61,011 nucleotides of DNA from positions 1 to 61,011 of the IMG/VR virus record IMGVR_UViG_3300025000_000107. One strand, given 5' to 3'. The notes below the pieces were generated by a model, which saw nothing but the letters and a program-made list of their open reading frames with translations, was not told where the DNA came from and searched no databases. Within the stretch, counting starts at the first letter, position 1. Each line of letters starts with the position of its first letter. Below are positions 1-61,011 of the stretch, in pieces. The DNA is from a virus. Taxonomy: Duplodnaviria > Caudoviricetes. The translations under genes and the position numbers were made by a program.

Positions 1-70
1 TGCAAGTACCCGAAAGAATACTTAAAGTACTAATAAGTTACCAACATTTAATCTCGTTCATGATTTGATA

Positions 71-80
71 CACTATATAG
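71..80 (+). promoter_or_regulatory. CACTATATAG putative phage promoter motif upstream of the packaging/structural operon
   Basis: The same 10-mer (or a 1-nt variant) recurs in 9 intergenic positions, each oriented toward a downstream gene. Confidence 0.6.
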
Positions 81-180
81 ACGATAGTATTGAGAAATGT
101 ACCACCAGAAGTAGTAGGAACTTACAAACTATGAGGCCTTGGTCCTCTTACCTCATTAAAAACAAGGGGTCTACCTTTAA

Positions 181-951
181 ATGACAACTACAATAGTCAA
201 GAAAGCAGCTGATAACATTACAGCTAAGCATAAATATGATATCATAGATGATTATATCTACACTAATCTTACTAACAAGGAGATCTCAGAGAAGTATGGA
301 ACCTCTGAGAAGAATGTAGGCCTTATAATCGCTAGACACTACAAGGCTCTGGCCAATGTGAGAGAGACTAAACTCCTTCTCCATACCCAGGTAGGTAATA
401 GTAGGTTCGTAATGTCTAAGAACGAAGTGTTAGACACTAACAAGATCAATGAAGAGTTCCTATCCCTACTCTCAGAACCTGATAGCCTAGTCCTTACAGA
501 CAATGAGCTGATCTTCTGTGAGTTATACAACGATGATGGAGATGAGATCAGAGCGATTGAGGAATCCAAACTCAATGCTGGCCTAAAGAAGACTAAAGAT
601 ATTAGAGATCGAGAAGAGTATGTTCATGCTGTTCAACTTCGTTCTTTCTATCTAAGACGTAAAGCTAATGTAGGTGCCTACCTCCTCCAGATCAAACAGG
701 ATAGAATCAAGTCCATCACTGATGGCAAGCAGTTTGTTCAGACAGAACTCTTAGCTGTCATAGAGAGACTTAAGACTTCTGGTAGTATCAATTCTTTGTC
801 AACTTACCTTAAAGCTGTAGAGTCCTTGGGTAGAACATTTGGTGCCTTTGAGGATAAGGTTACAGTTGAGAACCTGTCAGGTGACAGTGCGTTAGATAAG
901 ATTTTGATGAGAGCTACTCAAGCTAAAGCTCAACTAATTGAACAAGAATAG
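181..951 (+). CDS. putative terminase small subunit (N-terminal HTH-like)
   Basis: First gene before TerL; HTH-like TNKEISEKYGTSEKNV; TerS-like C-terminus (KAVESLGRTFGAFEDKV). Confidence 0.6.
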   Translation: MTTTIVKKAADNITAKHKYDIIDDYIYTNLTNKEISEKYGTSEKNVGLIIARHYKALANVRETKLLLHTQVGNSRFVMSKNEVLDTNKINEEFLSLLSEPDSLVLTDNELIFCELYNDDGDEIRAIEESKLNAGLKKTKDIRDREEYVHAVQLRSFYLRRKANVGAYLLQIKQDRIKSITDGKQFVQTELLAVIERLKTSGSINSLSTYLKAVESLGRTFGAFEDKVTVENLSGDSALDKILMRATQAKAQLIEQE

Positions 952-1004
952 ACTAGGATAGGATGGCCATCCGACAAGAGAGCTTACTCAACTCTCTTCC
1001 TAGT
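952..1004 (+). other. structured leader (three-stem junction) upstream of HNH gene
   Basis: ACTAGG...CCTAGT closing stem enclosing GGATGGCCATCC and AAGAGAG...CTCTCTT hairpins. Confidence 0.5.
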
Positions 1005-1020
1005 ATCCTTTGAGTTAACT

Positions 1021-1539
1021 ATGGAGATAGTTATGAAATGTAAGACATGTGGGGAAGAGTATGAAGATCTAAAACTGTATTTTGATAAGCACAAAACTAC
1101 AAGATCTGGATTTAATACTGAGTGTAAGATTTGTGTAAGTAAGAGAAGAAAGATACACTACATAAATAATAGAGAAAAGATTATAAAAGATAGAAAAGAG
1201 TATAAGATAAAGAACAGAGAAAAGGTCTTAAAATGTCAAAGGGATTATAGTAAAAATAATAAAGAGAAAAGAAGAGCTAGTCATATAAGATGCGAATACA
1301 AAGTTGAAGAGATTTATATTCAGGAGTTAATGAATATACAAAGCGGATGCTGTGAGATATGTGGGCAGTCTTTAGTTTACCCAAACTCTAGACGGTCTTA
1401 TGATATAGATCATAACCATAAAACTGGAGAAGTTAGATCTTTACTATGTTCTAAGTGTAATACAGCTATAGGTTTATTACAGGAAGATATAACAATAGCT
1501 GAAAGTATTGTAAAGTATCTAAAGAAATATCATGGCTAA
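1021..1539 (+). CDS. endonuclease VII-family HNH homing endonuclease (likely start 1033)
   Basis: QSGCCEICG...IDHNHKTGEVRSLLCSKCN motif; N-terminal CxxC pairs; lies between TerS and TerL. Confidence 0.85.
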   Translation: MEIVMKCKTCGEEYEDLKLYFDKHKTTRSGFNTECKICVSKRRKIHYINNREKIIKDRKEYKIKNREKVLKCQRDYSKNNKEKRRASHIRCEYKVEEIYIQELMNIQSGCCEICGQSLVYPNSRRSYDIDHNHKTGEVRSLLCSKCNTAIGLLQEDITIAESIVKYLKKYHG

Positions 1540-2944
1540 ACTGACCCAAGAACAATTCGACAACCTCTTAGTAATGTGGTCTGAGGATCATATACTTGGA
1601 ATAGAATCTTTGTTCGACATAATTCTAACAGAGCAACAGAAGATTCTTATAAATAATTGCAACAACCAAAAAGCTCGTGTAGCTGTATCCTCTTGTACTG
1701 GCTCTGGTAAAACTGCTGTACTTAGTATGTTAACTCTTCTGTATCTGATGATACTTCCAGACTGTAGGATTCTTATTACAGCACCATCCTCTAATCACCT
1801 TGAGCGGGTTTTCCGTTCAGAGATAGAGAAGTGGTTTAAAAGAATGCCATTACAATTCCAAGAACTGTTTACTATGACACAAAGGAGAGTAGAATACAAC
1901 GCAGGTAAGTATGTACACTTTGCATCTTTAGTTACAGCTAGTGTAGAGAACGTAGAGAATTTAGCTGGTGGACATAGCGAGTCGTATGTAATTCTTGCTG
2001 ACGAAGCCTCTGGTATTTCTGAAGAAGCTTTTGATATCCTACTAGGAACACTAAGCACCGGAAAGGGTGGTAGATTTATACAGGTAAGTAATCCACAAAG
2101 ATCTTCAGGGAGGTTCTATGAAATCTTCCAGAGAGATTTAGGTACATGGGTAAAAATGTACTTCTCAGCGTTCGATTCTCCAAACGTCAATGCTGAGTGG
2201 ATAAAAGAAATGGAGGAAGTTTACGGCCTGGATTCAGACATTTATAGAATGAGGTGCCTTGGTCAGTTCCCTAGAGTTGGTGTATCTCAGTTCATATCAG
2301 CTGATGATGTTGAAGATGCTGTAAAGAATAGGTTAGACTTCAAGGACTATATCAACTTCCCTAAGCTTATGGGTGTTGACGTAGCTCGATTCGGTGATGA
2401 CCTTACAGCTGTAGTAGTGAGACAAGGACCTAAGATTATAGATATCAAAACCTACCGTGGCTTAGACACGATGGATGTTGCATCTAAAGTAGCTGAAGCT
2501 CAGGCATATCATCAGTGTGCAACTATCTACATCGACTCGATTGGTGTAGGTGCTGGTACTGCTGATAGGCTAAGACAATTAAACATGCCAGTACGTGACG
2601 TGGTAGTAAGTAATAAGAGTTCAGACCCCAGTACTTATAGCAACTTAAGGGCACAATTATGGGGTAAAATGAGGGAATGGCTGGCTATAGGGGGTGCTGA
2701 TTTACCTATAGAAGCTACTGAGAAGGAGGCCAATCTGGCTGCTCAGCTCACCTCTATGGAGTATGGTTACAATAATAAGATGCAGATTCAGTTGTTATCT
2801 AAGAAAGATCTTAAGAAGATGGGACATGCATCTCCAGATATAGCTGATGCATTGTCATTCACATTTGCAGATGCTGTCTTCGAACACAAACCAAGATACA
2901 AAAGTAAGAAGCTAATCAAGCGAAATAACTTTCTATGGGTATAG
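1532..2944 (+). CDS. terminase large subunit
   Basis: Walker A SCTGSGKT, Walker B ILADEASG, nuclease motifs GVDVARFGDD and SPDIADAL. Confidence 0.95.
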   Translation: MAKLTQEQFDNLLVMWSEDHILGIESLFDIILTEQQKILINNCNNQKARVAVSSCTGSGKTAVLSMLTLLYLMILPDCRILITAPSSNHLERVFRSEIEKWFKRMPLQFQELFTMTQRRVEYNAGKYVHFASLVTASVENVENLAGGHSESYVILADEASGISEEAFDILLGTLSTGKGGRFIQVSNPQRSSGRFYEIFQRDLGTWVKMYFSAFDSPNVNAEWIKEMEEVYGLDSDIYRMRCLGQFPRVGVSQFISADDVEDAVKNRLDFKDYINFPKLMGVDVARFGDDLTAVVVRQGPKIIDIKTYRGLDTMDVASKVAEAQAYHQCATIYIDSIGVGAGTADRLRQLNMPVRDVVVSNKSSDPSTYSNLRAQLWGKMREWLAIGGADLPIEATEKEANLAAQLTSMEYGYNNKMQIQLLSKKDLKKMGHASPDIADALSFTFADAVFEHKPRYKSKKLIKRNNFLWV

Positions 2945-2955
2945 GGTGACAGGGC

Positions 2956-5280
2956 TTGGACACATATCATGATCGTCCCGCAGTTCTGATAGCTAAGGCA
3001 GAGGATGTAGAGGCTATCCAGAACAGTTACAGAATGTATGATGATCCAGATGATCTGCTAGAGGAAGAAGAAGAACAAGAGTACTCAGCTCTCTCAGTAT
3101 ATATCAGATCAATCTATCAAGAGAATAGAGATGCTAAGACAAGCTCTGGTATGGAAGAGAAGATGTTCCAGAGTCTCAGAGCCTACAACGGGCACTATGA
3201 CCCTGAGGATCTAGAGCGTATTAAAGCATCAGGCGGATCAGAGATCTACATGAATCTGACTCCGACCAAGTGTAGGGCAGCTATGTCTTGGATCAGAGAC
3301 ATTATGATGCCGGCCAAAGAGACTGCATGGGGCTTCGAGCCTACATCAGTCCCTGACTTACCTGATGAGATCAGGATGCAGATCGAGGAGCATATCGATG
3401 CCTTATCTAAGGAGCAGCCTGTAGCACCTCCAACTGCTGAAGGGGAAGCACCTAAGCCTACTGCTCAGGGTGCAGCTCAGAAGCTGCAGGAGATACATCA
3501 ACTTAAGAGAGATGTAGAAGATGCTATTCAGGATGAGATCTATAAGGTAGCTCAGGCTGAAGTAAAGAAGTTCGAAAGGATCGTAGCAGATCAATTACAG
3601 GAAGGTGAGTGGGATAAAGCACTGTCAGACTTCATTGAAGACTTCTGTGTATTCCCTATTGCAATACTTAAAGGTCCAGTCATCTCTAAGAAGAAGAGAC
3701 TGACCTACGTAGACGGAAGGGCTGAAGAGGTAACGGATTTCGTATTCCTAAATAAGAGAGTATCTCCTTTTGATATTTACCCGTCTGCTGCTGCTACAGG
3801 GATCCAGGATGGAGACTTGTGTGAGCATGTAAGGTTTGATAAGAAGACCTTATATAACATGATTGGTGTTAAGCATTATAAAGAAGAGGCTATCAGAAAG
3901 GTACTGGCGGATGAGGCTGGCTATACTGGCATCCTAATGGATAACGGAGTAGAGTCTGACAAGGTACTTGAAGAGATGCGTGGTGACGCTTACAGGGCGA
4001 ACAAGGGTGTCATTCATGGAATCCACTTCTTTGGAAGCGTACCTTGGAAGGAACTTAAGGAATGGGATTTCGATGAGGAAACTATCGGAACCGATGAGGA
4101 TAAGCAGTTTGAAGTAGAGGCCATCTTAGCAGGAAACGAAGTCATCAAGTGTGTTATCAATGATGATCCACTTCTCCGAAGGCCTTACTACAAGGCTTCC
4201 TTCCAGAACATTCCTGGCAGTTGGTGGGGAAGGTCTCTCCCAGAAATGATGAGAGATATTCAGAGAATGTGTAATGCTACAGCACGCGCTCTGGCTAATA
4301 ATATGGGAGTTGCTTCCGGTCCTCAGATAGAGATATATGTAGATAGGCTAGCCGATGACTCCTCAATCGATAGTATCGAACCGTTCCACGTTTGGCAACT
4401 TACCAGCGATCCTTCAGGCGCAGGAGGACGAGCAGTCAACTTTTGGCAGCCGACCTCAAATGCTCAAGAGCTTCTGGCAGTATACAAAGAGTTCGAACTC
4501 AGAGCTGATGACGCTACCGGAATCCCAAGATATGCATATGGAAATGAGAGAACAGGTGGTGCTGCTCAAACAGCTTCTGGACTATCAATGCTACTTGAGT
4601 CAGCGTCTAAAGGAATTAAGGATTCAGTACGAAACATTGACTATGGGGTTATCAAACCCCGAGTAGAATACCAGTTCTATTATAATGTAGTAAGTAACGA
4701 TGATGTTACCTTCACTGGTGATATTAATGTTATACCTCGTGGTTCAGAAATGCTGACCATGAAGGGTGCTAGTGAGATGAGACGTAATGAGTTCATTCAG
4801 ATCCTAGCTAACCCAATGTTCACAGAGATTGTAGGTATGGAAGGTATCGCAGATATCCTAAGAGAGATGGCTAAGTCACTAGGACTTGGACATAACATCG
4901 TACCGAGCAGGTTGGAACTGAAGAAGAAACAGGAAGAGTCTAAACAGATGCAAGCTCAACAGGCTGAGGCTCAGGCACAGGAAGCCCAACTTAAGTCACA
5001 GACTAGTCTACAGGCTACTCAGATGCAGGTACAGGGTCAGGATGCTATGAACCAGAGATCGTTGCAGCTCAAGGCTGAAGAGATCAAGGCGAAGATAGAC
5101 CAGTCCGAGAAGGATAGGATGGTCAAGGTAGCTGAACTCGAACAGTCCCGTGAAAACGCTATCACTAAAGGCACTTCAGACCTTCAGAAAACCCAAATGA
5201 TCGAAGCGAATAAGGCTTTGAATATAGATAAGTCTATAGCTCTAAGTCTCAAAACTGGCGATAAGTCTAACGTACAATGA
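2956..5280 (+). CDS. portal protein
   Basis: 774 aa directly after TerL; WWGRSLPEMMRDIQRMCN and ADDATGIP portal-like motifs; Gln-rich coiled-coil barrel. Confidence 0.85.
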   Translation: MDTYHDRPAVLIAKAEDVEAIQNSYRMYDDPDDLLEEEEEQEYSALSVYIRSIYQENRDAKTSSGMEEKMFQSLRAYNGHYDPEDLERIKASGGSEIYMNLTPTKCRAAMSWIRDIMMPAKETAWGFEPTSVPDLPDEIRMQIEEHIDALSKEQPVAPPTAEGEAPKPTAQGAAQKLQEIHQLKRDVEDAIQDEIYKVAQAEVKKFERIVADQLQEGEWDKALSDFIEDFCVFPIAILKGPVISKKKRLTYVDGRAEEVTDFVFLNKRVSPFDIYPSAAATGIQDGDLCEHVRFDKKTLYNMIGVKHYKEEAIRKVLADEAGYTGILMDNGVESDKVLEEMRGDAYRANKGVIHGIHFFGSVPWKELKEWDFDEETIGTDEDKQFEVEAILAGNEVIKCVINDDPLLRRPYYKASFQNIPGSWWGRSLPEMMRDIQRMCNATARALANNMGVASGPQIEIYVDRLADDSSIDSIEPFHVWQLTSDPSGAGGRAVNFWQPTSNAQELLAVYKEFELRADDATGIPRYAYGNERTGGAAQTASGLSMLLESASKGIKDSVRNIDYGVIKPRVEYQFYYNVVSNDDVTFTGDINVIPRGSEMLTMKGASEMRRNEFIQILANPMFTEIVGMEGIADILREMAKSLGLGHNIVPSRLELKKKQEESKQMQAQQAEAQAQEAQLKSQTSLQATQMQVQGQDAMNQRSLQLKAEEIKAKIDQSEKDRMVKVAELEQSRENAITKGTSDLQKTQMIEANKALNIDKSIALSLKTGDKSNVQ

Positions 5281-5471
5281 AGGTAACTACAGAACAGAAG
5301 AAGAGGTTAAGCCAAGGAGACTTCCACACGCTGAAGGCTCTTCTTCTTATAGAACTGGATGCAATTAAGAATGATCTATTAGTGTTCAAACCTGATAGAA
5401 TAGAGTACGATAACATTCTGAGAGGTAGGGGCCTACTTGCTCAGGAGATTATTAACCTGCTCAGTGATTGA
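5277..5471 (+). CDS. small hypothetical protein after portal
   Basis: ATGA overlap with portal stop; position typical of podovirus head modules. Confidence 0.6.
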   Translation: MKVTTEQKKRLSQGDFHTLKALLLIELDAIKNDLLVFKPDRIEYDNILRGRGLLAQEIINLLSD

Positions 5472-5555
5472 GCATAACAACCAATCTAGAAGTAAGCAAA
5501 CGCCTGATCACCGAAAGGTCCAGAGCACCCCTGCTGAAAACCTACTGGAGAATGT

Positions 5556-6530
5556 ATGTCGTTAAAACGAGCACTAGCTGATGAAGAAGCATTGGAAAAG
5601 GAACTTTTTGCTGAGGTGAGTGACCCTGAGAAATCAACCACTCCCATCCCGAATGTGGATACTTTTGAACTGGACGATGATTCAGATGAAAAGAATCCTA
5701 ACCTTGATGCCGATGAGGTAGTTGAGGATAGTAAGGAAGATGCTAACAAGAAGAAACAATCTTGGAAACAAAGGTTCGCAAGCTACAAAGGATCCACAGA
5801 TAGGACAATATCAAACCTTCGTAAAGAGAATCAGTCTTTGATCGGGCAGATCTCTGAAGCACGTAAAGAAATCTCAAGGCAACATGCTATTGTCGCTGAA
5901 CTGCAGAATCGCGACAAGGACGTATTCGGTGAGGTGATCACTCCTGAAGACGTAGAGACTATTGGTGTCGAGGCAGTAGATATTGTTAAGAAAACTACTA
6001 AGCGAGCAACTGAAGCAGCAGTAGGGCCTCTCCTCGAAGAGATCAAGCAGATGAAAGCTAAAGAGCTGGAAGCTGCTAAGAAAGCTCACGAGAGTAAGAG
6101 AGTAGCTGAGTACGGTAAGTTCACATCTAGGTTGGGAGAACTTGTTCCTGACTATCAGGCTGTGAATCTTGATCCTGGTTTTGAGATCTTTATGATGAAT
6201 ACAGATCCTAATACTGGTGAGAAACGTATTGATGCATTTAGGAGAGCTGAGGACTATCTGGATCACGAAAGAGTTGCCGACTTCTTTAATGACTATAAGG
6301 CTAGTATTCCAAGGAGCAAGAAAGAAATGCTGGAAGATAAGATAACAGTAGAGGGTTCGGCTTCCGGCTCAGCACCCGCACAATCAAAGAAAGAAACTTT
6401 CTCTATTAAAGATGTAGACAAGTTCTTCAATGATATTACTAAGGGTGTCTATAAAGGACGAATGAAAGAAGCAGATGAAATTGAGGCTAGGATTACTAGA
6501 GCTTACATAGAAGGTAGAATTACCGATTAA
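5556..6530 (+). CDS. capsid scaffolding protein
   Basis: Acidic, helical, directly before capsid gene; GGAG RBS. Confidence 0.7.
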   Translation: MSLKRALADEEALEKELFAEVSDPEKSTTPIPNVDTFELDDDSDEKNPNLDADEVVEDSKEDANKKKQSWKQRFASYKGSTDRTISNLRKENQSLIGQISEARKEISRQHAIVAELQNRDKDVFGEVITPEDVETIGVEAVDIVKKTTKRATEAAVGPLLEEIKQMKAKELEAAKKAHESKRVAEYGKFTSRLGELVPDYQAVNLDPGFEIFMMNTDPNTGEKRIDAFRRAEDYLDHERVADFFNDYKASIPRSKKEMLEDKITVEGSASGSAPAQSKKETFSIKDVDKFFNDITKGVYKGRMKEADEIEARITRAYIEGRITD

Positions 6531-6574
6531 GCAATTCTCCTAGCCATATAAATAAATAATTTAGGAGATTTATA

Positions 6575-7504
6575 ATGGCTGGCGTAACACGTGCAGGTGG
6601 ATATAACGACTATAGTTCTACTGGTACTTCCAAGTTCACCCCGCAGCTCTTCTCTAAAAAGATGCTTCGGAACTTCTATCAGACCACGGCTTTCTCTGAG
6701 ATCGCTAATACTGACTATGAGGGTGAGATTGGTAAGGTTGGTGATACCGTTATTATCCGTAAGACTCCCGCTATCACCATCACTGCTTATACGGTAGGTG
6801 GTGCACTCACTTATGAAGTACCGGAAGTTGCAAACACTTCCCTTGTAATTGATCAGGCTAACTCCTGGTCCTTCAGGATTGATGACATTGATGCTTTCCA
6901 GACAGACCTTGATCTGATCAACAAGTTCACTGCTGATGCTGGTGAGCGTATGAAGATCACGGTTGATACTGAATGTTTTAACTATATCTCTACCCTCCCT
7001 GCATCCACCAATAAGGGTGCAACGGCTGGTGCCATCAGTGCTAGTATCGATCTTGGATCGGCTGGTGCTCCTGTAACTGTAACCTCATCTAATGCTATCG
7101 ACCTGATTGTTGATGTTAACCTCGTCCTCGATGAAGCTAATATCCCCAGTGCCGATAGGTTCTTGGTTCTTCCCGCATGGTATATCGCTATGCTGAAGAA
7201 AGGTGATCTGAAGAGTGCTGATATTACTGGTGACTCTTCTGGTGTTATCAGGTCTGGTGTTGTAGGTATGGTAGATCGTACCAAGATTATCCAGAGTAAT
7301 CTGTTGAAGACTGCAGTTGATGGAGTACAGTGTACATACTGTATGGGTGGAACTAAAGAGGCAGTTACTTTCGCTTCTCAGCTCACCAAGACTGAGACCC
7401 TTCGTATACCGGATTCGTTCGGTGATTACATGCGTGGTCTGGCTGTCTATGGCCGTAAGGTTGTACAGGATACAGCTCTTGTAGCTCTGTATGTTCGTAA
7501 GTAA
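6575..7504 (+). CDS. major capsid protein (P22 coat-like)
   Basis: NTDYEGEI-x3-GDTVII motif, C-terminal GLAVYGRKV; AGGAG RBS; followed by terminator. Confidence 0.9.
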   Translation: MAGVTRAGGYNDYSSTGTSKFTPQLFSKKMLRNFYQTTAFSEIANTDYEGEIGKVGDTVIIRKTPAITITAYTVGGALTYEVPEVANTSLVIDQANSWSFRIDDIDAFQTDLDLINKFTADAGERMKITVDTECFNYISTLPASTNKGATAGAISASIDLGSAGAPVTVTSSNAIDLIVDVNLVLDEANIPSADRFLVLPAWYIAMLKKGDLKSADITGDSSGVIRSGVVGMVDRTKIIQSNLLKTAVDGVQCTYCMGGTKEAVTFASQLTKTETLRIPDSFGDYMRGLAVYGRKVVQDTALVALYVRK

Positions 7505-7511
7505 TTAAACT

Positions 7512-7570
7512 AGCCCCTCTAAGAATTCTATATCCTCAAGGTATTGATTACTTAGAGGGGCTTTCTTATT
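7512..7570 (+). terminator. intrinsic terminator after capsid gene
   Basis: AGCCCCTCTAAG / CTTAGAGGGGCT inverted repeat followed by T-rich tract; unusually long loop. Confidence 0.7.
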
Positions 7571-7589
7571 TTATAGATTGGAGTATTAA

Positions 7590-7781
7590 ATGTTTGTATA
7601 TGCTAAAGATATCGCTGATGGAACTCTTTCTTGTATCACAATGGAAGAATGTAAGGCTACTCCCTGGAGATGGAAGTTTGTTAAAGTAAGTCCTGGACAG
7701 GAGAATATTGTAGAGGAAGAGAAGAAAGAACCTGTAATGTCAAAAAACATAACCACTAAGAAGGGAATCGCTAAGAAATGA
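7590..7781 (+). CDS. hypothetical protein
   Basis: GGAG RBS, ATGA overlap with next gene. Confidence 0.6.
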   Translation: MFVYAKDIADGTLSCITMEECKATPWRWKFVKVSPGQENIVEEEKKEPVMSKNITTKKGIAKK

Positions 7782-8443
7782 ACTTCCTACAGCTAGCTCA
7801 AGACGTAAGGAAGAGGGTCGGTATTCAAGGTACTGGACCATCTTCTGTATCTGCCACAGGCTATGAGGCTCTGATCTTAGCAGCTGTTCATGACGCTTGG
7901 CAGGACCTTCAGGGGTATAGAGATAACTGGGCATGGATGAGGACTAAAGCATCCTTCACTATCGGTGTAGCAGCTACTGAGTATACTCCTACTACTATCT
8001 TAGGACCAACTAATAGGTTTCGAGTATGGATCCCAGAAACCTGTTATGCAGAGATCTTAGGTAAGAAAGTACCTATGAGATACATCGATGACTATGACTA
8101 CTATATGAGTAAGCATATCAACGATACTGTTGGTACTAAGCCAACAGAATTTACTATAAAGACAGATAAATCTACCCTCGTGTTTAATATGGTAGATGCT
8201 CCTTACAACGTGATCTGTTCTTATTATAAGTCGCCACAAGAGCTAGTACTAGCAACAGACACCCCAGAGATGCCAGCTATTCATCATCTGTGGATTGTGT
8301 ATGAAGCTATTGCTAGGTACTCTGCATCCATATCGATGACAGCTATGTATCAACTCTACTCAGGGAAAGCAGATATCCTGTTAGGTCAGATCATGAGAGA
8401 CTTTATCCCTGCTGCTAGATTTCAAGTAAGAGGAATAGCATGA
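7778..8443 (+). CDS. tail adaptor / head-tail connector (tail tubular A-like)
   Basis: Position after capsid; MNFLQLAQDV start and YYKSPQELVLATDTPEMP motif typical of podovirus adaptors. Confidence 0.7.
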   Translation: MNFLQLAQDVRKRVGIQGTGPSSVSATGYEALILAAVHDAWQDLQGYRDNWAWMRTKASFTIGVAATEYTPTTILGPTNRFRVWIPETCYAEILGKKVPMRYIDDYDYYMSKHINDTVGTKPTEFTIKTDKSTLVFNMVDAPYNVICSYYKSPQELVLATDTPEMPAIHHLWIVYEAIARYSASISMTAMYQLYSGKADILLGQIMRDFIPAARFQVRGIA

Positions 8444-10044
8444 CAATCTCCAAGAGACTTTCAATCCAAGAACCTAGTACAGAGATGATAGTCTTTGATG
8501 GTGGTCTTAATGAGGCTGTGTCTTCTATAGAAATGCCTCCTGGAGAATTGATAGCCTGTAGCAACTATTACTTAACTGATGGTTCTACAGGTGGTTATGT
8601 ATCTATTAGCGGATACGAGAGATATGACGGAACAGCTCTTGCTTCTACTGTAGCTGCTCCAGGTGGTGACCTTACTGATAGAGATATCGCTAGGGGTCTT
8701 ATAACATCTGTCCCAGGAGTGGATCCAGTTCTAGGAGTACACATGTATAAGGGTGTGCTCTATGCATTTAGGAACGATATAGATGGTATCCATGCTAAGA
8801 TGTGGAAGGCTACAGCTGGTGGGTGGATAGAGGTAGATACCTCAGCCGATCCGATACTGAAGGATGGTGAATATAGGTTTGTTAACTACAACTTCAGTGA
8901 TCTAGCAGATACTGAAAGTATGTACTGGTGTGATGGAGTCAATAACGCTAGAGAGTATAATGATGTTACTGGCGCTGTTGTTAAGATAGAAACAAATACA
9001 ACTCCAGATGCACCTCAATATCTTGTAGTACATCAACATTATCTATTCTTTTCATTTCCAGGTGGTTACTTAATCCACGGAGGTATAGGAGAACCTATAG
9101 ACTGGTCTATCGGAACTGGTGACTGGGGTATAGGTGCTGATATAACTGCACTCCATACGACTGTAGGTGGAACGCTAGTCATCTTCTGTAGGAATAAGAT
9201 AAAGATAATGGAAGGTGATAGTCCTGATAATTGGGTTATGAAGGGCTTCAGTGATCACTTAGGGGCAATGCATAATACTGTAAGGGAGATCTTCGATACC
9301 TTAGTGTTTGTAAGTGACTATGGTGTAACTACCCTATCAGCTGCTCAAGAGTTTGGTGACTTCAAGTCAGCCTCAGTATCTGATAAGATCAAGAAGACCT
9401 TCTTAAAATATAAAGATACGATCACATGTACTGTAGTAATCAGAGAGCTGAATCAGTATAGAGTATATCTAAGTAGCGGAAAGATCTTAGTATTCTCATT
9501 CTTCAATAAGAAGATGAGGGGTATTACGATCTGCCAGTATCCAATAGGTGTACTCACAGTTACTGAGGGTAGAGATCTTAATAACAACCCAGTAGTATAC
9601 TTCACTAACCCTTCAGGTTATGTATTCAAGTCAGATTCAGGTACATCCTTTGATGGTGTAAAGATTATAACTAAGCTTTCTACAGCTTACTACCACTATA
9701 AATCTCCTAGGAACTGGAAGAGATTCTTCAGGGTAACCTTCGAGATCTCATCTGTCAACTCCTTCTTAGCATATATAAGAACCGCATTTGACTACTCTAA
9801 GTTTACGTATGCGAAGAGTTCTGCTGAGGACTTAGATGTTACAGGTGCTGGAGATCTGTGGGGTGAGGGAGAGTGGGGTGAGATGGTGTATGCATCTACT
9901 GAATCAACTAACAGAATCTTCTATGACATTAATGCTATAGGTGCTAATATGAGTATAACTATAATGTCAGAGAGTGATCTTATAAAGCAACACACTATTC
10001 AGAATATGGTAGTAGACTATCAGACGGTTGGGAGGCAAATGTAA
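8440..10044 (+). CDS. tail nozzle / DNA stabilization protein
   Basis: FDGGLN N-terminal motif, beta-rich, follows adaptor. Confidence 0.7.
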   Translation: MTISKRLSIQEPSTEMIVFDGGLNEAVSSIEMPPGELIACSNYYLTDGSTGGYVSISGYERYDGTALASTVAAPGGDLTDRDIARGLITSVPGVDPVLGVHMYKGVLYAFRNDIDGIHAKMWKATAGGWIEVDTSADPILKDGEYRFVNYNFSDLADTESMYWCDGVNNAREYNDVTGAVVKIETNTTPDAPQYLVVHQHYLFFSFPGGYLIHGGIGEPIDWSIGTGDWGIGADITALHTTVGGTLVIFCRNKIKIMEGDSPDNWVMKGFSDHLGAMHNTVREIFDTLVFVSDYGVTTLSAAQEFGDFKSASVSDKIKKTFLKYKDTITCTVVIRELNQYRVYLSSGKILVFSFFNKKMRGITICQYPIGVLTVTEGRDLNNNPVVYFTNPSGYVFKSDSGTSFDGVKIITKLSTAYYHYKSPRNWKRFFRVTFEISSVNSFLAYIRTAFDYSKFTYAKSSAEDLDVTGAGDLWGEGEWGEMVYASTESTNRIFYDINAIGANMSITIMSESDLIKQHTIQNMVVDYQTVGRQM

Positions 10045-11352
10045 ATGGCCAGTGCTTATTATACTAACGTAGGTAAAGAGGTTGTAGATGGTGATGTAGC
10101 CTATGCCAATGATTTGAATAGTGTTAATACTGATGTTGATGTAGCCTTTCAGTTAGTAGAGAATGAGATAGATACTGTAGCAGCTAACATGGTTATCTAT
10201 CTCGATAAGGCAGAGAAGTGGGCTGAAGAGACTGAAGATGTGGAGATAGAACCTGGTCTTTACTCAGCACATCACTGGGCTAATAAGGCTGAGGATCAGG
10301 CTATCCTTGCAGATGCTGATGCTACTCAGACAGCTCTAGATGTTATAGCTACAGCAGCGGATGTTGTCCAGACAGGTCTTGATGCTGTAGCCACAGCAGC
10401 TGATAGGGTCCAGACAGGACTAGATGTTGTAGCTGCTGCTGCTAGTGCTGACATTGCTGCTGAACTAGCTGTTACTAACTTCATGATGAATAACTATATC
10501 ATCAATGGAGATATGAGGATAGCCCAGAGAGGTACGTCAGGGTTGATAGTAGGTGGGTCTGATACTTACACACTCGACAGGTGGTGTGGGATAGCCACTG
10601 GTGCTAATATCACTGTAGTTCAATCAACAGCAGTATTAGCTGAAGGTTATACTAATACTTTAGTAGGAGCTGGAGCTACAGGGAATACTTTATTCGATGT
10701 GTTCCAAAGGATTGAGGGGAGTAATGTAGCAGCCCTTAGAGGTAATACTGTAACCCTAGATTTTTATACACTTACTACAGACGGTACATCTATAACCATA
10801 GAGGTCAGCTATGCTGATGCTGTAGATACTTGGACAACAAAGACTCTCATAGATTCAACTACAATAACACCTGCTGGTGGTAGTTATGTAAAAGGGTCTT
10901 TCTCTTTTGTTATGCCGTCTCTGTATACACACCAAGGTATTGAGATCCGATTTAAGTTTGGTGCAACTGTATTAACAAAGCAAGTAGGACTTACTAAGGT
11001 TAGACTAAGTGAAGGTGCTGAGAGTAGTGCAATGCAGGAGAGGCCTATAGGATTAGAACTACTATTGTGTCAAAGATACTACGAGACAGGTGTAGTAAAT
11101 GGGATAGCTTCAGCTTACTCTTCAGTGTATGTAAGACTTAACTCTGTTATGTTTAAGGTGACGAAGAGATCAACAACAGTTATGAGTATATCTGGGGTAG
11201 TATTTACTGGATACGCTGGTACACCAGGAACGTTATACTCCACTAACTCAAGTGCTGTCGGATTTGCACCTACTTATAACTGGACTAGTGGTACTGTAGG
11301 ATTGGCATTTACTTTCAGTACATTAACATATACTTCTGAATCGGAACTATAA
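10045..11352 (+). CDS. tail fibre protein 1
   Basis: Ala-rich coiled repeats then NYIINGDMRIAQRGTS...YTLDRW...ELLLCQRYYE fibre module. Confidence 0.8.
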   Translation: MASAYYTNVGKEVVDGDVAYANDLNSVNTDVDVAFQLVENEIDTVAANMVIYLDKAEKWAEETEDVEIEPGLYSAHHWANKAEDQAILADADATQTALDVIATAADVVQTGLDAVATAADRVQTGLDVVAAAASADIAAELAVTNFMMNNYIINGDMRIAQRGTSGLIVGGSDTYTLDRWCGIATGANITVVQSTAVLAEGYTNTLVGAGATGNTLFDVFQRIEGSNVAALRGNTVTLDFYTLTTDGTSITIEVSYADAVDTWTTKTLIDSTTITPAGGSYVKGSFSFVMPSLYTHQGIEIRFKFGATVLTKQVGLTKVRLSEGAESSAMQERPIGLELLLCQRYYETGVVNGIASAYSSVYVRLNSVMFKVTKRSTTVMSISGVVFTGYAGTPGTLYSTNSSAVGFAPTYNWTSGTVGLAFTFSTLTYTSESEL

Positions 11353-11371
11353 ATATAAGTGGGGTGAATAA

Positions 11372-11917
11372 GTGTACAAGTTCTCGAATAAAGAACAATC
11401 TAGGGTAAACAATCTAAGTATTGGTATATTCGACATAGACCCTACATCATATCAATGGGCAGCTTATCAGAAGTGGGTAGATGTTGGTGGAATAACAGAA
11501 CCATTCAACACCCCTCAAGAGGTAATTTCTGAAGTTAGGTCTAACATTATCCAAGAGGGTAGATCTAGAAGATATGGTGGATTGCTTATCCAAGATAAGT
11601 GGGTATCTTCAGATCAAGACGCTAGGTTAGAGTATTTAGCCCTTAGAGATATTGTAAGAGATATGATAAGTTCTGGTAGTACTCTAACTGCTCCAGTAAT
11701 TGTAGATGGTGAACAAGCCACTGTAGATACTCTAGACAATATCTCTGTACCACTAACATGTCAAAGAGTTATTCTTCTTATAGAATCTATTAGGCTATTG
11801 GATATGAGGTTAAAGAGAGTGACTAAGTATCACTTAAATCAAGTTACACTTAGTGCAGATCCAGTTAACTATGATTATCTGACTGGATGGCCATTAAGAT
11901 ATGAAGACACAATCTAG
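11372..11917 (+). CDS. tail fibre assembly chaperone (DUF4376-like)
   Basis: Follows fibre; YQKWVDVGG and C-terminal YDYLTGWP. Confidence 0.6.
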   Translation: MYKFSNKEQSRVNNLSIGIFDIDPTSYQWAAYQKWVDVGGITEPFNTPQEVISEVRSNIIQEGRSRRYGGLLIQDKWVSSDQDARLEYLALRDIVRDMISSGSTLTAPVIVDGEQATVDTLDNISVPLTCQRVILLIESIRLLDMRLKRVTKYHLNQVTLSADPVNYDYLTGWPLRYEDTI

Positions 11918-11925
11918 GAGAAGAG

Positions 11926-13101
11926 ATGAGTGACTACTATAGTCCAAGTGACAAGTATGTTGAGAATGGGGATATTGCATTCGCTGCAGACTTGAACAAT
12001 ATTAATGATGCTGTAAGTGCAGGGTTCGATCAAGTACAAGTAGCTATAGAAGGTATAGCAGCTGGTCAATCTTACTATGCAGATATAGCTGAGAAGTGGG
12101 CAACTGAGGTAGAAGATACAGAGGTAGACCCTGGTAGATATTCAGCGTTCCATTGGGCACAGAAAGCAGAGGATGATGCTGCAGATGCTTTAGTAAGTAA
12201 AGATGCTGCAGCTGCTTCTGCATTATCAGCTTCAGGTTCAGCATCTAGTGCAACCTCTTCAGCTAATAGTGCATTATCTAGTAAGAACGCTGCAGGAGTC
12301 TCCGAGACTAACGCTGCTGCTAGTGCTGTAGCTGCAGCCTTCAGTGCTAGTGAGGCAGCTCAGACTCCTGTAGGTGCTATCATCCCTATAGTAAGAGCTT
12401 ACTTTACTAATGGGTCTAATGGTGGTATGACTGCTGTAGGTACTAACAGCGCTGCTGGTCTTAATGCATTGTACAATGCTGGTGGTTGGTACGTATGCAA
12501 TGGAGCTGCTCTTAATCTAGTAGACTCTCCGATCTTCAATGGTGCTGGTAGATATCTACCTAACCTTACAGATGCTAGATTCTTAGAGGGTAGTACAGCT
12601 TATGGTGCTACTGGTGGTTCTAACAGTATGGCTCATACACACAATGTTACTGTAGCTGCTACAACTACTAATAGTATTTCTGATGCAACTACAGGTGATG
12701 TTAGTTACAACGGTACTGGTCCTGTTAGTACTCCTAGTACTGCAAATTCAGCAGCTGTAAATGTAGGAGCTACTACACTAACAACTGATCAGATGCCAGC
12801 ACATACTCATACTTTTAATAACTACTACACTAATGGGAACAACAGTTTAGGTACTGAGGATGCTGGAAGTCCTAACTTAGTAACTACTACTACTGGAAGT
12901 ACTGGGGGTGGTTTATCTCACACACATACCCAAACTCAACACACACATACTATGGCACATACACACACTATAGCCCATACTCACGAGCATTCACACACTC
13001 ATGGAGTTCCTGGACAGACTGTAGCAGCTACAGGTCCTGCTACTAGCTCGTCTAACATACCTCTGTTCATGTCCTGTATATACATCATGAAGGTGCTTTA
13101 A
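11926..13101 (+). CDS. tail fibre protein 2 with collar domain and HxH-repeat tip
   Basis: N-terminus paralogous to fibre 1; collar-like PVGAII...GWYVCNG...LPNL; multiple HTH/HSH motifs; ends YIMKV. Confidence 0.85.
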   Translation: MSDYYSPSDKYVENGDIAFAADLNNINDAVSAGFDQVQVAIEGIAAGQSYYADIAEKWATEVEDTEVDPGRYSAFHWAQKAEDDAADALVSKDAAAASALSASGSASSATSSANSALSSKNAAGVSETNAAASAVAAAFSASEAAQTPVGAIIPIVRAYFTNGSNGGMTAVGTNSAAGLNALYNAGGWYVCNGAALNLVDSPIFNGAGRYLPNLTDARFLEGSTAYGATGGSNSMAHTHNVTVAATTTNSISDATTGDVSYNGTGPVSTPSTANSAAVNVGATTLTTDQMPAHTHTFNNYYTNGNNSLGTEDAGSPNLVTTTTGSTGGGLSHTHTQTQHTHTMAHTHTIAHTHEHSHTHGVPGQTVAATGPATSSSNIPLFMSCIYIMKVL

Positions 13102-13331
13102 TGAAAGAGATGTACAATGTGAAGTATAAGGTGATTGGACAGTGGTTCTGGAAGACTCTCAAGGATGTAAAGATGGATGGTATTGAAGAGAGGTTCAGAT
13201 GGTTTCATCTAGATGATGACTCACTGGTCCATCTTCCTATAGACACTGTAGTAGTCTTTCCACCCCATAGACAGAAGGTGATAGAGTTTCAAATGAGTAA
13301 AGTAATTGGACAACCTATATCGAGGGTATAA
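13101..13331 (+). CDS. hypothetical protein
   Basis: TAATG overlaps on both sides. Confidence 0.6.
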   Translation: MKEMYNVKYKVIGQWFWKTLKDVKMDGIEERFRWFHLDDDSLVHLPIDTVVVFPPHRQKVIEFQMSKVIGQPISRV

Positions 13332-13945
13332 TGAGACTTACAATAGTTAGAGATGATAATATGGTTGGTATCAATGGGAGATTCTATAATATAAATCTCT
13401 CAGATATGTCAGACACAATCAGGGCTGTACAGTGGATTGATGATAGGGGGTTTATAGAAAGGTCTGATTATTCTAATGATGAAATAGACAATATTAAACA
13501 GTTCCAGAATATTGTCGATGAGTGGAATGTCCTAGAGCTAAAGAGAAAGAATAAGGAGAAGAACCCTTACATAGATCTTAAACTTCCTGATGCTAAAGCT
13601 GCTAAGATTCAAGAGCTTAGTGCAAGATTTGAGGAGGAGAAGAGCAAGCCTGTTAACTTTAAGGGCAATAAGTTCTCTCCCTCTGATGGGATAGAGAAGA
13701 CTCTTAAGAGGTTTGACAAGCTTAGTAAGGATACTGTAGTTCCGAACGCTAGGAAGGGTTGGGATACTAGTGATAACAGTGAGGCTGTGCCATTGACACT
13801 CCAAGAGTTGAGAGATCTTAGTGATGCTCTTTATGATAAAGAGGCTGAGGTATACGAAGTAAAGAAGATGCATATAGATAATATCAATAAGCTTACAGCT
13901 ACAATAGATGTAGCGTCTTACAACATTAATACGGGGTGGAAATAA
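13331..13945 (+). CDS. tail fibre assembly chaperone (DUF4376-like)
   Basis: DAKAAKIQELSA...WDTSDNSEAVPLTLQELRDL...YNINTGW pattern. Confidence 0.6.
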   Translation: MRLTIVRDDNMVGINGRFYNINLSDMSDTIRAVQWIDDRGFIERSDYSNDEIDNIKQFQNIVDEWNVLELKRKNKEKNPYIDLKLPDAKAAKIQELSARFEEEKSKPVNFKGNKFSPSDGIEKTLKRFDKLSKDTVVPNARKGWDTSDNSEAVPLTLQELRDLSDALYDKEAEVYEVKKMHIDNINKLTATIDVASYNINTGWK

Positions 13946-14979
13946 TGGCAGTACTAACTGGTGCAACTTCTCTCCTTACAAATACTGCTACTAAGGATCC
14001 TGTAACTAAGCCAACTACAGGTATAGCAACCACAACTAAACCTGCAGCTACTACAACCACAGCTACTACTCCTGCTACAGGAACCACTACGGGTACTACC
14101 ACACCTGCTACTACAGTCCCTACAGGTACTGCTGTTGCAGGAAAGATAGGCTCAGCTTATGATGCAGTAGCTAAGGAAGCTTTAGCTACTAAGGTAGATC
14201 CAGCCTCTTATGACTCTGCAGCAGTTGCTGACTCCATTAATAAAGATGCAGCAGTAAAGGCTGGTACATCATACTACGACCAAGCCAAGGGAACTGTAGC
14301 TGGACAGTTGCAGAACCTTCTCAACTCTGATAGCCCTTATATGAAACAGGCTGAACAGAAAGCTAAAGAAGCTGCAGGTGCTAGGGGGATGCTTAATAGC
14401 TCTATAGCTGTTCAGGCAGGACAAGCAGCAGCATATGAGGCAGCTCTTCCTATAGCCACCTCAGATGCTGGAGCATTCAATCAGTTCCAGGCAGGGCAGC
14501 AGACAGCAGAGAATCAGCAAGCTACTATGAAGGCTGAGGCAATTGTCTCTGGTGGTATGGTAGAACAGAAAGCAAAGATTGATCAGACTGCACAGAACAT
14601 TCAGAATGCTTTCAACTCCAAACTATCAGCAGCTAATGAGCAGAGCAAAGCTTTCCTTCAGGAGTTCTCACAGACTCATGAGAAGTCTATGTCTGAGTTG
14701 ACTAATCAGCAGAATCTGGTAATGCAACAGTTTCAGAATGATCTTACAAAACAACAGACAGCTACTGTAGAAGCTGGTAAAGTTGTACAGAACTATCAGA
14801 TTGCTATAGAGAATATGATGACTGATCCTGACTTCTTGGATCTTGGTAAGGATGCTATAAACGCTGCTATAGAACGTGAGAGGGTCTTAGCTAAGAACGC
14901 TATTAAGTTTATTGGAGCTACTGCTAATATCCCAAACTTCTCTGTATGGGCAGATACCTATATAACTAAGCTTGCTTAA
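13936..14979 (+). CDS. putative internal virion / ejection protein
   Basis: Thr/Ala/Gln-rich; ARGMLNSS motif typical of podovirus ejection proteins. Confidence 0.55.
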   Translation: MEIMAVLTGATSLLTNTATKDPVTKPTTGIATTTKPAATTTTATTPATGTTTGTTTPATTVPTGTAVAGKIGSAYDAVAKEALATKVDPASYDSAAVADSINKDAAVKAGTSYYDQAKGTVAGQLQNLLNSDSPYMKQAEQKAKEAAGARGMLNSSIAVQAGQAAAYEAALPIATSDAGAFNQFQAGQQTAENQQATMKAEAIVSGGMVEQKAKIDQTAQNIQNAFNSKLSAANEQSKAFLQEFSQTHEKSMSELTNQQNLVMQQFQNDLTKQQTATVEAGKVVQNYQIAIENMMTDPDFLDLGKDAINAAIERERVLAKNAIKFIGATANIPNFSVWADTYITKLA

Positions 14980-14981
14980 TT

Positions 14982-15431
14982 ATGAAACCTTGTACAATAT
15001 TAGATCTTGGTAGAGTAGCGGATGTTGCAACTAAACATTTCGGAACAGATGCAACCCTTTGGGCTAGAGAAAAACTATATAGTCCTATAGATAAGTTATT
15101 CTATTTCAATGAAGATTTAGTTCTTCTTATAGAAGCTATAGGTGACTATAAGTTCTCTATCCACACTATAGGAAGAACGAATAAGGTAAAGGAATATAAA
15201 GACTTTACTATCAATGCAGGATCATGGATGTTCGATAACACTAAGTGTACATGTCTCATAGCGTTTGCAGCTGCTAGTAATCTAAGGATGCAGAGGTTTA
15301 TAGGCCTTACAGGTGGTCAGAGGGTAGGAATACTTCCTGATGCTGGAGGTACTGAAGATGAGATTATGTACGTATACCCGATAAGGGATAGAAAAGAATT
15401 GGAGGATAGAGTATGCCAGCAGCAGGTATAG
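14982..15431 (+). CDS. putative GNAT-fold virion-associated protein
   Basis: 149 aa within ejection cassette; SNLRMQRFIGLTGGQRVG resembles GNAT C-terminal motif. Confidence 0.45.
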   Translation: MKPCTILDLGRVADVATKHFGTDATLWAREKLYSPIDKLFYFNEDLVLLIEAIGDYKFSIHTIGRTNKVKEYKDFTINAGSWMFDNTKCTCLIAFAAASNLRMQRFIGLTGGQRVGILPDAGGTEDEIMYVYPIRDRKELEDRVCQQQV

Positions 15432-16258
15432 CGGTTGCATTTGGTACTTGGGTTACGGCAGGAGTTGCAACTGGAATTGCAGCTGGATTGATTGGTGGTG
15501 CTATTATTGGTGCTGCTATTGGTGGTATCACAGCAGCAGTTACTGGTGGTAGTATAGGTAAAGGTATGCTGTTCGGTGCTGTAGGTGGTGCTGTCCTTGG
15601 TGGTATTGGCGGATGGGCTGCAGGTGCTAGTGGTGGAGCTGGAAGTGCTGTAGGTATGACCTCAGCAACTCTAGAGGCTGAAGCTGGTGGAGCACTTATG
15701 GGATCTACTGGTACTGCAGTATCAGCTGGTACTACTGCAACTGGTGGTGGAATCCTCGGAGGTGGAGCCGGACTTCTGTCAGGTCAAGGTACAGGAGCAG
15801 CTCTAGTAACTACAGGCGGTCAGATGCTGATGGGTGCTTTCTCTGCTGACCCAGGTGATCTTACTGAGAAAGACAAGGCACAGATAGAGCAGGCTGATAG
15901 GTTAGCTCAACTTCAGGCAGACACTCAACTAGCTATCGAGAAAATGAGGAGTGGAAGTGGCGGAAGTGGTGGTGGATCAGATCACTATGCTGCTGATATC
16001 CAACTCAAGAATGCTAGAGAGCAGAGGGCGCAGGACTATAAGGTACAGCACGAAGAATGGTCTATGATTGACGAGGCTAGAGCTAGGAGAGCTGGTGCTG
16101 TAACTGGTGTTAAGATGGAAGAAGCGCCTACAGTAGCATCTACTGGACCTACAGCCCCTGGAGTAATGAATCGTGTAGCTGCTGATCCTACACCTGTATC
16201 ACCTACAGCAGCTCTTCCAGGCGGAGGGGTGATGAAAGAGGAGGTGGCAGTTGGCTAA
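15413..16258 (+). CDS. putative ejection protein (Gly/Ala-rich membrane-inserting)
   Basis: GxxxG-rich hydrophobic N-terminal half. Confidence 0.55.
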   Translation: MPAAGIAVAFGTWVTAGVATGIAAGLIGGAIIGAAIGGITAAVTGGSIGKGMLFGAVGGAVLGGIGGWAAGASGGAGSAVGMTSATLEAEAGGALMGSTGTAVSAGTTATGGGILGGGAGLLSGQGTGAALVTTGGQMLMGAFSADPGDLTEKDKAQIEQADRLAQLQADTQLAIEKMRSGSGGSGGGSDHYAADIQLKNAREQRAQDYKVQHEEWSMIDEARARRAGAVTGVKMEEAPTVASTGPTAPGVMNRVAADPTPVSPTAALPGGGVMKEEVAVG

Positions 16259-17090
16259 TGAGGTTAGGACTGGAGCACTTAGAGGTGCTAGGGTAAAGAC
16301 AGGGGTTGAGGGCCAAGATACTAGACTAGCTAACGACAGGTCTAAACACATAAGTAAAGGATCTTTCGTTAACTATTACGATGATCTTGGTATATCTTCT
16401 ACAGCTGCTGGTGCTAAAGATATCAGACAAAAGGAGTCAGACTATAGTACATCTATTAAAGACCAGCAGGGCAAGATAGATACTGCTAATAAGGAAGTAC
16501 AAACCCAATATGCTGCTGGTAAGTCTCAAATAAATAAAGCTTGGGACGCTCTTCCGGGATACAAGGAAGGTGTCAGTACTGCATGGAATGCTAACAAGAA
16601 AAGTCTTACACCTATCAATGTCGTTAGACAAGATGGTAAAGGTGGATATACAACTGAAGGTACTTATTATTTACCTAAGTCTGTAGCTGAGAAGTTGGCA
16701 GAGACTAAAGGTGTAGCTACTAGCTGGGGTCCTAAAGGTGAGTTCTATATAGATGCTAAAACTTCTGAAGGTGGAAGATACATAGGAGAAGAGCTTCATA
16801 CAGAGCTTGGACAGGGGCAGAAAGATTACTACAATACTTGGTATACTCAGTCAGCACCTGTTATAGCTGGTCAGATTAAGAAGGCTGAAGGTCAGATAGG
16901 ATCTGCAGAGTCAGCACTAGAGTCTTCTTATGCAACTGGTAAAGGACAGATAGGTGCAGCTCAGACTACGATAGACTCAGCTATCTATAAGCACGATAGC
17001 GATTGGGAAAAGGTTAGGTCTGATTACCAGGCAAGAAAAGATACTATGGCTAAGATCTTTACTGAAACTAAATTTGAGGAGGCGAAGTAA
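16251..17090 (+). CDS. hypothetical virion protein
   Basis: Coupled ORF in ejection cassette, GGAGG RBS. Confidence 0.55.
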   Translation: MANEVRTGALRGARVKTGVEGQDTRLANDRSKHISKGSFVNYYDDLGISSTAAGAKDIRQKESDYSTSIKDQQGKIDTANKEVQTQYAAGKSQINKAWDALPGYKEGVSTAWNANKKSLTPINVVRQDGKGGYTTEGTYYLPKSVAEKLAETKGVATSWGPKGEFYIDAKTSEGGRYIGEELHTELGQGQKDYYNTWYTQSAPVIAGQIKKAEGQIGSAESALESSYATGKGQIGAAQTTIDSAIYKHDSDWEKVRSDYQARKDTMAKIFTETKFEEAK

Positions 17091-17737
17091 TGGAGAAGGA
17101 GTACAATGCACAAGAAGCCCTACAGCCTGGAGGTGGTGTTATGCAGGAACCTGCAGAGCAGCAACCCACTGAGGGTAGCGCTCCTTTAGAACCAGCTTCA
17201 GCACCTCAAGGTGAGAAAGCTCAGGAGATGTTGAGTGAAGCTGACCAAGCTTATATCGGTGGTCTGATGAAGATGCTTCACAGTAAAGAGACTGCGCCAT
17301 TGGTTGAAGAGATGCTTCAGGCTGGAGAGCCTGGAGATACTATCCCTAGGATTGCTAATCAGATTAATGATCAGATGGAGCAGGCTGTTAAGAAGAAGCC
17401 AGCCCTTGAGACTGCACTTGCTGCTGGAATCTATTTGGTTCAAGACTTGATAGAGATTGGTAGAGCAGCTGGATACTTCGATGTTACTGAGGATCAGATG
17501 CAACCTATCTTCAGGGATACCATGCAGATATACATAGAAGCCGGTTTGAACGATGGTAGCATAGACCCCATAGAACTTCAGGAGAAAGTAGAACCTCTGA
17601 TGGATGAACAACAGAAGGCTACAGGACTACAGGCTGCTGAACTTACTGGTGTACCTAAGCAAGCTACCGAACAGACAGCTATGGCAGCTTATGGTGCTAA
17701 GAGAGAACGCCAAGGTATGATGAGAGGTAAGAAATAA
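17090..17737 (+). CDS. hypothetical virion protein
   Basis: TAATG overlap, acidic helical. Confidence 0.55.
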   Translation: MEKEYNAQEALQPGGGVMQEPAEQQPTEGSAPLEPASAPQGEKAQEMLSEADQAYIGGLMKMLHSKETAPLVEEMLQAGEPGDTIPRIANQINDQMEQAVKKKPALETALAAGIYLVQDLIEIGRAAGYFDVTEDQMQPIFRDTMQIYIEAGLNDGSIDPIELQEKVEPLMDEQQKATGLQAAELTGVPKQATEQTAMAAYGAKRERQGMMRGKK

Positions 17738-18747
17738 TGGCTGGTTTCAACTTCGGTGGTATGATGCAGGGTATGGGTGCCGGCATGGTTCAGACTGGTG
17801 CCTGGATGAAGGAGCAGGAGAAGTTAGACTGGGAGACTCAGCAAGCTACTCTTAAGTATGAAAGAGATATGCACATGGAGAAGCTGAGACTCCAGGCTGC
17901 TAAAGAAGGACAAGAGAGGGGTATTGCTAGTTCTGAGAAGATCTCTGGTAACCAGATAGCATCAACAGAGCGGGTAGCTGGTGAGGGTAGAACTCTAGAG
18001 AGAGAGAAGCTTGATGTAACTAGAGCAGCTAACGAGTCCCAAGCAGCTTACCAAAACAGGATGGCTGGTGCAGCCGAGAGTAACGCAGCTACTAGTGCTA
18101 ACGAGTCTGCAGCTAAGCTTGAGATGCTAAGAGAGGCGAAGGATGCTCCTGAAAAAGAGAGGGCTACTAGACAGGCGTGGATCGATGAGAACTACGAACC
18201 TGGTTCAACTCAACATACATCAGCCTCTGCAGCTAATATGGGAGTAGCAGTTGCAACACCTGAGAAAGTTCCTGCTGATGTACAGACAAAGGTCTTAGAG
18301 ATGTCTGGGACTAACTTAGAGGAGTTGAAGGCTCTGAACAAAGGTAAGGACTATAAGAAGGCTTGGGATAAATACAGGGTTCTCCATAAGGGAGATACTG
18401 AGTTAGACTTTCAAGCAGCTTATGTAGCCAACTATGCAGATAAGCTTTACTCTAGTATGGGGTATGGTGGGTCTGATAAGACTAAGGCCAAAGAGGCAGC
18501 ACCAGCTACTAAGGGTGAGCTGCCAGACACTCAGATAGCTACTTATGCCAAGACCCTTAATACCCTATCAGCAACTGATAGAGCTAAAGCTATCGATGAT
18601 ATGGAGAAGAAGGGTGTAAGTAAGATGAGCATCTATAAGATCACCTCTATGGCAGATCAGTTAGATCCTAGAAAAAAGAGTATGCTAGACACACCAGAGG
18701 GTGTTACACCCATCAGTGGTGGCGGTATGATGAGAAGAACCTATTGA
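17737..18747 (+). CDS. putative internal virion protein
   Basis: N-terminal GGMMQGMGAG then coiled coil. Confidence 0.55.
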   Translation: MAGFNFGGMMQGMGAGMVQTGAWMKEQEKLDWETQQATLKYERDMHMEKLRLQAAKEGQERGIASSEKISGNQIASTERVAGEGRTLEREKLDVTRAANESQAAYQNRMAGAAESNAATSANESAAKLEMLREAKDAPEKERATRQAWIDENYEPGSTQHTSASAANMGVAVATPEKVPADVQTKVLEMSGTNLEELKALNKGKDYKKAWDKYRVLHKGDTELDFQAAYVANYADKLYSSMGYGGSDKTKAKEAAPATKGELPDTQIATYAKTLNTLSATDRAKAIDDMEKKGVSKMSIYKITSMADQLDPRKKSMLDTPEGVTPISGGGMMRRTY

Positions 18748-18771
18748 TAAATAAACAACTAAGGAACTTAA

Positions 18772-21700
18772 ATGTCAGACTATAATTTTTCCCAACTGTT
18801 CGGAGATCCTATTAATGATTCCTACATGTACGAAGGTGGGGAAACCCCTTTCGCTGCAGAGCGTTGGGACATAACAGATATCGTAAGTTCCCTATGGAAA
18901 GGTACTGGTGAGACTGCTAGGTTGTTTGGTAGAGGATCTGGTTCTGAAACCCTAGAAGGTATCGGAACAAGCATATCTGAAAGTGATTTTGCTAAACCAG
19001 ACGAGAGCACCTACTTCGGTAGAGACTCTTACAAGAAAGAAATCCTTATGGGTGCAGCTGAGTCTGCGCCCCTCACTGCAGTCCTCGCTGGTGCTAGTAC
19101 TTTAGGTACTATGGCAGGAGGCCCTGTAGGGACTGTAGCTGGTCTTACAGCAGCAGGTTCGGTACTCTCTCGTGGTCTCTACCTTGATAACATGGATAGG
19201 TATTGGGAGCAGCATCCTGATGGTACTGATGAAGATGCTATCAAGTACTCTGCTATGCATGCTGGAGTTGAAGCACTTACTGAGGTTGGTGGCGCAGCTC
19301 TAGGGTTCGGTGCCTTGAAGCTTGGTGGACAGGTTGCTAAACCCTTCTTGATTAATGCTATTGAGAAGGGTGTTATATCTACCGCTGATGTACTGGATAC
19401 TGTAGCTGCTAAGGCTGGTGCGACTACATTCATGCAGAGGATGTTTGGTGCTACTCTACCTGAAGGTGGTGAAGAGGTTGTAGCATCTTACCTCCAGCAC
19501 AAGTTAGATACCTCATATGAAATGAAGACTGAAGCTCCAGACTACTTCAAGACTTTCTTGATTGGTGCTGTAGCTTCAGGTCCGTTTGCCATAGCTGGTG
19601 CTAAGATTACTAGTGACCAGCAGAACAAGATTCGTAATAACATCGAGACAGGCCTTCAGTCTGAAGATAAAGACCAGCGTCTCCATACAGTAAAGCAGGT
19701 CTATGATACTATCAAAGAGGTATCACCTGAGGCAGCTCTTAACTGGGACAACTATGCTAGTGTAGCTGCAGTTAATGGACCTCTCAGTCTTGATGGTACT
19801 GTAGACCCATCACTTGCTTGGAAGAAACATCTCCAGGAGTGGCAGGATTCTCGTAGGACTAAGGAAGAGTTGTATGAAGTAACAAGAGATCCTGCTGAGA
19901 TCCTTAAGGGATTTGAGATTCCTTTCGGTACTGCAGACATGCAGCCTGTAGCAACATCAGCTGATCCTTATGGTGCTGGTATTGCACCACCTACAGCTTC
20001 TAAGATTGATCAGCTCCTTGAAGAGAATAAGCAGAAGGCTATCAGCCCTACACTCTGGCAGGATTATCTCAAGTCTATCAAGGGTAAGAGTACTGTAGCT
20101 GAAGTAGTAAGACCTGAAGCAGATAAGACCGCACAGTGGAAGAAGCCTATCTATGACAACACAGCTAAACTTGCTGCAGTTGAAGAGGAGATTAAGGATG
20201 CAGACACTAACGAGCTTCCTGCTACAGAGATAGCTAAGCTTAAGGCAGACGAGGAAGAGACCTTCAAGGCTAGAAGGATCCAAGAACTTTCAGCTAAGAG
20301 AAAGGCTCAGCTCACGCCGTATGAGAAGCTTCGTCTTGAAGAACTGACAGGTAAAGAGAAACTTACCTTGAAGGAAAAGAAAGAGACTAAGACCCTCAAG
20401 GCTAAGGATAAGGCAGCTAAGGAGATAGTGGTTACAGAGGCTAAGGTTGAGCCTACAGCAGCTGTAGCAGCTGACGTGACTCCTACTACCACTGTAGCTA
20501 CTGTAGACGATACAGAGTACTCTAAGGACGATCTAGAGGGTATTGAAGTTGACATCCCTCTTGGTAAGAATAAGAAGACTGGTGAGATTAAGTGGAAGAA
20601 AGGTGTACCTGCACACGACGCTCTTGATGAAATCAGAAAGGCAGAAGAGAAGTGGCAAGCAGTTGTAGATACAGCCACTGATCCTAAGATAGTTGAAGGT
20701 GCTAAGAACAGACTGAAGCAGGAAGGGGTCCGTAAGGCTAAGATAGAAGAGCAGATCGGTAAGGTAGCTAAGACTGGTACTAAAGAAAGTCGTATCAGAG
20801 AGGCGATGATCGATCAGGCTGGTATCATTAATGACCCTGCTGTAGATGAGAAACTGAAAGAGAAGGCTCAGCTTGAGCTTGATAGGTTGGAGAAACTACT
20901 TCAGGTTGATAAGTCTGGGATTGCTAAAGGTGCTACTACTGGTGTTAATACTGCAGGAGAAAAGCAGGTAGTAGAGTATTCAGACAACGCTAGAGATTGG
21001 AAACCAGTTGATAAGAGCAACCCTAATGTTCTTGTTAATCAAAATAGTATCATCATTAAAAATAATGACAGCAATTGGTCAGTATTCCAGAGAGATGAAG
21101 ATGGTGGACTAGTACCTGTAGGTAGAGGTTTCAAAAGAAAGAGTCATGCTATAGCAGCTCTTAGAGCTGGACAGACTAAGGAAGAGTACTACGGTGCCAA
21201 TCCTGAGGAAGCTCCTAAACCTCTAACAGATGACCAGAAGAAGCTTGTAGGTAGTATCAAAGACGTAAGGAAGCTTATAGGTTCTCGTATTAATAAGATT
21301 ACAGATTTAAGAGGAGATCCCGAAGCAGATGGTATAGCAACTGAGGCTATCTTCGAAGCTGCTGGTAAGTTCAAAGAAGGTAAGGGAGCGTCCTTTACTA
21401 CGTTTGCTACCTCTGTTATTGATGCTAGGCTTAAGGAGTATAACGAGAACAGATACAAGTTCGAGACTCAGGGAGTAGAGAGTACTGAATCTACTACTGG
21501 AACTATAGAGTCTGCAACTCGTTCTGATGTGTACGAGACTCCAGCTACTGAGGTGCAGAAGCAAGAGAAAGAAGCACCACCTCCAGTTACAAAAGTTGAT
21601 GTATCTTCTCTTACTGAAGAGGAGAAAGCTAGGTATGGACAAGGTGGTGTAGTAAAGAAGAGGACTCTTGCTGAGCAGAAGGCTGAACTAGATGCTATGA

Positions 21701-24700
21701 GACAGGCTGAGAAGGCTGCTGATAATAAGGTAGATGAAGAGATCTCAGAAGAGCAGAAGAACTCTGAAGCTCAACAGGATGTTAAGGATAAGAAAGCTAA
21801 GGCTGAGGCTGAGACTAAGAAGAAAACCTTAGCAGAGAAAGAAGCTAAGAAGAAACTTGATGATGAAGCAGTTAAAGCTAAGAAGGCTGATGAGAAACTG
21901 AAGAAAGATCAAGCTGCTGCTAAGAAGGTTGTAGATAAGGATAGTGACTCCTATAAGAAAGCGCAGGAGATCAAGAAGCTTGAGCTACTTAAGAAGTCTC
22001 TCACCCCTACAGATCCTGCAGATCCTAAGTCAGCTAAGATGCAACCTCCTCCGGGTAAGACTCTGGAAGAGACCTTAGCTCGTATAGATAGAATGATTGA
22101 GGAGCTGAATGGTACTAAGACTGATGCATCTCCTGTTATCCTTAGGAGATCTAAAGCCAAAGAGGCTTTCGTAGACACTAAGAAAGAGCAAGTACTCTTG
22201 AGCACTGAGGCAGTTAATAAGGCTAGAGAGATCCTTGATCGAGTTAAGGGAAACAAAGCTGAAGCCTATAGGGTGATTGAGTCTATTAAGGAGGATGCCT
22301 TTAGGGAGAGTGTTAGAGCACAGGTAGAGGTTATGAACTATACGAACCTCTCTTCTATTATCAAACCATTTCTAAATAAAGACAAGTCCTCTCAAGAATA
22401 TAAGCTAGCTACTTGGATTAACAAGCTTATCCTTGACTCTGGTAAAAAGAATATCAATGTAATTGTAGATCCTACTGCAGCGTATGAGCAGTTCTCTCAT
22501 GCCGGCAGTGGTACTGTAATAGTCAAAGCTCTCAACACTACTACCGTAAACCTGCATGAAGTTATGCATGCTATCACAAGTAGGGAACTCGATAATAGCC
22601 CTGAGTTAAAGTTGAGGGTTCGTGCTTTGATGGACCTCGTAGAAAAGGCCGCCATTGAACGATCAGATATACAGATAGACAAGGCTATGCTTAAGAAGCT
22701 TCGTTCAATAGAGCCCACTTCAGCAGCCTTTAGGGAGGCATTTGATGTAGCTAACCTCGGAGATCATGGCGGTATCCTTTATGCCCTGCTCAATGAGAAA
22801 GAGTTCCTCGCTCAGGTGATGAACGATAAAGCCTTTCAAGATCTTTTGTTAAGTACTGAAGTACCTGTGAAGAGTGGGTTCATCAAGAACCTCTTTGATC
22901 ATGTAGTTGAGATCTTCCTCCAGATGTTTGGTAAGGGAAAGATACAACACAACGCTATGAAGGAAGCCCTGCAGTTGATGGCCGAACTCTCTAGAGTTAA
23001 CTTAGCTAAAGGCCCTGTGGTTTCTAATCAGGTAGATGGTCTACTGGTTGGTGAAAGGTCACAAGGTATCCATCTAGGCACCCTCCTCGATGCACAGTTT
23101 AGAGGTGCTAGGGGTGACAATATGGAAACCATCAGGAAGGGGACAGGTTGGTATAAGGATCCTATAGATGATAAGTGGAGGTTTGAGATCTCTGATCATG
23201 AAGCTGAGTGGCTTAATCCTTGGGAAACCTTAGAGACCTATGAGGATGGTACTGATGGTGAGTTTAAGTTATTCGATATCCTGATCCATGATAAACTCTT
23301 CGAGGCTTATCCTGAGTTGAGGAACATCATGGTCTATAAAGAAGACTTCGGAAGAAACAGTAACATTCTCGGAGAGTACAGGCCTTATAGTAGATCTATC
23401 GCTGTGAATAGTAGGAGCAACAGTGAAGAAGCTCTTAGTACTATCATGCATGAGATACAACATATTATCCAATTCAAGGAAGGATTTGCTAAGGGTGGTA
23501 ACACTGCTTCAGTTAGCGTAATCAATAGTCGTTCTGAGATTGAAGATCTCCTGATAGAACAAATCAATAGGAGATTAGATAGAGGATCTGATGCAGACAA
23601 CAGGGTTCTTCCAGAACTTCGTGAGAACTTAGCTGAGATCCGTAGTATCCATGAGTGGGCTGAAGAGAACGAAGACCTTCTTGAAGAACTCCGTGATATA
23701 GAGGATGAGTTAAAAAGGTTAGAGGTCGAGTATAATAAGGATGCTAAAAGAATTAGAGATAGGATTAAGATAAAAGAGGACAAGAGGTACAATACAGATC
23801 CTTTTGACAACTCAGCTGCGTGGGAAAAACTAGATAATGAAATCAAGTCTATGTATAAAAGTCTTGATAAGTTAGCTAAAGATTCTAGCAAAAGAGTTAC
23901 ACGCTTGGCTAGTAGAAAAGATGACATCTTAGATGAAGTAAACTATCCAACAATAAGTGATGACCTTAAATACCACGCCTATAGCCTTATAGCTGGTGAG
24001 GCTGAGTCTAGGGTTATTCAGAAGCGTATGAAGTGGCAAGAGCACCAGAGGAAAGAGTTCTCACCACTTGAGTCTCTTGATGTACCTGCAGAGGCTAGAA
24101 TCTTAGCACCTTCAGATCACTCAGTATCTATGTCATCTATGTCGAAGACGCCAGAGAAGACAGAGGCTGAGAGGGATAAGGTCTTAGAAGCTAACGATGT
24201 TAATGCAACTAAGATAGGAGCTATCAAGAACTTCTTTACTGACAGTATGAGTAAAGAGGTTAAGCGATTGGCTATGGGAATGACTGAGCATCTTCGAAGG
24301 ATAGACCCTCGTCTTCTCAACTATGTACGTAAGTTCGAGATGGCAATCATTAACTACAATGTAAAGTATCAGAGAATGGCTGATCCTTTCGTTAAGAAGT
24401 TTAAGAAGTTGAGTGATAAGGATAAGAGAATGTTGGGGCTTGTATTGCTTAACAACTTCCCTCAGGACATAGAGAAGAGGTTCGAGATCCTTAAGAGAAA
24501 CAATATGGTATCTGAGTATGAGAAGATAGTTGAGATACTCAAAGATATCCAGAAGCGTAAGAAGATGGTGTCTATAGGTGACTATAGTGAGATAGAGGGT
24601 TACTTTCCTAGAACTATTAAGGATCGTATGGGGTTGCTTCAGGCTATGAAGAAAGACCCAAACTATGGTGTAATAGATCAGGAACTCTCTGAAGCTGGAC

Positions 24701-26361
24701 TAGATGAAGCTGATAGAATCTCAGCGATAGAGAAACTTCTCCACACTGGCAGATACCCTGCACTTGCATTACTGAAGCCAGGGTCTAGTAAGAAGAGGAG
24801 AATCGAAAGGGTGTCATCTGAATGGGCACACTTCTACGAGAACCCTATTGACAGCTTACTCAGTCACATCTATGAAAACAACGAGGCTATCGAAGCTCGG
24901 AACATGTTCGGTGATACTAGGCGTAAAGGCTTAGCTCAGAAACGAGATGAGATGATGAAGGAGCTGGAAGCTGATAAGCTTTCTGCTGGTAAGAGGAAGG
25001 CTATCATAGGCAGGATTGTAGCTATCGAGAAAGACCTTGATGTATACAATGATAAGGATGGAAAGGAAGGTGCATGGAACGAGGGTATAGCTGACCTGCT
25101 GTCTAGAGTAAACGCAGAATATCAGAAGGATCCCAAGAATGCCTTCAGGTACACTGAGAATCAACAGATGGAGATCATCGCACTCATACGTGCGCGTCTC
25201 ACCCAAAGAGGTATGAGCGGTGCTTGGCAGACCTTGAGGAACGTATCCCTCATGACAGCACTTGGTAATCCCACATCTGCTATAACTCAGTTGTCAGACT
25301 TTGCAATGTCAGTACATACCAATGGTCTGATGAATACAGTAAGCAGTATGTTCGGTGATCAGATAATCACTACTAAAGATCTTGATCTATCTCATAGCCT
25401 GAGAGAGTTCCAGTCCAGTAGTAGTGCAGCTGTACTTGATAAGGTTCTTCACTTCTCAGGTTTGAAGTATATGGATCTGAAAGCTAAGAACACATTCATG
25501 AATGCAGCAATGAAGAAAGCTAAGTCCCAAACCTTTGAGCAGTTCGACAAACAGTGGGGTAGTACTCTAGCTGGAGATACTAAACAAACTTATGAGGAGT
25601 TGAAGGAAGGAAAGAATTCTGATAGGACTAGGTTCTTCGCTTTCAATGCTCTCTCTGAGTTCCAGCCAGTGTCACTGTCAGAGATGCCTGTTGGTTATCT
25701 TACAGCAGGTAACGGAAGGTTATTCTATGCACTGAAGAGTTACAATATTAAGATGATAAACGTCTATGCTCGTAAGCTGTTCTATGGTATGAGTACTGCT
25801 AAGAATAAGACGGAGAAGGCAGCAGCTATTAAAGACGCTATGTCTCTCCTCATCTTGATGACCCTTGCAGGTGCTGGAGCAGATGAGTTGAAAGATCTTA
25901 TCATGAATAGGGATGTAGAGTTCAGTGATAACGTTCATAACAACATACTCAAAGCTTTCTTCATGAACTCTTATATGTTGGAGCAGGGTAGTAAGAAGGG
26001 TATTATTAAGCAGATGCTTACTGATACTATTCTTCCACCCACAAGAGCTGGTGATGATGCCCTTAAGGATCTTACTAACCTCTTGGATATGGATCCAGAT
26101 ACTGAGGCAACTATGAAGTTCCTCAAGAGTGTACCTTGGGGTGGTATAGTGTATGCATGGACTAGTGAAGATGCAGACAAAGTGAACTATACTAATATGA
26201 AAGAGGGTATCTCCAAGGATATTAAATCTGGGGATTCTATCAGTGATGTAAGAAGTAGAATGCTGAAGTACAATCAGTGGGCTAGAGGTGCAGGAGAAAC
26301 CCTGATCACTTACTCTTCTATTAAGAAGATGAGAAATAAAAAGAAGGATCAGAAGAAGTAA
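18772..26361 (+). CDS. large polyvalent virion/ejection protein (two HExxH metallopeptidase-like motifs, LPD23-like domain, sigma region-2-like segment)
   Basis: 2529 aa; LHEVMHA and MHEIQHIIQ; TGWYKDPIDDKWRFEISD...LFEAYPEL...EGFAKGGN...AGEAESR is characteristic of LPD23. Confidence 0.75.
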   Translation: MSDYNFSQLFGDPINDSYMYEGGETPFAAERWDITDIVSSLWKGTGETARLFGRGSGSETLEGIGTSISESDFAKPDESTYFGRDSYKKEILMGAAESAPLTAVLAGASTLGTMAGGPVGTVAGLTAAGSVLSRGLYLDNMDRYWEQHPDGTDEDAIKYSAMHAGVEALTEVGGAALGFGALKLGGQVAKPFLINAIEKGVISTADVLDTVAAKAGATTFMQRMFGATLPEGGEEVVASYLQHKLDTSYEMKTEAPDYFKTFLIGAVASGPFAIAGAKITSDQQNKIRNNIETGLQSEDKDQRLHTVKQVYDTIKEVSPEAALNWDNYASVAAVNGPLSLDGTVDPSLAWKKHLQEWQDSRRTKEELYEVTRDPAEILKGFEIPFGTADMQPVATSADPYGAGIAPPTASKIDQLLEENKQKAISPTLWQDYLKSIKGKSTVAEVVRPEADKTAQWKKPIYDNTAKLAAVEEEIKDADTNELPATEIAKLKADEEETFKARRIQELSAKRKAQLTPYEKLRLEELTGKEKLTLKEKKETKTLKAKDKAAKEIVVTEAKVEPTAAVAADVTPTTTVATVDDTEYSKDDLEGIEVDIPLGKNKKTGEIKWKKGVPAHDALDEIRKAEEKWQAVVDTATDPKIVEGAKNRLKQEGVRKAKIEEQIGKVAKTGTKESRIREAMIDQAGIINDPAVDEKLKEKAQLELDRLEKLLQVDKSGIAKGATTGVNTAGEKQVVEYSDNARDWKPVDKSNPNVLVNQNSIIIKNNDSNWSVFQRDEDGGLVPVGRGFKRKSHAIAALRAGQTKEEYYGANPEEAPKPLTDDQKKLVGSIKDVRKLIGSRINKITDLRGDPEADGIATEAIFEAAGKFKEGKGASFTTFATSVIDARLKEYNENRYKFETQGVESTESTTGTIESATRSDVYETPATEVQKQEKEAPPPVTKVDVSSLTEEEKARYGQGGVVKKRTLAEQKAELDAMRQAEKAADNKVDEEISEEQKNSEAQQDVKDKKAKAEAETKKKTLAEKEAKKKLDDEAVKAKKADEKLKKDQAAAKKVVDKDSDSYKKAQEIKKLELLKKSLTPTDPADPKSAKMQPPPGKTLEETLARIDRMIEELNGTKTDASPVILRRSKAKEAFVDTKKEQVLLSTEAVNKAREILDRVKGNKAEAYRVIESIKEDAFRESVRAQVEVMNYTNLSSIIKPFLNKDKSSQEYKLATWINKLILDSGKKNINVIVDPTAAYEQFSHAGSGTVIVKALNTTTVNLHEVMHAITSRELDNSPELKLRVRALMDLVEKAAIERSDIQIDKAMLKKLRSIEPTSAAFREAFDVANLGDHGGILYALLNEKEFLAQVMNDKAFQDLLLSTEVPVKSGFIKNLFDHVVEIFLQMFGKGKIQHNAMKEALQLMAELSRVNLAKGPVVSNQVDGLLVGERSQGIHLGTLLDAQFRGARGDNMETIRKGTGWYKDPIDDKWRFEISDHEAEWLNPWETLETYEDGTDGEFKLFDILIHDKLFEAYPELRNIMVYKEDFGRNSNILGEYRPYSRSIAVNSRSNSEEALSTIMHEIQHIIQFKEGFAKGGNTASVSVINSRSEIEDLLIEQINRRLDRGSDADNRVLPELRENLAEIRSIHEWAEENEDLLEELRDIEDELKRLEVEYNKDAKRIRDRIKIKEDKRYNTDPFDNSAAWEKLDNEIKSMYKSLDKLAKDSSKRVTRLASRKDDILDEVNYPTISDDLKYHAYSLIAGEAESRVIQKRMKWQEHQRKEFSPLESLDVPAEARILAPSDHSVSMSSMSKTPEKTEAERDKVLEANDVNATKIGAIKNFFTDSMSKEVKRLAMGMTEHLRRIDPRLLNYVRKFEMAIINYNVKYQRMADPFVKKFKKLSDKDKRMLGLVLLNNFPQDIEKRFEILKRNNMVSEYEKIVEILKDIQKRKKMVSIGDYSEIEGYFPRTIKDRMGLLQAMKKDPNYGVIDQELSEAGLDEADRISAIEKLLHTGRYPALALLKPGSSKKRRIERVSSEWAHFYENPIDSLLSHIYENNEAIEARNMFGDTRRKGLAQKRDEMMKELEADKLSAGKRKAIIGRIVAIEKDLDVYNDKDGKEGAWNEGIADLLSRVNAEYQKDPKNAFRYTENQQMEIIALIRARLTQRGMSGAWQTLRNVSLMTALGNPTSAITQLSDFAMSVHTNGLMNTVSSMFGDQIITTKDLDLSHSLREFQSSSSAAVLDKVLHFSGLKYMDLKAKNTFMNAAMKKAKSQTFEQFDKQWGSTLAGDTKQTYEELKEGKNSDRTRFFAFNALSEFQPVSLSEMPVGYLTAGNGRLFYALKSYNIKMINVYARKLFYGMSTAKNKTEKAAAIKDAMSLLILMTLAGAGADELKDLIMNRDVEFSDNVHNNILKAFFMNSYMLEQGSKKGIIKQMLTDTILPPTRAGDDALKDLTNLLDMDPDTEATMKFLKSVPWGGIVYAWTSEDADKVNYTNMKEGISKDIKSGDSISDVRSRMLKYNQWARGAGETLITYSSIKKMRNKKKDQKK

Positions 26362-26371
26362 CACTATATAG
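26362..26371 (+). promoter_or_regulatory. CACTATATAG motif ahead of second late gene block
   Basis: Exact motif immediately after giant gene stop. Confidence 0.55.
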
Positions 26372-26535
26372 ACCTATAGGTATTAGAAGAACTATCAGAT
26401 GCTGATAGGTGATACTAGTACCTATAGGACTTATAGACCTACAGTCCATTATTTTTATTCTTATATACATCTTATATAAGAACTATTAGCACCTATAGAG
26501 CTATTAACCCTGTAGGGCTAATAGGTGCTATACGG
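26371..26535. repeat. degenerate ~9-bp period (C/T)TATAG-type short-repeat tract
   Basis: gacctatag, cctataggac, ttatagacc, cacctatag, ctaataggtg etc. in non-coding DNA. Confidence 0.5.
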
Positions 26536-26552
26536 AGATAAATTATTTGTAA

Positions 26553-26891
26553 TTGAAAGGAAATTACCTAATGTCCGATTGTACATCTAAAGATTGTGAA
26601 GCTCACCTGTTTATGGTTGAGACTGTAAAAGAAATCAAATCTATGAACCTAGAGCTTATGAGAAGTCAACAGGTTTTAGAGAACTCAATAATCAAGTTGA
26701 CTGAAAACCTTAACGAGTTACATAGGATGAATCAAAGAATAGATACAATAATGGAGAAACAGGATATCAAGGAGGCAGCTCAAGATTTAGAGATAGCTAA
26801 TCAGAAGGCATTTATGAATAAGGCTTTAGGTGCTATAGCTATAGCAACCTTTATAATCCCAATTGTTGTAACTCTTATAATAGGAAACTAA
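26553..26891 (+). CDS. coiled-coil protein with C-terminal TM helix
   Basis: Coiled coil then ALGAIAIATFIIPIVVTLII; likely start at MSDC. Confidence 0.55.
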   Translation: MKGNYLMSDCTSKDCEAHLFMVETVKEIKSMNLELMRSQQVLENSIIKLTENLNELHRMNQRIDTIMEKQDIKEAAQDLEIANQKAFMNKALGAIAIATFIIPIVVTLIIGN

Positions 26892-27194
26892 ATGAACTAT
26901 ACGTATATGGACGTTGTTCTTGGTGTTGGTGGTACATCTCCCGAAATTCATGTGACTGGATATTGTGATCTTGTTATTCAGGGATTAACCTCAGGGGTTG
27001 TTAAGTTACAGTATCTTCTTAATAAGACTGCAGCCCTACCAGCACCTGCATGGACTGATTTTCCTGACGGATCTTTTAGTGCTAACACTTTTCAGACTAT
27101 ATTCATGTCAGCTATTGGTGTATACTTTAGGTTGGTTGGTGTAGCTAATAATGCTGGTGTATATGTAAAGGTAGCTAGAGGGCGGGATGAGTAA
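26892..27194 (+). CDS. hypothetical beta-rich structural protein
   Basis: Coupled ORF with RBS. Confidence 0.55.
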   Translation: MNYTYMDVVLGVGGTSPEIHVTGYCDLVIQGLTSGVVKLQYLLNKTAALPAPAWTDFPDGSFSANTFQTIFMSAIGVYFRLVGVANNAGVYVKVARGRDE

Positions 27195-28497
27195 GATATA
27201 TGGTAAGACATCTGGTAAGGTGTTCCCTAATATATACGGTGTTGATAGTAGTAACAAAGGTTCTATGACTCCTTCAGGTCTTATATCTATGTGGAATGCT
27301 AGGACACCTACAAGGTCAGCCGTAGGCCCCCAGATAGTAACCTCAGCAGCAGGCACCGTCCCGGACGAGAATGGCAACTTGGTAGCATTCCCATACAACA
27401 CTCCCAATAAGGGAGTGATGGTTCATCCTGCCTTCACAAAACTTGGCAACAACTCAGTATTTGCTGGAGCGGTTGCAGGCTCTCCGGGTACGACTCCGAC
27501 AGGCTGGACATATACAGTTGTTGATTCCCCGACGATGGCTGTAACGGATATTGAGGGTGAGAATAAACTGACCTTCAGCGGTACAGCATCAAGGGGATAT
27601 CTCAGTCTATCGCAAGCAGTCGCAGCTTTGGCGGTCTATACCTTCGATGTGATGGTCACGACTGACGGAGTGCTGCGGTATGCCGACCTTGAGTATTGTT
27701 CGCTGACTGGCGGAACCATCGTTGTAATGAAGGATGGAGTTGTCATTGCTGACGAGACTGCCGTTCCTGCTGCTGGCACGTTCAAATTGTCCGTAAAGGT
27801 CACGGCTGGCGCGGTTGGCGATACGGCCATATTCAGGTTTGGTCTTGGTGCATCTGCTGTAGCAACCGGCACTGTCTCGGTATGGCAACCTCAACTTGTC
27901 CTCGGTGCATATTCTCTGCCGTATGTCAGGAGTACGACAGGTTCTGTGTCGGTTGTATCAACCGCAGCGACCTCGGGCGGGAATGGCATGGCTATCCCGC
28001 TGAATGCGGCGATGACTGCTGCGCTCAGTGCTGGCGCGGCGTTTACTATGTGCGCCCTTACGTGGATGGGTGTAGCAAATACAGAGCTTGGAGTGGGGGT
28101 AGCGGTGCCAATTGTTTACGCAAATCATAGCGCTGGTGGGCTTTATGCACAGAATATCGGGGGCAGTTATAAAATAGTTGGCACATTCGATGGCTCTTCA
28201 ACTCCGCAATTAGTTGCAACATGGTCCAGAGGAGAAATCCACCTCCGAGTGGTCCAAACCAACGTAGCCAAAACTCACTTCAGGGCAGGCTGTCGTCGCT
28301 ACAGTTCGGCAATGGTTGCCATAGATGCAAACATCGTCTGGGGTACATGGGCAGCCTACGATGGCAGCATGAACCCCTTGACGCACCTCCGCTTCGGCTA
28401 TGGACTCACTGTGCCTATAGGCTTCCGGCAGGTGCAATTTTGGGGCAAGTCATGTTCTGATGCGGAGATATTGAAGGTTGTGGGGTATGAGATATGA
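27187..28497 (+). CDS. putative receptor-binding / carbohydrate-binding virion protein
   Basis: Beta-rich; WQPQLVLGAYSLPYVRST resembles fibre-associated motif; atypical GC-rich codons. Confidence 0.5.
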   Translation: MSKIYGKTSGKVFPNIYGVDSSNKGSMTPSGLISMWNARTPTRSAVGPQIVTSAAGTVPDENGNLVAFPYNTPNKGVMVHPAFTKLGNNSVFAGAVAGSPGTTPTGWTYTVVDSPTMAVTDIEGENKLTFSGTASRGYLSLSQAVAALAVYTFDVMVTTDGVLRYADLEYCSLTGGTIVVMKDGVVIADETAVPAAGTFKLSVKVTAGAVGDTAIFRFGLGASAVATGTVSVWQPQLVLGAYSLPYVRSTTGSVSVVSTAATSGGNGMAIPLNAAMTAALSAGAAFTMCALTWMGVANTELGVGVAVPIVYANHSAGGLYAQNIGGSYKIVGTFDGSSTPQLVATWSRGEIHLRVVQTNVAKTHFRAGCRRYSSAMVAIDANIVWGTWAAYDGSMNPLTHLRFGYGLTVPIGFRQVQFWGKSCSDAEILKVVGYEI

Positions 28498-29006
28498 AAC
28501 TAGATAGAGGACAGCACCTCACAGGATACTATGTCACTGATCCAGCTACTCAAAGGAAACTCTACGGGAAGACTTGGGAGAACTCATTCCCCTGTGGGAC
28601 ATATGTAGCTGCTGACAGCACAGTCAAGGCTATAACATTCATCATGTTCTTGGCTAACGACCCTGCAATAGATGATGTAGATCATGCAGAGTCCTTTGAT
28701 CTAAACCTTGAAGCAGAGGCAGCACTTGCAGCCAACCAGGTCTACCTTGACCTGATGGCTGATAAGCTGCCAAACCTGTCGGTACTGAAGGAGAAGATCA
28801 AGGCAGAGATCGAGGCAGAGATTGCAGAAGGAAAGGAGAAGCCAGAGATTGCCAAAGATAAGAAGAAGTCCTTGGTTGGAGAGTATCTTGGTGCAACTCT
28901 GGCGAATGTGATTGCTGACTGGCCTATAGTCTGGCAGCCCACTACAGATGCTGAAACAGGTACAGAAGTCCCTAATATAATGAGGTGTTCACTTGAAGAT
29001 TCTTAA
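28494..29006 (+). CDS. hypothetical protein
   Basis: ATGA overlap. Confidence 0.55.
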   Translation: MKLDRGQHLTGYYVTDPATQRKLYGKTWENSFPCGTYVAADSTVKAITFIMFLANDPAIDDVDHAESFDLNLEAEAALAANQVYLDLMADKLPNLSVLKEKIKAEIEAEIAEGKEKPEIAKDKKKSLVGEYLGATLANVIADWPIVWQPTTDAETGTEVPNIMRCSLEDS

Positions 29007-29337
29007 AGTTCTAGCATTACTTACATGTCTCCTAATCCCTGTAGCTGCTTCAGCTGCACCTGGGTGGCAAAGAAACATAACAGTAGATTGGTGGTATGAA
29101 GTACCAACAGACCTAACTGTATCAGGGTTCAAGCTTTATCAGGAAACTCTACCAGCATGTGAGTGGAGTATACCTACTATCAGAACAGGAGCATGCTCTG
29201 TTGTTTTGATAAAGAGGTTCACATCATTTACACTATCAGCTTTGTTTTCTGATGGAACAGAGTCACCACAATCTGAACCCTATGTGCTGAATGACTGGGG
29301 TCCGAAACCTAAGATTAATAACATTATATCAAAATGA
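28993..29337 (+). CDS. secreted fibronectin-III-like small protein
   Basis: Signal peptide ending ASA; W...GFKLY...FTLSA...GTESPQS FN3-like pattern. Confidence 0.55.
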   Translation: MKILKVLALLTCLLIPVAASAAPGWQRNITVDWWYEVPTDLTVSGFKLYQETLPACEWSIPTIRTGACSVVLIKRFTSFTLSALFSDGTESPQSEPYVLNDWGPKPKINNIISK

Positions 29338-29834
29338 AACTACTTAAAGTACTAGCACTAGTGTTCTTAGTGTCTATGTTTGGTTGCTCTAATGGGGATA
29401 AACCTCATGCAAGTGTCTCAGATACTAATCAGGTATATAACCCTATGGAGCAGGATGATGATGATAAGATCCTGAATGAACCTGCAGTAGAGTCAGACTA
29501 TGAGGCTGATGGTATTGTAGATGGGAGTGCAGTATCTGTAGATGAAGGTATGAGTGATGAGTATGGTTCCTACACCTATAGCGGTAAAGGTTCCTTCAAG
29601 ACATACGGTACTCGTAATGGTGGGAGACAGGCTTGGAGAATCCCAGGACCTATGTCTAAGTATGGTAAGGTGTGCAAGGTGGTCTTCTCGGGCGGAGGTA
29701 CTTACTATGTTGTAGCTCAGAAAGCTAATAGGAGTAACAAGGGTTTCGTCTGGAAGAAGGGAAGTCATGGTGGACCTTATATCCACGCTAGATACGGGAA
29801 CAGTTCCCAGTATGTAAACATTTCATGTAGGTGA
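29334..29834 (+). CDS. putative lipoprotein
   Basis: Signal peptide with lipobox-like MFGC. Confidence 0.6.
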   Translation: MKLLKVLALVFLVSMFGCSNGDKPHASVSDTNQVYNPMEQDDDDKILNEPAVESDYEADGIVDGSAVSVDEGMSDEYGSYTYSGKGSFKTYGTRNGGRQAWRIPGPMSKYGKVCKVVFSGGGTYYVVAQKANRSNKGFVWKKGSHGGPYIHARYGNSSQYVNISCR

Positions 29835-29838
29835 TAAT

Positions 29839-30474
29839 ATGAGATTCTTATGGATGTTGGTAGCCCTCTTCATGCTTACTGGTTGTGGAGCTACTTATGA
29901 TGTAGGCCCTGAGATGGGTCAGTTGGCAGCTGCTCAAGAGACTGGTCGTGCTGAATGCATGAAGGCTTATGCTGAGTCACAGAAGGTAGACTGCACTGGT
30001 ATGGATTCTAGAGACTGTATGATGGTTAAGGTACAGCAGCAGACAGCTATCCTTGTAGGAATGGCTACAGGTAAGTCAGCTAACCCTTGCGGGGAAGGCA
30101 GCAACCTGTTTGATGTTATGAAGGAAGAGGTCGCACAGAAGAATGAGTCTCTTAGAAGTGGTATGGGTGTAGCAGGTGGTGTAGCTAAGATCGGTCTTGG
30201 TGTATGGGGTGCTACAGAGATCGTAGACTCTATAGGAAAGAATGCAGGGTCTACCAGTACAGTTAATACCGAGGGTGGTGACTCAACCATCTCGAATACT
30301 AGAAGCAACACAGAGACTAACACTGATGTAAGCAACACTGGAGAAGAGGGTACAGCTACTACGAGTGGTGGCTTTAGTTCAGACCCTGTAGCACCTGTCA
30401 ACACTACTGGAGAGCCAGCTCTTGACCCCGCTACCGAGGTCTCAGATGAAACTATAACTGTTACTAACGACTAA
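29839..30474 (+). CDS. putative lipoprotein
   Basis: Lipobox LTGC; Thr/Ser-rich tail. Confidence 0.65.
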   Translation: MRFLWMLVALFMLTGCGATYDVGPEMGQLAAAQETGRAECMKAYAESQKVDCTGMDSRDCMMVKVQQQTAILVGMATGKSANPCGEGSNLFDVMKEEVAQKNESLRSGMGVAGGVAKIGLGVWGATEIVDSIGKNAGSTSTVNTEGGDSTISNTRSNTETNTDVSNTGEEGTATTSGGFSSDPVAPVNTTGEPALDPATEVSDETITVTND

Positions 30475-30580
30475 TGAACGAGTATAGTCCTCACCCTAAG
30501 GATAAGATCGTAGGTATTAAGATCAATATCCTTAAGGTGCTGAAGATTATTAAGTCACTACTAAAGAAGAGGAAGAAGAA

Positions 30581-30841
30581 ATGATAGTAGTTGACCTATG
30601 GAAAGCAGTACGTGCTGGTAAAGAGCTTAAGAACGCCTCTACGTGGGCGAACAGGCAGGCCCTTACCAGCATATGCGTTGTCGTATTAACGTTCACTGTA
30701 GGTATCTTAAAGTTCCTAGGAGTGGATCTTCCGTTTACTGATGAACAGATCGTAGAAGGTGGAGCTGCAATAGCAACCCTCCTCTTCCTTGGTAACTCTG
30801 TCTTATCAGTAGCTACAACTAAAGATGCTGGAGTTAAATAA
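30581..30841 (+). CDS. putative holin
   Basis: 86 aa, two TM segments, near endolysin. Confidence 0.55.
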   Translation: MIVVDLWKAVRAGKELKNASTWANRQALTSICVVVLTFTVGILKFLGVDLPFTDEQIVEGGAAIATLLFLGNSVLSVATTKDAGVK

Positions 30842-31068
30842 TGGAAAAGTTACTGATGTTACTCAAGATGTTACCCGCACTCTTCACCGCTATGAAGGCT
30901 ATCGAAGAGGCACTCCCTGTTAGTGGTATGGGTAAAGATAAGTTGCAGTTGATTAGGGATATCATGGAGACTGCTTATGAGAATGTAAGTTCTATGTGGC
31001 CATCTATTGAGGTAGTCATTGCTAAGGTTGTAGCACTCTTTAATAAGGCTGGAGTCTTCCAGAAGTAA
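30841..31068 (+). CDS. hypothetical protein in lysis cassette
   Basis: Between holin candidate and endolysin. Confidence 0.55.
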   Translation: MEKLLMLLKMLPALFTAMKAIEEALPVSGMGKDKLQLIRDIMETAYENVSSMWPSIEVVIAKVVALFNKAGVFQK

Positions 31069-31082
31069 TAGTAGGTGATACT

Positions 31083-31490
31083 GTGCATGAGATGCTAAAG
31101 AGGCATGAAGGATTCAGAGAGAAGATGTATAAGGATTCTGTCGGAGTATGGACTATAGGATACGGACTGAATCTAGAGGCTGGTATCACAGAAGAGGAAG
31201 CTGCATACTTACTTGATATGAGAGTGAAGAAGATACAGGAAAGGTTGAGTAGATCCTTATACTTCTGGGATGATCTATCGCCTGTAAGGCAGGAAGTCTT
31301 AATAAACATGGCTTACAATCTAGGGGTTGATGGTCTGTATAAGTTCAGGACCACCTTGAGACTTATGGGGGAGGGTAAGTACGAGGAGGCATCTAAGCAG
31401 ATGCTTAACAGTTTGTGGGCTAGGCAGGTTCCTAATAGAGCTAGAGAGTTGTCTGAACTATTCAGGGTGGGAGGTGATATGAGTGGCTAA
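31083..31490 (+). CDS. endolysin, T4-lysozyme-like (GH24)
   Basis: HEG...D-x5-T catalytic pattern HEGFREKMYKDSVGVWTIGYG; SLWARQVPNRA. Confidence 0.9.
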   Translation: MHEMLKRHEGFREKMYKDSVGVWTIGYGLNLEAGITEEEAAYLLDMRVKKIQERLSRSLYFWDDLSPVRQEVLINMAYNLGVDGLYKFRTTLRLMGEGKYEEASKQMLNSLWARQVPNRARELSELFRVGGDMSG

Positions 31491-32205
31491 GCAGGAGATA
31501 AAGAGTACTAGCATTACTAGTGATGTTAGGGATCAGCTCAATGAAAACTTTACTGAGATCTATAGTGATAAGGTTCCTTATACTGGAGCTACAGGTCCTG
31601 TAGATCTTGGAGTACAACCACTCGTAGTGGGGGAGATACAATCAACAGGTAATCTTACAATCAATTGCGGAACTAATTGTACAATAGTTTTACAAGAACT
31701 TGTATGGGAAGATCTTAGGTTTCCTGCTACTACTACGAAGCTAGGGGCTACTAGTAAACCTGACTTCGACTATACGAATGTAGGTCTTCTGTTCCCACAG
31801 AATGATGCCACTGAGATAACATATATTAATGTACAGATGCCTCATGCATACAGTATAGGTACTGATATAGTTCCTCATGTACACTTTATTCAGTCAGCAG
31901 CTACAGTACCTGTGTTTAAGATGAGCTATAGGTGGTATGATATGGGTGAAAGTGCAATAGGTGCATTCACTACAATAGCTACCAGCACTTTAGTGTACAC
32001 TTACACATCAGGTAGTATACATCAGTTAGCTAAGTTTCCAAATATAGTATGTCCAGTTACTGGAATGTCTTCTATGCTAGATATAAAACTCTATAGGGAA
32101 GATAACGTAGTAACAGGTGATGTACTAGTGAAAGAGTTTGACATTCATTATCAGATAGACACAATAGGTTCTTCAACAGAATCATCTAAATTTCAAGGAG
32201 ATTGA
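31483..32205 (+). CDS. virion accessory protein with shared N-terminal anchor
   Basis: MAKQEIK...RDQLNENFTEIY anchor, beta-rich C-domain. Confidence 0.55.
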   Translation: MAKQEIKSTSITSDVRDQLNENFTEIYSDKVPYTGATGPVDLGVQPLVVGEIQSTGNLTINCGTNCTIVLQELVWEDLRFPATTTKLGATSKPDFDYTNVGLLFPQNDATEITYINVQMPHAYSIGTDIVPHVHFIQSAATVPVFKMSYRWYDMGESAIGAFTTIATSTLVYTYTSGSIHQLAKFPNIVCPVTGMSSMLDIKLYREDNVVTGDVLVKEFDIHYQIDTIGSSTESSKFQGD

Positions 32206-32209
32206 TTAA

Positions 32210-32734
32210 ATGGCAAGGCAAGAAATCAAAGGCGTATCTATTAACAGTGACGAGCGTGACCAGCTTAATGCAAACTTCACTGAGCTGTACGCACCACTCA
32301 CAGTAGCTGGCGTTACGGCATCTGCTGCTGAGCTGAATATCCTCGATGGTGTTACAGCTATCGCTGCTGAGATCAACACACTTGATGGAGTTCCTACTCA
32401 CTTCACTACTGCTACTGTACCAGCATCTGGTACTTGTGCAGCAACCTTTACGCTTGCTAATGTCAGCGAGGCTATTGAGTCTGGTACAATCTTGAGTGGT
32501 CTTGGGTACATCTCTACCTCTATCAACACGCTAGGGACTGCAATTACGTCAGTAGCTACGCTGAGTAAGGGCACTATCAATACCCTTGTAACCGGGTCTA
32601 TCTTCTTCTGGGTTGCTGATGGATCTGGAGAACTCAACATGACCCTTACAGGTGCTGCAGGTTCTTATTATGTATCTCTGTTAATGCCCACTGGTGAGGC
32701 TTGGAGATCAGAGGCTTGTGTTATTAACGCATAA
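32210..32734 (+). CDS. virion accessory (fibre-like) protein with shared N-terminal anchor
   Basis: MARQEIK...RDQLNANFTELY; two AAELNxLDGV repeats. Confidence 0.55.
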   Translation: MARQEIKGVSINSDERDQLNANFTELYAPLTVAGVTASAAELNILDGVTAIAAEINTLDGVPTHFTTATVPASGTCAATFTLANVSEAIESGTILSGLGYISTSINTLGTAITSVATLSKGTINTLVTGSIFFWVADGSGELNMTLTGAAGSYYVSLLMPTGEAWRSEACVINA

Positions 32735-32753
32735 CGGATAGCTAGAACGACAG

Positions 32754-32793
32754 AGGGCCTATAGGAAATGAATCCTATAGGCCCTTTTTGTTT
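32754..32793. terminator. terminator at convergence of late (+) and early/middle (-) arms
   Basis: AGGGCCTATAGGA / TCCTATAGGCCCT 13-bp stem followed by TTTTGTTT. Confidence 0.85.
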
Positions 32794-32796
32794 GTA

Positions 32797-33159
32797 TTAC
32801 ATCGTTCGTTTCTTCCTAGTCCTCTTTACCTTCATCATCTTAGCTGCTTCAGATACTTGAGCACCTATAGTATTACCACCTACCTGTGCTCTCCTAGCCT
32901 CTCTAGCTGCTGTAGAGTTACCACCAGTATTAGCCTTACCTGCAGCAGCCATAGCACCTATAGCGCCCATCTTAGGGGGGGTAGCTGGCTTAGCTGCCCT
33001 CACTGTATTAGCTATAGAAGACCTTTTAGCTTTAGACCTAGCTCCCTTCACCCTCTCAGCTGCCTTAGTAACCATCGTACCTCGCATAGCTTCAGGGCTA
33101 GTGGTTGCTGCCTTAGACTGCTTACCTGCTTCAATAATGTCTCTAATACCTGCCATCAT
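32797..33159 (-). CDS. small basic Ala/Lys/Arg-rich protein
   Basis: AAGGAG RBS; motif variant AACTATATAG upstream at 33206-33215. Confidence 0.55.
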   Translation of the reverse strand: MMAGIRDIIEAGKQSKAATTSPEAMRGTMVTKAAERVKGARSKAKRSSIANTVRAAKPATPPKMGAIGAMAAAGKANTGGNSTAAREARRAQVGGNTIGAQVSEAAKMMKVKRTRKKRTM

Positions 33160-33205
33160 TTCTCCTTAATTGATATTGATAAATACGAAAGGTTAGTACT
33201 ATAGT

Positions 33206-34141
33206 CTATATAGTTATTACTTTCTTTAAGAAATAATCTATACAACTTCCACGAGTAAATACTGCAGTGTGTCCAGCCTTCTCAAAGTTCTTAGTGGTTA
33301 TCACCTTCGAGGAAACCTTATTGATAATATCTAAAGCCTGTGTTGGATGGGTAATCTGATCATCCTCCCCCGTATAGATATGAAGGGGACATGTGATGTT
33401 CTCTAACTTAGGAACTCTACCATCTGAGAGAACCCAAGTACCATCGTACAACCTGTTGTTAAAGAAATGATTATCTAGGGCCTCTATAAACCATCCACCA
33501 TGCAGGTCTATAGGGCTGTCATACCAGTTGTTCTCAGCAATCCACTTATCTATACTATTTGAGTCACATCTAAGGAAGTGAACATAGAGGTTGTAGTACC
33601 TAGTGAAGAAGGTAGGCATAGGGTTAGAGATAGCAAACGCTAACCACTGCAATGAACCTAGTTGGATACCACCATTGAGGGCAACTACACCCTTGTGGTA
33701 ATCTAAGGAACCCTTAGAGCAATAGTCCTCTATAGAGTTATCCTCACCTGTCTTGGTGTTAATAGGAGATGCAAACATCGAGAAGCTCTTAGCTGTCTCT
33801 GGATACAGAGAGATGAATATAGCTGAGAGCCAACCACCCTGACAGACTCCTACGATGTCTAAAGGGCTGTTACCTATTGTATCTACACAGATCTTCATCT
33901 TACCTACAAGACCTAGTACATCCAGCTTACAGGTCTTAGAGGTGGCCGGCAGTAACTCCATAGTATACACAGCTCTGCTACAAGATGCTATACCATCTAT
34001 CAGCCTTTGAGTAATACAACCATGCCTCCCCGCATGAGGAGGTATTACAAGGATAGGATCTCCACAGTCTGTATTCCAACCGTGAAGCTTTATGCAATCA
34101 TCTGAATACAGTACAACACTTCTCTTAAACTCTTGACTCAT
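33206..34141 (-). CDS. alpha/beta hydrolase, PHA depolymerase/synthase-like (Cys nucleophile)
   Basis: PILVIPPHAG oxyanion region, GVCQGG nucleophile elbow, GEDDQIT Asp, AGH His. Confidence 0.75.
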   Translation of the reverse strand: MSQEFKRSVVLYSDDCIKLHGWNTDCGDPILVIPPHAGRHGCITQRLIDGIASCSRAVYTMELLPATSKTCKLDVLGLVGKMKICVDTIGNSPLDIVGVCQGGWLSAIFISLYPETAKSFSMFASPINTKTGEDNSIEDYCSKGSLDYHKGVVALNGGIQLGSLQWLAFAISNPMPTFFTRYYNLYVHFLRCDSNSIDKWIAENNWYDSPIDLHGGWFIEALDNHFFNNRLYDGTWVLSDGRVPKLENITCPLHIYTGEDDQITHPTQALDIINKVSSKVITTKNFEKAGHTAVFTRGSCIDYFLKKVITI

Positions 34142-34167
34142 GAATAACTATCCTTTGTTAATAGGCT

Positions 34168-36087
34168 TTACAAGTCGCACTTTCCACCTGCACAAGCATA
34201 TTCTTGTGAGGATATTGTATTATCTTCCTTCTCATAATCCTTTAGCTTCTCCCAGTTAATCACAGGGAACTGAGCTGATAGCAACTCCCACGTACCCTCA
34301 TCACAGGGGGTATAAGGGTTGATATCATACACTGAGTCATCTACTGGGAAGAATGATAGTCCACCAATACAATCCCAATTCCTCCAGACCCATGCCTGTA
34401 CCTCTGTAAAGTCTTGGTCAGTGTAGTAGATAGTCTGACTAGGGTTACCGTCACACCAGTAGTCCCTGTAGATCTTCCATAACTCTAGCTGCTCTATAGG
34501 TCCCATCTGATCCTGAGTAACAGAACCTTCAGGTGCCTTGATAGGAAATGCAAAGTAAGTCTTATCGCCCTTCACTTGATGCGGGACGCCCTGGTCAATG
34601 AGCATCTGAGTAAGAGGGTCTTTATTATCTTGTGTAACTTTACGGATAAAGAACTTGCTGTACCTTGGGTGCATCCCACTACTGGAGTCGACCAGCTGAG
34701 ATACAGTACCACTAGGCTTAATAAGAGTAAGTTGCTTAGAAGGATTAACGCCAAGTCTTTCAGCCCATTCGTCATTAGTAGATCGAGCTACCTCCTTTAA
34801 GTATACGAGTACGTCAGATAGTGAGAAGAAGTACCTATCCCCTGTGGGGGTATTCACTAAGACTGCACTAGCGTATGGTGTAGAACAACACATCATCGGG
34901 TTGTCCATAACACCTGTGAAGCTTACACCAAGCAGACGTTCCTCTTCTGCATTCTTCTTCCAAACCTTACGTAAGTATCTGAAGTCTGTCAGTGTTGACT
35001 GTAGTGTACCGATAATGGTAGCAATCCTAACCTTCTCTACAAGAGACTCTACTGTATCTTCAGGCCTGATAACTACTTCAGTTAAGTTACACAACCCTCC
35101 AGTGCTACGGAGGATAGCCTCACCACAAGGGTTCAGTATGTAGTGCATCTCAGGATCACGACCACAACCTACAGCCTTCTCAAGTAAAGCCTTCTGGTTA
35201 ACCATACCACGTTCACCAGCCCTACTTTTGTACATACTCCTGAACTCACCAAGGAATGAATCAAGGTCAGGCTTCTCAGTGTACATCACTGAGTTGTTAG
35301 CTAAGAATCTCTGAGGATCTGTCAGGTAGAACTCCCCAGTCTTACAGCGCCGCATGCGGTCATCAGTAAGATTAGACATAGAGATACAAGCAGACCTCCT
35401 AACGCCTCCGACGATAACAGTATCAGCAATTTGGCATATAAGATCGTGACACTCCAGACTATTAAGCTCCCTACCAATAGCCCTATTGAAAAGCGCAACC
35501 ACTTTCCTAAAGAGTAGATCCAAGGGTTCAGGGCCACTACTTCTACCTCCGAATGTTTTAAGTCTAGCACCTGCAGGTCTTACTAGTGAGAGGTCCCACT
35601 TAGGTACGTCTCCACTGTATAGCAGGGCTATCAGTTCCTTCAATGCCTTGCTCCAACCTTCCTTACTATCCTGAACTAAGATGGTGGTATCTGTGCTATG
35701 CATGCTCTCAGCTACAGTAGGCATCTGATTAATGAACTGTCTCTCAACAGAGAACCCTACACCACTACCGTTCATCAAGATGTAGAAGATCTCATCGAAT
35801 ACTCTAGGGCTATCGACTGAGATACCAGCACAGTTATACCCTGCAAGGTTGTCCCTCTTCAAGGCTCTGCCTGCAGTCATCATGGCCCTCATACTAGGCA
35901 TCACTTGCATATTGAAGATAGAGTCACCTATGGTGGTGGCCTCTTCATCTGTGATGACACCAGTTTCCAGGAAGAACTCTACATACCTATCAACCGTTTC
36001 TCCCCATGTTTCCCTACGCTTAAGCTTATCTCTAAACCTAGCGTACTTACTGATGTGGATGTAGCGCATATAGTCATTCATTATCAT
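34168..36087 (-). CDS. nrdJ: class II (adenosylcobalamin-dependent) ribonucleotide reductase
   Basis: RRETWGETVDRY, MPSMR, YNC, VGGVRRSA, NPCGE...LCNLTE, IKPSGTVS, C-terminal CAGGKC; no beta-subunit gene seen. Confidence 0.9.
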   Translation of the reverse strand: MIMNDYMRYIHISKYARFRDKLKRRETWGETVDRYVEFFLETGVITDEEATTIGDSIFNMQVMPSMRAMMTAGRALKRDNLAGYNCAGISVDSPRVFDEIFYILMNGSGVGFSVERQFINQMPTVAESMHSTDTTILVQDSKEGWSKALKELIALLYSGDVPKWDLSLVRPAGARLKTFGGRSSGPEPLDLLFRKVVALFNRAIGRELNSLECHDLICQIADTVIVGGVRRSACISMSNLTDDRMRRCKTGEFYLTDPQRFLANNSVMYTEKPDLDSFLGEFRSMYKSRAGERGMVNQKALLEKAVGCGRDPEMHYILNPCGEAILRSTGGLCNLTEVVIRPEDTVESLVEKVRIATIIGTLQSTLTDFRYLRKVWKKNAEEERLLGVSFTGVMDNPMMCCSTPYASAVLVNTPTGDRYFFSLSDVLVYLKEVARSTNDEWAERLGVNPSKQLTLIKPSGTVSQLVDSSSGMHPRYSKFFIRKVTQDNKDPLTQMLIDQGVPHQVKGDKTYFAFPIKAPEGSVTQDQMGPIEQLELWKIYRDYWCDGNPSQTIYYTDQDFTEVQAWVWRNWDCIGGLSFFPVDDSVYDINPYTPCDEGTWELLSAQFPVINWEKLKDYEKEDNTISSQEYACAGGKCDL

Positions 36088-36685
36088 ACTCCGAGATCTT
36101 CTTACACAAATCTATAAACTCCTTCTGGTCCATATCCTGTTTCATTATGTTTATACGCTTATCAACAAACTGAATATTATCTGAGACATATCCAACACTA
36201 GAGTCTATTCTGTCAACTGAAGCGTTTCCCCTTTCTTTAGAAGGATTTGTATACTGCACTTCAGAGAAGCATAAAGGTATCCCACTCAATGCACATCTCC
36301 CACCTTGCTTGACCCACTGACTCTCTAAATCGTCAATAGATATAGAGCACTCTAATACTCTACTACGGTTTAATGTATTTCGTATCTTAGACAGAACAGA
36401 ATAAGGAACCTCTTCAACACCCTTCCAATGTGGGCTATTGTTCCCCCGCTTGCTACCTCCATTACACTTCCGACAAGACTTTGGTGAGTTCTTACCAAAC
36501 AGTGTAGACGGTTGTATGAATCTTTTGAAACCACATTTACACTCAACCTCCCACAACTGATAGCACCTATCCCCTACCAACCTCTCAGTATTGAGTATAG
36601 TCCAGTCGTGTACCGTATCTCCACACCTATCTGATATACTATATTTTCCGTTCAAACAACTCTCCTCTCTATAAAGAACCACCAC
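36074..36685 (-). CDS. putative HNH-type homing endonuclease
   Basis: WEVECKCG, CRKC, QGGRCALSG, ASVDRIDSSVGYVSDNIQFV. Confidence 0.7.
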   Translation of the reverse strand: MVVLYREESCLNGKYSISDRCGDTVHDWTILNTERLVGDRCYQLWEVECKCGFKRFIQPSTLFGKNSPKSCRKCNGGSKRGNNSPHWKGVEEVPYSVLSKIRNTLNRSRVLECSISIDDLESQWVKQGGRCALSGIPLCFSEVQYTNPSKERGNASVDRIDSSVGYVSDNIQFVDKRINIMKQDMDQKEFIDLCKKISEYDNE

Positions 36686-36737
36686 ATGATAGGGGCTATT
36701 ATAATAACAACTATCACCTGAGGTAATGTAACATCCA

Positions 36738-37082
36738 CTATCCTAGCTGCTCCCTCTCCAGTTCTCGATTAGCGAACCAGATAATTTTATTCAACTCACG
36801 TACCTTATCAGAGTGCTTACATGAACCCATCCTGTAGCAAGCCTTGAAAATATTACCCAGTGCAAAGTTCATCTCTCTATACTCTATCAGATCCTGTAGG
36901 TCTATAGCACCTTTAGGTAACCCATACTGAGACGGGGTGCTACCACCTGGAGGGCCATCAATTCCTTCAGAAGGTTTATCTCCATACCAAGTAGTATAGA
37001 TAGGATCACTAGCATCTTGATAAGGCTTATTGTTCATCACACGTTTCCACTCAGCGGGTGTTAGTACTCTATCTATCTTCAC
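36738..37082 (-). CDS. DUF3310 / T7 gp1.7-like protein
   Basis: PSQY...DLIE...MNFALGNIFKACYR...ELNKIIWF. Confidence 0.65.
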   Translation of the reverse strand: MKIDRVLTPAEWKRVMNNKPYQDASDPIYTTWYGDKPSEGIDGPPGGSTPSQYGLPKGAIDLQDLIEYREMNFALGNIFKACYRMGSCKHSDKVRELNKIIWFANRELEREQLG

Positions 37083-37398
37083 TGATCTCCTTCTCCTTCA
37101 TGGCTAAGAGTTTGAATGGGTGACTACCCTTATAGTACCTATCCTCTTGTACTGGTACTCGAACAGCCCTAACACGTAGGAACTCTGGAGGTACATGAAA
37201 CTCCATAGGTTCTTCAACTATGTTTACCTCTGGAGGATCCACTACCTGACGTGCCCACTCAGGGTCTACATAGCGCTCTCTCATTCTCTCAACAGCTTCC
37301 CTATACATCCTCTCACCATAGACTGTACTAGTTGTTGATGATGAAGAAGATGTATCTGTTGTTACATACCTATGATATGTCCAATCACTTGATGGCAT
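37069..37398 (-). CDS. hypothetical protein
   Basis: Overlapping ORF in operon. Confidence 0.5.
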   Translation of the reverse strand: MPSSDWTYHRYVTTDTSSSSSTTSTVYGERMYREAVERMRERYVDPEWARQVVDPPEVNIVEEPMEFHVPPEFLRVRAVRVPVQEDRYYKGSHPFKLLAMKEKEISEDR

Positions 37399-37639
37399 TG
37401 TTCTCGTCTATTACATGTGCATGTACACCACGAGGATCGTCTCCTAGTGTGCGTGAGTAGTTATCCTTACTCCAACAGAACCCCTTAAGCTGGAAGCCAG
37501 CACACCCCACACCCCTAGAGATGTGAAAGCTAGAACACTCAGGGCATGGCATGTCTGTAGGATTATCTCTATGTGCTACAGGAAGTAGCTCTTCCCATTC
37601 ATGGTTACAATCTTTACAGGTATAGGAATAGGTAGGCAT
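37385..37639 (-). CDS. FmdB-family zinc-ribbon protein
   Basis: MPTYSYTCKDC...CPEC...GFQLKG. Confidence 0.8.
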   Translation of the reverse strand: MPTYSYTCKDCNHEWEELLPVAHRDNPTDMPCPECSSFHISRGVGCAGFQLKGFCWSKDNYSRTLGDDPRGVHAHVIDENNAIK

Positions 37640-37768
37640 TAATAGTGCTCCTCCATATCTTCATCATCTTCAGCATCAAGCAGTTCCATCATTTCCTCTA
37701 CCTCTTCAAGCAACTCGTCAAGGTTAGAAATCTCAGCAGTAATAGTGTTAGCTACTGCAGTCAACTTT

Positions 37769-38071
37769 CTAATCACAGTCTTCTTCTTCATTTGTTTCTC
37801 CAGTAACAGAATATATATCTAAGCACCCTCTACAGGTACTAGAAGTTTCATCATACCCACTAAAGTCTATGCAACAATCACATATCCTTAGGAAGATTTC
37901 ATCCCTTTCTGGTGGTGTATAAAATGTTCTCCAATTGTTACGACTCTTGTACATCCCACAGATATCCTTCCTATCAGTCCAGTCAAATACCCTGGCCCTT
38001 CTGGATAGATGACACCTATGGAATGAACAAGTTCGTACTAGGCAATCAAATGAGGTACAGAATAATCTCAC
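37769..38071 (-). CDS. Cys-rich hypothetical protein
   Basis: ATGA overlap with dUTPase. Confidence 0.45.
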   Translation of the reverse strand: MRLFCTSFDCLVRTCSFHRCHLSRRARVFDWTDRKDICGMYKSRNNWRTFYTPPERDEIFLRICDCCIDFSGYDETSSTCRGCLDIYSVTGETNEEEDCD

Positions 38072-38493
38072 TTCCCTGTGCTGCCGAAACCTCCAGCACC
38101 CCTAATAGTTTCTGAGAGTTTATCTGTTTCAAGAAGATCTCCTGTGTAGTGAGGAACGAATGTTATCTGTGCGAACCTATCACCCTTCTTAATATGCACT
38201 CCACTCATCCCGAGATTAAATACCTTAACCTTAACCTCCCCCCTAAAATCCGAATCTATTAGCCCGAGAGATGCCACAGAATCCATCTTAAAGGCCAAAG
38301 ACGAACGATGGGAGAGTAGTCCTAACCACCCCTTGTCAATCTCTAATGCGATGCCTGTACCTATAACCTCGCTCATTCCTGGGACTAATAGAACATCCTC
38401 GGTGCTATAGAGATCATAGGCACCAGCCCATATAGATCCTTTAGTTGGGATGGTAGCGTCTTCAGTTAACTTCATAACCTTAATGCACATCAT
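38068..38493 (-). CDS. dut: trimeric dUTPase
   Basis: AGAYDL, RSSL, GLIDSDFRGE, GDRFAQ, RGAGGFGSTG motifs I-V. Confidence 0.95.
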   Translation of the reverse strand: MMCIKVMKLTEDATIPTKGSIWAGAYDLYSTEDVLLVPGMSEVIGTGIALEIDKGWLGLLSHRSSLAFKMDSVASLGLIDSDFRGEVKVKVFNLGMSGVHIKKGDRFAQITFVPHYTGDLLETDKLSETIRGAGGFGSTGK

Positions 38494-38704
38494 ACACCTC
38501 CAGGTAAAGATCTCCTAAGAAATCTGTCTTGAATACATTACTTACCTTACACTGTGGACATACCACTATAGCACCATGAGACATTAGTGCTACCATAGGA
38601 TCCATCCTACCACCACAGTAATACTCTCCATAACCTTGATCTAACTGCATGGTGAGTTCGTGTTCACATACAGCACAGTTACCTGATACGTTAGAGAAGC
38701 TCAT
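38480..38704 (-). CDS. zinc-ribbon hypothetical protein
   Basis: CAVC and CPQC. Confidence 0.5.
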   Translation of the reverse strand: MSFSNVSGNCAVCEHELTMQLDQGYGEYYCGGRMDPMVALMSHGAIVVCPQCKVSNVFKTDFLGDLYLEVYDVH

Positions 38705-39225
38705 TTCAATCCAAGATACTCAAAGTGTTTAAGGTTTGTCATAGCATCACAGAAGCAGTGCCACTCCTTCAGCTTATGGTTAGCTCTCTGAACCATAATG
38801 TTCCTGATCACCTTATAGTTGGTACAGACTGTACGACATTGAAGGAACCCTTCAGGCAAAGCATTCTTTATGAAGTCTATAGGAGCATTACCATCAATAC
38901 AACTGTTGAGATAGTTGAGGTAACTCGGAAGGATATTATCCTCGAAGTCTTCCTGAAGAAGTGGACGATTCTTTAGTGTATGAAGAGTAGCCTCTGACTG
39001 CTTAGTCATTCCAACCCTATAGGTATCAAACTCCTGCCACCAGTAACGAGGTGCATCTATATCCATCCAGACTACCATACTCTCAAGGAACTTATTATGT
39101 CCCTTATCTTTATTAGCTAAACCTAATGCAACCTTAGGCATATCCTCTGGCTTACGATCAAAGGACTTAGCCAACCCATGCATTGCACAATTGAAACCTG
39201 CTTCCTCAAGTATCTTAATCTTCAA
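38701..39225 (-). CDS. divergent ThyX-like protein
   Basis: HNKFLE...APRYWWQEFDTYRVG...ALPEG...TNY...QRANH...EW pattern; canonical RHR motif absent. Confidence 0.55.
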   Translation of the reverse strand: MKIKILEEAGFNCAMHGLAKSFDRKPEDMPKVALGLANKDKGHNKFLESMVVWMDIDAPRYWWQEFDTYRVGMTKQSEATLHTLKNRPLLQEDFEDNILPSYLNYLNSCIDGNAPIDFIKNALPEGFLQCRTVCTNYKVIRNIMVQRANHKLKEWHCFCDAMTNLKHFEYLGLK

Positions 39226-39433
39226 ATCTTTCTCCAGTGTGTATGATTTCTAAGACAGCTTCAAGAGTATTAAGATCTATATCATATGACTTCTCTTCAA
39301 CCTTCCTTTGGATATCTTTAAGATCTTTATAATTATATATCCAACCATTTGCCAGATCCTCACCTACAGCATATCTTATAATGTTACGGCTCATATAGTT
39401 CCTATAGGATATGGCAGTCCCACCACTGAACAA
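39215..39433 (-). CDS. hypothetical protein
   Basis: Operon position. Confidence 0.4.
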   Translation of the reverse strand: MFSGGTAISYRNYMSRNIIRYAVGEDLANGWIYNYKDLKDIQRKVEEKSYDIDLNTLEAVLEIIHTGERFED

Positions 39434-39594
39434 ATTTATCCTTGTCAGTGATAGACTCTGTCATCTGTGTTAAGTTCTTTTCTAACTCTTGCTTACTAAA
39501 TATATCGTAAGAGTTACCACAATTGTTTAACAAGTAGTAGTCGTCTCTCTTAGTTATATCTCCTATAAGGAATGATAGACACCCATTGAAAGCC

Positions 39595-39777
39595 TTACTT
39601 CCCATCAGACCTAGACCGCTTGGTGATACTAAACCCTGAGATAACCTCAAGGGATCTAATCTTATCAGCCTCAGGGAAGGTAACAAGGAAGTCATTCAAC
39701 GATTCTTTAGTCTCAAACTCTTCCACGAAAGAGTCACCAGTACTCATTTCAATTATGATCCAGAACTTAGGGTTCAA
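39595..39777 (-). CDS. hypothetical protein
   Basis: GGAGG RBS. Confidence 0.5.
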   Translation of the reverse strand: MNPKFWIIIEMSTGDSFVEEFETKESLNDFLVTFPEADKIRSLEVISGFSITKRSRSDGK

Positions 39778-39947
39778 TCAGATCCTCCCAGGGTAGAATG
39801 TAAAGTCGAACTCATCACACAGGTACTGAATGGCGTTCATCTCCCCCTCATTGGGTTCGTACTTGTGGTCCTTCTTGTAGATACAACCACCTACTTCGAA
39901 GAAGTTATCATAAAGATGTGCCCATGCTATCTGTTCTTTAGTGAGCA

Positions 39948-40634
39948 TCAGTTACCCATAGGGATCATAATAGGAATACCATTCACAATAATAGTAGCAC
40001 CCCTTATAGGTCTACCTAACTGAGTTTTGTTGTACCTAAACGGACTACCCTTATCTGAGATGAGACATCCAGCATCTACACCCCACAGCACCTTACTCCC
40101 ATTGTTAAATGCAGTAGCGCCAAACTTGGTATGTGAGTGACCTAATACTACAGAACGATTGAGAGTCTTAGCTGCACTAGCCGCACCACCACTAAGAGTG
40201 TGAGCTAGTAACCAGTTACTCCTATCAGAATCTACAGTGATACGTAACTCCTTCTTAAGCTTCCAAGTTTCAGGAGCACCTATAACATCCATGTATGGAA
40301 GAAGGAACTCTCTGGGTACACCAGATATACGAGATGCTTTGTATGCCCTATCGTCATGGTTAGAAGATAGGATATCTAAGGATGGAAAGATCTTAGCTAG
40401 ATCCTGTACAAACTTTCTCCCCTTCTTAAGCTCATCAGTCCAAGTATCTTTATGCTCAATAGATTTAGGATAAGAACTAACGGAATAGATATCAAGTACA
40501 TCACCCATATGGACCACCCTATCAGGCTTATAGTACTTCGAGACATCACTTAAGAAGTCGAGAGTATCTTTATGATGATATGGTGCATGTGTATCTCCAA
40601 GACAAAGAACTGCATTGTTCTCAAACCGTTTCAT
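39948..40634 (-). CDS. calcineurin-like metallophosphoesterase
   Basis: GDTH, GDVLD, SNHD, GHSH motifs. Confidence 0.85.
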   Translation of the reverse strand: MKRFENNAVLCLGDTHAPYHHKDTLDFLSDVSKYYKPDRVVHMGDVLDIYSVSSYPKSIEHKDTWTDELKKGRKFVQDLAKIFPSLDILSSNHDDRAYKASRISGVPREFLLPYMDVIGAPETWKLKKELRITVDSDRSNWLLAHTLSGGAASAAKTLNRSVVLGHSHTKFGATAFNNGSKVLWGVDAGCLISDKGSPFRYNKTQLGRPIRGATIIVNGIPIMIPMGN

Positions 40635-41127
40635 ACAGACCCCTCTTATATTCCCTCACATCTTCTAGACTCCACTCTCCATTACTTATAGCGCTTGGTA
40701 TCTCTTCTACCTTAAAGAATAGAATCTTATTCTTGAAGCACCACTCGCCTAAGCTCAGATAGGATCCATCTTTTCTTATCCTACAGCCAGCATATGCACG
40801 TTTTGATGGATCACTGAAGATGAATACTAACTCCTTATCGGGGTTGTCTCTTATAATTGCTAGATACTTTTGACAATCTGCTGACCCCTTAATCATATAA
40901 CCCTTTACCTCTAGTAATATATCAGGCTGATTAGGGTGAACAAAGTCTGGGTTGTATACGTGAGGAACTGTATAAGATACTTGAGATCCTTTAGGTTCAT
41001 ATATACAACTCTGAAGGTAGTCCTTAGCTACCTTATTCTCCAGTGTTGACTTATATATAGAACTCTTTCTAACCTCGATATCTTCCTTACTACAATATGC
41101 TCTTTTCTTTCTATATGTTCTCGACAA
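40621..41127 (-). CDS. T7 endonuclease I-like Holliday junction resolvase
   Basis: YKSTLE, YNPDF, LEVKG, SLGEWC. Confidence 0.8.
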   Translation of the reverse strand: MSRTYRKKRAYCSKEDIEVRKSSIYKSTLENKVAKDYLQSCIYEPKGSQVSYTVPHVYNPDFVHPNQPDILLEVKGYMIKGSADCQKYLAIIRDNPDKELVFIFSDPSKRAYAGCRIRKDGSYLSLGEWCFKNKILFFKVEEIPSAISNGEWSLEDVREYKRGLYETV

Positions 41128-41923
41128 ACTTAGCCTCGTAAGGGGGTTGACGTTTCTGTAAGATCCACAGCAGCTTACAGTTTTCTAACATGAATTGTTT
41201 CCAGTAAGAACCAAACCTACATTGATACTCCTTAGCTACAAGATTGAACATCTCTTCTTCAGTATCACATATGTTTATATAGTCTAGTACCTTAGCCTTA
41301 GCACCCAGACCATACAGCCCTAAGATGTTATCTGTTGTATCACCTGTGATTACTTGACGATAGAAAGCTGCATCAGCTTCTTGTTCTGATACCTCATACA
41401 ACCTATCTTCCATCCAGTTGTAATGACTACCCGGTATACAGTTGAGATCCTTATCTAGTGTGGCAACTATATCTACTCCTGGCCTATGGTCTAGGCCTAT
41501 TGTATCGTCAGCCTCCATCCCCACTGACACAGAAGCATCATAGTTATCCACAAGAAACTGCCTAATAGCATCCAAGTGAACGGGCTTTTGAATTGAAACA
41601 CGATTACCTTTATATGGTTGAATTGTTGCTACTTGATACCTGAAGTTGCTCTTGCCTGTAAGGTGTACCTTATAGTCTATACCAACCTTCTCGATGATAT
41701 TCTCTATGTAAGACATAGTAGACTTAGCTACCTTATCCCAGGGTTCAGGTTCGTAAAAGGTTTCTATAGCTGAATCATCCACACCATCAGCCTTTAGGAT
41801 CTTATTAAGCTGTACCTTGCTGTCAAAGACCTGACCTTTATAACGATATCGCTTGCCGTCGCATGCAGAACTAACAGCGTAGCAAACTATATCCCCGTCT
41901 ATGTTAGCTATAGCATCACTCAT
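41111..41923 (-). CDS. 5'-3' exonuclease (T7 gp6-like)
   Basis: IDGDIVCY, NFRY...YKGNR, EADD, DKDL, GDTTDNILG. Confidence 0.9.
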   Translation of the reverse strand: MSDAIANIDGDIVCYAVSSACDGKRYRYKGQVFDSKVQLNKILKADGVDDSAIETFYEPEPWDKVAKSTMSYIENIIEKVGIDYKVHLTGKSNFRYQVATIQPYKGNRVSIQKPVHLDAIRQFLVDNYDASVSVGMEADDTIGLDHRPGVDIVATLDKDLNCIPGSHYNWMEDRLYEVSEQEADAAFYRQVITGDTTDNILGLYGLGAKAKVLDYINICDTEEEMFNLVAKEYQCRFGSYWKQFMLENCKLLWILQKRQPPYEAKFVENI

Positions 41924-42082
41924 TTCTTTTTGGTATCAGGCTCATTAGGAACATAAGAGGACCTGCAAATCCTAGGAAAGCTATAGGTATAAGATCACTA
42001 GCCTCTATCTTGAACTGATCTCTTAGCAAGTCACGAACCACCAGACCCATACCCACTACCCACCATAACAGTACGAAGCCTG

Positions 42083-42343
42083 TCATTTCCTAATCTCCTC
42101 CCAGTGCATCTGTGCCCTATAGGCCTCATAGACATTGTTATATTTGTATCTACCATCAGGAGATGCCCACTTAGCACCTTCCTTCTTCCAGCCCCTATCA
42201 GTTATCAGGTTCCAACATCGAACGTAATCGCTTTGATATCCAACTAGATCATCCTTAGAGATAGTAGTCGCCTCCCCTGAATCGTCATACTTAACCCACC
42301 AATCGAACGTAGATGAACCCTCTCTGATTTTCTCAGTCATCAA
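42083..42343 (-). CDS. hypothetical protein
   Basis: Coupled to SSB stop. Confidence 0.5.
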   Translation of the reverse strand: MMTEKIREGSSTFDWWVKYDDSGEATTISKDDLVGYQSDYVRCWNLITDRGWKKEGAKWASPDGRYKYNNVYEAYRAQMHWEEIRK

Positions 42344-42837
42344 AACTCTCCGTTATCGTCGTCGTTATCTTCAGTCTCTGTCTCATCAGAGAACTCATCA
42401 GTTCCATCAACTACATCGAACTCATCAGCATTCGGATCACCACCAGTACCACCTGCATAAGCTACTAAGTCTACGATCTGGATAGCCTGAAGGTCAGCAC
42501 TCAACCCCTTCTTACCTTTATACTCCCAGGCATAAGGAGCAAACTGTACATTGACGATACTCCCATTACCTATAATACCATCGAAGGTGTTCTTCCCTGC
42601 ATCTACTACTCTGGGTGGTGGGTTCTTTCCGATAACCTCTTTACCCTTCTTCTTATCTACGTTACGTTTGAACTTGTACTCATAGACATCATCATCGTTC
42701 CGCTTTACCTTCAGCCCTATACCCTTCAGCTTCTTAGCCTCAGCATCTGACAGGAGAAGAGTTACCCTCCAGCAAGGATCGAACTTAGTATCAGGCTGTT
42801 TGGTGTAACTCCACATTGCGATTCCAGTAGTCTTCAT
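42340..42837 (-). CDS. single-stranded DNA-binding protein (T7 gp2.5-like)
   Basis: PRVVDA...IGNGSIVNV...LQAIQIVDLV; acidic tail ending in F. Confidence 0.85.
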   Translation of the reverse strand: MKTTGIAMWSYTKQPDTKFDPCWRVTLLLSDAEAKKLKGIGLKVKRNDDDVYEYKFKRNVDKKKGKEVIGKNPPPRVVDAGKNTFDGIIGNGSIVNVQFAPYAWEYKGKKGLSADLQAIQIVDLVAYAGGTGGDPNADEFDVVDGTDEFSDETETEDNDDDNGEF

Positions 42838-43361
42838 ATTGTAACTCCCATGTTTGATCTGATAGTCTTGATGATACGCTTCTTCATATAGCCAGTTTTC
42901 CTAATCGTTACTCCGGCTGCCTTAGCAACCTCAGCTTTAGGATCGCTGTGGACAATAAGCCCATAATAAATGATTCTATCCTGTGTATCTGTGGGTGCTA
43001 GTCCCTCTATGATCCCTTCGTTATCATCACCCTCCTCGTAGATATCCTCAGTTCTAGGCTCATCATCTGTCTCAACAACATTACAGAAAGGGACCTCCAT
43101 CTCTTCTTGTTTCTGTATCTTCTTTAAGAACCATATCATCTCATAGCGTATAGCATTAGATGCATAAGTATTAAACTGGAAGCCACGATCAGGGTCAAAC
43201 TTCAGTGATGCCTTACGTAAGGACACCATACCTATACCCATGAGATCATCTCGGTGGCTAGAGTACCTTCTGTTTCTTTCTCGTGATAGGAACTCATCTA
43301 CTACCACCTCAACCATTCCGAAGAATGTCTCACATAAGTCCTTACGTTCTTGATCTGTCAT
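42834..43361 (-). CDS. phage sigma-70-family RNA polymerase sigma factor
   Basis: Region 2 DDLMGIGMVSLRKASLKFDPDRGFQFNTYA; C-terminal HTH KAEVAKAAGVT. Confidence 0.8.
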   Translation of the reverse strand: MTDQERKDLCETFFGMVEVVVDEFLSRERNRRYSSHRDDLMGIGMVSLRKASLKFDPDRGFQFNTYASNAIRYEMIWFLKKIQKQEEMEVPFCNVVETDDEPRTEDIYEEGDDNEGIIEGLAPTDTQDRIIYYGLIVHSDPKAEVAKAAGVTIRKTGYMKKRIIKTIRSNMGVTI

Positions 43362-43501
43362 ATCTTCCTCTTAATTGTTAGCAACTTCCATATCTTAGGG
43401 CTCCTTAAGATATACGCATGATCAACCTCATTGTATGGTACTGTAATGATCTCTCTCCTACTACTACTGAGTGTATTAACTACGAGGAGGAACATCTTCA
43501 C
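43358..43501 (-). CDS. microprotein family member A1 (47 aa, ends LTIKRKI)
   Basis: Hand-translated MKMFLLVVNT...RREI...KLLTIKRKI; GTGA/ATGA overlaps. Confidence 0.6.
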   Translation of the reverse strand: MKMFLLVVNTLSSSRREIITVPYNEVDHAYILRSPKIWKLLTIKRKI

Positions 43502-43647
43502 AGCACCCTCCTCACCCTCAGCACCGCATAGACTTCAGGTCTGTTGTGTACAAACTCCTCTATATCTTTAGACATTGGTTGACCATACATACTTCTATTA
43601 AGTCTATTGTCATATACCCCAACAAACAACATGTACTTAAATTGCAT
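43498..43647 (-). CDS. microprotein family member A2 (49 aa, ends LRVRRVL)
   Basis: Hand-translated MQFKYMLFVG...NRSM...AVLRVRRVL; CACTATATAA upstream at 43660-43669. Confidence 0.6.
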   Translation of the reverse strand: MQFKYMLFVGVYDNRLNRSMYGQPMSKDIEEFVHNRPEVYAVLRVRRVL

Positions 43648-43671
43648 AGCCTATATTATTTATATAGTGTA

Positions 43672-43815
43672 TCATTGTATGAACTCCTTCACCTTTAGGA
43701 TCCTATAAGATTGTAATCCAGATTTAGACTTTAGAAAACGACGACTACCAATATCTGATATATGACAAATTATTTTCCTATTAGTAAATCCTATTATAAA
43801 CAATAGCTTCCTCAA
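43672..43815 (-). CDS. microprotein family member A3 (47 aa, ends LKVKEFIQ)
   Basis: TTG start overlapping HNH stop: MRKLLFIIGFTNRKI...ILKVKEFIQ. Confidence 0.5.
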   Translation of the reverse strand: MRKLLFIIGFTNRKIICHISDIGSRRFLKSKSGLQSYRILKVKEFIQ

Positions 43816-44282
43816 TGTACATCTCCCCAATTCTTTCCAGATAAGATACCAAGTGTTGATCCTTTCGGATAACCAAAAGATACTAAACACTTTAATCTAT
43901 AACCGATAGATATTAAGAATCTTATATCAATAACCTCATCTTCTACTAATAAAGATCTTGCATTCATTGAACCTTTAGCGCTTCTCCTCCCAGAATTATA
44001 AGAGTGTTTTATATTATCTCCATGAGATAACCACCTAAGATTATCAAGATTATTGTTTAACTTGTTTCCATCTATATGGTCTACATCTGATAGATGATAT
44101 GGGTTTGGTAGGTACACCTCAGCAACCAGCCTATGTATAGCTTTACATACCCTTCTCTTATCTGTATTAATGTTGACAATTAAATACCCTCTCCCATTAT
44201 CATAAGATTTAATAATACCACCAAACTTATTGAAAACTTCTCCATTAGTCGTAACATGATACGAGTAATAGTTCTGATCCAT
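43812..44282 (-). CDS. HNH homing endonuclease (HNH_3 type)
   Basis: IHRLVAEVYLPNP...VDHIDGNKLNNNLDNLRW...NIKH; CACTATATAG at 44341-44350. Confidence 0.9.
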   Translation of the reverse strand: MDQNYYSYHVTTNGEVFNKFGGIIKSYDNGRGYLIVNINTDKRRVCKAIHRLVAEVYLPNPYHLSDVDHIDGNKLNNNLDNLRWLSHGDNIKHSYNSGRRSAKGSMNARSLLVEDEVIDIRFLISIGYRLKCLVSFGYPKGSTLGILSGKNWGDVH

Positions 44283-44356
44283 AGTGCACCACCATTAGGT
44301 TTAGGTTATAACTCTTAAGATTATCCCTACGAACTATAACCTATATAGTGTATGGA

Positions 44357-45442
44357 TCAGTGAACGTCAGCCCACGTCATACCTATCTTCACATCAGCAT
44401 CTATAGGAGTAATTAGATTCAACTGGTCTTGAACCATATTAGCACCAAGTTTAATTATACGAGATGCTTCTTCTGCATGATCAGGAAGACACCTATAACC
44501 AGCCTCATCGTGGTATTCCAGCATTTGTCTGCAGTAGATTCCTGAACTTTCAATCATCCTATTTGTATTGATTAACCACATCTTGAATATAAGTGCAGCT
44601 GTACTTTGAATAGCTGTATTAAGAAGCTTATACTCTTGACGTACTTGAATTCTTCTACCATCGAGACCTACAATATACTTATTCTTCTTAAAGAATTTAG
44701 TAAGATAATCTACAATCATCTTGACTCCTAGATTACCAGACCAAAAGTTATCAATATATATCTCAGCTTGTTCTTCAGAGCACCCTAATATTCTCGAAAG
44801 CTTAGGTGCTCTAGCTCCGTAGAAGATCGCATATTGAAAACTTTTCGCAGTGTTTCTAGTACTTTGGATGAGGTCAGCGTTGTACTGATGAAGATCAGGA
44901 ACAGAGTTTATCACATCCCAATAGGCACCACCATCAAACAGTGAGGCCCAGTGTGCTGTGACCCTAGCCTCAATAGCCTTGAGGTCAGCACCTATCATTA
45001 CATAAGGTGCCCACACCCTGAAGAGGGACCGCATCTCAGTACCGTAGATTACTTTAGGGTCAGCCTTTGGTACATTACAGACAGCACCACTATGTGTAGT
45101 CCTGCCAGTAGGTGTAGCACATGGCATCCCTTCAGCAGATACCCTACCATCACTCCTTACCTTAGAAAGGATACCCTTATTCTCAGGGTCCTTTATGTTC
45201 TCGATGGTTCTCCTTCTATGTACAAGGACGTTCCTTCGAGCTACTAGTTGGCCTGTCTTACCTTGAATAGAGTCGAATGAATCCTCAGTTAGCTTAGGTG
45301 ATGTAGGTTCCTTAGTCTTCTTGTTATAGTTGAACTGAGTAGGAACCCAACCAACAGATAGTAAGAATGCTTTTACTTGTTCATGACTATTGAGGTTGAT
45401 TCGTTCGTACTTGATCTTACAATAAGGTCCTCGTATATTCAA
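44357..45442 (-). CDS. family A DNA polymerase, polymerase domain (T7-like)
   Basis: ATPTGR, motif A GADLKAIEAR, motif B AKSFQYAIFYG, motif C YHDE. Confidence 0.95.
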   Translation of the reverse strand: MNIRGPYCKIKYERINLNSHEQVKAFLLSVGWVPTQFNYNKKTKEPTSPKLTEDSFDSIQGKTGQLVARRNVLVHRRRTIENIKDPENKGILSKVRSDGRVSAEGMPCATPTGRTTHSGAVCNVPKADPKVIYGTEMRSLFRVWAPYVMIGADLKAIEARVTAHWASLFDGGAYWDVINSVPDLHQYNADLIQSTRNTAKSFQYAIFYGARAPKLSRILGCSEEQAEIYIDNFWSGNLGVKMIVDYLTKFFKKNKYIVGLDGRRIQVRQEYKLLNTAIQSTAALIFKMWLINTNRMIESSGIYCRQMLEYHDEAGYRCLPDHAEEASRIIKLGANMVQDQLNLITPIDADVKIGMTWADVH

Positions 45443-45446
45443 TTCA

Positions 45447-45608
45447 TTACCACCAAAAATGTAGTAAACATTTATCTATCTTGTTATCCTTTAAGAAAGC
45501 TATAAGATTAGGACAACCATCTTCATACTCTTCGTAATCCTCCTCTAACTCTCCCTCATCATTAATGAACCAATCGTCCTCATCATACACCTCAATCCAA
45601 AAGTTCAC
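45447..45608 (-). CDS. highly acidic 53-aa microprotein
   Basis: Hand-translated MNFWIEVYDEDDWFINDEGELEEDYEEYEDG...HFWW; GTGA overlap. Confidence 0.5.
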   Translation of the reverse strand: MNFWIEVYDEDDWFINDEGELEEDYEEYEDGCPNLIAFLKDNKIDKCLLHFWW

Positions 45609-45736
45609 ACCACCCTCTTAACCTTTAGTCCTATGAACGGGTCGATGTAGTAGTCCTTACAGCTACCTGTAGTTATACTTCTCGAAGAACTATCAGGGCT
45701 ACCTCTCCACATTATGATAAAGAACCACACACTCAT
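45605..45736 (-). CDS. microprotein family member B2 (43 aa, ends LKVKRVV)
   Basis: Hand-translated MSVWFFIIMW...SRSI...GLKVKRVV. Confidence 0.6.
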   Translation of the reverse strand: MSVWFFIIMWRGSPDSSSRSITTGSCKDYYIDPFIGLKVKRVV

Positions 45737-45942
45737 ATAGCCCTCTTTAGTTTTAGTGCCACACAATGCATCTCTGGATGGATGTAGTATCCTCCACCCC
45801 TGAAGTATCCTCTGGTTCTAGTACCTAGATTAGAGAGTGAGTGGATTGGGTAGACGCTTTTGCACATAGGATTCATATCTGATAAGAAATAAACACCATC
45901 CTTTAATCCCTCAACCTTATCTCGTATCATATAGAATATCAT
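45733..45942 (-). CDS. microprotein family member B3 (69 aa, ends LKLKRAI)
   Basis: ORF track; MIFYMI start; ATGA overlaps on both ends. Confidence 0.6.
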   Translation of the reverse strand: MIFYMIRDKVEGLKDGVYFLSDMNPMCKSVYPIHSLSNLGTRTRGYFRGGGYYIHPEMHCVALKLKRAI

Positions 45943-46076
45943 AGTCTCCTCTTAATCGTTAGCTTTCTCCACCTAGAGTACTCATCATCGTACAAACTAG
46001 CCGTGCTTACTGAGTATATATTCCTAGTGAAATCCTGATCACCGTACATCATCAGAAGGTGAAACGATTTCCTCAT
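45939..46076 (-). CDS. microprotein family member B4 (45 aa, ends LTIKRRL)
   Basis: Hand-translated MRKSFHLLMMYG...TRNI...KLTIKRRL; overlaps end of exonuclease ORF. Confidence 0.55.
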   Translation of the reverse strand: MRKSFHLLMMYGDQDFTRNIYSVSTASLYDDEYSRWRKLTIKRRL

Positions 46077-46776
46077 TAGCTATCCACTTCTTAGTGGCCT
46101 CATTATATGTTCCATCCTTCTTGAATGGTAGAGTCCCTATATCCAAGTTACCAACACCGATCACCCTCATAGGCATCACCTCATACAGCAGCTTATCCAA
46201 CTCAGCGATCTCAGTATCCATCCTGACTATCAGATCTTCAGCCAGCCCAACATCTATATCGACACCCTCGATCTCTTGAGCTGCACGATACATAGCGAAG
46301 TCTTGCTCTATCTCAAGAGACCTGATCCAGTTCCATGATTGACAGTACCTTTCTACTAGGTACTCATAGGTCATTACATTTATCTCTACATCCTCTGAGC
46401 ACCTGAACAACATATCCTCAGAGAACACTGACCAATCCTCATGTACTGGTTTGCTTCTCCTGAACTGCTCTCCGTATGACTCAAGAGAATGACCCCCGAA
46501 TCTCTCGGGATTAAATAGCTTGGACATACAGAGAGTATCCTTCAGCTTCTTATGAGTGAAGGATGGATACAACTTCTTGATAGCTGGTATATCAAACCCG
46601 CAGATGTTGTGTCCTACTATCTGCTCGGCACTACTAAGTAAGGCAAGGCCTTCCTCTATCTGATGTGGTCTGAACTTGAACACCTCTCTAGTCTTCAAGT
46701 CCTTAGCCACTATACAGTGTATGGTGTGGATATCATACAACAATCCGTTACCTTCTAAATCGAAAACGAGTCGCAT
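46039..46776 (-). CDS. DNA polymerase 3'-5' exonuclease domain (separate ORF)
   Basis: ExoI FDLEGNGL, ExoII GHNICGFD, HSLESYG, ExoIII RCSEDV. Confidence 0.9.
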   Translation of the reverse strand: MRLVFDLEGNGLLYDIHTIHCIVAKDLKTREVFKFRPHQIEEGLALLSSAEQIVGHNICGFDIPAIKKLYPSFTHKKLKDTLCMSKLFNPERFGGHSLESYGEQFRRSKPVHEDWSVFSEDMLFRCSEDVEINVMTYEYLVERYCQSWNWIRSLEIEQDFAMYRAAQEIEGVDIDVGLAEDLIVRMDTEIAELDKLLYEVMPMRVIGVGNLDIGTLPFKKDGTYNEATKKWIANEEIVSPSDDVR

Positions 46777-46822
46777 TATTTGTTGATACTTATTAAGTCT
46801 TTTAGAACCATGCTTAACTCCT

Positions 46823-46960
46823 CTATAGACGCCTCTTCACCTTCAGTGGATGGAAGCCTTCACGTGCTTTCGGAGCTGTTGGTTGTTGATAGATTCTAAT
46901 CTGTCTCATCATTGACCAGTGCCAATCATAGTACCCATACAGCATCGTGAAGTGTATCAT
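46823..46960 (-). CDS. microprotein family member C1 (45 aa, ends LKVKRRL)
   Basis: Hand-translated MIHFTMLYG...MRQI...PLKVKRRL. Confidence 0.6.
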   Translation of the reverse strand: MIHFTMLYGYYDWHWSMMRQIRIYQQPTAPKAREGFHPLKVKRRL

Positions 46961-47085
46961 AGCACCCTCTTAATCTTCAGCTCTACAAGTTTCTTCTTCA
47001 AGATAAACCCACCATGAGCTAAACCTAGACGCTGCTTTATAGGTTCTCCATGCCCAAGGTACATATGTGATTGTACATAGAACAT
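46957..47085 (-). CDS. microprotein family member C2 (42 aa, ends LKIKRVL)
   Basis: Hand-translated MFYVQSH...ELKIKRVL. Confidence 0.5.
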   Translation of the reverse strand: MFYVQSHMYLGHGEPIKQRLGLAHGGFILKKKLVELKIKRVL

Positions 47086-47143
47086 CCCTACCCATCCCGA
47101 TGGGTTTAGAGTATCACGTCAGGGCTTATTACAAAACCAGAAC

Positions 47144-48766
47144 TTAAAACTCGTCATCACAAAACTCCTCTTCAAGTTTACCTGACTCTCTGTTGTACCT
47201 CAATGGGATGTGACCAGTGTTACCACCTAATCTATCCTTGATGATAGATAACTTACACTTGTTCCTATCCTCTATAGACTCAGCTAACTGATCCCTACTC
47301 AGACCCCATAGTGCAGTAGAATACTTCCACTGTGCCCTACTACCAGAGAACTGTGATCCATATACCTCACCACCAGCACCATGATCCTTACCACCTGAAG
47401 GGTTATTAAGATGGTTAGCATGGAAGAATGTCAGTCCTTGCTCAACTCGAAACCTTCGCATATCACGCATCACCTTACCGAGTTCTTGATTACCTTCAGA
47501 TGCTGAGAGGTGCTCAACCAATGCAGATAAAGGATCAATAAAGAATATCCTGATACCCTTACTGGCGAAGTATCTGATATTATCCTTAACCTCTTCCCAA
47601 TCTTCAGTGAGTCCATCATAGAACTGCACCTTCCCATCGAGCAGCTCACCTATCCTACGTGCTTCATCTATGTCATACACACAGTCAGGTTTGTGGATAG
47701 GCTTGTTCATGATACCACCTATCAGGTGCTTCAATGCACCCTTAGCCTTCTCCTCGATATCAAAGACTGCAATGTTCTTATTGTGTACGAACATCAAGTG
47801 TTGTTGTATCTGCCTTACGAGGGTTGACTTGCCACCACCAGGAGCACCACCTATACCTATGATCTCCCCTTCATCTTCCTTAAGTCCATACGTGAGTTTC
47901 GTGAGTCTCTCAAAGGGATAAGACAAACCCCACGGAACAGGCTTAATAGTATCGTCCAGAATATCACATACAGCAACAATATTTGAAGGACGGTACTCAC
48001 GGGCGTTGAAGTAAGCATTGATGAACTCCTTCTGCTTTCCCTTTACCAGCATATCGCTGGAGTCTTTCTCTGAGAGGACTAAGACTCTAGCCTTCTCTCC
48101 AATGACGGGTGCATACTTAGCTACCGCTGCTCTACCAGCAGCATCCATGTCAGTAGCGATGATCACTTCCTCGAAGCCCTTCAGGAACTCGAGGTTCTCT
48201 GTGACTGTAGCCAATGAGGACTCCTCTCCTCTTGGCAACGATACTACCGCTGGCTCTACCTCTGGATACCTAGTCTTCAGCATCTCATAGGCAGCACACA
48301 TATCCTCCTCACCACCTACAATCAGCAGCTTCTTTGCAGTACGGGGGCAGCAGAACTGCCCACTATAATCCGGAACCTTCCCCTTCTGTTCTCCTATACT
48401 CGAGAACTTTTTAGGCAAGGATCTTTTCTTATACCCAATGAACTTACCCTGATGTGTCTCAGGATAATAGATCGCTACTGGTACACCTGTAGCTTCTGAT
48501 AACTCAGTCCTGATCTTGAAGTGTTTGTGTGTCTCAGCACTGACAAGCCTTTCAGGGTTACCATAAAACGGGAGGCTCTTTACTTCATCTATCTCCATCT
48601 CCCCTCCATTAGTAGGTGGTTTACATAACTCTCCGTCCCTTTCATAATAAGGAGGATGATAAGGTTTCAGACATGCTCGTGTTACACCATCCTTCATCAA
48701 CCATAAGTGATCTTTAGTTTTATCTCTACCAAGAGAAAAACATATAGGGCATTGGAGATTACTCAT
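47144..48766 (-). CDS. primase-helicase (T7 gp4-like)
   Basis: Zn finger CPIC, TOPRIM GGEEDM and DMD, Walker A GAPGGGKS, FFIDPL, KDR-x-GG. Confidence 0.95.
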   Translation of the reverse strand: MSNLQCPICFSLGRDKTKDHLWLMKDGVTRACLKPYHPPYYERDGELCKPPTNGGEMEIDEVKSLPFYGNPERLVSAETHKHFKIRTELSEATGVPVAIYYPETHQGKFIGYKKRSLPKKFSSIGEQKGKVPDYSGQFCCPRTAKKLLIVGGEEDMCAAYEMLKTRYPEVEPAVVSLPRGEESSLATVTENLEFLKGFEEVIIATDMDAAGRAAVAKYAPVIGEKARVLVLSEKDSSDMLVKGKQKEFINAYFNAREYRPSNIVAVCDILDDTIKPVPWGLSYPFERLTKLTYGLKEDEGEIIGIGGAPGGGKSTLVRQIQQHLMFVHNKNIAVFDIEEKAKGALKHLIGGIMNKPIHKPDCVYDIDEARRIGELLDGKVQFYDGLTEDWEEVKDNIRYFASKGIRIFFIDPLSALVEHLSASEGNQELGKVMRDMRRFRVEQGLTFFHANHLNNPSGGKDHGAGGEVYGSQFSGSRAQWKYSTALWGLSRDQLAESIEDRNKCKLSIIKDRLGGNTGHIPLRYNRESGKLEEEFCDDEF

Positions 48767-49394
48767 ATGATTCCAAATACTTAGCAGCCTTAATGCAAGT
48801 ATCTTTAGAGTCTTTTAAGAATCCTATACCAGAGTTACAAGAATTGCATAACAACCCTCGGGCTTTTCCAGTATCATGGTCATGATCTATGGAGAACATC
48901 TCAATAAAATCTATACCACATATAGCACATTTTCCAACTTGAGAAATTATCATATCCTCTAACTCCTGCTCAGTTATATTGAAGACCTTAAGTCTTCGTC
49001 TGAAGTTAGTCTCGTTATAGCCTTCTGTACCCTTATAAGATTCTCTATTTCTTATTATCCTATCTGCATTCACCTTAACATAGGTAGCATCGTACTCTCT
49101 TTTCCATTCTACATAACCAGGATCTGACCTCTTCCAAAGTGAGTGACATTTCTTAGAACAAAACTTAGTCCTTTTAGGACCCCTCTTAGCTTGTACAATA
49201 ACCTCTCCACATATACAACATATCCCAGTTGTAGCTGTCTTGCATAGATCAACACACTCCTCTCCAGCTCTTCTAGCAAACCCAGCCTCTTCCTTGTCCT
49301 TATAAGACCCTAGGTTCACACAACCAAGACTAGATCTTATAGACGCTTTCCATCTTTTCCTTGCCTTATTCCAATGAACACCTTTCATAATCAT
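48759..49394 (-). CDS. AP2-domain + endonuclease VII HNH homing endonuclease
   Basis: GVHWNKARKRWKASI...LGSYKDKEEA (AP2); CAICG...IDHDHDTGKARGLLCNSCN; CACTATATAG at 49431-49440. Confidence 0.85.
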   Translation of the reverse strand: MIMKGVHWNKARKRWKASIRSSLGCVNLGSYKDKEEAGFARRAGEECVDLCKTATTGICCICGEVIVQAKRGPKRTKFCSKKCHSLWKRSDPGYVEWKREYDATYVKVNADRIIRNRESYKGTEGYNETNFRRRLKVFNITEQELEDMIISQVGKCAICGIDFIEMFSIDHDHDTGKARGLLCNSCNSGIGFLKDSKDTCIKAAKYLESYE

Positions 49395-49507
49395 CCCTCC
49401 AGTTGAATTAAAATATAAACCCTTTAAGGTCTATATAGTGATCACGTTACTGAAGTGATAATTATAGGGATCAGTTACACATAAACTCCCCACACTCAGG
49501 GCAAGCT

Positions 49508-49642
49508 TTATTCATACCTCCTCTTCACCTTTAACCTGATAGAGCAATTAAGACCATAATATATAGTAGATATCTTTCTGTTATTTGTTGGGAACCACCA
49601 ATTAGAACCCGGCTTATTATGTAGGATATAGAAGCACCTCAT
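49508..49642 (-). CDS. microprotein family member D1 (44 aa)
   Basis: MRCFYILHNKPGSNWWFPTNNRKI...RLKVKRRYE. Confidence 0.65.
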   Translation of the reverse strand: MRCFYILHNKPGSNWWFPTNNRKISTIYYGLNCSIRLKVKRRYE

Positions 49643-49785
49643 AGTTTCCTCTTAATCCTTAAGATAATATACAAACTCTGCTCTCCTTCTATAACCTCCT
49701 CCTCTATCATAACCCTTCTTTGGTTACACTCCCACCACCTAGTAGGGTCTGATGCACACCATAAGATAACCCAAAGGTTTGTCAT
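49639..49785 (-). CDS. microprotein family member D2 (48 aa)
   Basis: MTNLWVILWCASDPTRWWECNQRRV...LYIILRIKRKL. Confidence 0.65.
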   Translation of the reverse strand: MTNLWVILWCASDPTRWWECNQRRVMIEEEVIEGEQSLYIILRIKRKL

Positions 49786-49931
49786 ACCCTTCTCTTTATA
49801 TGTAGTATGATGTATATCGGAACAGAGTATCCTAGTGGATAAGGCCTCTCCTTGTATGCCCTAAGACTTCTATTAAAACTAGGATCCCAATACGTGGGTT
49901 CCTCCTTTGAGTATAGTATCAGGTATCTCAC
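49782..49931 (-). CDS. microprotein family member D3 (49 aa)
   Basis: MRYLILYSKEEPTYWDPSFNRSL...IYIILHIKRRV. Confidence 0.65.
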   Translation of the reverse strand: MRYLILYSKEEPTYWDPSFNRSLRAYKERPYPLGYSVPIYIILHIKRRV

Positions 49932-50074
49932 AAAACCCTCCTAACCATTAGGTATATATAGAGGAACTTGTCCGTATCAGTATGAGTGCATGCTTTATCA
50001 GCACACAACCTCCTCTGATTCCCCTCATACCAGAAGCTAGCATCATCTGTACAATGAAGTATTACGTACACCAT
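49928..50074 (-). CDS. microprotein family member D4 (48 aa)
   Basis: MVYVILHCTDDASFWYEGNQRRL...LYIYLMVRRVL. Confidence 0.65.
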   Translation of the reverse strand: MVYVILHCTDDASFWYEGNQRRLCADKACTHTDTDKFLYIYLMVRRVL

Positions 50075-50252
50075 ATATCACCCTCTTCACTTTCAGTCTT
50101 TTCATATCCCTAACACCACCTCTCATACTCCACGTAAATGAGATAGCTGTGTCATGGTGTTGATCACCATCCCTTATCCTGTAGAACGACCCAACCTTAT
50201 CGTTTAACTCAGGACACTCAGGTCGTATAGAGGTTCTGATAAAGAATACCAT
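50043..50252 (-). CDS. microprotein family member D5 (69 aa)
   Basis: MVFFIR...RLKVKRVI plus short extension; TAATG-coupled to GATase. Confidence 0.6.
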   Translation of the reverse strand: MVFFIRTSIRPECPELNDKVGSFYRIRDGDQHHDTAISFTWSMRGGVRDMKRLKVKRVIYGVRNTSLYR

Positions 50253-51190
50253 TAGTTATACATCCCTTGATAGTCCTGCCACGCTTCCTCCTGTTCTGCT
50301 ATGGCAGCTACTTTCTTAGCAGCTATAGCTTTCTCTTTGTTCAACTGGATGTTAGCTTCGGTAAGGTACTTGGCCATGGTTGTCTTGTTCTTATTGCTTA
50401 CAGCACCAGCCTTCTCAAGAGACTTCTTACACTCTTCACAAACCAACATGATAGGTGCATCCTTATCCTCATAGGCATGCATGTCCTTGATCTGAAAGGG
50501 TTGGTTGCAATACTCGCAGTCCTCCCTAGTGAAAGCATTGATAGACCATGCTGCTGTGTTGACTGTTGAATTCGGAAGGGTCCTGGGCTGTGCATTGTAG
50601 TGACCCTGATATCCACCGTACTTAGTGGTGTATACAGGACGTTCCTTGTAGGAGTCATTGCTCATCCAGATACCTTCATGCCAGTGACCCTTCTTCTCGT
50701 TGAAGATGAATCCCTCACCACTGATGCTCAAGACTGCCAGCTTAGATGCACCGATGAATTCCTCTATCAGCATAGCGATTGCAGGATTATACAACCACCC
50801 TTCAGGCATCTCACGGAGGACCTCTTCATTAAACATTCTTGTATCAGACTTATCAGCGTGGCGAGATACACCACCGATGATTCCATTGTGAATGAACACA
50901 GTGTCCTCGTCTATCATAAATGGGTGGCAGTTGGCTATATCTTTCTGACCATGCGTCTTGATCCTGAAGTGTACAAGGAATGCAGAGTCAGGGGCTATAC
51001 GAGTTGCCCTCTCATACTGCTTATAGAATGGTGCGAACTCCATACTCTTGTACATCTTAATACGTTTGACTCCCAGATGGTCCGTGTTAATGTACGCAAA
51101 GCCAGCTCCATCCGGGTTGCTATTGAAGCAAGTTCTGAGGGTTGCTTCAGTGAGTACTCTTCCTGCTGGTTTGAATATCGCAATACACAT
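50252..51190 (-). CDS. class II (Ntn) glutamine amidotransferase
   Basis: N-terminal MC, NPDGAG, HFRIKTHG, NCHPF, HNGII, SDT. Confidence 0.9.
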   Translation of the reverse strand: MCIAIFKPAGRVLTEATLRTCFNSNPDGAGFAYINTDHLGVKRIKMYKSMEFAPFYKQYERATRIAPDSAFLVHFRIKTHGQKDIANCHPFMIDEDTVFIHNGIIGGVSRHADKSDTRMFNEEVLREMPEGWLYNPAIAMLIEEFIGASKLAVLSISGEGFIFNEKKGHWHEGIWMSNDSYKERPVYTTKYGGYQGHYNAQPRTLPNSTVNTAAWSINAFTREDCEYCNQPFQIKDMHAYEDKDAPIMLVCEECKKSLEKAGAVSNKNKTTMAKYLTEANIQLNKEKAIAAKKVAAIAEQEEAWQDYQGMYN

Positions 51191-51191
51191 A

Positions 51192-51359
51192 TTATAGTTT
51201 CCTTTTTATTGTAAGAATTATATAGAAGTTACTGGTACTCTTTCCCGGTAAGCATGTGGGGCAGCAGAATACAAACCAACTAGGCCTATTGTCATAGCAC
51301 CTGAAGTACATGCTGGTATGCTCTTCAACCTTTGCCCCACAATTATGGCATTTAATCAC
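51192..51359 (-). CDS. microprotein family member E with Zn finger (55 aa)
   Basis: Hand-translated MIKCHNCG...CCPTC...FYIILTIKRKL. Confidence 0.55.
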   Translation of the reverse strand: MIKCHNCGAKVEEHTSMYFRCYDNRPSWFVFCCPTCLPGKSTSNFYIILTIKRKL

Positions 51360-53074
51360 TCAACAAATTTAGCCACAAGTACAGACCCGTTCGGGTAAGT
51401 CTTGCTGTTGTGTGCCATAAACTCCCGGAACTTATCGAGATCTTTCGAGTGTGAGATAGGTGCCTCACGTTCGAAGGAGATCAGTGCATGAAGGAACTCC
51501 ACCTTGCTTCTCAGTTCGAAGTCAGTAACACAACCAGCAAACAGTCGGAACTCTACTGTTGCTTTATTTGTCAGGTTAACCATAGCCCGACGCTCAGTGT
51601 TGCCTGACTTACTATCCTTCAGGTGCCTTGAGGGTTTAGTCTTCAGCCCCGCACAGTAACCATTGAATGAACGACCAGCTACATAGGTGGTGAAGCTCGG
51701 ACAGCTATGAAGGAAGTTGATCACCTTATACAGATGAACTTCCGACTGGAAACCATCACGACCTACATGGATGTGAAGACCACAGCTGGAATCCTTCTTG
51801 AGTTTACCAGGAAGGAGAGGTCCGAGGTCAAGCTGATGGAAGTAGAGGAGAGACATGGGCTGAGATACAACCTCATACCCATAGCCATCAATACTGCCAT
51901 CACTCTTAGCTACCAGTACCGTAGGATCGTAGCTCTTATACAGGTTCTTCAACCCATTGTTACGGTTGCCATCATCCCTACCAAAGGTACACTCATTCTC
52001 AAAGCCAAAGAACACATTACCACGCTTGATCTCTTTGTCCTTGATATAGTTGTAGAAGATCTTCGGCTTGTGACTGTAGCTGTAGATACCCATACTATTA
52101 CATACCCTACAGTGACTCTCATGATCTCGGATCATACCACAAGAACACTTGTTGTTGATATAAACCCTCTTACATGTCTGACAATACTCTCCACTACCAG
52201 CAAACAGGGAGGAGCAGTTAGCACACTCCTTCTTGTCAGCACAACTGGGGCATACACAGTGGACCTTGGACGCACCCTTAACGAACGTCTTCATGGAGGA
52301 CTTGTAGTTGTTACCACAAGCATCACACTCCATTACGTTCTTGTTTTTACAAGACTGACACATGTACTCTGAGTGATTGTCACCATTCTCATCCATGAAT
52401 ACTACAGACTTGATGTTCGGTTCCTTCTTGTGGCACACTCCGCACATCTTGAAACCGTTCCAACACTTTTCACAATACTTTTTAGGATGCTCCTGCCCTT
52501 CAGTGCAAGAGTATTTCTTACCGCAATGGACACACTCCTCAATCTCATACAGTTTGAAGTGTCGCTTCTTCTCCTCGAAGCACTCGGAGCACACCTGATT
52601 ACCGTACTTACGGAAGATGCCAGCTCTACGCATACCCTCAAGGCTGGTGTTCAGTACGATGGTGTCCTTCCTCTTATAGGTGTTGCAGCACCCACACATC
52701 TTATACTTCGTGGAGATGCACGAGGTGCATATCATCTCACCGTTGATATCCCTGAGTGCAGCTTCGGGTTTCTGCTGACCACAACACTCGCAGGTTGCAA
52801 ATGAGGCCATACATTCACGGCAGTAGTGCTCACCATTACCTGTATGAGTAGTCTCGGATGCAAGCACAGCTTTCTGACAACCAGAGCATACCTTCAGCAG
52901 GGAGTAACATCGTTCACAGTAGGGACCGATCTCGATATCAGGGTAGTCTTCATTGAACAGGACTACCCGAAAGTTAGGATCGGTGATTTCAGTACCACAG
53001 TTGAGGCAAGGACAAGGGGTAGCAGTAGGCATAATTTTGTTTTCCTTCAATAAATGATTTTTGTTTTTCCACAC
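51356..53074 (-). CDS. putative amidoligase (COOH-NH2 ligase) with long N-terminal CxxC array
   Basis: FFGFENE, KSDGSI...EVVSQP, SCGLHIHV, TVEFRLF; likely start at MPTATP. Confidence 0.85.
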   Translation of the reverse strand: MWKNKNHLLKENKIMPTATPCPCLNCGTEITDPNFRVVLFNEDYPDIEIGPYCERCYSLLKVCSGCQKAVLASETTHTGNGEHYCRECMASFATCECCGQQKPEAALRDINGEMICTSCISTKYKMCGCCNTYKRKDTIVLNTSLEGMRRAGIFRKYGNQVCSECFEEKKRHFKLYEIEECVHCGKKYSCTEGQEHPKKYCEKCWNGFKMCGVCHKKEPNIKSVVFMDENGDNHSEYMCQSCKNKNVMECDACGNNYKSSMKTFVKGASKVHCVCPSCADKKECANCSSLFAGSGEYCQTCKRVYINNKCSCGMIRDHESHCRVCNSMGIYSYSHKPKIFYNYIKDKEIKRGNVFFGFENECTFGRDDGNRNNGLKNLYKSYDPTVLVAKSDGSIDGYGYEVVSQPMSLLYFHQLDLGPLLPGKLKKDSSCGLHIHVGRDGFQSEVHLYKVINFLHSCPSFTTYVAGRSFNGYCAGLKTKPSRHLKDSKSGNTERRAMVNLTNKATVEFRLFAGCVTDFELRSKVEFLHALISFEREAPISHSKDLDKFREFMAHNSKTYPNGSVLVAKFVE

Positions 53075-53118
53075 ACTGTCCTCTCAACCACATGAGAGTA
53101 TGTTCCTAGTGTGTAGTG

Positions 53119-53346
53119 TTATAAAACTTTCTTTACTTTTAATCTTATAGACTGATCAAATCTTATACCCCAATCACCATCTCTATCTGAGTTGATGTCG
53201 AAGTAGTCTTCATACACTTGTGTTCGATCTGTAGGAATAATACTCCTAGTCAAATGATTCATATCATATACCCATGACCATACACCCCAATAGTCAGCAT
53301 CATCATCATCTCGGCAATAGTGATTCCCTATGAAAAATTCCATCAA
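53119..53346 (-). CDS. microprotein family member F (75 aa, ends LKVKKVL)
   Basis: MMEFFIG...TRSII...IRLKVKKVL. Confidence 0.6.
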   Translation of the reverse strand: MMEFFIGNHYCRDDDDADYWGVWSWVYDMNHLTRSIIPTDRTQVYEDYFDINSDRDGDWGIRFDQSIRLKVKKVL

Positions 53347-53528
53347 ATTATCCTGGCAAGTCTACCCCTATCGGTGACAGCATTAGAGGACTTGAGAAGA
53401 TCAACAGTCTCTCTATCTATCAGGTACAAAGAACCCTGTACTCCACCTACAGAGTCAGTACCCAACTTAGGAGCACCTTCAACTCTCCTCTCGGAGAACA
53501 CAACATAAGTACAATCCTTACAACCCAT
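53343..53528 (-). CDS. hypothetical protein
   Basis: Overlapping small ORF. Confidence 0.45.
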   Translation of the reverse strand: MGCKDCTYVVFSERRVEGAPKLGTDSVGGVQGSLYLIDRETVDLLKSSNAVTDRGRLARII

Positions 53529-53736
53529 TATAATCCCTCCTAATTTTGAATACCTTAAAGCGTCTCATATCATCTAGACGTTCTTCATGACAAGCTTTTC
53601 CTACCCCATCATCCTCCCATGAATAATACCCATAATGTTTTATTCCGCTATCCTCTACATTGATCATACAAAAACAGTTCCAGAAAGGCTTAGCCGTTGG
53701 GTATACAGGGGTGAAGATACCTATCTCCCACATCAA
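53518..53736 (-). CDS. small protein, possible divergent family member (VFKIRR)
   Basis: AGGAG RBS; FKVFKIRR near C-terminus. Confidence 0.5.
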   Translation of the reverse strand: MMWEIGIFTPVYPTAKPFWNCFCMINVEDSGIKHYGYYSWEDDGVGKACHEERLDDMRRFKVFKIRRDYNGL

Positions 53737-53806
53737 CTAATCTCCTACTATATAGTCCTGTAGAAGCGTAAATCTACAGTCCCATAATTCAACAAAAGGT
53801 ATCATA

Positions 53807-54283
53807 ATGAAAGTCCTCACTGAAGAACAGAAGTTAAATAACAAAGAGTACCAAAAAGCTTATCGTCTTGCAAATAAAGATAGGCTTAAAGAGTATGACC
53901 ACTTCAGATACCACCGAGATAAAGATGTCTACAATGGTAAGCGTAGACAACATAGAGCAGAAAACCCTGAATTATATGCTGAAGCTTATAAAGATAACAA
54001 AGATGTTAGAAATTACAGAACAGTTAAGTATAGAAGAAAGAATTCTTATGGAACAGATGAGCACACAATTCAGAAGATGATGGACGAGCAAAGAGGATGT
54101 TGTAAGATATGCGGAGACTCTTTAGTTCATCCAGGTTCTTTAAAATCCTTCTCAATAGATCATTGTCATACTACAGGATCTGTGAGAGGTTTACTTTGCT
54201 CTAGATGCAATCTAACATTAGGTGGAGTACACGACAGCGTGAATCTCCTTCAATCTATGATAGATTACCTTGAGGCGAGTTGA
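53807..54283 (+). CDS. endonuclease VII-family HNH homing endonuclease
   Basis: QRGCCKICG...IDHCHTTGSVRGLLCSRCN; TACTATATAG at 53746-53755; opposite to flanking genes. Confidence 0.85.
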   Translation: MKVLTEEQKLNNKEYQKAYRLANKDRLKEYDHFRYHRDKDVYNGKRRQHRAENPELYAEAYKDNKDVRNYRTVKYRRKNSYGTDEHTIQKMMDEQRGCCKICGDSLVHPGSLKSFSIDHCHTTGSVRGLLCSRCNLTLGGVHDSVNLLQSMIDYLEAS

Positions 54284-55053
54284 ATAATAGCGTTAGTGTA
54301 GGCTTCTAATGTCGCTCCTTCTAAACCTGGAGCGGTATTAGCCTCAAATATCTTAGGGCTATTAAGACTGAGGGCGATATCCAAAGCGGCGAACTGTAAA
54401 CCTAAAGCAGCTACAGCAGCTATAGCAGCGTCCCTTGCACTGTCAGGGATGGTGACTCCTTCACGGGCAAAGACCCATCCGTTCCCATGTGATCTCACAT
54501 CGTTGCTGTAGGTGATACCATCATCTGCCATACGTTCCTCACTCATCTTCTTCTTCTGAGCAAAGGAGATCATCTCCCCATTGAAGATGTGAAGACGGAC
54601 CTCACGACGACGAGGACATTTAGCCGTGTAAAGTGGGGCAGTTACGAGATCATCTACCCTGTTAGCCACCACGACACCTCTGCCCTGGCTTGATCTGGTA
54701 AGTGTCCGGCAGTACACAGTAATACCAGACTCCACCCAAGCTTTTGCTACATCAAGATCGGAAGTAAACCCAGGTATGTTGTCTGACATACCAGAATCCC
54801 TCAGTTTTTCGAATGTCTTCGTCTTGTCTGAGGCGATGATTACAGCAGTAGGGTCGTTCAACATGGTAAACTCTGGTCGAACAGCCTTCCGAGTGTGAGA
54901 CCCCCAGTTGAGAATGAGATGACTAGCTGAACCACGATAGGAGCTGTTGTCATACTTCATCCGCTTGACGTTGGCTCCACGAGCACGGAGAGTAGCAATT
55001 AGACTTGTGATAGAGTCACTCGGTCCATATGGGTTGATTCGAATTACTTTCAT
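54265..55053 (-). CDS. ATP-grasp ligase
   Basis: ILNWG, ASDK, SSQGRG, EVRLHI, RSHGNG, FAALD, IFEANTAPG. Confidence 0.85.
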   Translation of the reverse strand: MKVIRINPYGPSDSITSLIATLRARGANVKRMKYDNSSYRGSASHLILNWGSHTRKAVRPEFTMLNDPTAVIIASDKTKTFEKLRDSGMSDNIPGFTSDLDVAKAWVESGITVYCRTLTRSSQGRGVVVANRVDDLVTAPLYTAKCPRRREVRLHIFNGEMISFAQKKKMSEERMADDGITYSNDVRSHGNGWVFAREGVTIPDSARDAAIAAVAALGLQFAALDIALSLNSPKIFEANTAPGLEGATLEAYTNAIIQLASR

Positions 55054-55415
55054 TTAGCACCTCCAGTTGATTTTCATACCTACAGGTACAATCAGGCACC
55101 TATAGGTATGATCGTTGAATGTAGACCCCTTGTAGGGGCTAGAGTGGGCTATTACAACCTAATACCTCAGGTCACAATTGATCTTCTTCTTGTAGCTATA
55201 AATATCAAAAGCTTTTAGTTCCTTTTCACTAGCGGTATTAAATACTACCTCTCTGTCGTTCCACTTAGGGTGCTCTTCTAAAGTAACTTGTAAATCACGG
55301 ATAAGTTCTTTAAGCGTCATAAATGCTCCTACATTTGATTTTAATAAAAACTAATACCCACACAAGCACCTACACCCAATCGTTGAATGTAGGAGCCTTG
55401 TAGTCCCTTTAATAA

Positions 55416-55607
55416 CTAAATATCGTCCTTAGTCATCCCACAGAATGGACAGAACACTTCGAGATAATCCTTTTGGCAATAGTCACACTTCTTCCTCTTG
55501 GTAATATACTCACCATACAGCACCTCAGTGTACATCTCCCTCCCCAAAGAGGGGGTACTGCAAGGAGATGCAACAACTGTCGTATTAATATCGTTCATGA
55601 TTTTCAT
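55416..55607 (-). CDS. small zinc-ribbon protein
   Basis: CDYC and CPFCG; GGAG RBS. Confidence 0.5.
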   Translation of the reverse strand: MKIMNDINTTVVASPCSTPSLGREMYTEVLYGEYITKRKKCDYCQKDYLEVFCPFCGMTKDDI

Positions 55608-55644
55608 TTATTCATCTCCTTTTTATGAACTCATACAGGTGATG

Positions 55645-55775
55645 TTAGTACCTACAGTTCTATAGGTTCTATAGGTTCTATAGTATTTATCTACGATAAA
55701 TAATGAAACTAAATGACCTACAGCACCTATAGGATCTATTATCACTGTAAGAATCTAATAGCACCTAATAGTACC
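55645..55775. repeat. degenerate ~9-bp short-repeat tract
   Basis: GTTCTATAG x3 tandem, plus cacctatag, cacctaatag, gacctacag. Confidence 0.55.
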
Positions 55776-55918
55776 TTCCCGCCTAAAGGCTATGTAGTGT
55801 ACAAGACTCTGATCTCTAATAATTAAACAATATTAGAAAGATAGTTAACTTATATTAGATCAGTTTCTTATCCACTATATAGACTATAAGTTGTAGAAAA
55901 TATTAATATCAATTAAAT

Positions 55919-56533
55919 ATGGAGATTATTATGGGTTGGAGCAAAGAGGAAGCTAATGAGTATGCTAAGAAATATTATCAAGAGCATAAAGAAGAGATCG
56001 CTTTGAAGGCTAGAGAGTATAGAGAGAAGAATAGGGATGAGGTAAAAGAATATGCTAAGATTTGTAGTAAAAAGAATAAAGATAAAAGATGTTTAACTTC
56101 TAAAGAGTGGTATTATAATAATAAAGACGAGGCGTTATTAAAAAACAAGGAGTGGCGTGATAATAATAAAGATCATAGAGCTTTATATTCTAAAAATTAT
56201 AGAGAAGATAATAGAGAGAGGTTGTCAGAATATTTTAAAGATTGGAGATCACAACCCTATACAGCCTATAGGATTAGGATTGGTATTTTAAGAAACAAAT
56301 ACGGCGTAACTGAAGAATTGTTGTCAAACATGCTCAATGATCAGAGAGGTTGTTGTAAAACATGCGGTGATAGTCTGATATATTCAGACTCTAAAACAAA
56401 CTATCATATAGATCATTGTCATACTACAGGAACTGTAAGAGGTCTTTTGTGTCATAGCTGCAATGTTTCCCTAGGGCATCTAAAGGAAAATATAGACACC
56501 CTAAGGAATATGATTGCTTATTTGGAAAGTTGA
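55919..56533 (+). CDS. endonuclease VII-family HNH homing endonuclease with 15-aa repeats (likely start 55931)
   Basis: QRGCCKTCG...IDHCHTTGTVRGLLCHSCN; CACTATATAG at 55873-55882. Confidence 0.85.
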   Translation: MEIIMGWSKEEANEYAKKYYQEHKEEIALKAREYREKNRDEVKEYAKICSKKNKDKRCLTSKEWYYNNKDEALLKNKEWRDNNKDHRALYSKNYREDNRERLSEYFKDWRSQPYTAYRIRIGILRNKYGVTEELLSNMLNDQRGCCKTCGDSLIYSDSKTNYHIDHCHTTGTVRGLLCHSCNVSLGHLKENIDTLRNMIAYLES

Positions 56534-56769
56534 ACACTTTTAAGGGTATAGGCCCTCATGAGCACGGGAGCTATCTTAACAGTCAGGGGCTTCTGGACGT
56601 ATACCCTCTTTACGAGCTTACTATTAGGTTTAGGTTCAACATTAAAAGCTACAAATCCTACGATTCTTGCGTTCATTTGATCTCCTCCTATTGAGTTTTT
56701 GTATCTCAATGTTCTTCTCTGAGACAGTAACAAACAATATGACTAGCACCCAGAAGACTATAGGTTCCA

Positions 56770-56967
56770 TTATAAGATTGGCCACCTCCCTGTCCGTTCA
56801 TGAAATATCTCATCAAGTACCTCCATCCTTCTTTCTGCCAATAGTAGAAAGTCTCTTCTTTGTTCTTCTGAAAAGACTTCTACCTTATTGAGTTCCTCAA
56901 TTCGAGCATCAATCTCTTGTAGACTTAGGTCATGTCGGGTAGATGTAGGGTCCATGCATACCTCCAT
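56770..56967 (-). CDS. hypothetical early protein
   Basis: GGAGG RBS before MDPT. Confidence 0.5.
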   Translation of the reverse strand: MEVCMDPTSTRHDLSLQEIDARIEELNKVEVFSEEQRRDFLLLAERRMEVLDEIFHERTGRWPIL

Positions 56968-57019
56968 GTAGGGTCTATGTAGGGTCCACGTCTACTCGAC
57001 GTAGGGCTACATGAAAGAT

Positions 57020-57400
57020 TTATTTCCTTTGGTAACTCTTCAAGATCCTGAAGACGTTTCCGTCAGTATTGGCATCAACCTCGTACACCCTGCTGCCCAG
57101 GGTAATCAGGTAGGTTTCAGGTGCTATAGGCTCTACCTTATCAACCCAAAGGCTGTAGAAGTTAAAGATATTGTGACGAAATAAGACACCAGATTTGAGA
57201 TGTTTCTTATCATCATCATCTATAATAAATTGGCCATTCTTACTTACCCAATACTCCCTGATCATATCATCAGTAATAGCATTATTCACTCGTTCATCGT
57301 TGATGTAGGTAACTTTAGGACCTTCCATGAGAAATGACATATCGGTCCCACAATCCCTCATAATCCTATCAAGCGGGTGTAAGGTTACTTTGTACTTCAT
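57020..57400 (-). CDS. hypothetical early protein
   Basis: GGAGG RBS. Confidence 0.6.
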   Translation of the reverse strand: MKYKVTLHPLDRIMRDCGTDMSFLMEGPKVTYINDERVNNAITDDMIREYWVSKNGQFIIDDDDKKHLKSGVLFRHNIFNFYSLWVDKVEPIAPETYLITLGSRVYEVDANTDGNVFRILKSYQRK

Positions 57401-57417
57401 AATTGTTCCTCCAATAG

Positions 57418-57603
57418 TTAATAATCTTTCTCTTCGATAGCCCAGTAATTAAACTTAGAATTATAACTCATAGAGAGCGCTAACTGCTTTGCACGCTCTC
57501 TACTAATACTCTTCTTAATTACAGTACCTCTTGACCTTGTATCCCTTGGTGGTCTAACAATAACCATCCAAGAACCTGATGGTAAATTCATAACGACCTC
57601 CAT
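57418..57603 (-). CDS. hypothetical early protein
   Basis: GGAGG RBS before MNLP. Confidence 0.5.
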   Translation of the reverse strand: MEVVMNLPSGSWMVIVRPPRDTRSRGTVIKKSISRERAKQLALSMSYNSKFNYWAIEEKDY

Positions 57604-57714
57604 GTTTAAAACAGGTTTATACCTTTGTCTGATAGTTTGGTATTAGTTCGGATCAACACTCACTATATAGCTTATAAATTGCAGAACAATATTAATTTTA
57701 ATACGGAGCTTATC

Positions 57715-58341
57715 ATGGGACGAAGCAAAGAAGAAGCTAACGAGTATGCTAAAGAATATTATAAAAAGAATAAAGATGATATTTTATTAAGGACTAAAAA
57801 GTATAAAGAAGAAAATAAAGATGCTGTTAAATTAAGAAGTAAGGCTTATTATGAGAAAAATAAAGAAGCTCTTGCAGAGAAGAAAAAGGCGTATAGAGAA
57901 GAAAATAAAGAATATCTTGAAGAAAAGAGAAAGAGGTATAGAGAGGAAAATAAAGAAAAAATAAGCAATAGAAGAAAAGAGTACAGAGAGAAAAATAAGG
58001 AAAAGATAAGAGAAAATCATAGTAAATGGTATAATAGTATAGGAAAAGATTACAAGTCAGACCCTAAAAATGTAATGAACTCAAGAGCTAGTGTAATTAA
58101 AAAGAAATATGGAATAAGTATAGATGAATTATCTGATATGCTAGATAAACAAAAAGGTTGCTGTAAGATTTGTGGGGAAACATTGATAAGACCCGACTCA
58201 CAAAACAGTTACCACATAGATCATAACCACGATACAGGTGATGTAAGGGGTTTGCTATGCAGTAACTGTAATATGGCTATAGGTTTGATGTATGACAATC
58301 CAGAGATTGTAATGAGCGTGTATAACTACCTAAAGGGTTAG
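57715..58341 (+). CDS. endonuclease VII-family HNH homing endonuclease with 15-aa repeats
   Basis: Start moved to MGRSKEEANEYAK (GGAG RBS; matches paralog at 55931); QKGCCKICG...IDHNHDTGDVRGLLCSNCN; CACTATATAG at 57661-57670. Confidence 0.85.
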   Translation: MGRSKEEANEYAKEYYKKNKDDILLRTKKYKEENKDAVKLRSKAYYEKNKEALAEKKKAYREENKEYLEEKRKRYREENKEKISNRRKEYREKNKEKIRENHSKWYNSIGKDYKSDPKNVMNSRASVIKKKYGISIDELSDMLDKQKGCCKICGETLIRPDSQNSYHIDHNHDTGDVRGLLCSNCNMAIGLMYDNPEIVMSVYNYLKG

Positions 58342-58478
58342 TCCAATTCTATAAAATTCCCTCCTTAGGGTGCTCTTAGGCTCTACAGCCTGGGAGTAGC
58401 CGTCAACCCTGATAGCAGCCTCAAGGCGCTTCTCACGCCTTGATTCTACGTCCGACTTCTTTACTACCATTATCTTCT

Positions 58479-58694
58479 TCATACCAGTAAGCTCCTAAGG
58501 ATATCAATTTGATCTTCAGGGGAGTCAATCAGACACAAATCTTCATTCTCAACTACTGTAAAGATTTGAAGGTCTGTAATAGACTCGGGTAAATTTGCAT
58601 TATCCCTGAAATTTCTTACCATCGCAGTTGCCCATGATGGAACCTCTTTGAATGTCTTCATAAGGACTCCAATGTTTACACCATTTACAATCAT
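58479..58694 (-). CDS. hypothetical early protein
   Basis: ORF track; overlaps 58600-58788, so one of the two may be spurious. Confidence 0.4.
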   Translation of the reverse strand: MIVNGVNIGVLMKTFKEVPSWATAMVRNFRDNANLPESITDLQIFTVVENEDLCLIDSPEDQIDILRSLLV

Positions 58695-58788
58695 CTTTGA
58701 TGACCAGCCGATACTCGTAACACGAGCCCGACCGGCGGTTAATACGGACTGAATCGCACTTCCGGCAATTATAAAACACTCTGGTCAT
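58600..58788 (-). CDS. Cys-rich hypothetical early protein
   Basis: Starts from repeated leader AATAGGTGACTTATG. Confidence 0.5.
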   Translation of the reverse strand: MTRVFYNCRKCDSVRINRRSGSCYEYRLVIKDDCKWCKHWSPYEDIQRGSIMGNCDGKKFQG

Positions 58789-58861
58789 AAGTCACCTATT
58801 GGTTGATTTATAAGACTCATCAAGGCCCTGAAACTCAGCATTCAGGGCTATGATCAATCTT

Positions 58862-59158
58862 CTAAATACAGGACTCGATTACTGCACCGGAGAAAGCCTC
58901 TACAAGCTCTTTTTGCTCATCTGACAGGATCGAATGGTCCAGCCGGAAAACTAACAGCTCCCGCAGCTCATTGGCTGCCTTGGCACTCATTGAGAGCTGG
59001 ACCTTCTTGACCTTAATCTTGATTGTTGCCTTGTACCGTTTCGGTGTTTCCAACTTCATAGTATCTCCAGAAAGAACCCTTCCACATTCACACACTGGAC
59101 TCTCCCCTACGGGAATCCAGCCCTCGAAAACTTCAGCACCACAAAAGTCACATTTCAT
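58862..59158 (-). CDS. zinc-ribbon early protein
   Basis: CDFCG, CECG; same repeated leader. Confidence 0.6.
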   Translation of the reverse strand: MKCDFCGAEVFEGWIPVGESPVCECGRVLSGDTMKLETPKRYKATIKIKVKKVQLSMSAKAANELRELLVFRLDHSILSDEQKELVEAFSGAVIESCI

Positions 59159-59354
59159 AAGTCACCTATTGATTGATTTACATTCCAATCTGAACCCTTG
59201 GGTTCCCTGCGGGGAACATCTCGTTAGACTCGATCAGTAGTTGACAGTCACGGAGATTTCAAGGGTTCGAATTGACAGTTAAGTCATGTAGTCGATAAAC
59301 ACCTTGCAGCCCGGTTGTTAATCCATGAGGACCGCAAGGTTCTTATCGAAAGAG

Positions 59355-60083
59355 CTAGTTGATTGCCTGGATCATCTGCTCGGTTTCTGCCAGGACAGTC
59401 GGATCATCAACCTGTACCATTTCGTCGAACTGGCCAAGAGCGGCCATGAATGCATTGAACTGCTCGGATGCTCCCTTTTCGATGGCGATCTTTCCAAGGA
59501 TTGACAGGTTAGACAGAATGACCGTCTGAATCTGTATGGTGGAAAGGCCCTCGATTACGGGCTTGTTCAGAAGGGATTCAGCCTTGGCCTTAGCCTCCGC
59601 CTTGATACGCTCCACCTTCTCCCGTACAGTCTCGGTGGTTTCCGTGACAATTTCCTTCTCCTCAAGGACCTCGCCATTGGCATTCTTCTTGCGAGTCTTG
59701 GTGGCCTTGACGACCGTCTTTGCGAAATCCTCGCCCTTGATTTTGTTCCGGCTATAGAGCAAGGAGAGATCTTTCTGAACACCGTAGTCTGAGTAATGCC
59801 GATCTTTCCAGTTAAGGAAGTTCTGCATACTGACATACCAGGACCGCTTTTTGCACTCCTCAATCCGCATTCCACGCTCCCAGAGGCCGGATTCGGCTGC
59901 CCTGTTCAAGAGGAACTTCCGGCAATCCTTAAATGCTACACCCTGTTTGTGCAGCTTGACCAGGAGTTCGCCATGCAGCTTCCGAGCGGAAACATGGAAG
60001 GAACTGACCTGGCTAAGGATGCCAAAGAATTGGTCATGGCTCTCAAAGTAATTCAAATTATTCTCGTACATGTTGAACCTCAT
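59355..60083 (-). CDS. hypothetical early protein
   Basis: 242-aa ORF, GC-richer codons. Confidence 0.6.
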   Translation of the reverse strand: MRFNMYENNLNYFESHDQFFGILSQVSSFHVSARKLHGELLVKLHKQGVAFKDCRKFLLNRAAESGLWERGMRIEECKKRSWYVSMQNFLNWKDRHYSDYGVQKDLSLLYSRNKIKGEDFAKTVVKATKTRKKNANGEVLEEKEIVTETTETVREKVERIKAEAKAKAESLLNKPVIEGLSTIQIQTVILSNLSILGKIAIEKGASEQFNAFMAALGQFDEMVQVDDPTVLAETEQMIQAIN

Positions 60084-60165
60084 TTTACTACATGTTTACT
60101 TGCGTTACCTGACTGACTATCAGGCTGATACTCGCTACCCGATGAACTGGGTAGCACCTATCAGA

Positions 60166-60351
60166 CTATAATCTAACACTTCTCACCTTGAATCCGAGCT
60201 TATCCAACCACTCAGTAAGTCCAGACAACTTATTATCATGCTTGACGCAATCCCAAGACCTATGAGACCAGTATGCTCTGTAACCATCACTTTCCTTTCG
60301 GATGAACACTTCATTTTTAATCATTTCATCACCTAAATTTAATTTTAGCAT
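60166..60351 (-). CDS. hypothetical, first early gene
   Basis: AGGTG RBS before MIKN. Confidence 0.45.
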   Translation of the reverse strand: MLKLNLGDEMIKNEVFIRKESDGYRAYWSHRSWDCVKHDNKLSGLTEWLDKLGFKVRSVRL

Positions 60352-61011
60352 CTTACGTTCTAGTTAGTGGCTATAGCTGGTTAATGATCTATAGCCACCT
60401 ACTAACATGTAGTGCTATTTTCACCGGTCAGCACCTTGTCAGGGCGCTTGACACCTATCAGCACTTGTAAGGTGCTAAAGGTTGGCTATCCAATGTTTTC
60501 CTTTTCGAATTGGGCCATGTTGCAATCATGCAACGCTTGGACTCGACCCGCAACAAATCTTCAGGCGCTTGTGTGCCTCTTCAGGAAAACCTCCGAACCT
60601 CTGGGCTTTTACCTGGCAGTGTTTTAAGGGATGATTTTTTGGCTGTTACACCGTCGAATCCCTGGCGAGCAAGTCTCGCTCCGATTTCGAGGACCGCATC
60701 CTGACCAGCTAGGTGACTTCGTCGGCTCTCCACCGAACTACCCTAGTATCCTGGCTGAACCTCGAAGGTTCAAGGACTTGGTTGGCTGAATCCAGCCCTG
60801 TCCGCTTTCCTGACCCGCTTCCGAACCCGCTTTGCTTCTTGGTGCTCGCCGCTTTCCTGCCCTCTTCCCTACACCCCTTATAGGTTTTCTGCCAGTCTCG
60901 ACCGGGGTGGGGACCTTTCCTATAGCGACCCGACGACCCCCGCAGGTGCTGAAGGCCCCTCCGTGCGCATGCGGGGGGTGCCCTTAGCCTCAATATTGCT
61001 CCAAAACTTTT

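What the first reader, a model, noticed from the sequence alone, without database searches (positions are those of the whole stretch)
43358..53736. Dispersed arrays of ~15 paralogous hypervariable microproteins with constant termini
Hand translation of the apparent gaps on the - strand shows chains of 42-75 aa ORFs joined by ATGA/GTGA/TAATG overlaps: 43358-43815 (3), 45605-46076 (3), 46823-47085 (2), 49508-50252 (5), 51192-51359, 53119-53346, and possibly 53518-53736. Nearly all start with a short hydrophobic strand (FYIL, WVIL, YLIL, FFII, FLLV), many have a central (N)-x-R-x-[ILV], and they end in L-x-[VI]-[KR]-R-x-h: LTIKRKI, LRVRRVL, LKVKEF, LKVKRVV, LKLKRAI, LTIKRRL, LKVKRRL, LKIKRVL, LKVKRRY, LRIKRKL, LHIKRRV, LMVRRVL, LKVKRVI, LTIKRKL, LKVKKVL. 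The middles are mostly unrelated, and one carries a Zn finger. Codons vary synonymously (CTA/CTG/TTA/CTT; GTT/GTG/ATT/ATA), which points to protein-level selection. The KR codons (AAG AGG) often double as the next gene's Shine-Dalgarno, which would make each unit a self-coupling cassette. Inference: a diversified library of small effectors (anti-defence or host-takeover binders) or subunits that co-assemble through shared terminal beta-strands. I do not recognise a named family.
Basis: partly seen in the sequence, partly recalled or inferred. Interest (0 to 1): 0.9.

Follow-up and report, generated by a model that had tools for sequence, protein, structure and literature searches.

The report
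Phage arrays of paralogous 45-residue proteins
An uncultivated groundwater phage carries about sixteen copies of a previously undescribed family of tiny beta-strand proteins, strung between its DNA replication genes, and whole gene units are gained and lost at the short shared sequence that joins one gene to the next.

Summary
On the - strand between 43358 and 53736, 14 ORFs of 42-75 aa carry L-x-[VIL]-[KR]-[KR]-x-h, and 12 of them stop right after it. Three hundred shuffles of the region gave 1.3 motifs and 0.07 motifs with a stop. These are real genes: dN/dS is 0.26 in the called frame and 1.1 in the other two. They form a family of about 45 aa with a shared scaffold: an N-terminal strand, a conserved W, a conserved R and a C-terminal strand. 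A Zn-ribbon member links to the core by profile comparison.

The family was found only in this small phage clade. A profile search of 1.84 billion representative proteins gave 12 hits, all from the clade. Pfam, PHROGs, PDB and fold searches gave nothing.

Part of the "constant terminus" is imposed by the gene junction. K-R is the AAGAGG Shine-Dalgarno of the next gene, and the last residue is fixed by the NTATGA overlap. The L, V/I and upstream aromatic residues are held at the protein level.

Arrays sit in fixed slots between core genes. Copy number per slot ranges from 0 to 7 among close relatives, and the indel breakpoints fall inside the junction. Orthologues are under purifying selection, not diversifying selection.

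Function is untested. I infer accessory binders of host factors. Translation has not been shown.

The parts
53518..53736 (-). 72-aa divergent member, slot A (ATP-grasp to amidoligase). It ends FKIRRDY+3, and the next ORF's ATG lies inside its tail.
   Evidence: Related to two L005 slot-A ORFs (31% and 26% identity). Not detected by the core HMM.
53119..53346 (-). 75-aa long member, slot A. It ends LKVKKVL then TAA. The SD is degenerate here (AAGAAA), yet the basic tail is kept.
   Evidence: About 32-35% identity to two L005 slot-A ORFs. Core HMM E = 4.9, i.e. only the termini are shared.
51192..51359 (-). 55-aa Zn-ribbon member (CxxC...CxxC), slot B, between amidoligase and GATase. GTGA overlap upstream, TAATATG downstream.
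   Evidence: Alignment A2 has invariant C4, C7, C33, C36 and W28. hhalign against the core family: 88.7% probability, E = 2.6e-6, 44 columns. AF2 gives a hairpin plus a third strand, pLDDT 68.
50043..50252 (-). 69-aa member, slot C. It has an internal LKVKRVI and then 10 more codons because the usual ATGA reads ATGG. It overlaps the next member by 32 nt.
   Evidence: Core HMM E = 0.29.
49928..50074 (-). 48-aa core member, slot C.
   Evidence: Identical to P0003.
49782..49931 (-). 49-aa core member, slot C, GTG start in a GTGA overlap.
   Evidence: Identical to P0005.
49639..49785 (-). 48-aa core member, slot C. First sequence of alignment A1 and the one modelled.
   Evidence: (three strands at 4-8, 25-28 and 39-42; pLDDT 70.7). 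52-54% identity to L005 and L003 orthologues.
49508..49642 (-). 44-aa core member, last of slot C. It ends LKVKRRYE.
   Evidence: Identical to P0009.
46957..47085 (-). 42-aa divergent member, slot D (primase to polymerase exonuclease part).
   Evidence: Its C-terminal 31 aa are 39-48% identical to L003/L005 slot-D ORFs. Core HMM E = 3.9.
46823..46960 (-). 45-aa core member, slot D. It ends LKVKRRL then TAG, followed by 46 nt before the exonuclease gene.
   Evidence: 50% identity to L003 4676-4816.
45939..46076 (-). 45-aa core member, slot E (between the exonuclease and polymerase parts of the split DNA polymerase). Its start overlaps the exonuclease gene by 38 nt.
45733..45942 (-). 69-aa member with a long middle, slot E. 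It ends LKLKRAI.
   Evidence: Not detected by the core HMM.
45605..45736 (-). 43-aa core member, slot E (ATG at 45736 in an ATGA overlap). It ends LKVKRVV in GTGA.
   Evidence: Identical to P0012.
45447..45608 (-). 53-aa acidic ORF coupled into the slot E array. Its N-terminus resembles the family, but it lacks the C-terminal motif. Possibly a degenerate member.
   Evidence: By eye only; no HMM hit.
43672..43815 (-). 47-aa member, slot F. Its TTG start overlaps the HNH stop (TTGA). It ends LKVKEFIQ.
43498..43647 (-). 49-aa core member, slot F.
43358..43501 (-). 47-aa core member, slot F. Its stop overlaps the ATG of the sigma-70 region-2-like gene (ATGA).

Best explanation
These are real genes for a clade-restricted family of very small proteins. 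The core is about 45 aa, and longer members carry a longer loop. The predicted scaffold has three beta strands: an N-terminal hydrophobic strand, a loop with a conserved Trp, a conserved Arg leading into strand 2, a variable loop, and a C-terminal strand [YF]-[IT]-x-L-[KR]-[VI]. A free basic tail follows. The Zn-ribbon copy at 51192-51359 is probably a relative of the Cys-less majority.

The 'constant C-terminus' is a composite. The strand is held by selection on the protein. The last four residues (K/R-R-x-h) are written by the next gene's Shine-Dalgarno (AAGAGG), a 5-nt spacer and the ATGA/GTGA stop-start overlap. Each unit therefore carries the signal that restarts translation on the next one, and the strings are coupled into the replication-gene operons.

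The family has expanded by tandem duplication inside six fixed slots between conserved core genes. Because junctions are alike, unequal crossovers within them add or remove whole units in frame. This explains why copy number differs among near-identical strains.

Inferred, not shown: the proteins are dispensable accessory factors. Each paralogue has its own conserved loop and acts by binding a host macromolecule, or possibly a phage one, during the replication phase (host takeover or counter-defence).
For: Shown:
- The motif is non-random: 14 motifs and 12 motif-plus-stop in the region, against 1.32 and 0.073 in shuffles.
- Coding is supported. In 12 orthologue pairs dN/dS is 0.26 in frame and 1.14 and 1.13 in the other frames; the primase control gives 0.15-0.23.
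- pS in the last 8 codons is 0.40, against 0.41 in the middle, so there is no extra nucleotide-level constraint on the tail.
- The shared scaffold appears in 30 aligned members. AF2 predicts three strands at pLDDT 70.7.
- The Zn-ribbon copy links to the core by hhalign at 88.7%, E = 2.6e-6.
- At the motif, Leu uses 5 codons and Val/Ile 5 or more, with low third-position information. The K and R codons have high third-position information, as expected for an SD. Position -10 is aromatic in 28 of 50 junctions.
- Gene order shows fixed slots with variable copy number. Primase to exonuclease holds 2, 4, 5 or 7 units; GATase to primase holds 5, about 6, 6 or 0.
- Indels span exact units, with 30-39 nt matching both flanks and chimeric junctions at the breakpoints.
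- Similar pairs at E <= 1e-3 are 51 same-slot and 4 different-slot.
- L002 lacks the whole six-unit array of L003 between flanks that are 99.9% and 96.5% identical. This shows dispensability.
- Restriction to the clade: 12 of 1.84e9 representatives, all from the clade, and 0 matches in the 60-kb genome of the 58%-identity relative.

Inferred: the binder function. It rests on small size, paralogue-specific loops under purifying selection (dN/dS 0.39), dispensability, and a position like that of the small genes among T7 replication genes (recalled).
Against: - There is no evidence of transcription or translation. No RNA run holds the sequence.
- The fold models are only moderately confident (pLDDT 68-71) and match nothing.
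- Six to seven of the roughly 16 window members are not recognised by the core HMM. They are joined to the family mainly through their termini and slot-mates.
- Small ORFs of the 70% and 58% relatives share the terminal pattern but show no profile similarity (1.4% and 3.7%). The termini could therefore persist, or arise, without shared descent.
- Nothing ties any member to a host target or a defence system. The host is unknown.
- All relatives come from closely numbered metagenome records, so the comparisons sample one narrow population.
Confidence: 0.6

Rival explanations
1. The conserved feature is the junction, a translational-coupling and recombination element. The ORF bodies are interchangeable filler whose peptide products have no function of their own. 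They merely carry ribosomes from one core gene to the next.
For: K-R-x-h is dictated by the SD, spacer and overlap. The tail changes to K-E or K-V-K-E with the SD wording in L006, and to K-R-R in L004. L004 and L006 small ORFs share the termini but have no profile similarity to the core. Crossovers fall in the junction. Junction windows are 46-53% identical, against 26-27% for internal windows.
Against: dN/dS is 0.26 in frame, 0.21 on the scaffold and 0.39 even in the loop. Synonymous divergence in the last 8 codons equals that elsewhere. W, R and the aromatic at -10 are conserved and lie outside any SD. Array-terminal members with no coupled downstream gene keep the motif, for example 53119-53346 with a degenerate SD. 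Large genes couple to their neighbours without this motif.
Confidence: 0.1
2. The proteins are subunits that assemble with each other into homo- or hetero-oligomeric beta sheets through the shared terminal strands. Translational coupling sets their stoichiometry.
For: A 45-aa three-strand sheet with no helix is unlikely to be stable alone (inference). The N- and C-terminal strands are the most conserved parts. ATGA coupling is typical of complex subunits (general knowledge).
Against: The number of units per slot varies from 0 to 7 among strains whose flanks are 96-99.9% identical. This is hard to reconcile with a fixed hetero-complex. Homo-oligomers are not excluded.
Confidence: 0.15
3. They are small basic nucleic-acid-binding proteins, derived from a Zn-ribbon, that modulate phage or host replication or transcription.
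For: Median pI is 9.7 and median net charge +4. Trp makes up 3.8% of residues, against 1.3% in the large proteins. An Arg is conserved. A Zn-ribbon relative exists. The genes lie among primase and polymerase genes, and one is coupled directly to a sigma-70 region-2-like gene.
Against: Without the SD-imposed last seven residues the median net charge is only +1, and 5 of 30 members are acidic or neutral, with pI 4.7-6.7. No known nucleic-acid-binding fold or family matched.
Confidence: 0.15
4. They are precursor or substrate peptides of the neighbouring ATP-grasp, amidoligase and class-II glutamine amidotransferase enzymes. This would be RiPP-like: constant recognition ends and a variable core.
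For: Slots A-C flank these three genes. Constant termini with a variable middle is the usual layout of precursor-peptide families (recalled).
Against: The Pfam hits for the three enzymes are all below the curated cut-offs. The same enzyme cluster stands in Pseudomonas phage NV1 and in UFV-P2, and NV1's small ORFs lack the motif. Most members lie next to primase and polymerase genes instead. No conserved acceptor residue occurs in the variable part. Loops are conserved between orthologues in the way folded proteins are.
Confidence: 0.06

Closest known systems
PeSL-bounded ORFan cassettes in the hyperplastic regions of T4-type phages (Arbiol et al. 2010, PMC2839356, abstract read; Comeau et al. 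2014, PMC4122927, start of abstract seen in the search listing)
   Same: Small non-essential genes sit in variable blocks between conserved core genes. Insertions, deletions and replacements between close relatives arise by recombination between short conserved regulatory repeats at the cassette borders. Here the breakpoints lie in the repeated junction.
   Different: A PeSL is a promoter plus a terminator stem-loop in non-coding DNA, and the cassettes are unrelated ORFans. Here the repeat is coding sequence plus the SD plus the stop-start overlap. The cassettes are paralogues of one family. Promoter- and terminator-like sites are not above shuffled expectation.
Small ORFs between the exonuclease and polymerase parts of the split DNA polymerase in LUZ24-like phages and Vicosavirus (Pseudomonas phage NV1, NC_042107; UFV-P2, PMC3890496, passages read)
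   Same: The core gene order is the same: amidoligase, GATase, ATP-grasp, primase-helicase, exonuclease part, several small ORFs, polymerase part.
   Different: NV1's small ORFs are 67-142 aa, unrelated to each other by eye, and none ends in the motif. The primase is only 32% identical.
Small host-directed proteins encoded among T7 replication genes, such as gp2, gp5.5, gp5.7 and gp5.9 (recalled, not checked here)
   Same: They are small, often dispensable products interleaved with replication genes that bind single host proteins. This is the functional analogy behind my inference.
   Different: The T7 proteins are not paralogues of one another. No sequence or fold relation was found here.
Zn-ribbon mini-proteins and their Cys-less paralogues, e.g. 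the C+/C- forms of small ribosomal proteins (recalled)
   Same: One member has CxxC...CxxC around a beta hairpin, and the other members look like Cys-less relatives.
   Different: There was no significant match to any Zn-ribbon structure. The best Foldseek hit had E = 2.1.

Membership tests
Any Pfam-A or PHROGs family | Profile match at or near the family threshold | tested here: not met
   Ten window members were scanned against Pfam and PHROGs at E <= 1. Only isolated hits at E of 0.09 or weaker appeared. Thirty members against PHROGs at E <= 0.1 gave four families with one member each.
Any protein with a solved or predicted structure in the libraries | Significant sequence or fold match | tested here: not met
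   The PDB sequence profile search had a best E of 0.1. Foldseek against PDB and BFVD gave 0 matches at E <= 0.001 for both models.
Zn-ribbon | Two CxxC knuckles flanking a beta hairpin | tested here: met
   This applies to 51192-51359 only. C4, C7, C33 and C36 are invariant in 5 of 5 aligned sequences, and the hairpin at 16-22/25-30 is predicted. The core family has no conserved Cys, so it does not meet this feature.
PeSL-type mobile regulatory cassette | Sigma-70 promoter plus terminator stem-loop at each cassette border | tested here: not met
   There were 27 promoter-like sites against 31.9 +/- 6.3 in shuffles, and 11 terminator-like sites against 7.6 +/- 2.6. None is placed regularly at junctions. 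Units abut by 4-nt overlaps.
PeSL-type mobile regulatory cassette | Indels between close relatives with breakpoints inside the repeated border element | tested here: met
   At three indels, 30-39 nt of one genome match both flanks of the other, and the junctions are chimeric.
RiPP-like precursor peptide family | Co-occurrence with, and dependence on, a modifying enzyme; conserved recognition part; core with modifiable residues | tested here: inconclusive
   The genes are adjacent to ATP-grasp, amidoligase and GATase genes. The same enzyme cluster occurs in NV1 without the family, and no conserved acceptor residue stands in the variable loop. Modification itself cannot be tested here.
Translationally coupled operon units | Stop-start overlap with an SD inside the upstream ORF at functional spacing | tested here: met
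   Of 50 non-identical junctions, 37 end in TGA, mostly as ATGA or GTGA. AAGAGG or AGGAGG lies 5 nt before the start. Actual re-initiation cannot be tested with these tools.

The most novel reading that the evidence does not exclude
One junction word of about 20-25 nt encodes three things at once: the family's last strand and tail, the ribosome-binding site, and the stop-start overlap. Any unequal crossover between two junctions therefore yields an in-frame, still-coupled array. This would be an accordion that needs no integrase, letting a phage population expand, contract and re-sort a library of mini-binders. Each paralogue would keep its own loop against its own host target, most plausibly a defence or takeover target.
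Probability: 0.3. Interest if true: 0.75.

Novelty: new variant of a known kind. Interest (0 to 1): 0.58.

Why it matters
About one in six ORFs of this 61-kb phage belongs to a single protein family of about 45 aa. The family was not found outside this clade among 1.84 billion representative proteins searched.

The locus shows cleanly how a translational-coupling signal can masquerade as a conserved protein terminus. It also shows how such a signal can serve as the crossover point for whole-gene gain and loss. This bears on how phage accessory (ORFan) genes are born, duplicated and discarded.

If the members prove to be host-directed binders, the family would be a natural minimal scaffold with a variable loop. 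That would be of interest for counter-defence biology and for protein engineering.

Tried and rejected
- Diversifying selection between orthologues: rejected. dN/dS is 0.26 overall and 0.39 in the loop.
- Movement of cassettes between slots: little support. Four of 55 similar pairs are in different slots.
- Programmed frameshift or read-through joining the units: considered by eye. There is no slippery site, and the +1 frame closes after a few codons. I dropped it.
- Homodimer prediction: no verdict. It is not used either way.
- ESM Atlas: no usable hit for the 48-aa member. For the 75-aa member there were only unnamed clusters at 0.90 or below, and structure rows with TM of 0.42 or below from a poor model.
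- Word-indexed protein search with A1: only 4 proteins, all from this clade.
- RNA evidence: no RNA holder is listed.
- Laying DNA contigs of runs X1 and X3: the window's phage sits at about 10x, and more abundant relatives cover parts of the core genes. Several 'skip' joints have short sides (27-53 letters) at 85% likeness. They are too weak to use, and parts without cover are not interpreted.
- Rfam at gathering threshold and ARAGORN on the whole window: nothing.
- Sigma-70 promoter and terminator scans: at chance.
With up to 1 mismatch, 16 copies against 9.55 +/- 2.9 expected, and 2 of 100 shuffles reached 16. I did not pursue it.
- Metagenome scan with the exonuclease protein: one more contig of the L005 type (L012), a copy of L003 (L013), a short 83%-identity contig (L014, not examined), and distant phages. 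Of the distant ones I examined L016, L018 and L022, which have no family members.
- Literature: four full-text searches found no description of such a family. This covers only the held library. Supplementary files were not consulted.

Full report
What the window is. The 61,011-b window is a whole IMG/VR virus record, estimated 98% complete. It has no near match among 50,697 deposited phage genomes. Its primase-helicase (47144-48766, - strand) is only 31-35% identical to those of LUZ24-like, Vicosavirus and other podophages. The runs that hold the sequence are groundwater metagenomes from one study. Genes on the + strand up to about 32.7 kb look structural. The finding lies in the leftward replication module.

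Checking the observation. A strict six-frame scan for L.[VIL][KR][KR].[LIVYFM] found 24 hits in the window. Fourteen lie on the - strand between 43361 and 53142, all in frame near the ends of ORFs of 42-75 aa. Twelve are followed directly by a stop. One is followed by Glu and then a stop. One (50076-50096) runs on for ten codons because the usual ATGA reads ATGG. The ten hits elsewhere are scattered over both strands, many contain stops, and none is followed by a stop. Three hundred dinucleotide-preserving shuffles of 43358-53736 gave 1.32 +/- 1.13 motifs (max 5) and 0.073 motif-plus-stop (max 1). In a greedy list of 91 strand-consistent ORFs of at least 40 aa, 13 are flagged as family and none of the other 78 ends in the motif. 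Those 78 include the large genes whose stops overlap the next start. Two more members have variant ends. One is 43672-43815, whose TTG start overlaps the HNH stop. The other is 53518-53736. The window therefore holds about 16 members, roughly 2.6 kb in all.

Are they genes? Three close relatives were recovered with the primase as bait: L002, L003 and L005, at 89, 87 and 85% primase identity. They carry many more such ORFs on the primase strand. For 12 orthologous pairs between these relatives, Nei-Gojobori dN/dS is 0.26 in the called frame (pS 0.413, pN 0.141). Reading the same alignments in the other two frames gives 1.14 and 1.13. The primase control gives 0.15-0.23. No orthologue in those pairs has a frameshift or internal stop. 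The ORFs are therefore protein-coding and under purifying selection that is only slightly weaker than on the primase. Direct evidence of expression is lacking, because no RNA run holds the sequence.

What the family looks like. Thirty members of about 45 aa align over their whole length (A1). The shared features are an N-terminal hydrophobic strand (consensus M-x-x-F-x-I-L), a Trp about 15 residues in, an Arg present in at least 90% of rows, a loop that varies in length and composition, and [YF]-x-x-L-K-V-K-R-x-L at the end. AlphaFold2 on this alignment predicts three strands (4-8, 25-28, 39-42) with a free six-residue tail, at pLDDT 70.7. There is a common scaffold, and the variable part is mainly the loop between strands 2 and 3. 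A local HMM built from A1 hits only the array frames among 1,331 six-frame ORFs of the window and nine loci. Thirty-five hits have E <= 1e-7, though most were training sequences. The longer members (55-85 aa) score weakly and are tied to the family by their termini and their slot-mates. The Zn-finger member is real: four Cys and a Trp are invariant in five aligned sequences. Its profile matches the core family at 88.7% probability, E = 2.6e-6, over 44 columns. AF2 gives a hairpin between the two knuckles plus a third strand, at pLDDT 68. I read the Cys-less majority as relatives of a Zn-ribbon. Members are mostly basic (median pI 9.7, net +4). About three of those charges sit in the last seven residues. 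Five of 30 members are acidic or neutral. Trp is three times as frequent as in the large proteins.

How much of the constant terminus is protein and how much is signal? Across 50 non-identical junctions from four genomes, the Leu at -7 uses five codons (CTA, TTA, CTG, CTT, TTG). The Val/Ile at -5 uses at least five codons. Third-position information at those codons is low (0.7 and 0.3 bits). An aromatic residue stands at -10 in 28 of 50 junctions, well upstream of any ribosome-binding site. In contrast, the K and R codons are almost always AAG/AGG and AGG/AGA, with high third-position information. They spell the GAGG-type Shine-Dalgarno 5 nt before the next start. The last residue is hydrophobic because its codon is NTA or NTG in NTATGA or NTGTGA. 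The second residue of each protein likewise starts with A, from the ATGA overlap. Synonymous divergence in the last eight codons (pS 0.40) equals that in the middle (0.41), so nucleotide-level constraint beyond the amino acids is weak. A relative at 58% primase identity (L006) has small ORFs in the same positions that end I-x-L-K-E-K or L-K-V-K-E, with an AAGGAG or AAAGAG Shine-Dalgarno. A relative at 70% (L004) has h-x-L-K-R-R. The tail therefore follows the wording of the ribosome-binding site, while a hydrophobic-x-Leu strand before it persists. Those L004 and L006 ORFs show no profile similarity to the core family (1.4% and 3.7% probability). The core HMM finds nothing in the complete 60-kb genome that holds L006. 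Either they have diverged beyond recognition, or the same junction rule has shaped unrelated small ORFs. I cannot tell which.

Genomic organisation and turnover. The core genes are collinear in the window, L002, L003 and L005. The order is ATP-grasp-like, amidoligase-like, GATase-like, primase-helicase, polymerase exonuclease part, polymerase part, then a sigma-70 region-2-like gene. Identities are 66-92% at the protein level and 68-85% at the nucleotide level. The microgenes occupy the six gaps between these genes. The content of the gaps differs. Between primase and exonuclease the window has 2 units, L005 has 4, L002 has 5 and L003 has 7. Between GATase and primase the window has 5, L003 has 6 and L005 about 6. 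L002 has none there and carries an endonuclease gene instead, although its flanks are 99.9% and 96.5% identical to L003. That also shows those six genes are dispensable. Between the window and its relatives the slot contents are mostly unalignable at the DNA level, although the flanks are about 80% identical. The best protein pairs are only 43-54% identical, against 85-87% for the primase. That is more divergence than the measured dN/dS would predict, so replacement by paralogues or bursts of change have occurred. Three indels among the relatives span exactly one or two units. In each, 30-39 nt of the shorter genome match both flanks of the longer one, and the junction of the shorter genome is a chimera of the two junctions. 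Junction windows of 39 nt are 46-53% identical within a genome, against 26-27% for internal windows, with exact runs of up to 26 nt. Among 55 members, similar pairs at E <= 1e-3 are 51 within the same slot and 4 between slots. The picture is old dispersal to six slots, followed by tandem duplication and unit-precise loss within each slot through crossovers in the junction. It is not free shuffling between slots.

Translational coupling. Within arrays the units abut by ATGA or GTGA. Several arrays are also coupled to the core genes:
- The amidoligase-like gene ends in a GTGA that starts the Zn-ribbon member.
- That member ends TAATATG at the GATase start.
- GATase ends TAATG at the first slot-C unit.
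- The last slot-F unit ends in the ATGA of the sigma-like gene.
- The HNH gene ends in a TTGA that starts 43672-43815.
Promoter-like and terminator-like sites are not above shuffled expectation in the region, and no Rfam family or tRNA is present. The units thus belong to the replication-gene operons. Re-initiation itself has not been shown.

Comparison with what is known. No member matches Pfam or PHROGs, PDB sequences, or PDB and BFVD folds. An exhaustive profile search of 1.84 billion representative proteins gave 12 hits at E <= 1e-3. All are 42-49 aa. Ten are identical to members from the window, L003 or L005, and two are near-identical to such members. No longer protein contains the module. 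Pseudomonas phage NV1, a named distant relative, has the same core order: the amidoligase, GATase and ATP-grasp cluster, and a polymerase split by seven small ORFs. Its small ORFs neither resemble each other nor end in the motif. UFV-P2 is annotated with the same three enzymes (PMC3890496, passages read). The closest described behaviour is the modular shuffling of ORFan cassettes between promoter-terminator repeats (PeSLs) in T4-type hyperplastic regions (PMC2839356, abstract read; PMC4122927, listing only). Here the repeated border is coding and translational rather than transcriptional, and the cassettes are paralogues. Four full-text searches found no description of such a family. Supplements were not seen.

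Most likely mechanism and rivals. The anatomy described above is shown. The function is inferred. These are small, dispensable proteins, and each paralogue keeps its own loop under purifying selection (dN/dS 0.39 in the loop against 0.21 on the scaffold). They are made together with the replication genes. This resembles the small host-directed proteins interleaved with T7 replication genes (recalled). I therefore favour accessory binders of host macromolecules, or possibly phage ones, at about 40%. The description itself I put at about 90%. The rivals are:
- Junction-only filler (about 10%). It is contradicted by dN/dS and by the conserved W, R and aromatic residues.
- Co-assembling subunits (about 15%). 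A fixed hetero-complex is hard to square with 0-7 units per slot.
- Nucleic-acid binders (about 15%). Most of the positive charge is the imposed tail.
- Substrates of the neighbouring ATP-grasp, amidoligase and GATase enzymes (about 6%). The enzyme cluster exists without the family in NV1.

Verdict. This is a new, clade-restricted microprotein family arranged in translationally coupled arrays, with unit-precise gain and loss at a junction that does triple duty. That makes it a new variant of the known theme of phage accessory cassettes. Function and expression remain to be shown.

Noticed in passing
window 44357-46776 (-); L003 4946-7328; L005 13151-16065; L006 11966-14310; L011 8625-12852: The family-A DNA polymerase is split into a 245-aa exonuclease ORF and a 361-aa polymerase ORF, with 3-4 small ORFs between them. 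This holds in the window and in every relative down to 58% primase identity, and also in named phage NV1, which has 7 small ORFs there. A more distant relative (L016) has an unsplit 657-aa gene.
   Followed up: partly
L005 10001-12455; L012 845-3299; L002 1820-3442: In L005 and L012 the primase-helicase is in two ORFs (311 and 247 aa) separated by a 177-aa ORF. That ORF's best window match is the HNH_3 gene at 43812-44282 (35% identity). In L002 the gene is in two ORFs (285 and 224 aa) about 90 nt apart. The window and L003 have it whole. This may be an intron, a homing insertion or an assembly error; I did not resolve it.
   Followed up: no
L002 1129-1973 vs L003 1275-2284: Two nearly identical strains (flanks 99.9% and 96.5% identical) differ here. 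L003 has a six-unit microgene array where L002 has a 206-aa endonuclease-VII-like gene. The first ~140 nt of the primase gene also fail to align, as would happen with co-conversion during homing.
   Followed up: partly
window 48759-49394 (-), 53807-54283 (+), 55919-56533 (+), 57625-58341 (+), 43812-44282 (-): There are several free-standing homing-type endonuclease genes. Two match Endonuclease_7 (E = 4e-19 and 2e-21) and one matches HNH_3 (E = 1e-9). Two more + strand ORFs share the same C-terminal Cys/His pattern by eye. Three lie antisense among - strand genes.
   Followed up: partly
window 50252-55053 (-): The ATP-grasp (RimK-like), Amidoligase_2-like (572 aa with a Cys-rich N-terminal half) and class-II GATase-like genes all give Pfam hits below the curated cut-offs. 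They stand in the same order as the annotated cluster of LUZ24-like phages and NV1. Their function in phages is unknown to me.
   Followed up: partly
window 42834-43361 (-): A 175-aa protein has a Sigma70_r2 match (E = 1e-5, just above the cut-off). It is translationally coupled to the last microgene.
   Followed up: no
window 49477-49519 (-): A 14-codon ORF with a CPEC motif starts at an ATG inside the tail of the last slot-C unit. It may be the remnant of a Zn-ribbon-type unit.
   Followed up: no
window 43660, 44341, 49431 (-) and 71, 26362, 55873, 57661 (+): CACTATATAG has 6 exact copies, several in intergenic positions next to arrays and endonuclease genes. With up to one mismatch there are 16 copies against 9.6 expected, and 2 of 100 shuffles reached 16.
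   Followed up: partly
L005 7256-7423: The Zn-ribbon unit of L005 appears frameshifted relative to L002/L003, although the surrounding DNA is about 91% identical. It may be a pseudogene or a sequencing error.
   Followed up: no

Follow-up and report, generated by a model that had tools for sequence, protein, structure and literature searches.

A T7-like family-A DNA polymerase gene probably divided at the thumb-tip loop into two genes of a phage operon

To our knowledge, family-A DNA polymerases have long been regarded as single chains. The window considered here, the whole 61,011-nt stretch of Caudoviricetes DNA in IMG/VR record IMGVR_UViG_3300025000_000107, contains an exonuclease ORF and a polymerase ORF on the minus strand with four small ORFs between them. 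A preliminary sequence-only reading of this region described these six ORFs correctly, and observed that the hexamer TAATGA occurs near both ends of the separating segment. The first word (46073-46078, minus strand) covers codons GCT AAT GAG of the exonuclease frame and holds the ATG of the first small gene. The second (45444-45449, minus strand) holds the TAA of the fourth small gene, just upstream of the TTG of the polymerase gene. The words are indeed 629 nt apart and in phase, and if these 629 nt are left out, the result is an open frame of 596 aa, ...KKWIANELNIRGPY..., as the reading had it. The question is whether the intervening segment is removed at some level, or whether the polymerase is encoded by two genes.

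The candidate N-terminal polymerase subunit is encoded by the exo gene (46039-46776, minus strand; ATG start, 245 aa, 28.4 kDa). It contains the 3'-5' exonuclease domain and continues into the polymerase domain for ~85 residues, as far as the thumb-tip loop. The final ~12 residues (NEEIVSPSDDVR) form a non-conserved tail, whose codons run over the beginning of the next gene. Among solved proteins, gp5 of T7 is the best match: exo residues 3-71 correspond to gp5 residues 2-74 (E=2.5e-6), and there is a weak match of residues 144-199 to gp5 203-259. The Pfam RNase_H_2 match scores only 16.5 bits, under the cut-off of 22. Residues D6, E8, H56, D62, D129 and Y137 do not vary among 52 exo halves, and D6, E8, D62 and D129 are the acidic catalytic residues of a DnaQ-like 3'-5' exonuclease domain. 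The pol gene (44357-45442, minus strand; TTG start, 361 aa, 41.0 kDa) encodes the candidate C-terminal subunit with the remaining thumb, the palm and the fingers. It matches Pfam DNA_pol_A (PF00476) above the cut-off (E=5.7e-36, model positions 26-381 of 381), and its best solved match is T7 gp5 residues 324-704. Residues D153, E158, R196, K200, Y204, H311 and D312 are invariant in 38 sequences. We take D153/E158, R196/K200/Y204 and H311/D312 to be the named family-A motifs A, B and C, so that this is a catalytic domain of the T7-like family-A type.

All small genes of the gap are on the minus strand. Small gene 1 (45939-46076, minus strand; 45 aa, pI 9.9) overlaps the 3' end of exo by 38 nt. 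It aligns with a microprotein family of ~45 aa found in this lineage and keeps the invariant R and the tail L-x-I-K-R-R-L. Small gene 3 (45605-45736, minus strand; 43 aa) is a member of the same family (jackhmmer E=7e-8). It had been listed from TTG 45766, but ATG 45736, which overlaps the previous TGA, is the more likely start. Small gene 2 (45733-45942, minus strand; 69 aa, pI 9.5), whose ATG overlaps the TGA of gene 1 (ATGA), and small gene 4 (45447-45608, minus strand; 53 aa, very acidic, pI 4.1), whose GTG overlaps the TGA of gene 3, are orphans with no relative in the IMG/VR contigs. The TAA of gene 4 lies 4 nt ahead of the polymerase TTG. No Pfam or PHROG family was found for the four gap ORFs and six other small ORFs; in particular, the same search detected no nuclease gene of the mobE type among the four. 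The Shine-Dalgarno site is weak in gene 1 (-3.1 kcal/mol), and the values for genes 2, 3 and 4 are -9.1 (site AAGAGGAG), -6.3 and -7.9 kcal/mol.

The start of exo itself pairs with the anti-Shine-Dalgarno sequence at only -1.0 kcal/mol. It is preceded by an 11-codon ORF, MVLKDLISINK (46776-46811, minus strand), which has an AGGAG Shine-Dalgarno box and whose TAA overlaps the exo ATG (TAATG). It is probably through this leader ORF that ribosomes reach the exo start, which lacks its own Shine-Dalgarno site. At the other end, the pol frame is closed upstream by TAG 45478-45476, and the first start codon thereafter is TTG 45442, as the reading had noted. It has a GGTGG Shine-Dalgarno box 7 nt upstream (-6.2 kcal/mol, top 14% of background). 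In relatives, the pol half begins at an ATG or GTG of its own, in some cases behind a strong Shine-Dalgarno box; the start signals of L005, L006 and L009 (ATG and AAGGAG, -8.7 to -9.3 kcal/mol) are stronger than that of the window. Since each start overlaps or abuts the previous stop, translation of the pol half is likely to initiate separately at TTG 45442, probably in a coupled manner. A scan of 43300-47200 for promoters and terminators gave 12 and 2 candidates vs 11.5 and 1.4 in shuffled sequences, which is no difference, and no terminator within the gap. Directly after the pol gene there is a free-standing HNH endonuclease gene (43812-44282, minus strand; Pfam HNH_3, E=1.3e-9). It has a homologue in L002/L005. 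The gene is present in L005 and absent from L006, and homology to L006 skips 44356-43349.

The check that the reading had proposed, alignment with uninterrupted homologues, confirms colinearity. Residues 2-232 of exo correspond to residues 4-235 of a fused relative (P0005, 602 aa; 60% identical), and residues 1-361 of pol to residues 242-602 of the same protein (64% identical, without gaps), only six residues of the fused protein lying between the two matches. In fused relatives, 9-13 loop residues lead from W to the G-P-F motif, and a profile of these proteins places the junction near T7 gp5 residues 314-318. By alignment, the break falls into an acidic loop of variable sequence on the thumb tip, at which T7 has its thioredoxin-binding insert. 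T7 gp5 residues 300-314 belong to the thioredoxin-binding domain (PMC8867116), and this domain is located on the tip of the thumb (PMC10201439). The loop opened in the window is the docking place of the T7 processivity factor.

The same break is present in many relatives. Among the 120 best relatives of the pol half, 76 are stand-alone proteins with the same start point; the others comprise 23 fused proteins, 3 ambiguous cases and 18 fragments. The ratio 76:23 is no frequency, because the search took only proteins of 198-632 aa and longer fused relatives are under-counted. Fifteen of the 18 fragments (202-240 aa) had been considered as products of a second fission; this was withdrawn because such a break holds a group I intron in L012 and L020, and these fragments are exon-1 ORFs of intron-bearing genes. 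The stand-alone proteins start 1-15 residues before the conserved G-P-F/Y motif in 66 of 76 cases, and the split architecture is kept in the 76 relatives down to ~37% identity. On the exo side, 53 of 77 relatives (one being the window's own protein) have 231-248 aa and end 2-14 residues past the conserved W.

The loci tell a similar story at the level of gene order. The halves are split in all ten distinct related IMG/VR contigs (at least 44% identity), where they are 361-2723 nt apart, with 2 to ~10 coding-strand ORFs whose content varies between phages. It is wholly different even between phages with 83-90% identical flanks, and the gap of L006 holds an endonuclease VII ORF (Endonuclease_7, E=1.1e-21). 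The first gap ORF overlaps the 3' end of exo by 13-47 nt in the window and in all eight loci with listed ORFs. Only a few nt separate the pol start from the stop before it in the window and in seven of the eight; in L007, only a later ATG is near the preceding stop, the listed TTG being 31 nt upstream of that stop. Fused loci make up 68 of the 83 in IMG/VR. On the polymerase tree, fused proteins are intermingled with split ones; the label needs 9-10 changes, and a single clade of fused forms is rejected (p-AU 3.3e-5). Thus in-frame loss of the gap or its repeated gain has occurred in evolution. On these comparisons, the thumb-tip break is old and widespread among uncultured relatives. A near-identity search of annotated phages gave no match, and even the nearest annotated phages reach no more than 33-40% identity and have the fused form. 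The five MAG contigs matched in a search of genome contigs gave no host information.

Both halves have remained under strong purifying selection after the break: in comparisons with L005 and L006, the pol half has a dN/dS of 0.06-0.08 and the exo half one of 0.09-0.10, figures that are rough because synonymous sites are near saturation. Of the possibilities raised in the sequence-only reading, an old interruption that produced a two-subunit enzyme is therefore the one that stands, given this selection, the relatives' pol halves with starts of their own and the recurrence of the break in 76 of 120 pol and 53 of 77 exo relatives. One might still consider that an insertion disrupted the gene and left a remnant without function, the phage using another polymerase. 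The TTG start and the moderate Shine-Dalgarno box of the pol half would fit such decay. However, the selection on both halves (again with synonymous sites near saturation), the invariant catalytic residues, the architecture kept in 76 relatives, and the fact that the genome of the window, 98% complete, contains a single pol-half match make this most improbable.

The reading regarded the TAATGA pair as direct repeats bounding a cassette. This part did not survive. The hexamer occurs 16 times on the minus strand and 30 times on the plus strand, whereas base composition predicts ~24 per strand. The longest word common to both border stretches has 6 nt, and a word at least as long is found in 57% of random pairs (P=0.57; 400 pairs of same-size stretches from the same strand). 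In eight other split loci, the longest common border words have 5-7 nt and are all different (P 0.26-0.98). The closest relative, with a pol half ~90% identical, has no TAATGA pair, and its pol frame contains a TAG two codons before the ATG. L005 reads CAAGAG at the site of the first word. Both TAATGA are chance words rather than repeat borders. A mobile cassette with target-site duplication is not indicated either, as no longer-than-chance border repeats common to copies were observed.

What the comparison reveals instead is a variable block at 45445-46068 (minus strand), which has no similarity to the three closest relatives, the flanks being 77-82% identical. The blastn alignments to L005, L006 and L009 end at 46069 or 46068 and restart at 45441-45444, and the contig of a co-occurring relative departs from the window sequence at 46069. 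To judge from these alignments, 45445-46068 is a fast-changing slot for small genes between the polymerase genes, and its content differs completely between phages; it is not one bounded cassette.

Another possibility is that recombination at the TAATGA pair, or elsewhere in the loop, restores a working fused gene in a part of the population. Indeed, the words are in phase, the joined product is open, and the tree implies that in-frame loss or gain has occurred in evolution. On the other hand, the 6-nt repeat is a chance one and is not conserved, and the separate genes keep their start and stop signals under purifying selection. No joint or joined contig was found in four DNA runs from two samples of one study, searched as assemblies, which drop rare variants. 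The unjoined form was assembled at depths 3-11: a contig of one sample spans both borders with no differences, and contigs of the second sample span each border singly. Removal at the DNA level is weakly tested by these data, since contigs cannot show rare variants; nevertheless, we consider it very unlikely.

Splicing of the mRNA would yield one polymerase of ~596 aa, if 629 nt or a similar segment were a self-splicing intron of a type absent from Rfam. The halves are colinear with fused homologues, group I introns do occur in the same gene of relatives, and an intron was raised as one possibility for another split PolA (PMC10580990). The group I intron model (Intron_gpI, RF00028) detects introns elsewhere in the polymerase genes of relatives, scoring 82.8 bits in L020, 75.7 in L012 and 72.9 in L024 at a threshold of 50. 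However, neither this model nor that of any other intron has a match in the gap at E up to 10; RF00028 stays without a match across the whole window at E up to 0.01, and no group I intron was found in the equivalent gaps of ten related contigs. Moreover, phages whose flanks are 83-90% identical have unrelated sequences in the gap, and thus no conserved RNA core is possible. The gap is dense with ORFs that have Shine-Dalgarno sites and stop/start overlaps, and in 76 relatives exo ends and pol starts at codons of their own. The probability of splicing is very low.

Joining might also occur at the level of the ribosome or the protein. In gene 60 of T4, a segment of 50 nt is bypassed in translation, and programmed bypass features a short untranslated gap with matched take-off and landing codons. 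The present gap has 629 nt, 15-22 stops per frame and four translated-looking ORFs with Shine-Dalgarno sites. As to trans-splicing by split inteins, metagenomes are reported to contain fractured genes that have split inteins and whose halves are separated by a nuclease gene (PMC2677866). However, no intein or Hint family was detected by Pfam in the seven ORFs scanned, and the exo tails (2-14 residues) and pol leads (1-15 residues) are too short for intein halves. Joining of either kind is hardly conceivable. With chance repeats, no intron signal, numerous stops in every frame and no joined contig, the suggestion that the segment is actively removed by excision, splicing or bypass finds no support.

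Thus the locus very probably encodes a family-A polymerase of two subunits, which is divided in the thumb-tip loop and made from an operon with tight coupling. The separate ORFs, each with its own stop and start, are kept in relatives. The replicative T7-like enzyme would consist of an exonuclease-bearing subunit of 28 kDa and a subunit of 41 kDa, encoded by two genes which, together with the four small genes, would form one tightly packed operon. Nothing would be removed: the gap would be an ordinary intergenic slot for small genes with fast turnover, and for a nuclease gene in one relative. We infer that the genes are transcribed together and coupled in translation, that the halves assemble non-covalently, and that the enzyme is active.

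It is a speculative and rather improbable extension that the thumb-tip break is a recurrent, selectable architecture and that the slot is a landing pad for small proteins, some of which act on the polymerase. The split or fused label changes at least 7 times on the polymerase tree, always in this one loop, and small genes, probably coupled in translation, fill the slot in every case. If this were true, the basic ~45-aa family or the acidic 53-aa protein might be processivity or regulatory partners at the open thumb tip. The window belongs to a large clade of uncultured phages whose polymerase chain is cut at the thumb tip, up to ~ten genes lying between the halves. The two-subunit reading has several consequences of its own. 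Gene callers and phylogenies that expect one polymerase of ~600 aa would miscount these phages, and metagenomic "exonuclease-less" PolAs of 360 aa would be worth checking for an upstream partner. The thumb-tip loop may be a naturally permissive site for splitting the enzyme or grafting accessory domains, which could be of use in enzyme engineering.

Split PolA genes have already been published at other sites. A first exo/pol fission of PolA was described in cyanophages in 2023 (PMC10201439). There, S-SBP1-like cyanophages and P-SSP7 (017A/017B) likewise have an upstream exo gene and a downstream pol gene for a T7-like PolA, and the S-SBP1 halves are predicted to assemble without joining. However, the cyanophage break is at the border between the exo domain and the pol domain, and that of the window is at the thumb tip, ~90 residues beyond it; the P-SSP7 exo gene has 177 aa, and its match to the window exo ends at residue 140. 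Furthermore, the cyanophage break came about through a frameshift with overlapping ORFs and no insert, whereas in the window 629 nt and four genes separate the halves.

The OM43 phages MEP401 and MEP402 (Zobellviridae) are podoviruses of the same broad group, whose PolA is encoded in two ORFs with a small ORF between; the authors are undecided between an intron and a split (PMC10580990). Their break is just before motif A, with gp13 of 387 aa ending in ...PNLQNFDGEIKTLFLSRYGE and gp15 of 236 aa, and one 77-aa ORF lies between the halves, as compared with the array of small genes in the window. The MEP401/MEP402 polymerase is so distant from that of the window that BLASTP gave no match at E up to 1e-3.

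Essential enzymes of T4-related phages are likewise split by inserted DNA into two cistrons, as in 43A/43B of phages 25 and 44RR and in nrdA/mobE of Aeh1, and the products co-purify and are active, for example the PolB halves of phage 25 (PMC2988022). In some cases a homing endonuclease gene is present as well, a point of similarity with L006 and its endonuclease VII ORF. These are a family-B polymerase and a ribonucleotide reductase rather than PolA; the gap of the window has no recognisable nuclease, and its break is in a variable loop instead of a conserved motif. The two polypeptides of the split PolB of PhiKZ form a stable 1:1 core enzyme (PMC13648687); the polymerase family, the phage group and the break are different from those of the window. 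In Pseudoalteromonas phage phiRIO-1, of a related podovirus group, the gene of tubular tail protein B is split by a segment encoding other proteins; the authors showed that it is no intron, and each of the two products migrates on its own (PMC4819975). The split gene there is structural, and that of the window encodes a polymerase.

Finally, group I introns interrupt the polymerase gene of relatives at conserved motifs, e.g. after ...SFQYA in motif B, and their ribozyme core is recognisable, unlike the thumb-tip gap of the window and of ten related contigs, which has none. One gene family allows true introns in conserved motifs to be contrasted with the fission of a gene within a variable loop. 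In the literature consulted (including PMC6302109), we found no account of a PolA broken at the thumb tip with genes in the gap, although the supplements of PMC10201439 and PMC10580990 may hold gene tables. Compared with these systems, what is new in the window is the thumb-tip site of the break together with the genes in the gap.

The exonuclease ORF (46039-46776, 245 aa) and the polymerase ORF (44357-45442, 361 aa, TTG start), both on the minus strand, constitute a genuine two-gene polymerase with putative assembly of the halves. Both are working genes. The catalytic residues are invariant in both halves, and dN/dS relative to L005 and L006, two contigs of the closest relatives, is 0.06-0.08 for the polymerase and 0.09-0.10 for the exonuclease, with synonymous sites near saturation. 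There is a single match to the polymerase half in the genome (61,011 bp, rated 98% complete). The gene content fits a podovirus-like phage: terminase, SU10-type portal, Toprim-DnaB primase-helicase (47144-48766, minus strand), sigma-70-like protein and class II ribonucleotide reductase. A 2529-aa ORF (18772-26361, plus strand), which contains LPD23 and a metallopeptidase-like stretch (DUF6782), probably encodes a polyvalent or ejected internal virion protein. Among annotated phages, the nearest are marine ones of the Zobellviridae type, with identity of at most about 35%.

The genes are arranged for coupled translation. The order on the minus strand is primase-helicase, two small ORFs, an 11-codon leader, the exonuclease ORF, four small ORFs, the polymerase ORF and an HNH ORF. 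The leader ORF (MVLKDLISINK, 46776-46811, minus strand) has a strong AGGAG Shine-Dalgarno site and ends in a TAA that overlaps the exonuclease ATG. The exonuclease gene itself lacks a Shine-Dalgarno site, and the leader is likely a translational coupling device. In the window, as in all eight relatives with listed ORFs, the first gap ORF shares 13-47 nt with the 3' end of the exonuclease gene. The window and seven of these eight relatives have the polymerase start no more than a few nucleotides from the preceding stop; in L007 this is so only if a later ATG is taken. In the closest relatives this start is ATG with AAGGAG; in the window it is TTG, 4 nt past the TAA of small gene 4, with GGTGG at 7-nt spacing (-6.2 kcal/mol, top 14% of the background). 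The gap has no terminator-like site, and the frequency of promoter-like sites does not exceed that in shuffles.

In a fused relative of 602 aa, residues 4-235 correspond to residues 2-232 of the exonuclease half and residues 242-602 to residues 1-361 of the polymerase half, leaving only six residues between the two matches. The profile of fused relatives aligns end-to-end with T7 gp5 (E=1e-105), placing the junction at about gp5 residues 314-318; the polymerase half begins at residue 324. From the alignment to gp5 and the fused relatives, and with the domain limits of gp5, the upstream gene comprises the exonuclease domain and about the first 85 polymerase-domain residues. Residues 300-314 of gp5 are part of the thioredoxin-binding domain (PMC8867116), which is described as an insertion at the tip of the thumb (PMC10201439). 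The cut is in a variable loop at the thumb tip. In fused relatives 9-13 mostly acidic residues separate the W from the G-P-F motif.

The break between the halves is old and common. The protein search with the polymerase half yielded 196 proteins at E up to 1e-20; it was restricted to lengths of 198-632 aa, so that longer fused forms are under-counted. Among the best 120 of the 196, which were classified, 76 are stand-alone proteins starting at the same point, with identity from 89% down to about 37%; the rest are 23 fused proteins (~590-630 aa), 3 ambiguous cases and 18 fragments. The start lies 1-15 residues ahead of the conserved G-P-F/Y motif in 66 of the 76. Similarly, 53 of 77 exonuclease relatives, the window's own among them, have lengths of 231-248 aa and stop 2-14 residues past the conserved W. 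The 83 IMG/VR loci include 68 fused, 13 split and 2 incomplete ones, and all those with identity of at least 44% (10 distinct contigs) are split at the thumb-tip site.

In 10 related contigs the gap is 361-2723 nt long and contains from 2 to about 10 coding-strand ORFs. Its content differs even where the flanks have 77-82% DNA identity. Similarity of the window to L005, L006 and L009 (another close relative) ends at 46069/46068 and restarts at 45441-45444. L005 and L009 have four other small ORFs in the gap, and L006 has three small ORFs and an endonuclease VII gene. Since content differs and homology ends at the borders, the gap is a fast-changing intergenic slot rather than the one bounded cassette proposed in the sequence-only reading. 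An L005-type contig from the same two samples matches 46069-46110 and departs from the window exactly at 46069. These samples hold a second, related phage whose gap content is of the L005 type, and thus two slot variants co-occur. In the relative L024 the gap also carries a 103-aa cytidine/dCMP deaminase-like ORF (4606-4917; PF00383, E=1.8e-8). The free-standing HNH_3 endonuclease gene directly after the polymerase gene (43812-44282, minus strand) is present in L005 and absent from L006, where the endonuclease VII gene is found within the gap instead.

Small genes 1 (45939-46076) and 3 (45605-45736) are members of a family of ~45-aa proteins specific to the lineage, whereas genes 2 (45733-45942) and 4 (45447-45608) are orphans. 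The family is marked by a hydrophobic strand at the N-terminus, by a W and an R that are invariant, and by a tail of the form L-K-V-K-R-x-L; its profile matched only 14 proteins among 1.84 billion representatives. The window contains at least eight paralogous copies, all on the minus strand, the others being at 49928-50074, 49782-49931, 49639-49785, 49508-49642, 46823-46960 and 43498-43647. In this tail, K-R largely represents the Shine-Dalgarno site of the next gene, translated in frame: AGR encodes the Arg at position -3 in 26 of 26 cases, compared to 67% genome-wide (P about 3e-5). The product of small gene 4, for which no relatives were found, is very acidic (53 aa, 17 D+E, pI 4.1). Small acidic early phage proteins are often host-interference factors.

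The coordinates in the sequence-only reading are correct, including the two TAATGA words and their spacing of 629 nt, and omission of these 629 nt does produce a single open frame of 596 aa. The repeat itself carries no weight as a border and is attributable to chance. TAATGA is found 16 times on one strand and 30 times on the other (about 24 expected on each), and 57% of 400 random pairs of stretches of the same sizes as the borders also share a 6-mer. At eight other split loci the border words are 5-7 nt long, all different and all within chance. In the closest relative the TAATGA pair is absent, and there is a stop codon two codons upstream of the polymerase ATG.

Active removal of the gap, also raised in the sequence-only reading, is not supported. 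No Rfam intron was found in the gap (E up to 10), across the whole window (E up to 0.01) or in the equivalent gaps of 10 related contigs. The same model detects group I introns within the polymerase half of L020 (918-1160, 82.8 bits), L012 (7560-7921, 75.7 bits) and L024 (5807-6069, 72.9 bits), which serves as an internal positive control. Weaker matches occur in L022 (4498-4743, 4993-5224, 6162-6337). The introns of relatives are located at conserved motifs, and the window has none; they explain polymerase fragments of ~205-217 aa (e.g. in L012 and L020) as exon-1 ORFs. HNH ORFs lie beside or inside some of them (L022 4679-5161; HNH_3 ORF 5738-6232). A sub-threshold group I match (28.8 bits) was observed in L006 at 3522-3747, inside an insertion of ~870 nt in the primase-helicase gene that is lacking in the window, where homology jumps from 47859 to 47824. 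An intein was rejected, as no intein family matches and split inteins would need longer tails. Translational bypass would have to cross 15-22 stops in each frame of the gap. As for joined DNA, one sample's contig spans both borders without difference, contigs of the second span each border singly, and no joints are reported, although rare variants would not show in such data, as these are assemblies.

In a maximum-likelihood phylogeny of 103 polymerase halves, 10 changes of the fused label are required (bootstrap range 10-10), at least 7 of them forced by well-supported branches, and no bootstrap tree has only one. Forcing the 23 fused rows into one group lowers the log-likelihood by 489.7 units (p-AU 3.3e-5). 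Repeated fission and re-fusion are indistinguishable on this tree; the split state could also spread by recombination between phages. Since 9-13 residues are tolerated in the loop, a working single chain could be restored by many in-frame deletions of the gap. Removal has support in this sense only, as something that happens rarely in evolution rather than as a way of expressing the gene.

Published accounts describe split polymerases of three kinds (PMC10201439, PMC10580990, PMC2988022, PMC13648687). In the literature searched, supplements excepted, no description was found of thumb-tip PolA fission with gene arrays in the gap. In T4-related phages and PhiKZ, split PolB genes produce active heteromers (PMC2988022, PMC13648687). 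S-SBP1-like cyanophages have a T7-like PolA with exonuclease/polymerase fission (PMC10201439), and such fission is annotated in P-SSP7. However, their break falls on the domain border, which lies about 90 residues before the cut in the window, and their ORFs overlap with no insert, whereas the window has four genes in the gap. In the related contigs L013 and L014 (e.g. L014 1062-2868; about 41% identity) the two frames also overlap with no insert, roughly 60-90 codons ahead of the thumb site, through either a domain-border fission like that of P-SSP7 or a frameshift. Finally, in the OM43 phages MEP401 and MEP402 (PMC10580990), PolA is broken just ahead of motif A, and a single small ORF separates the halves.
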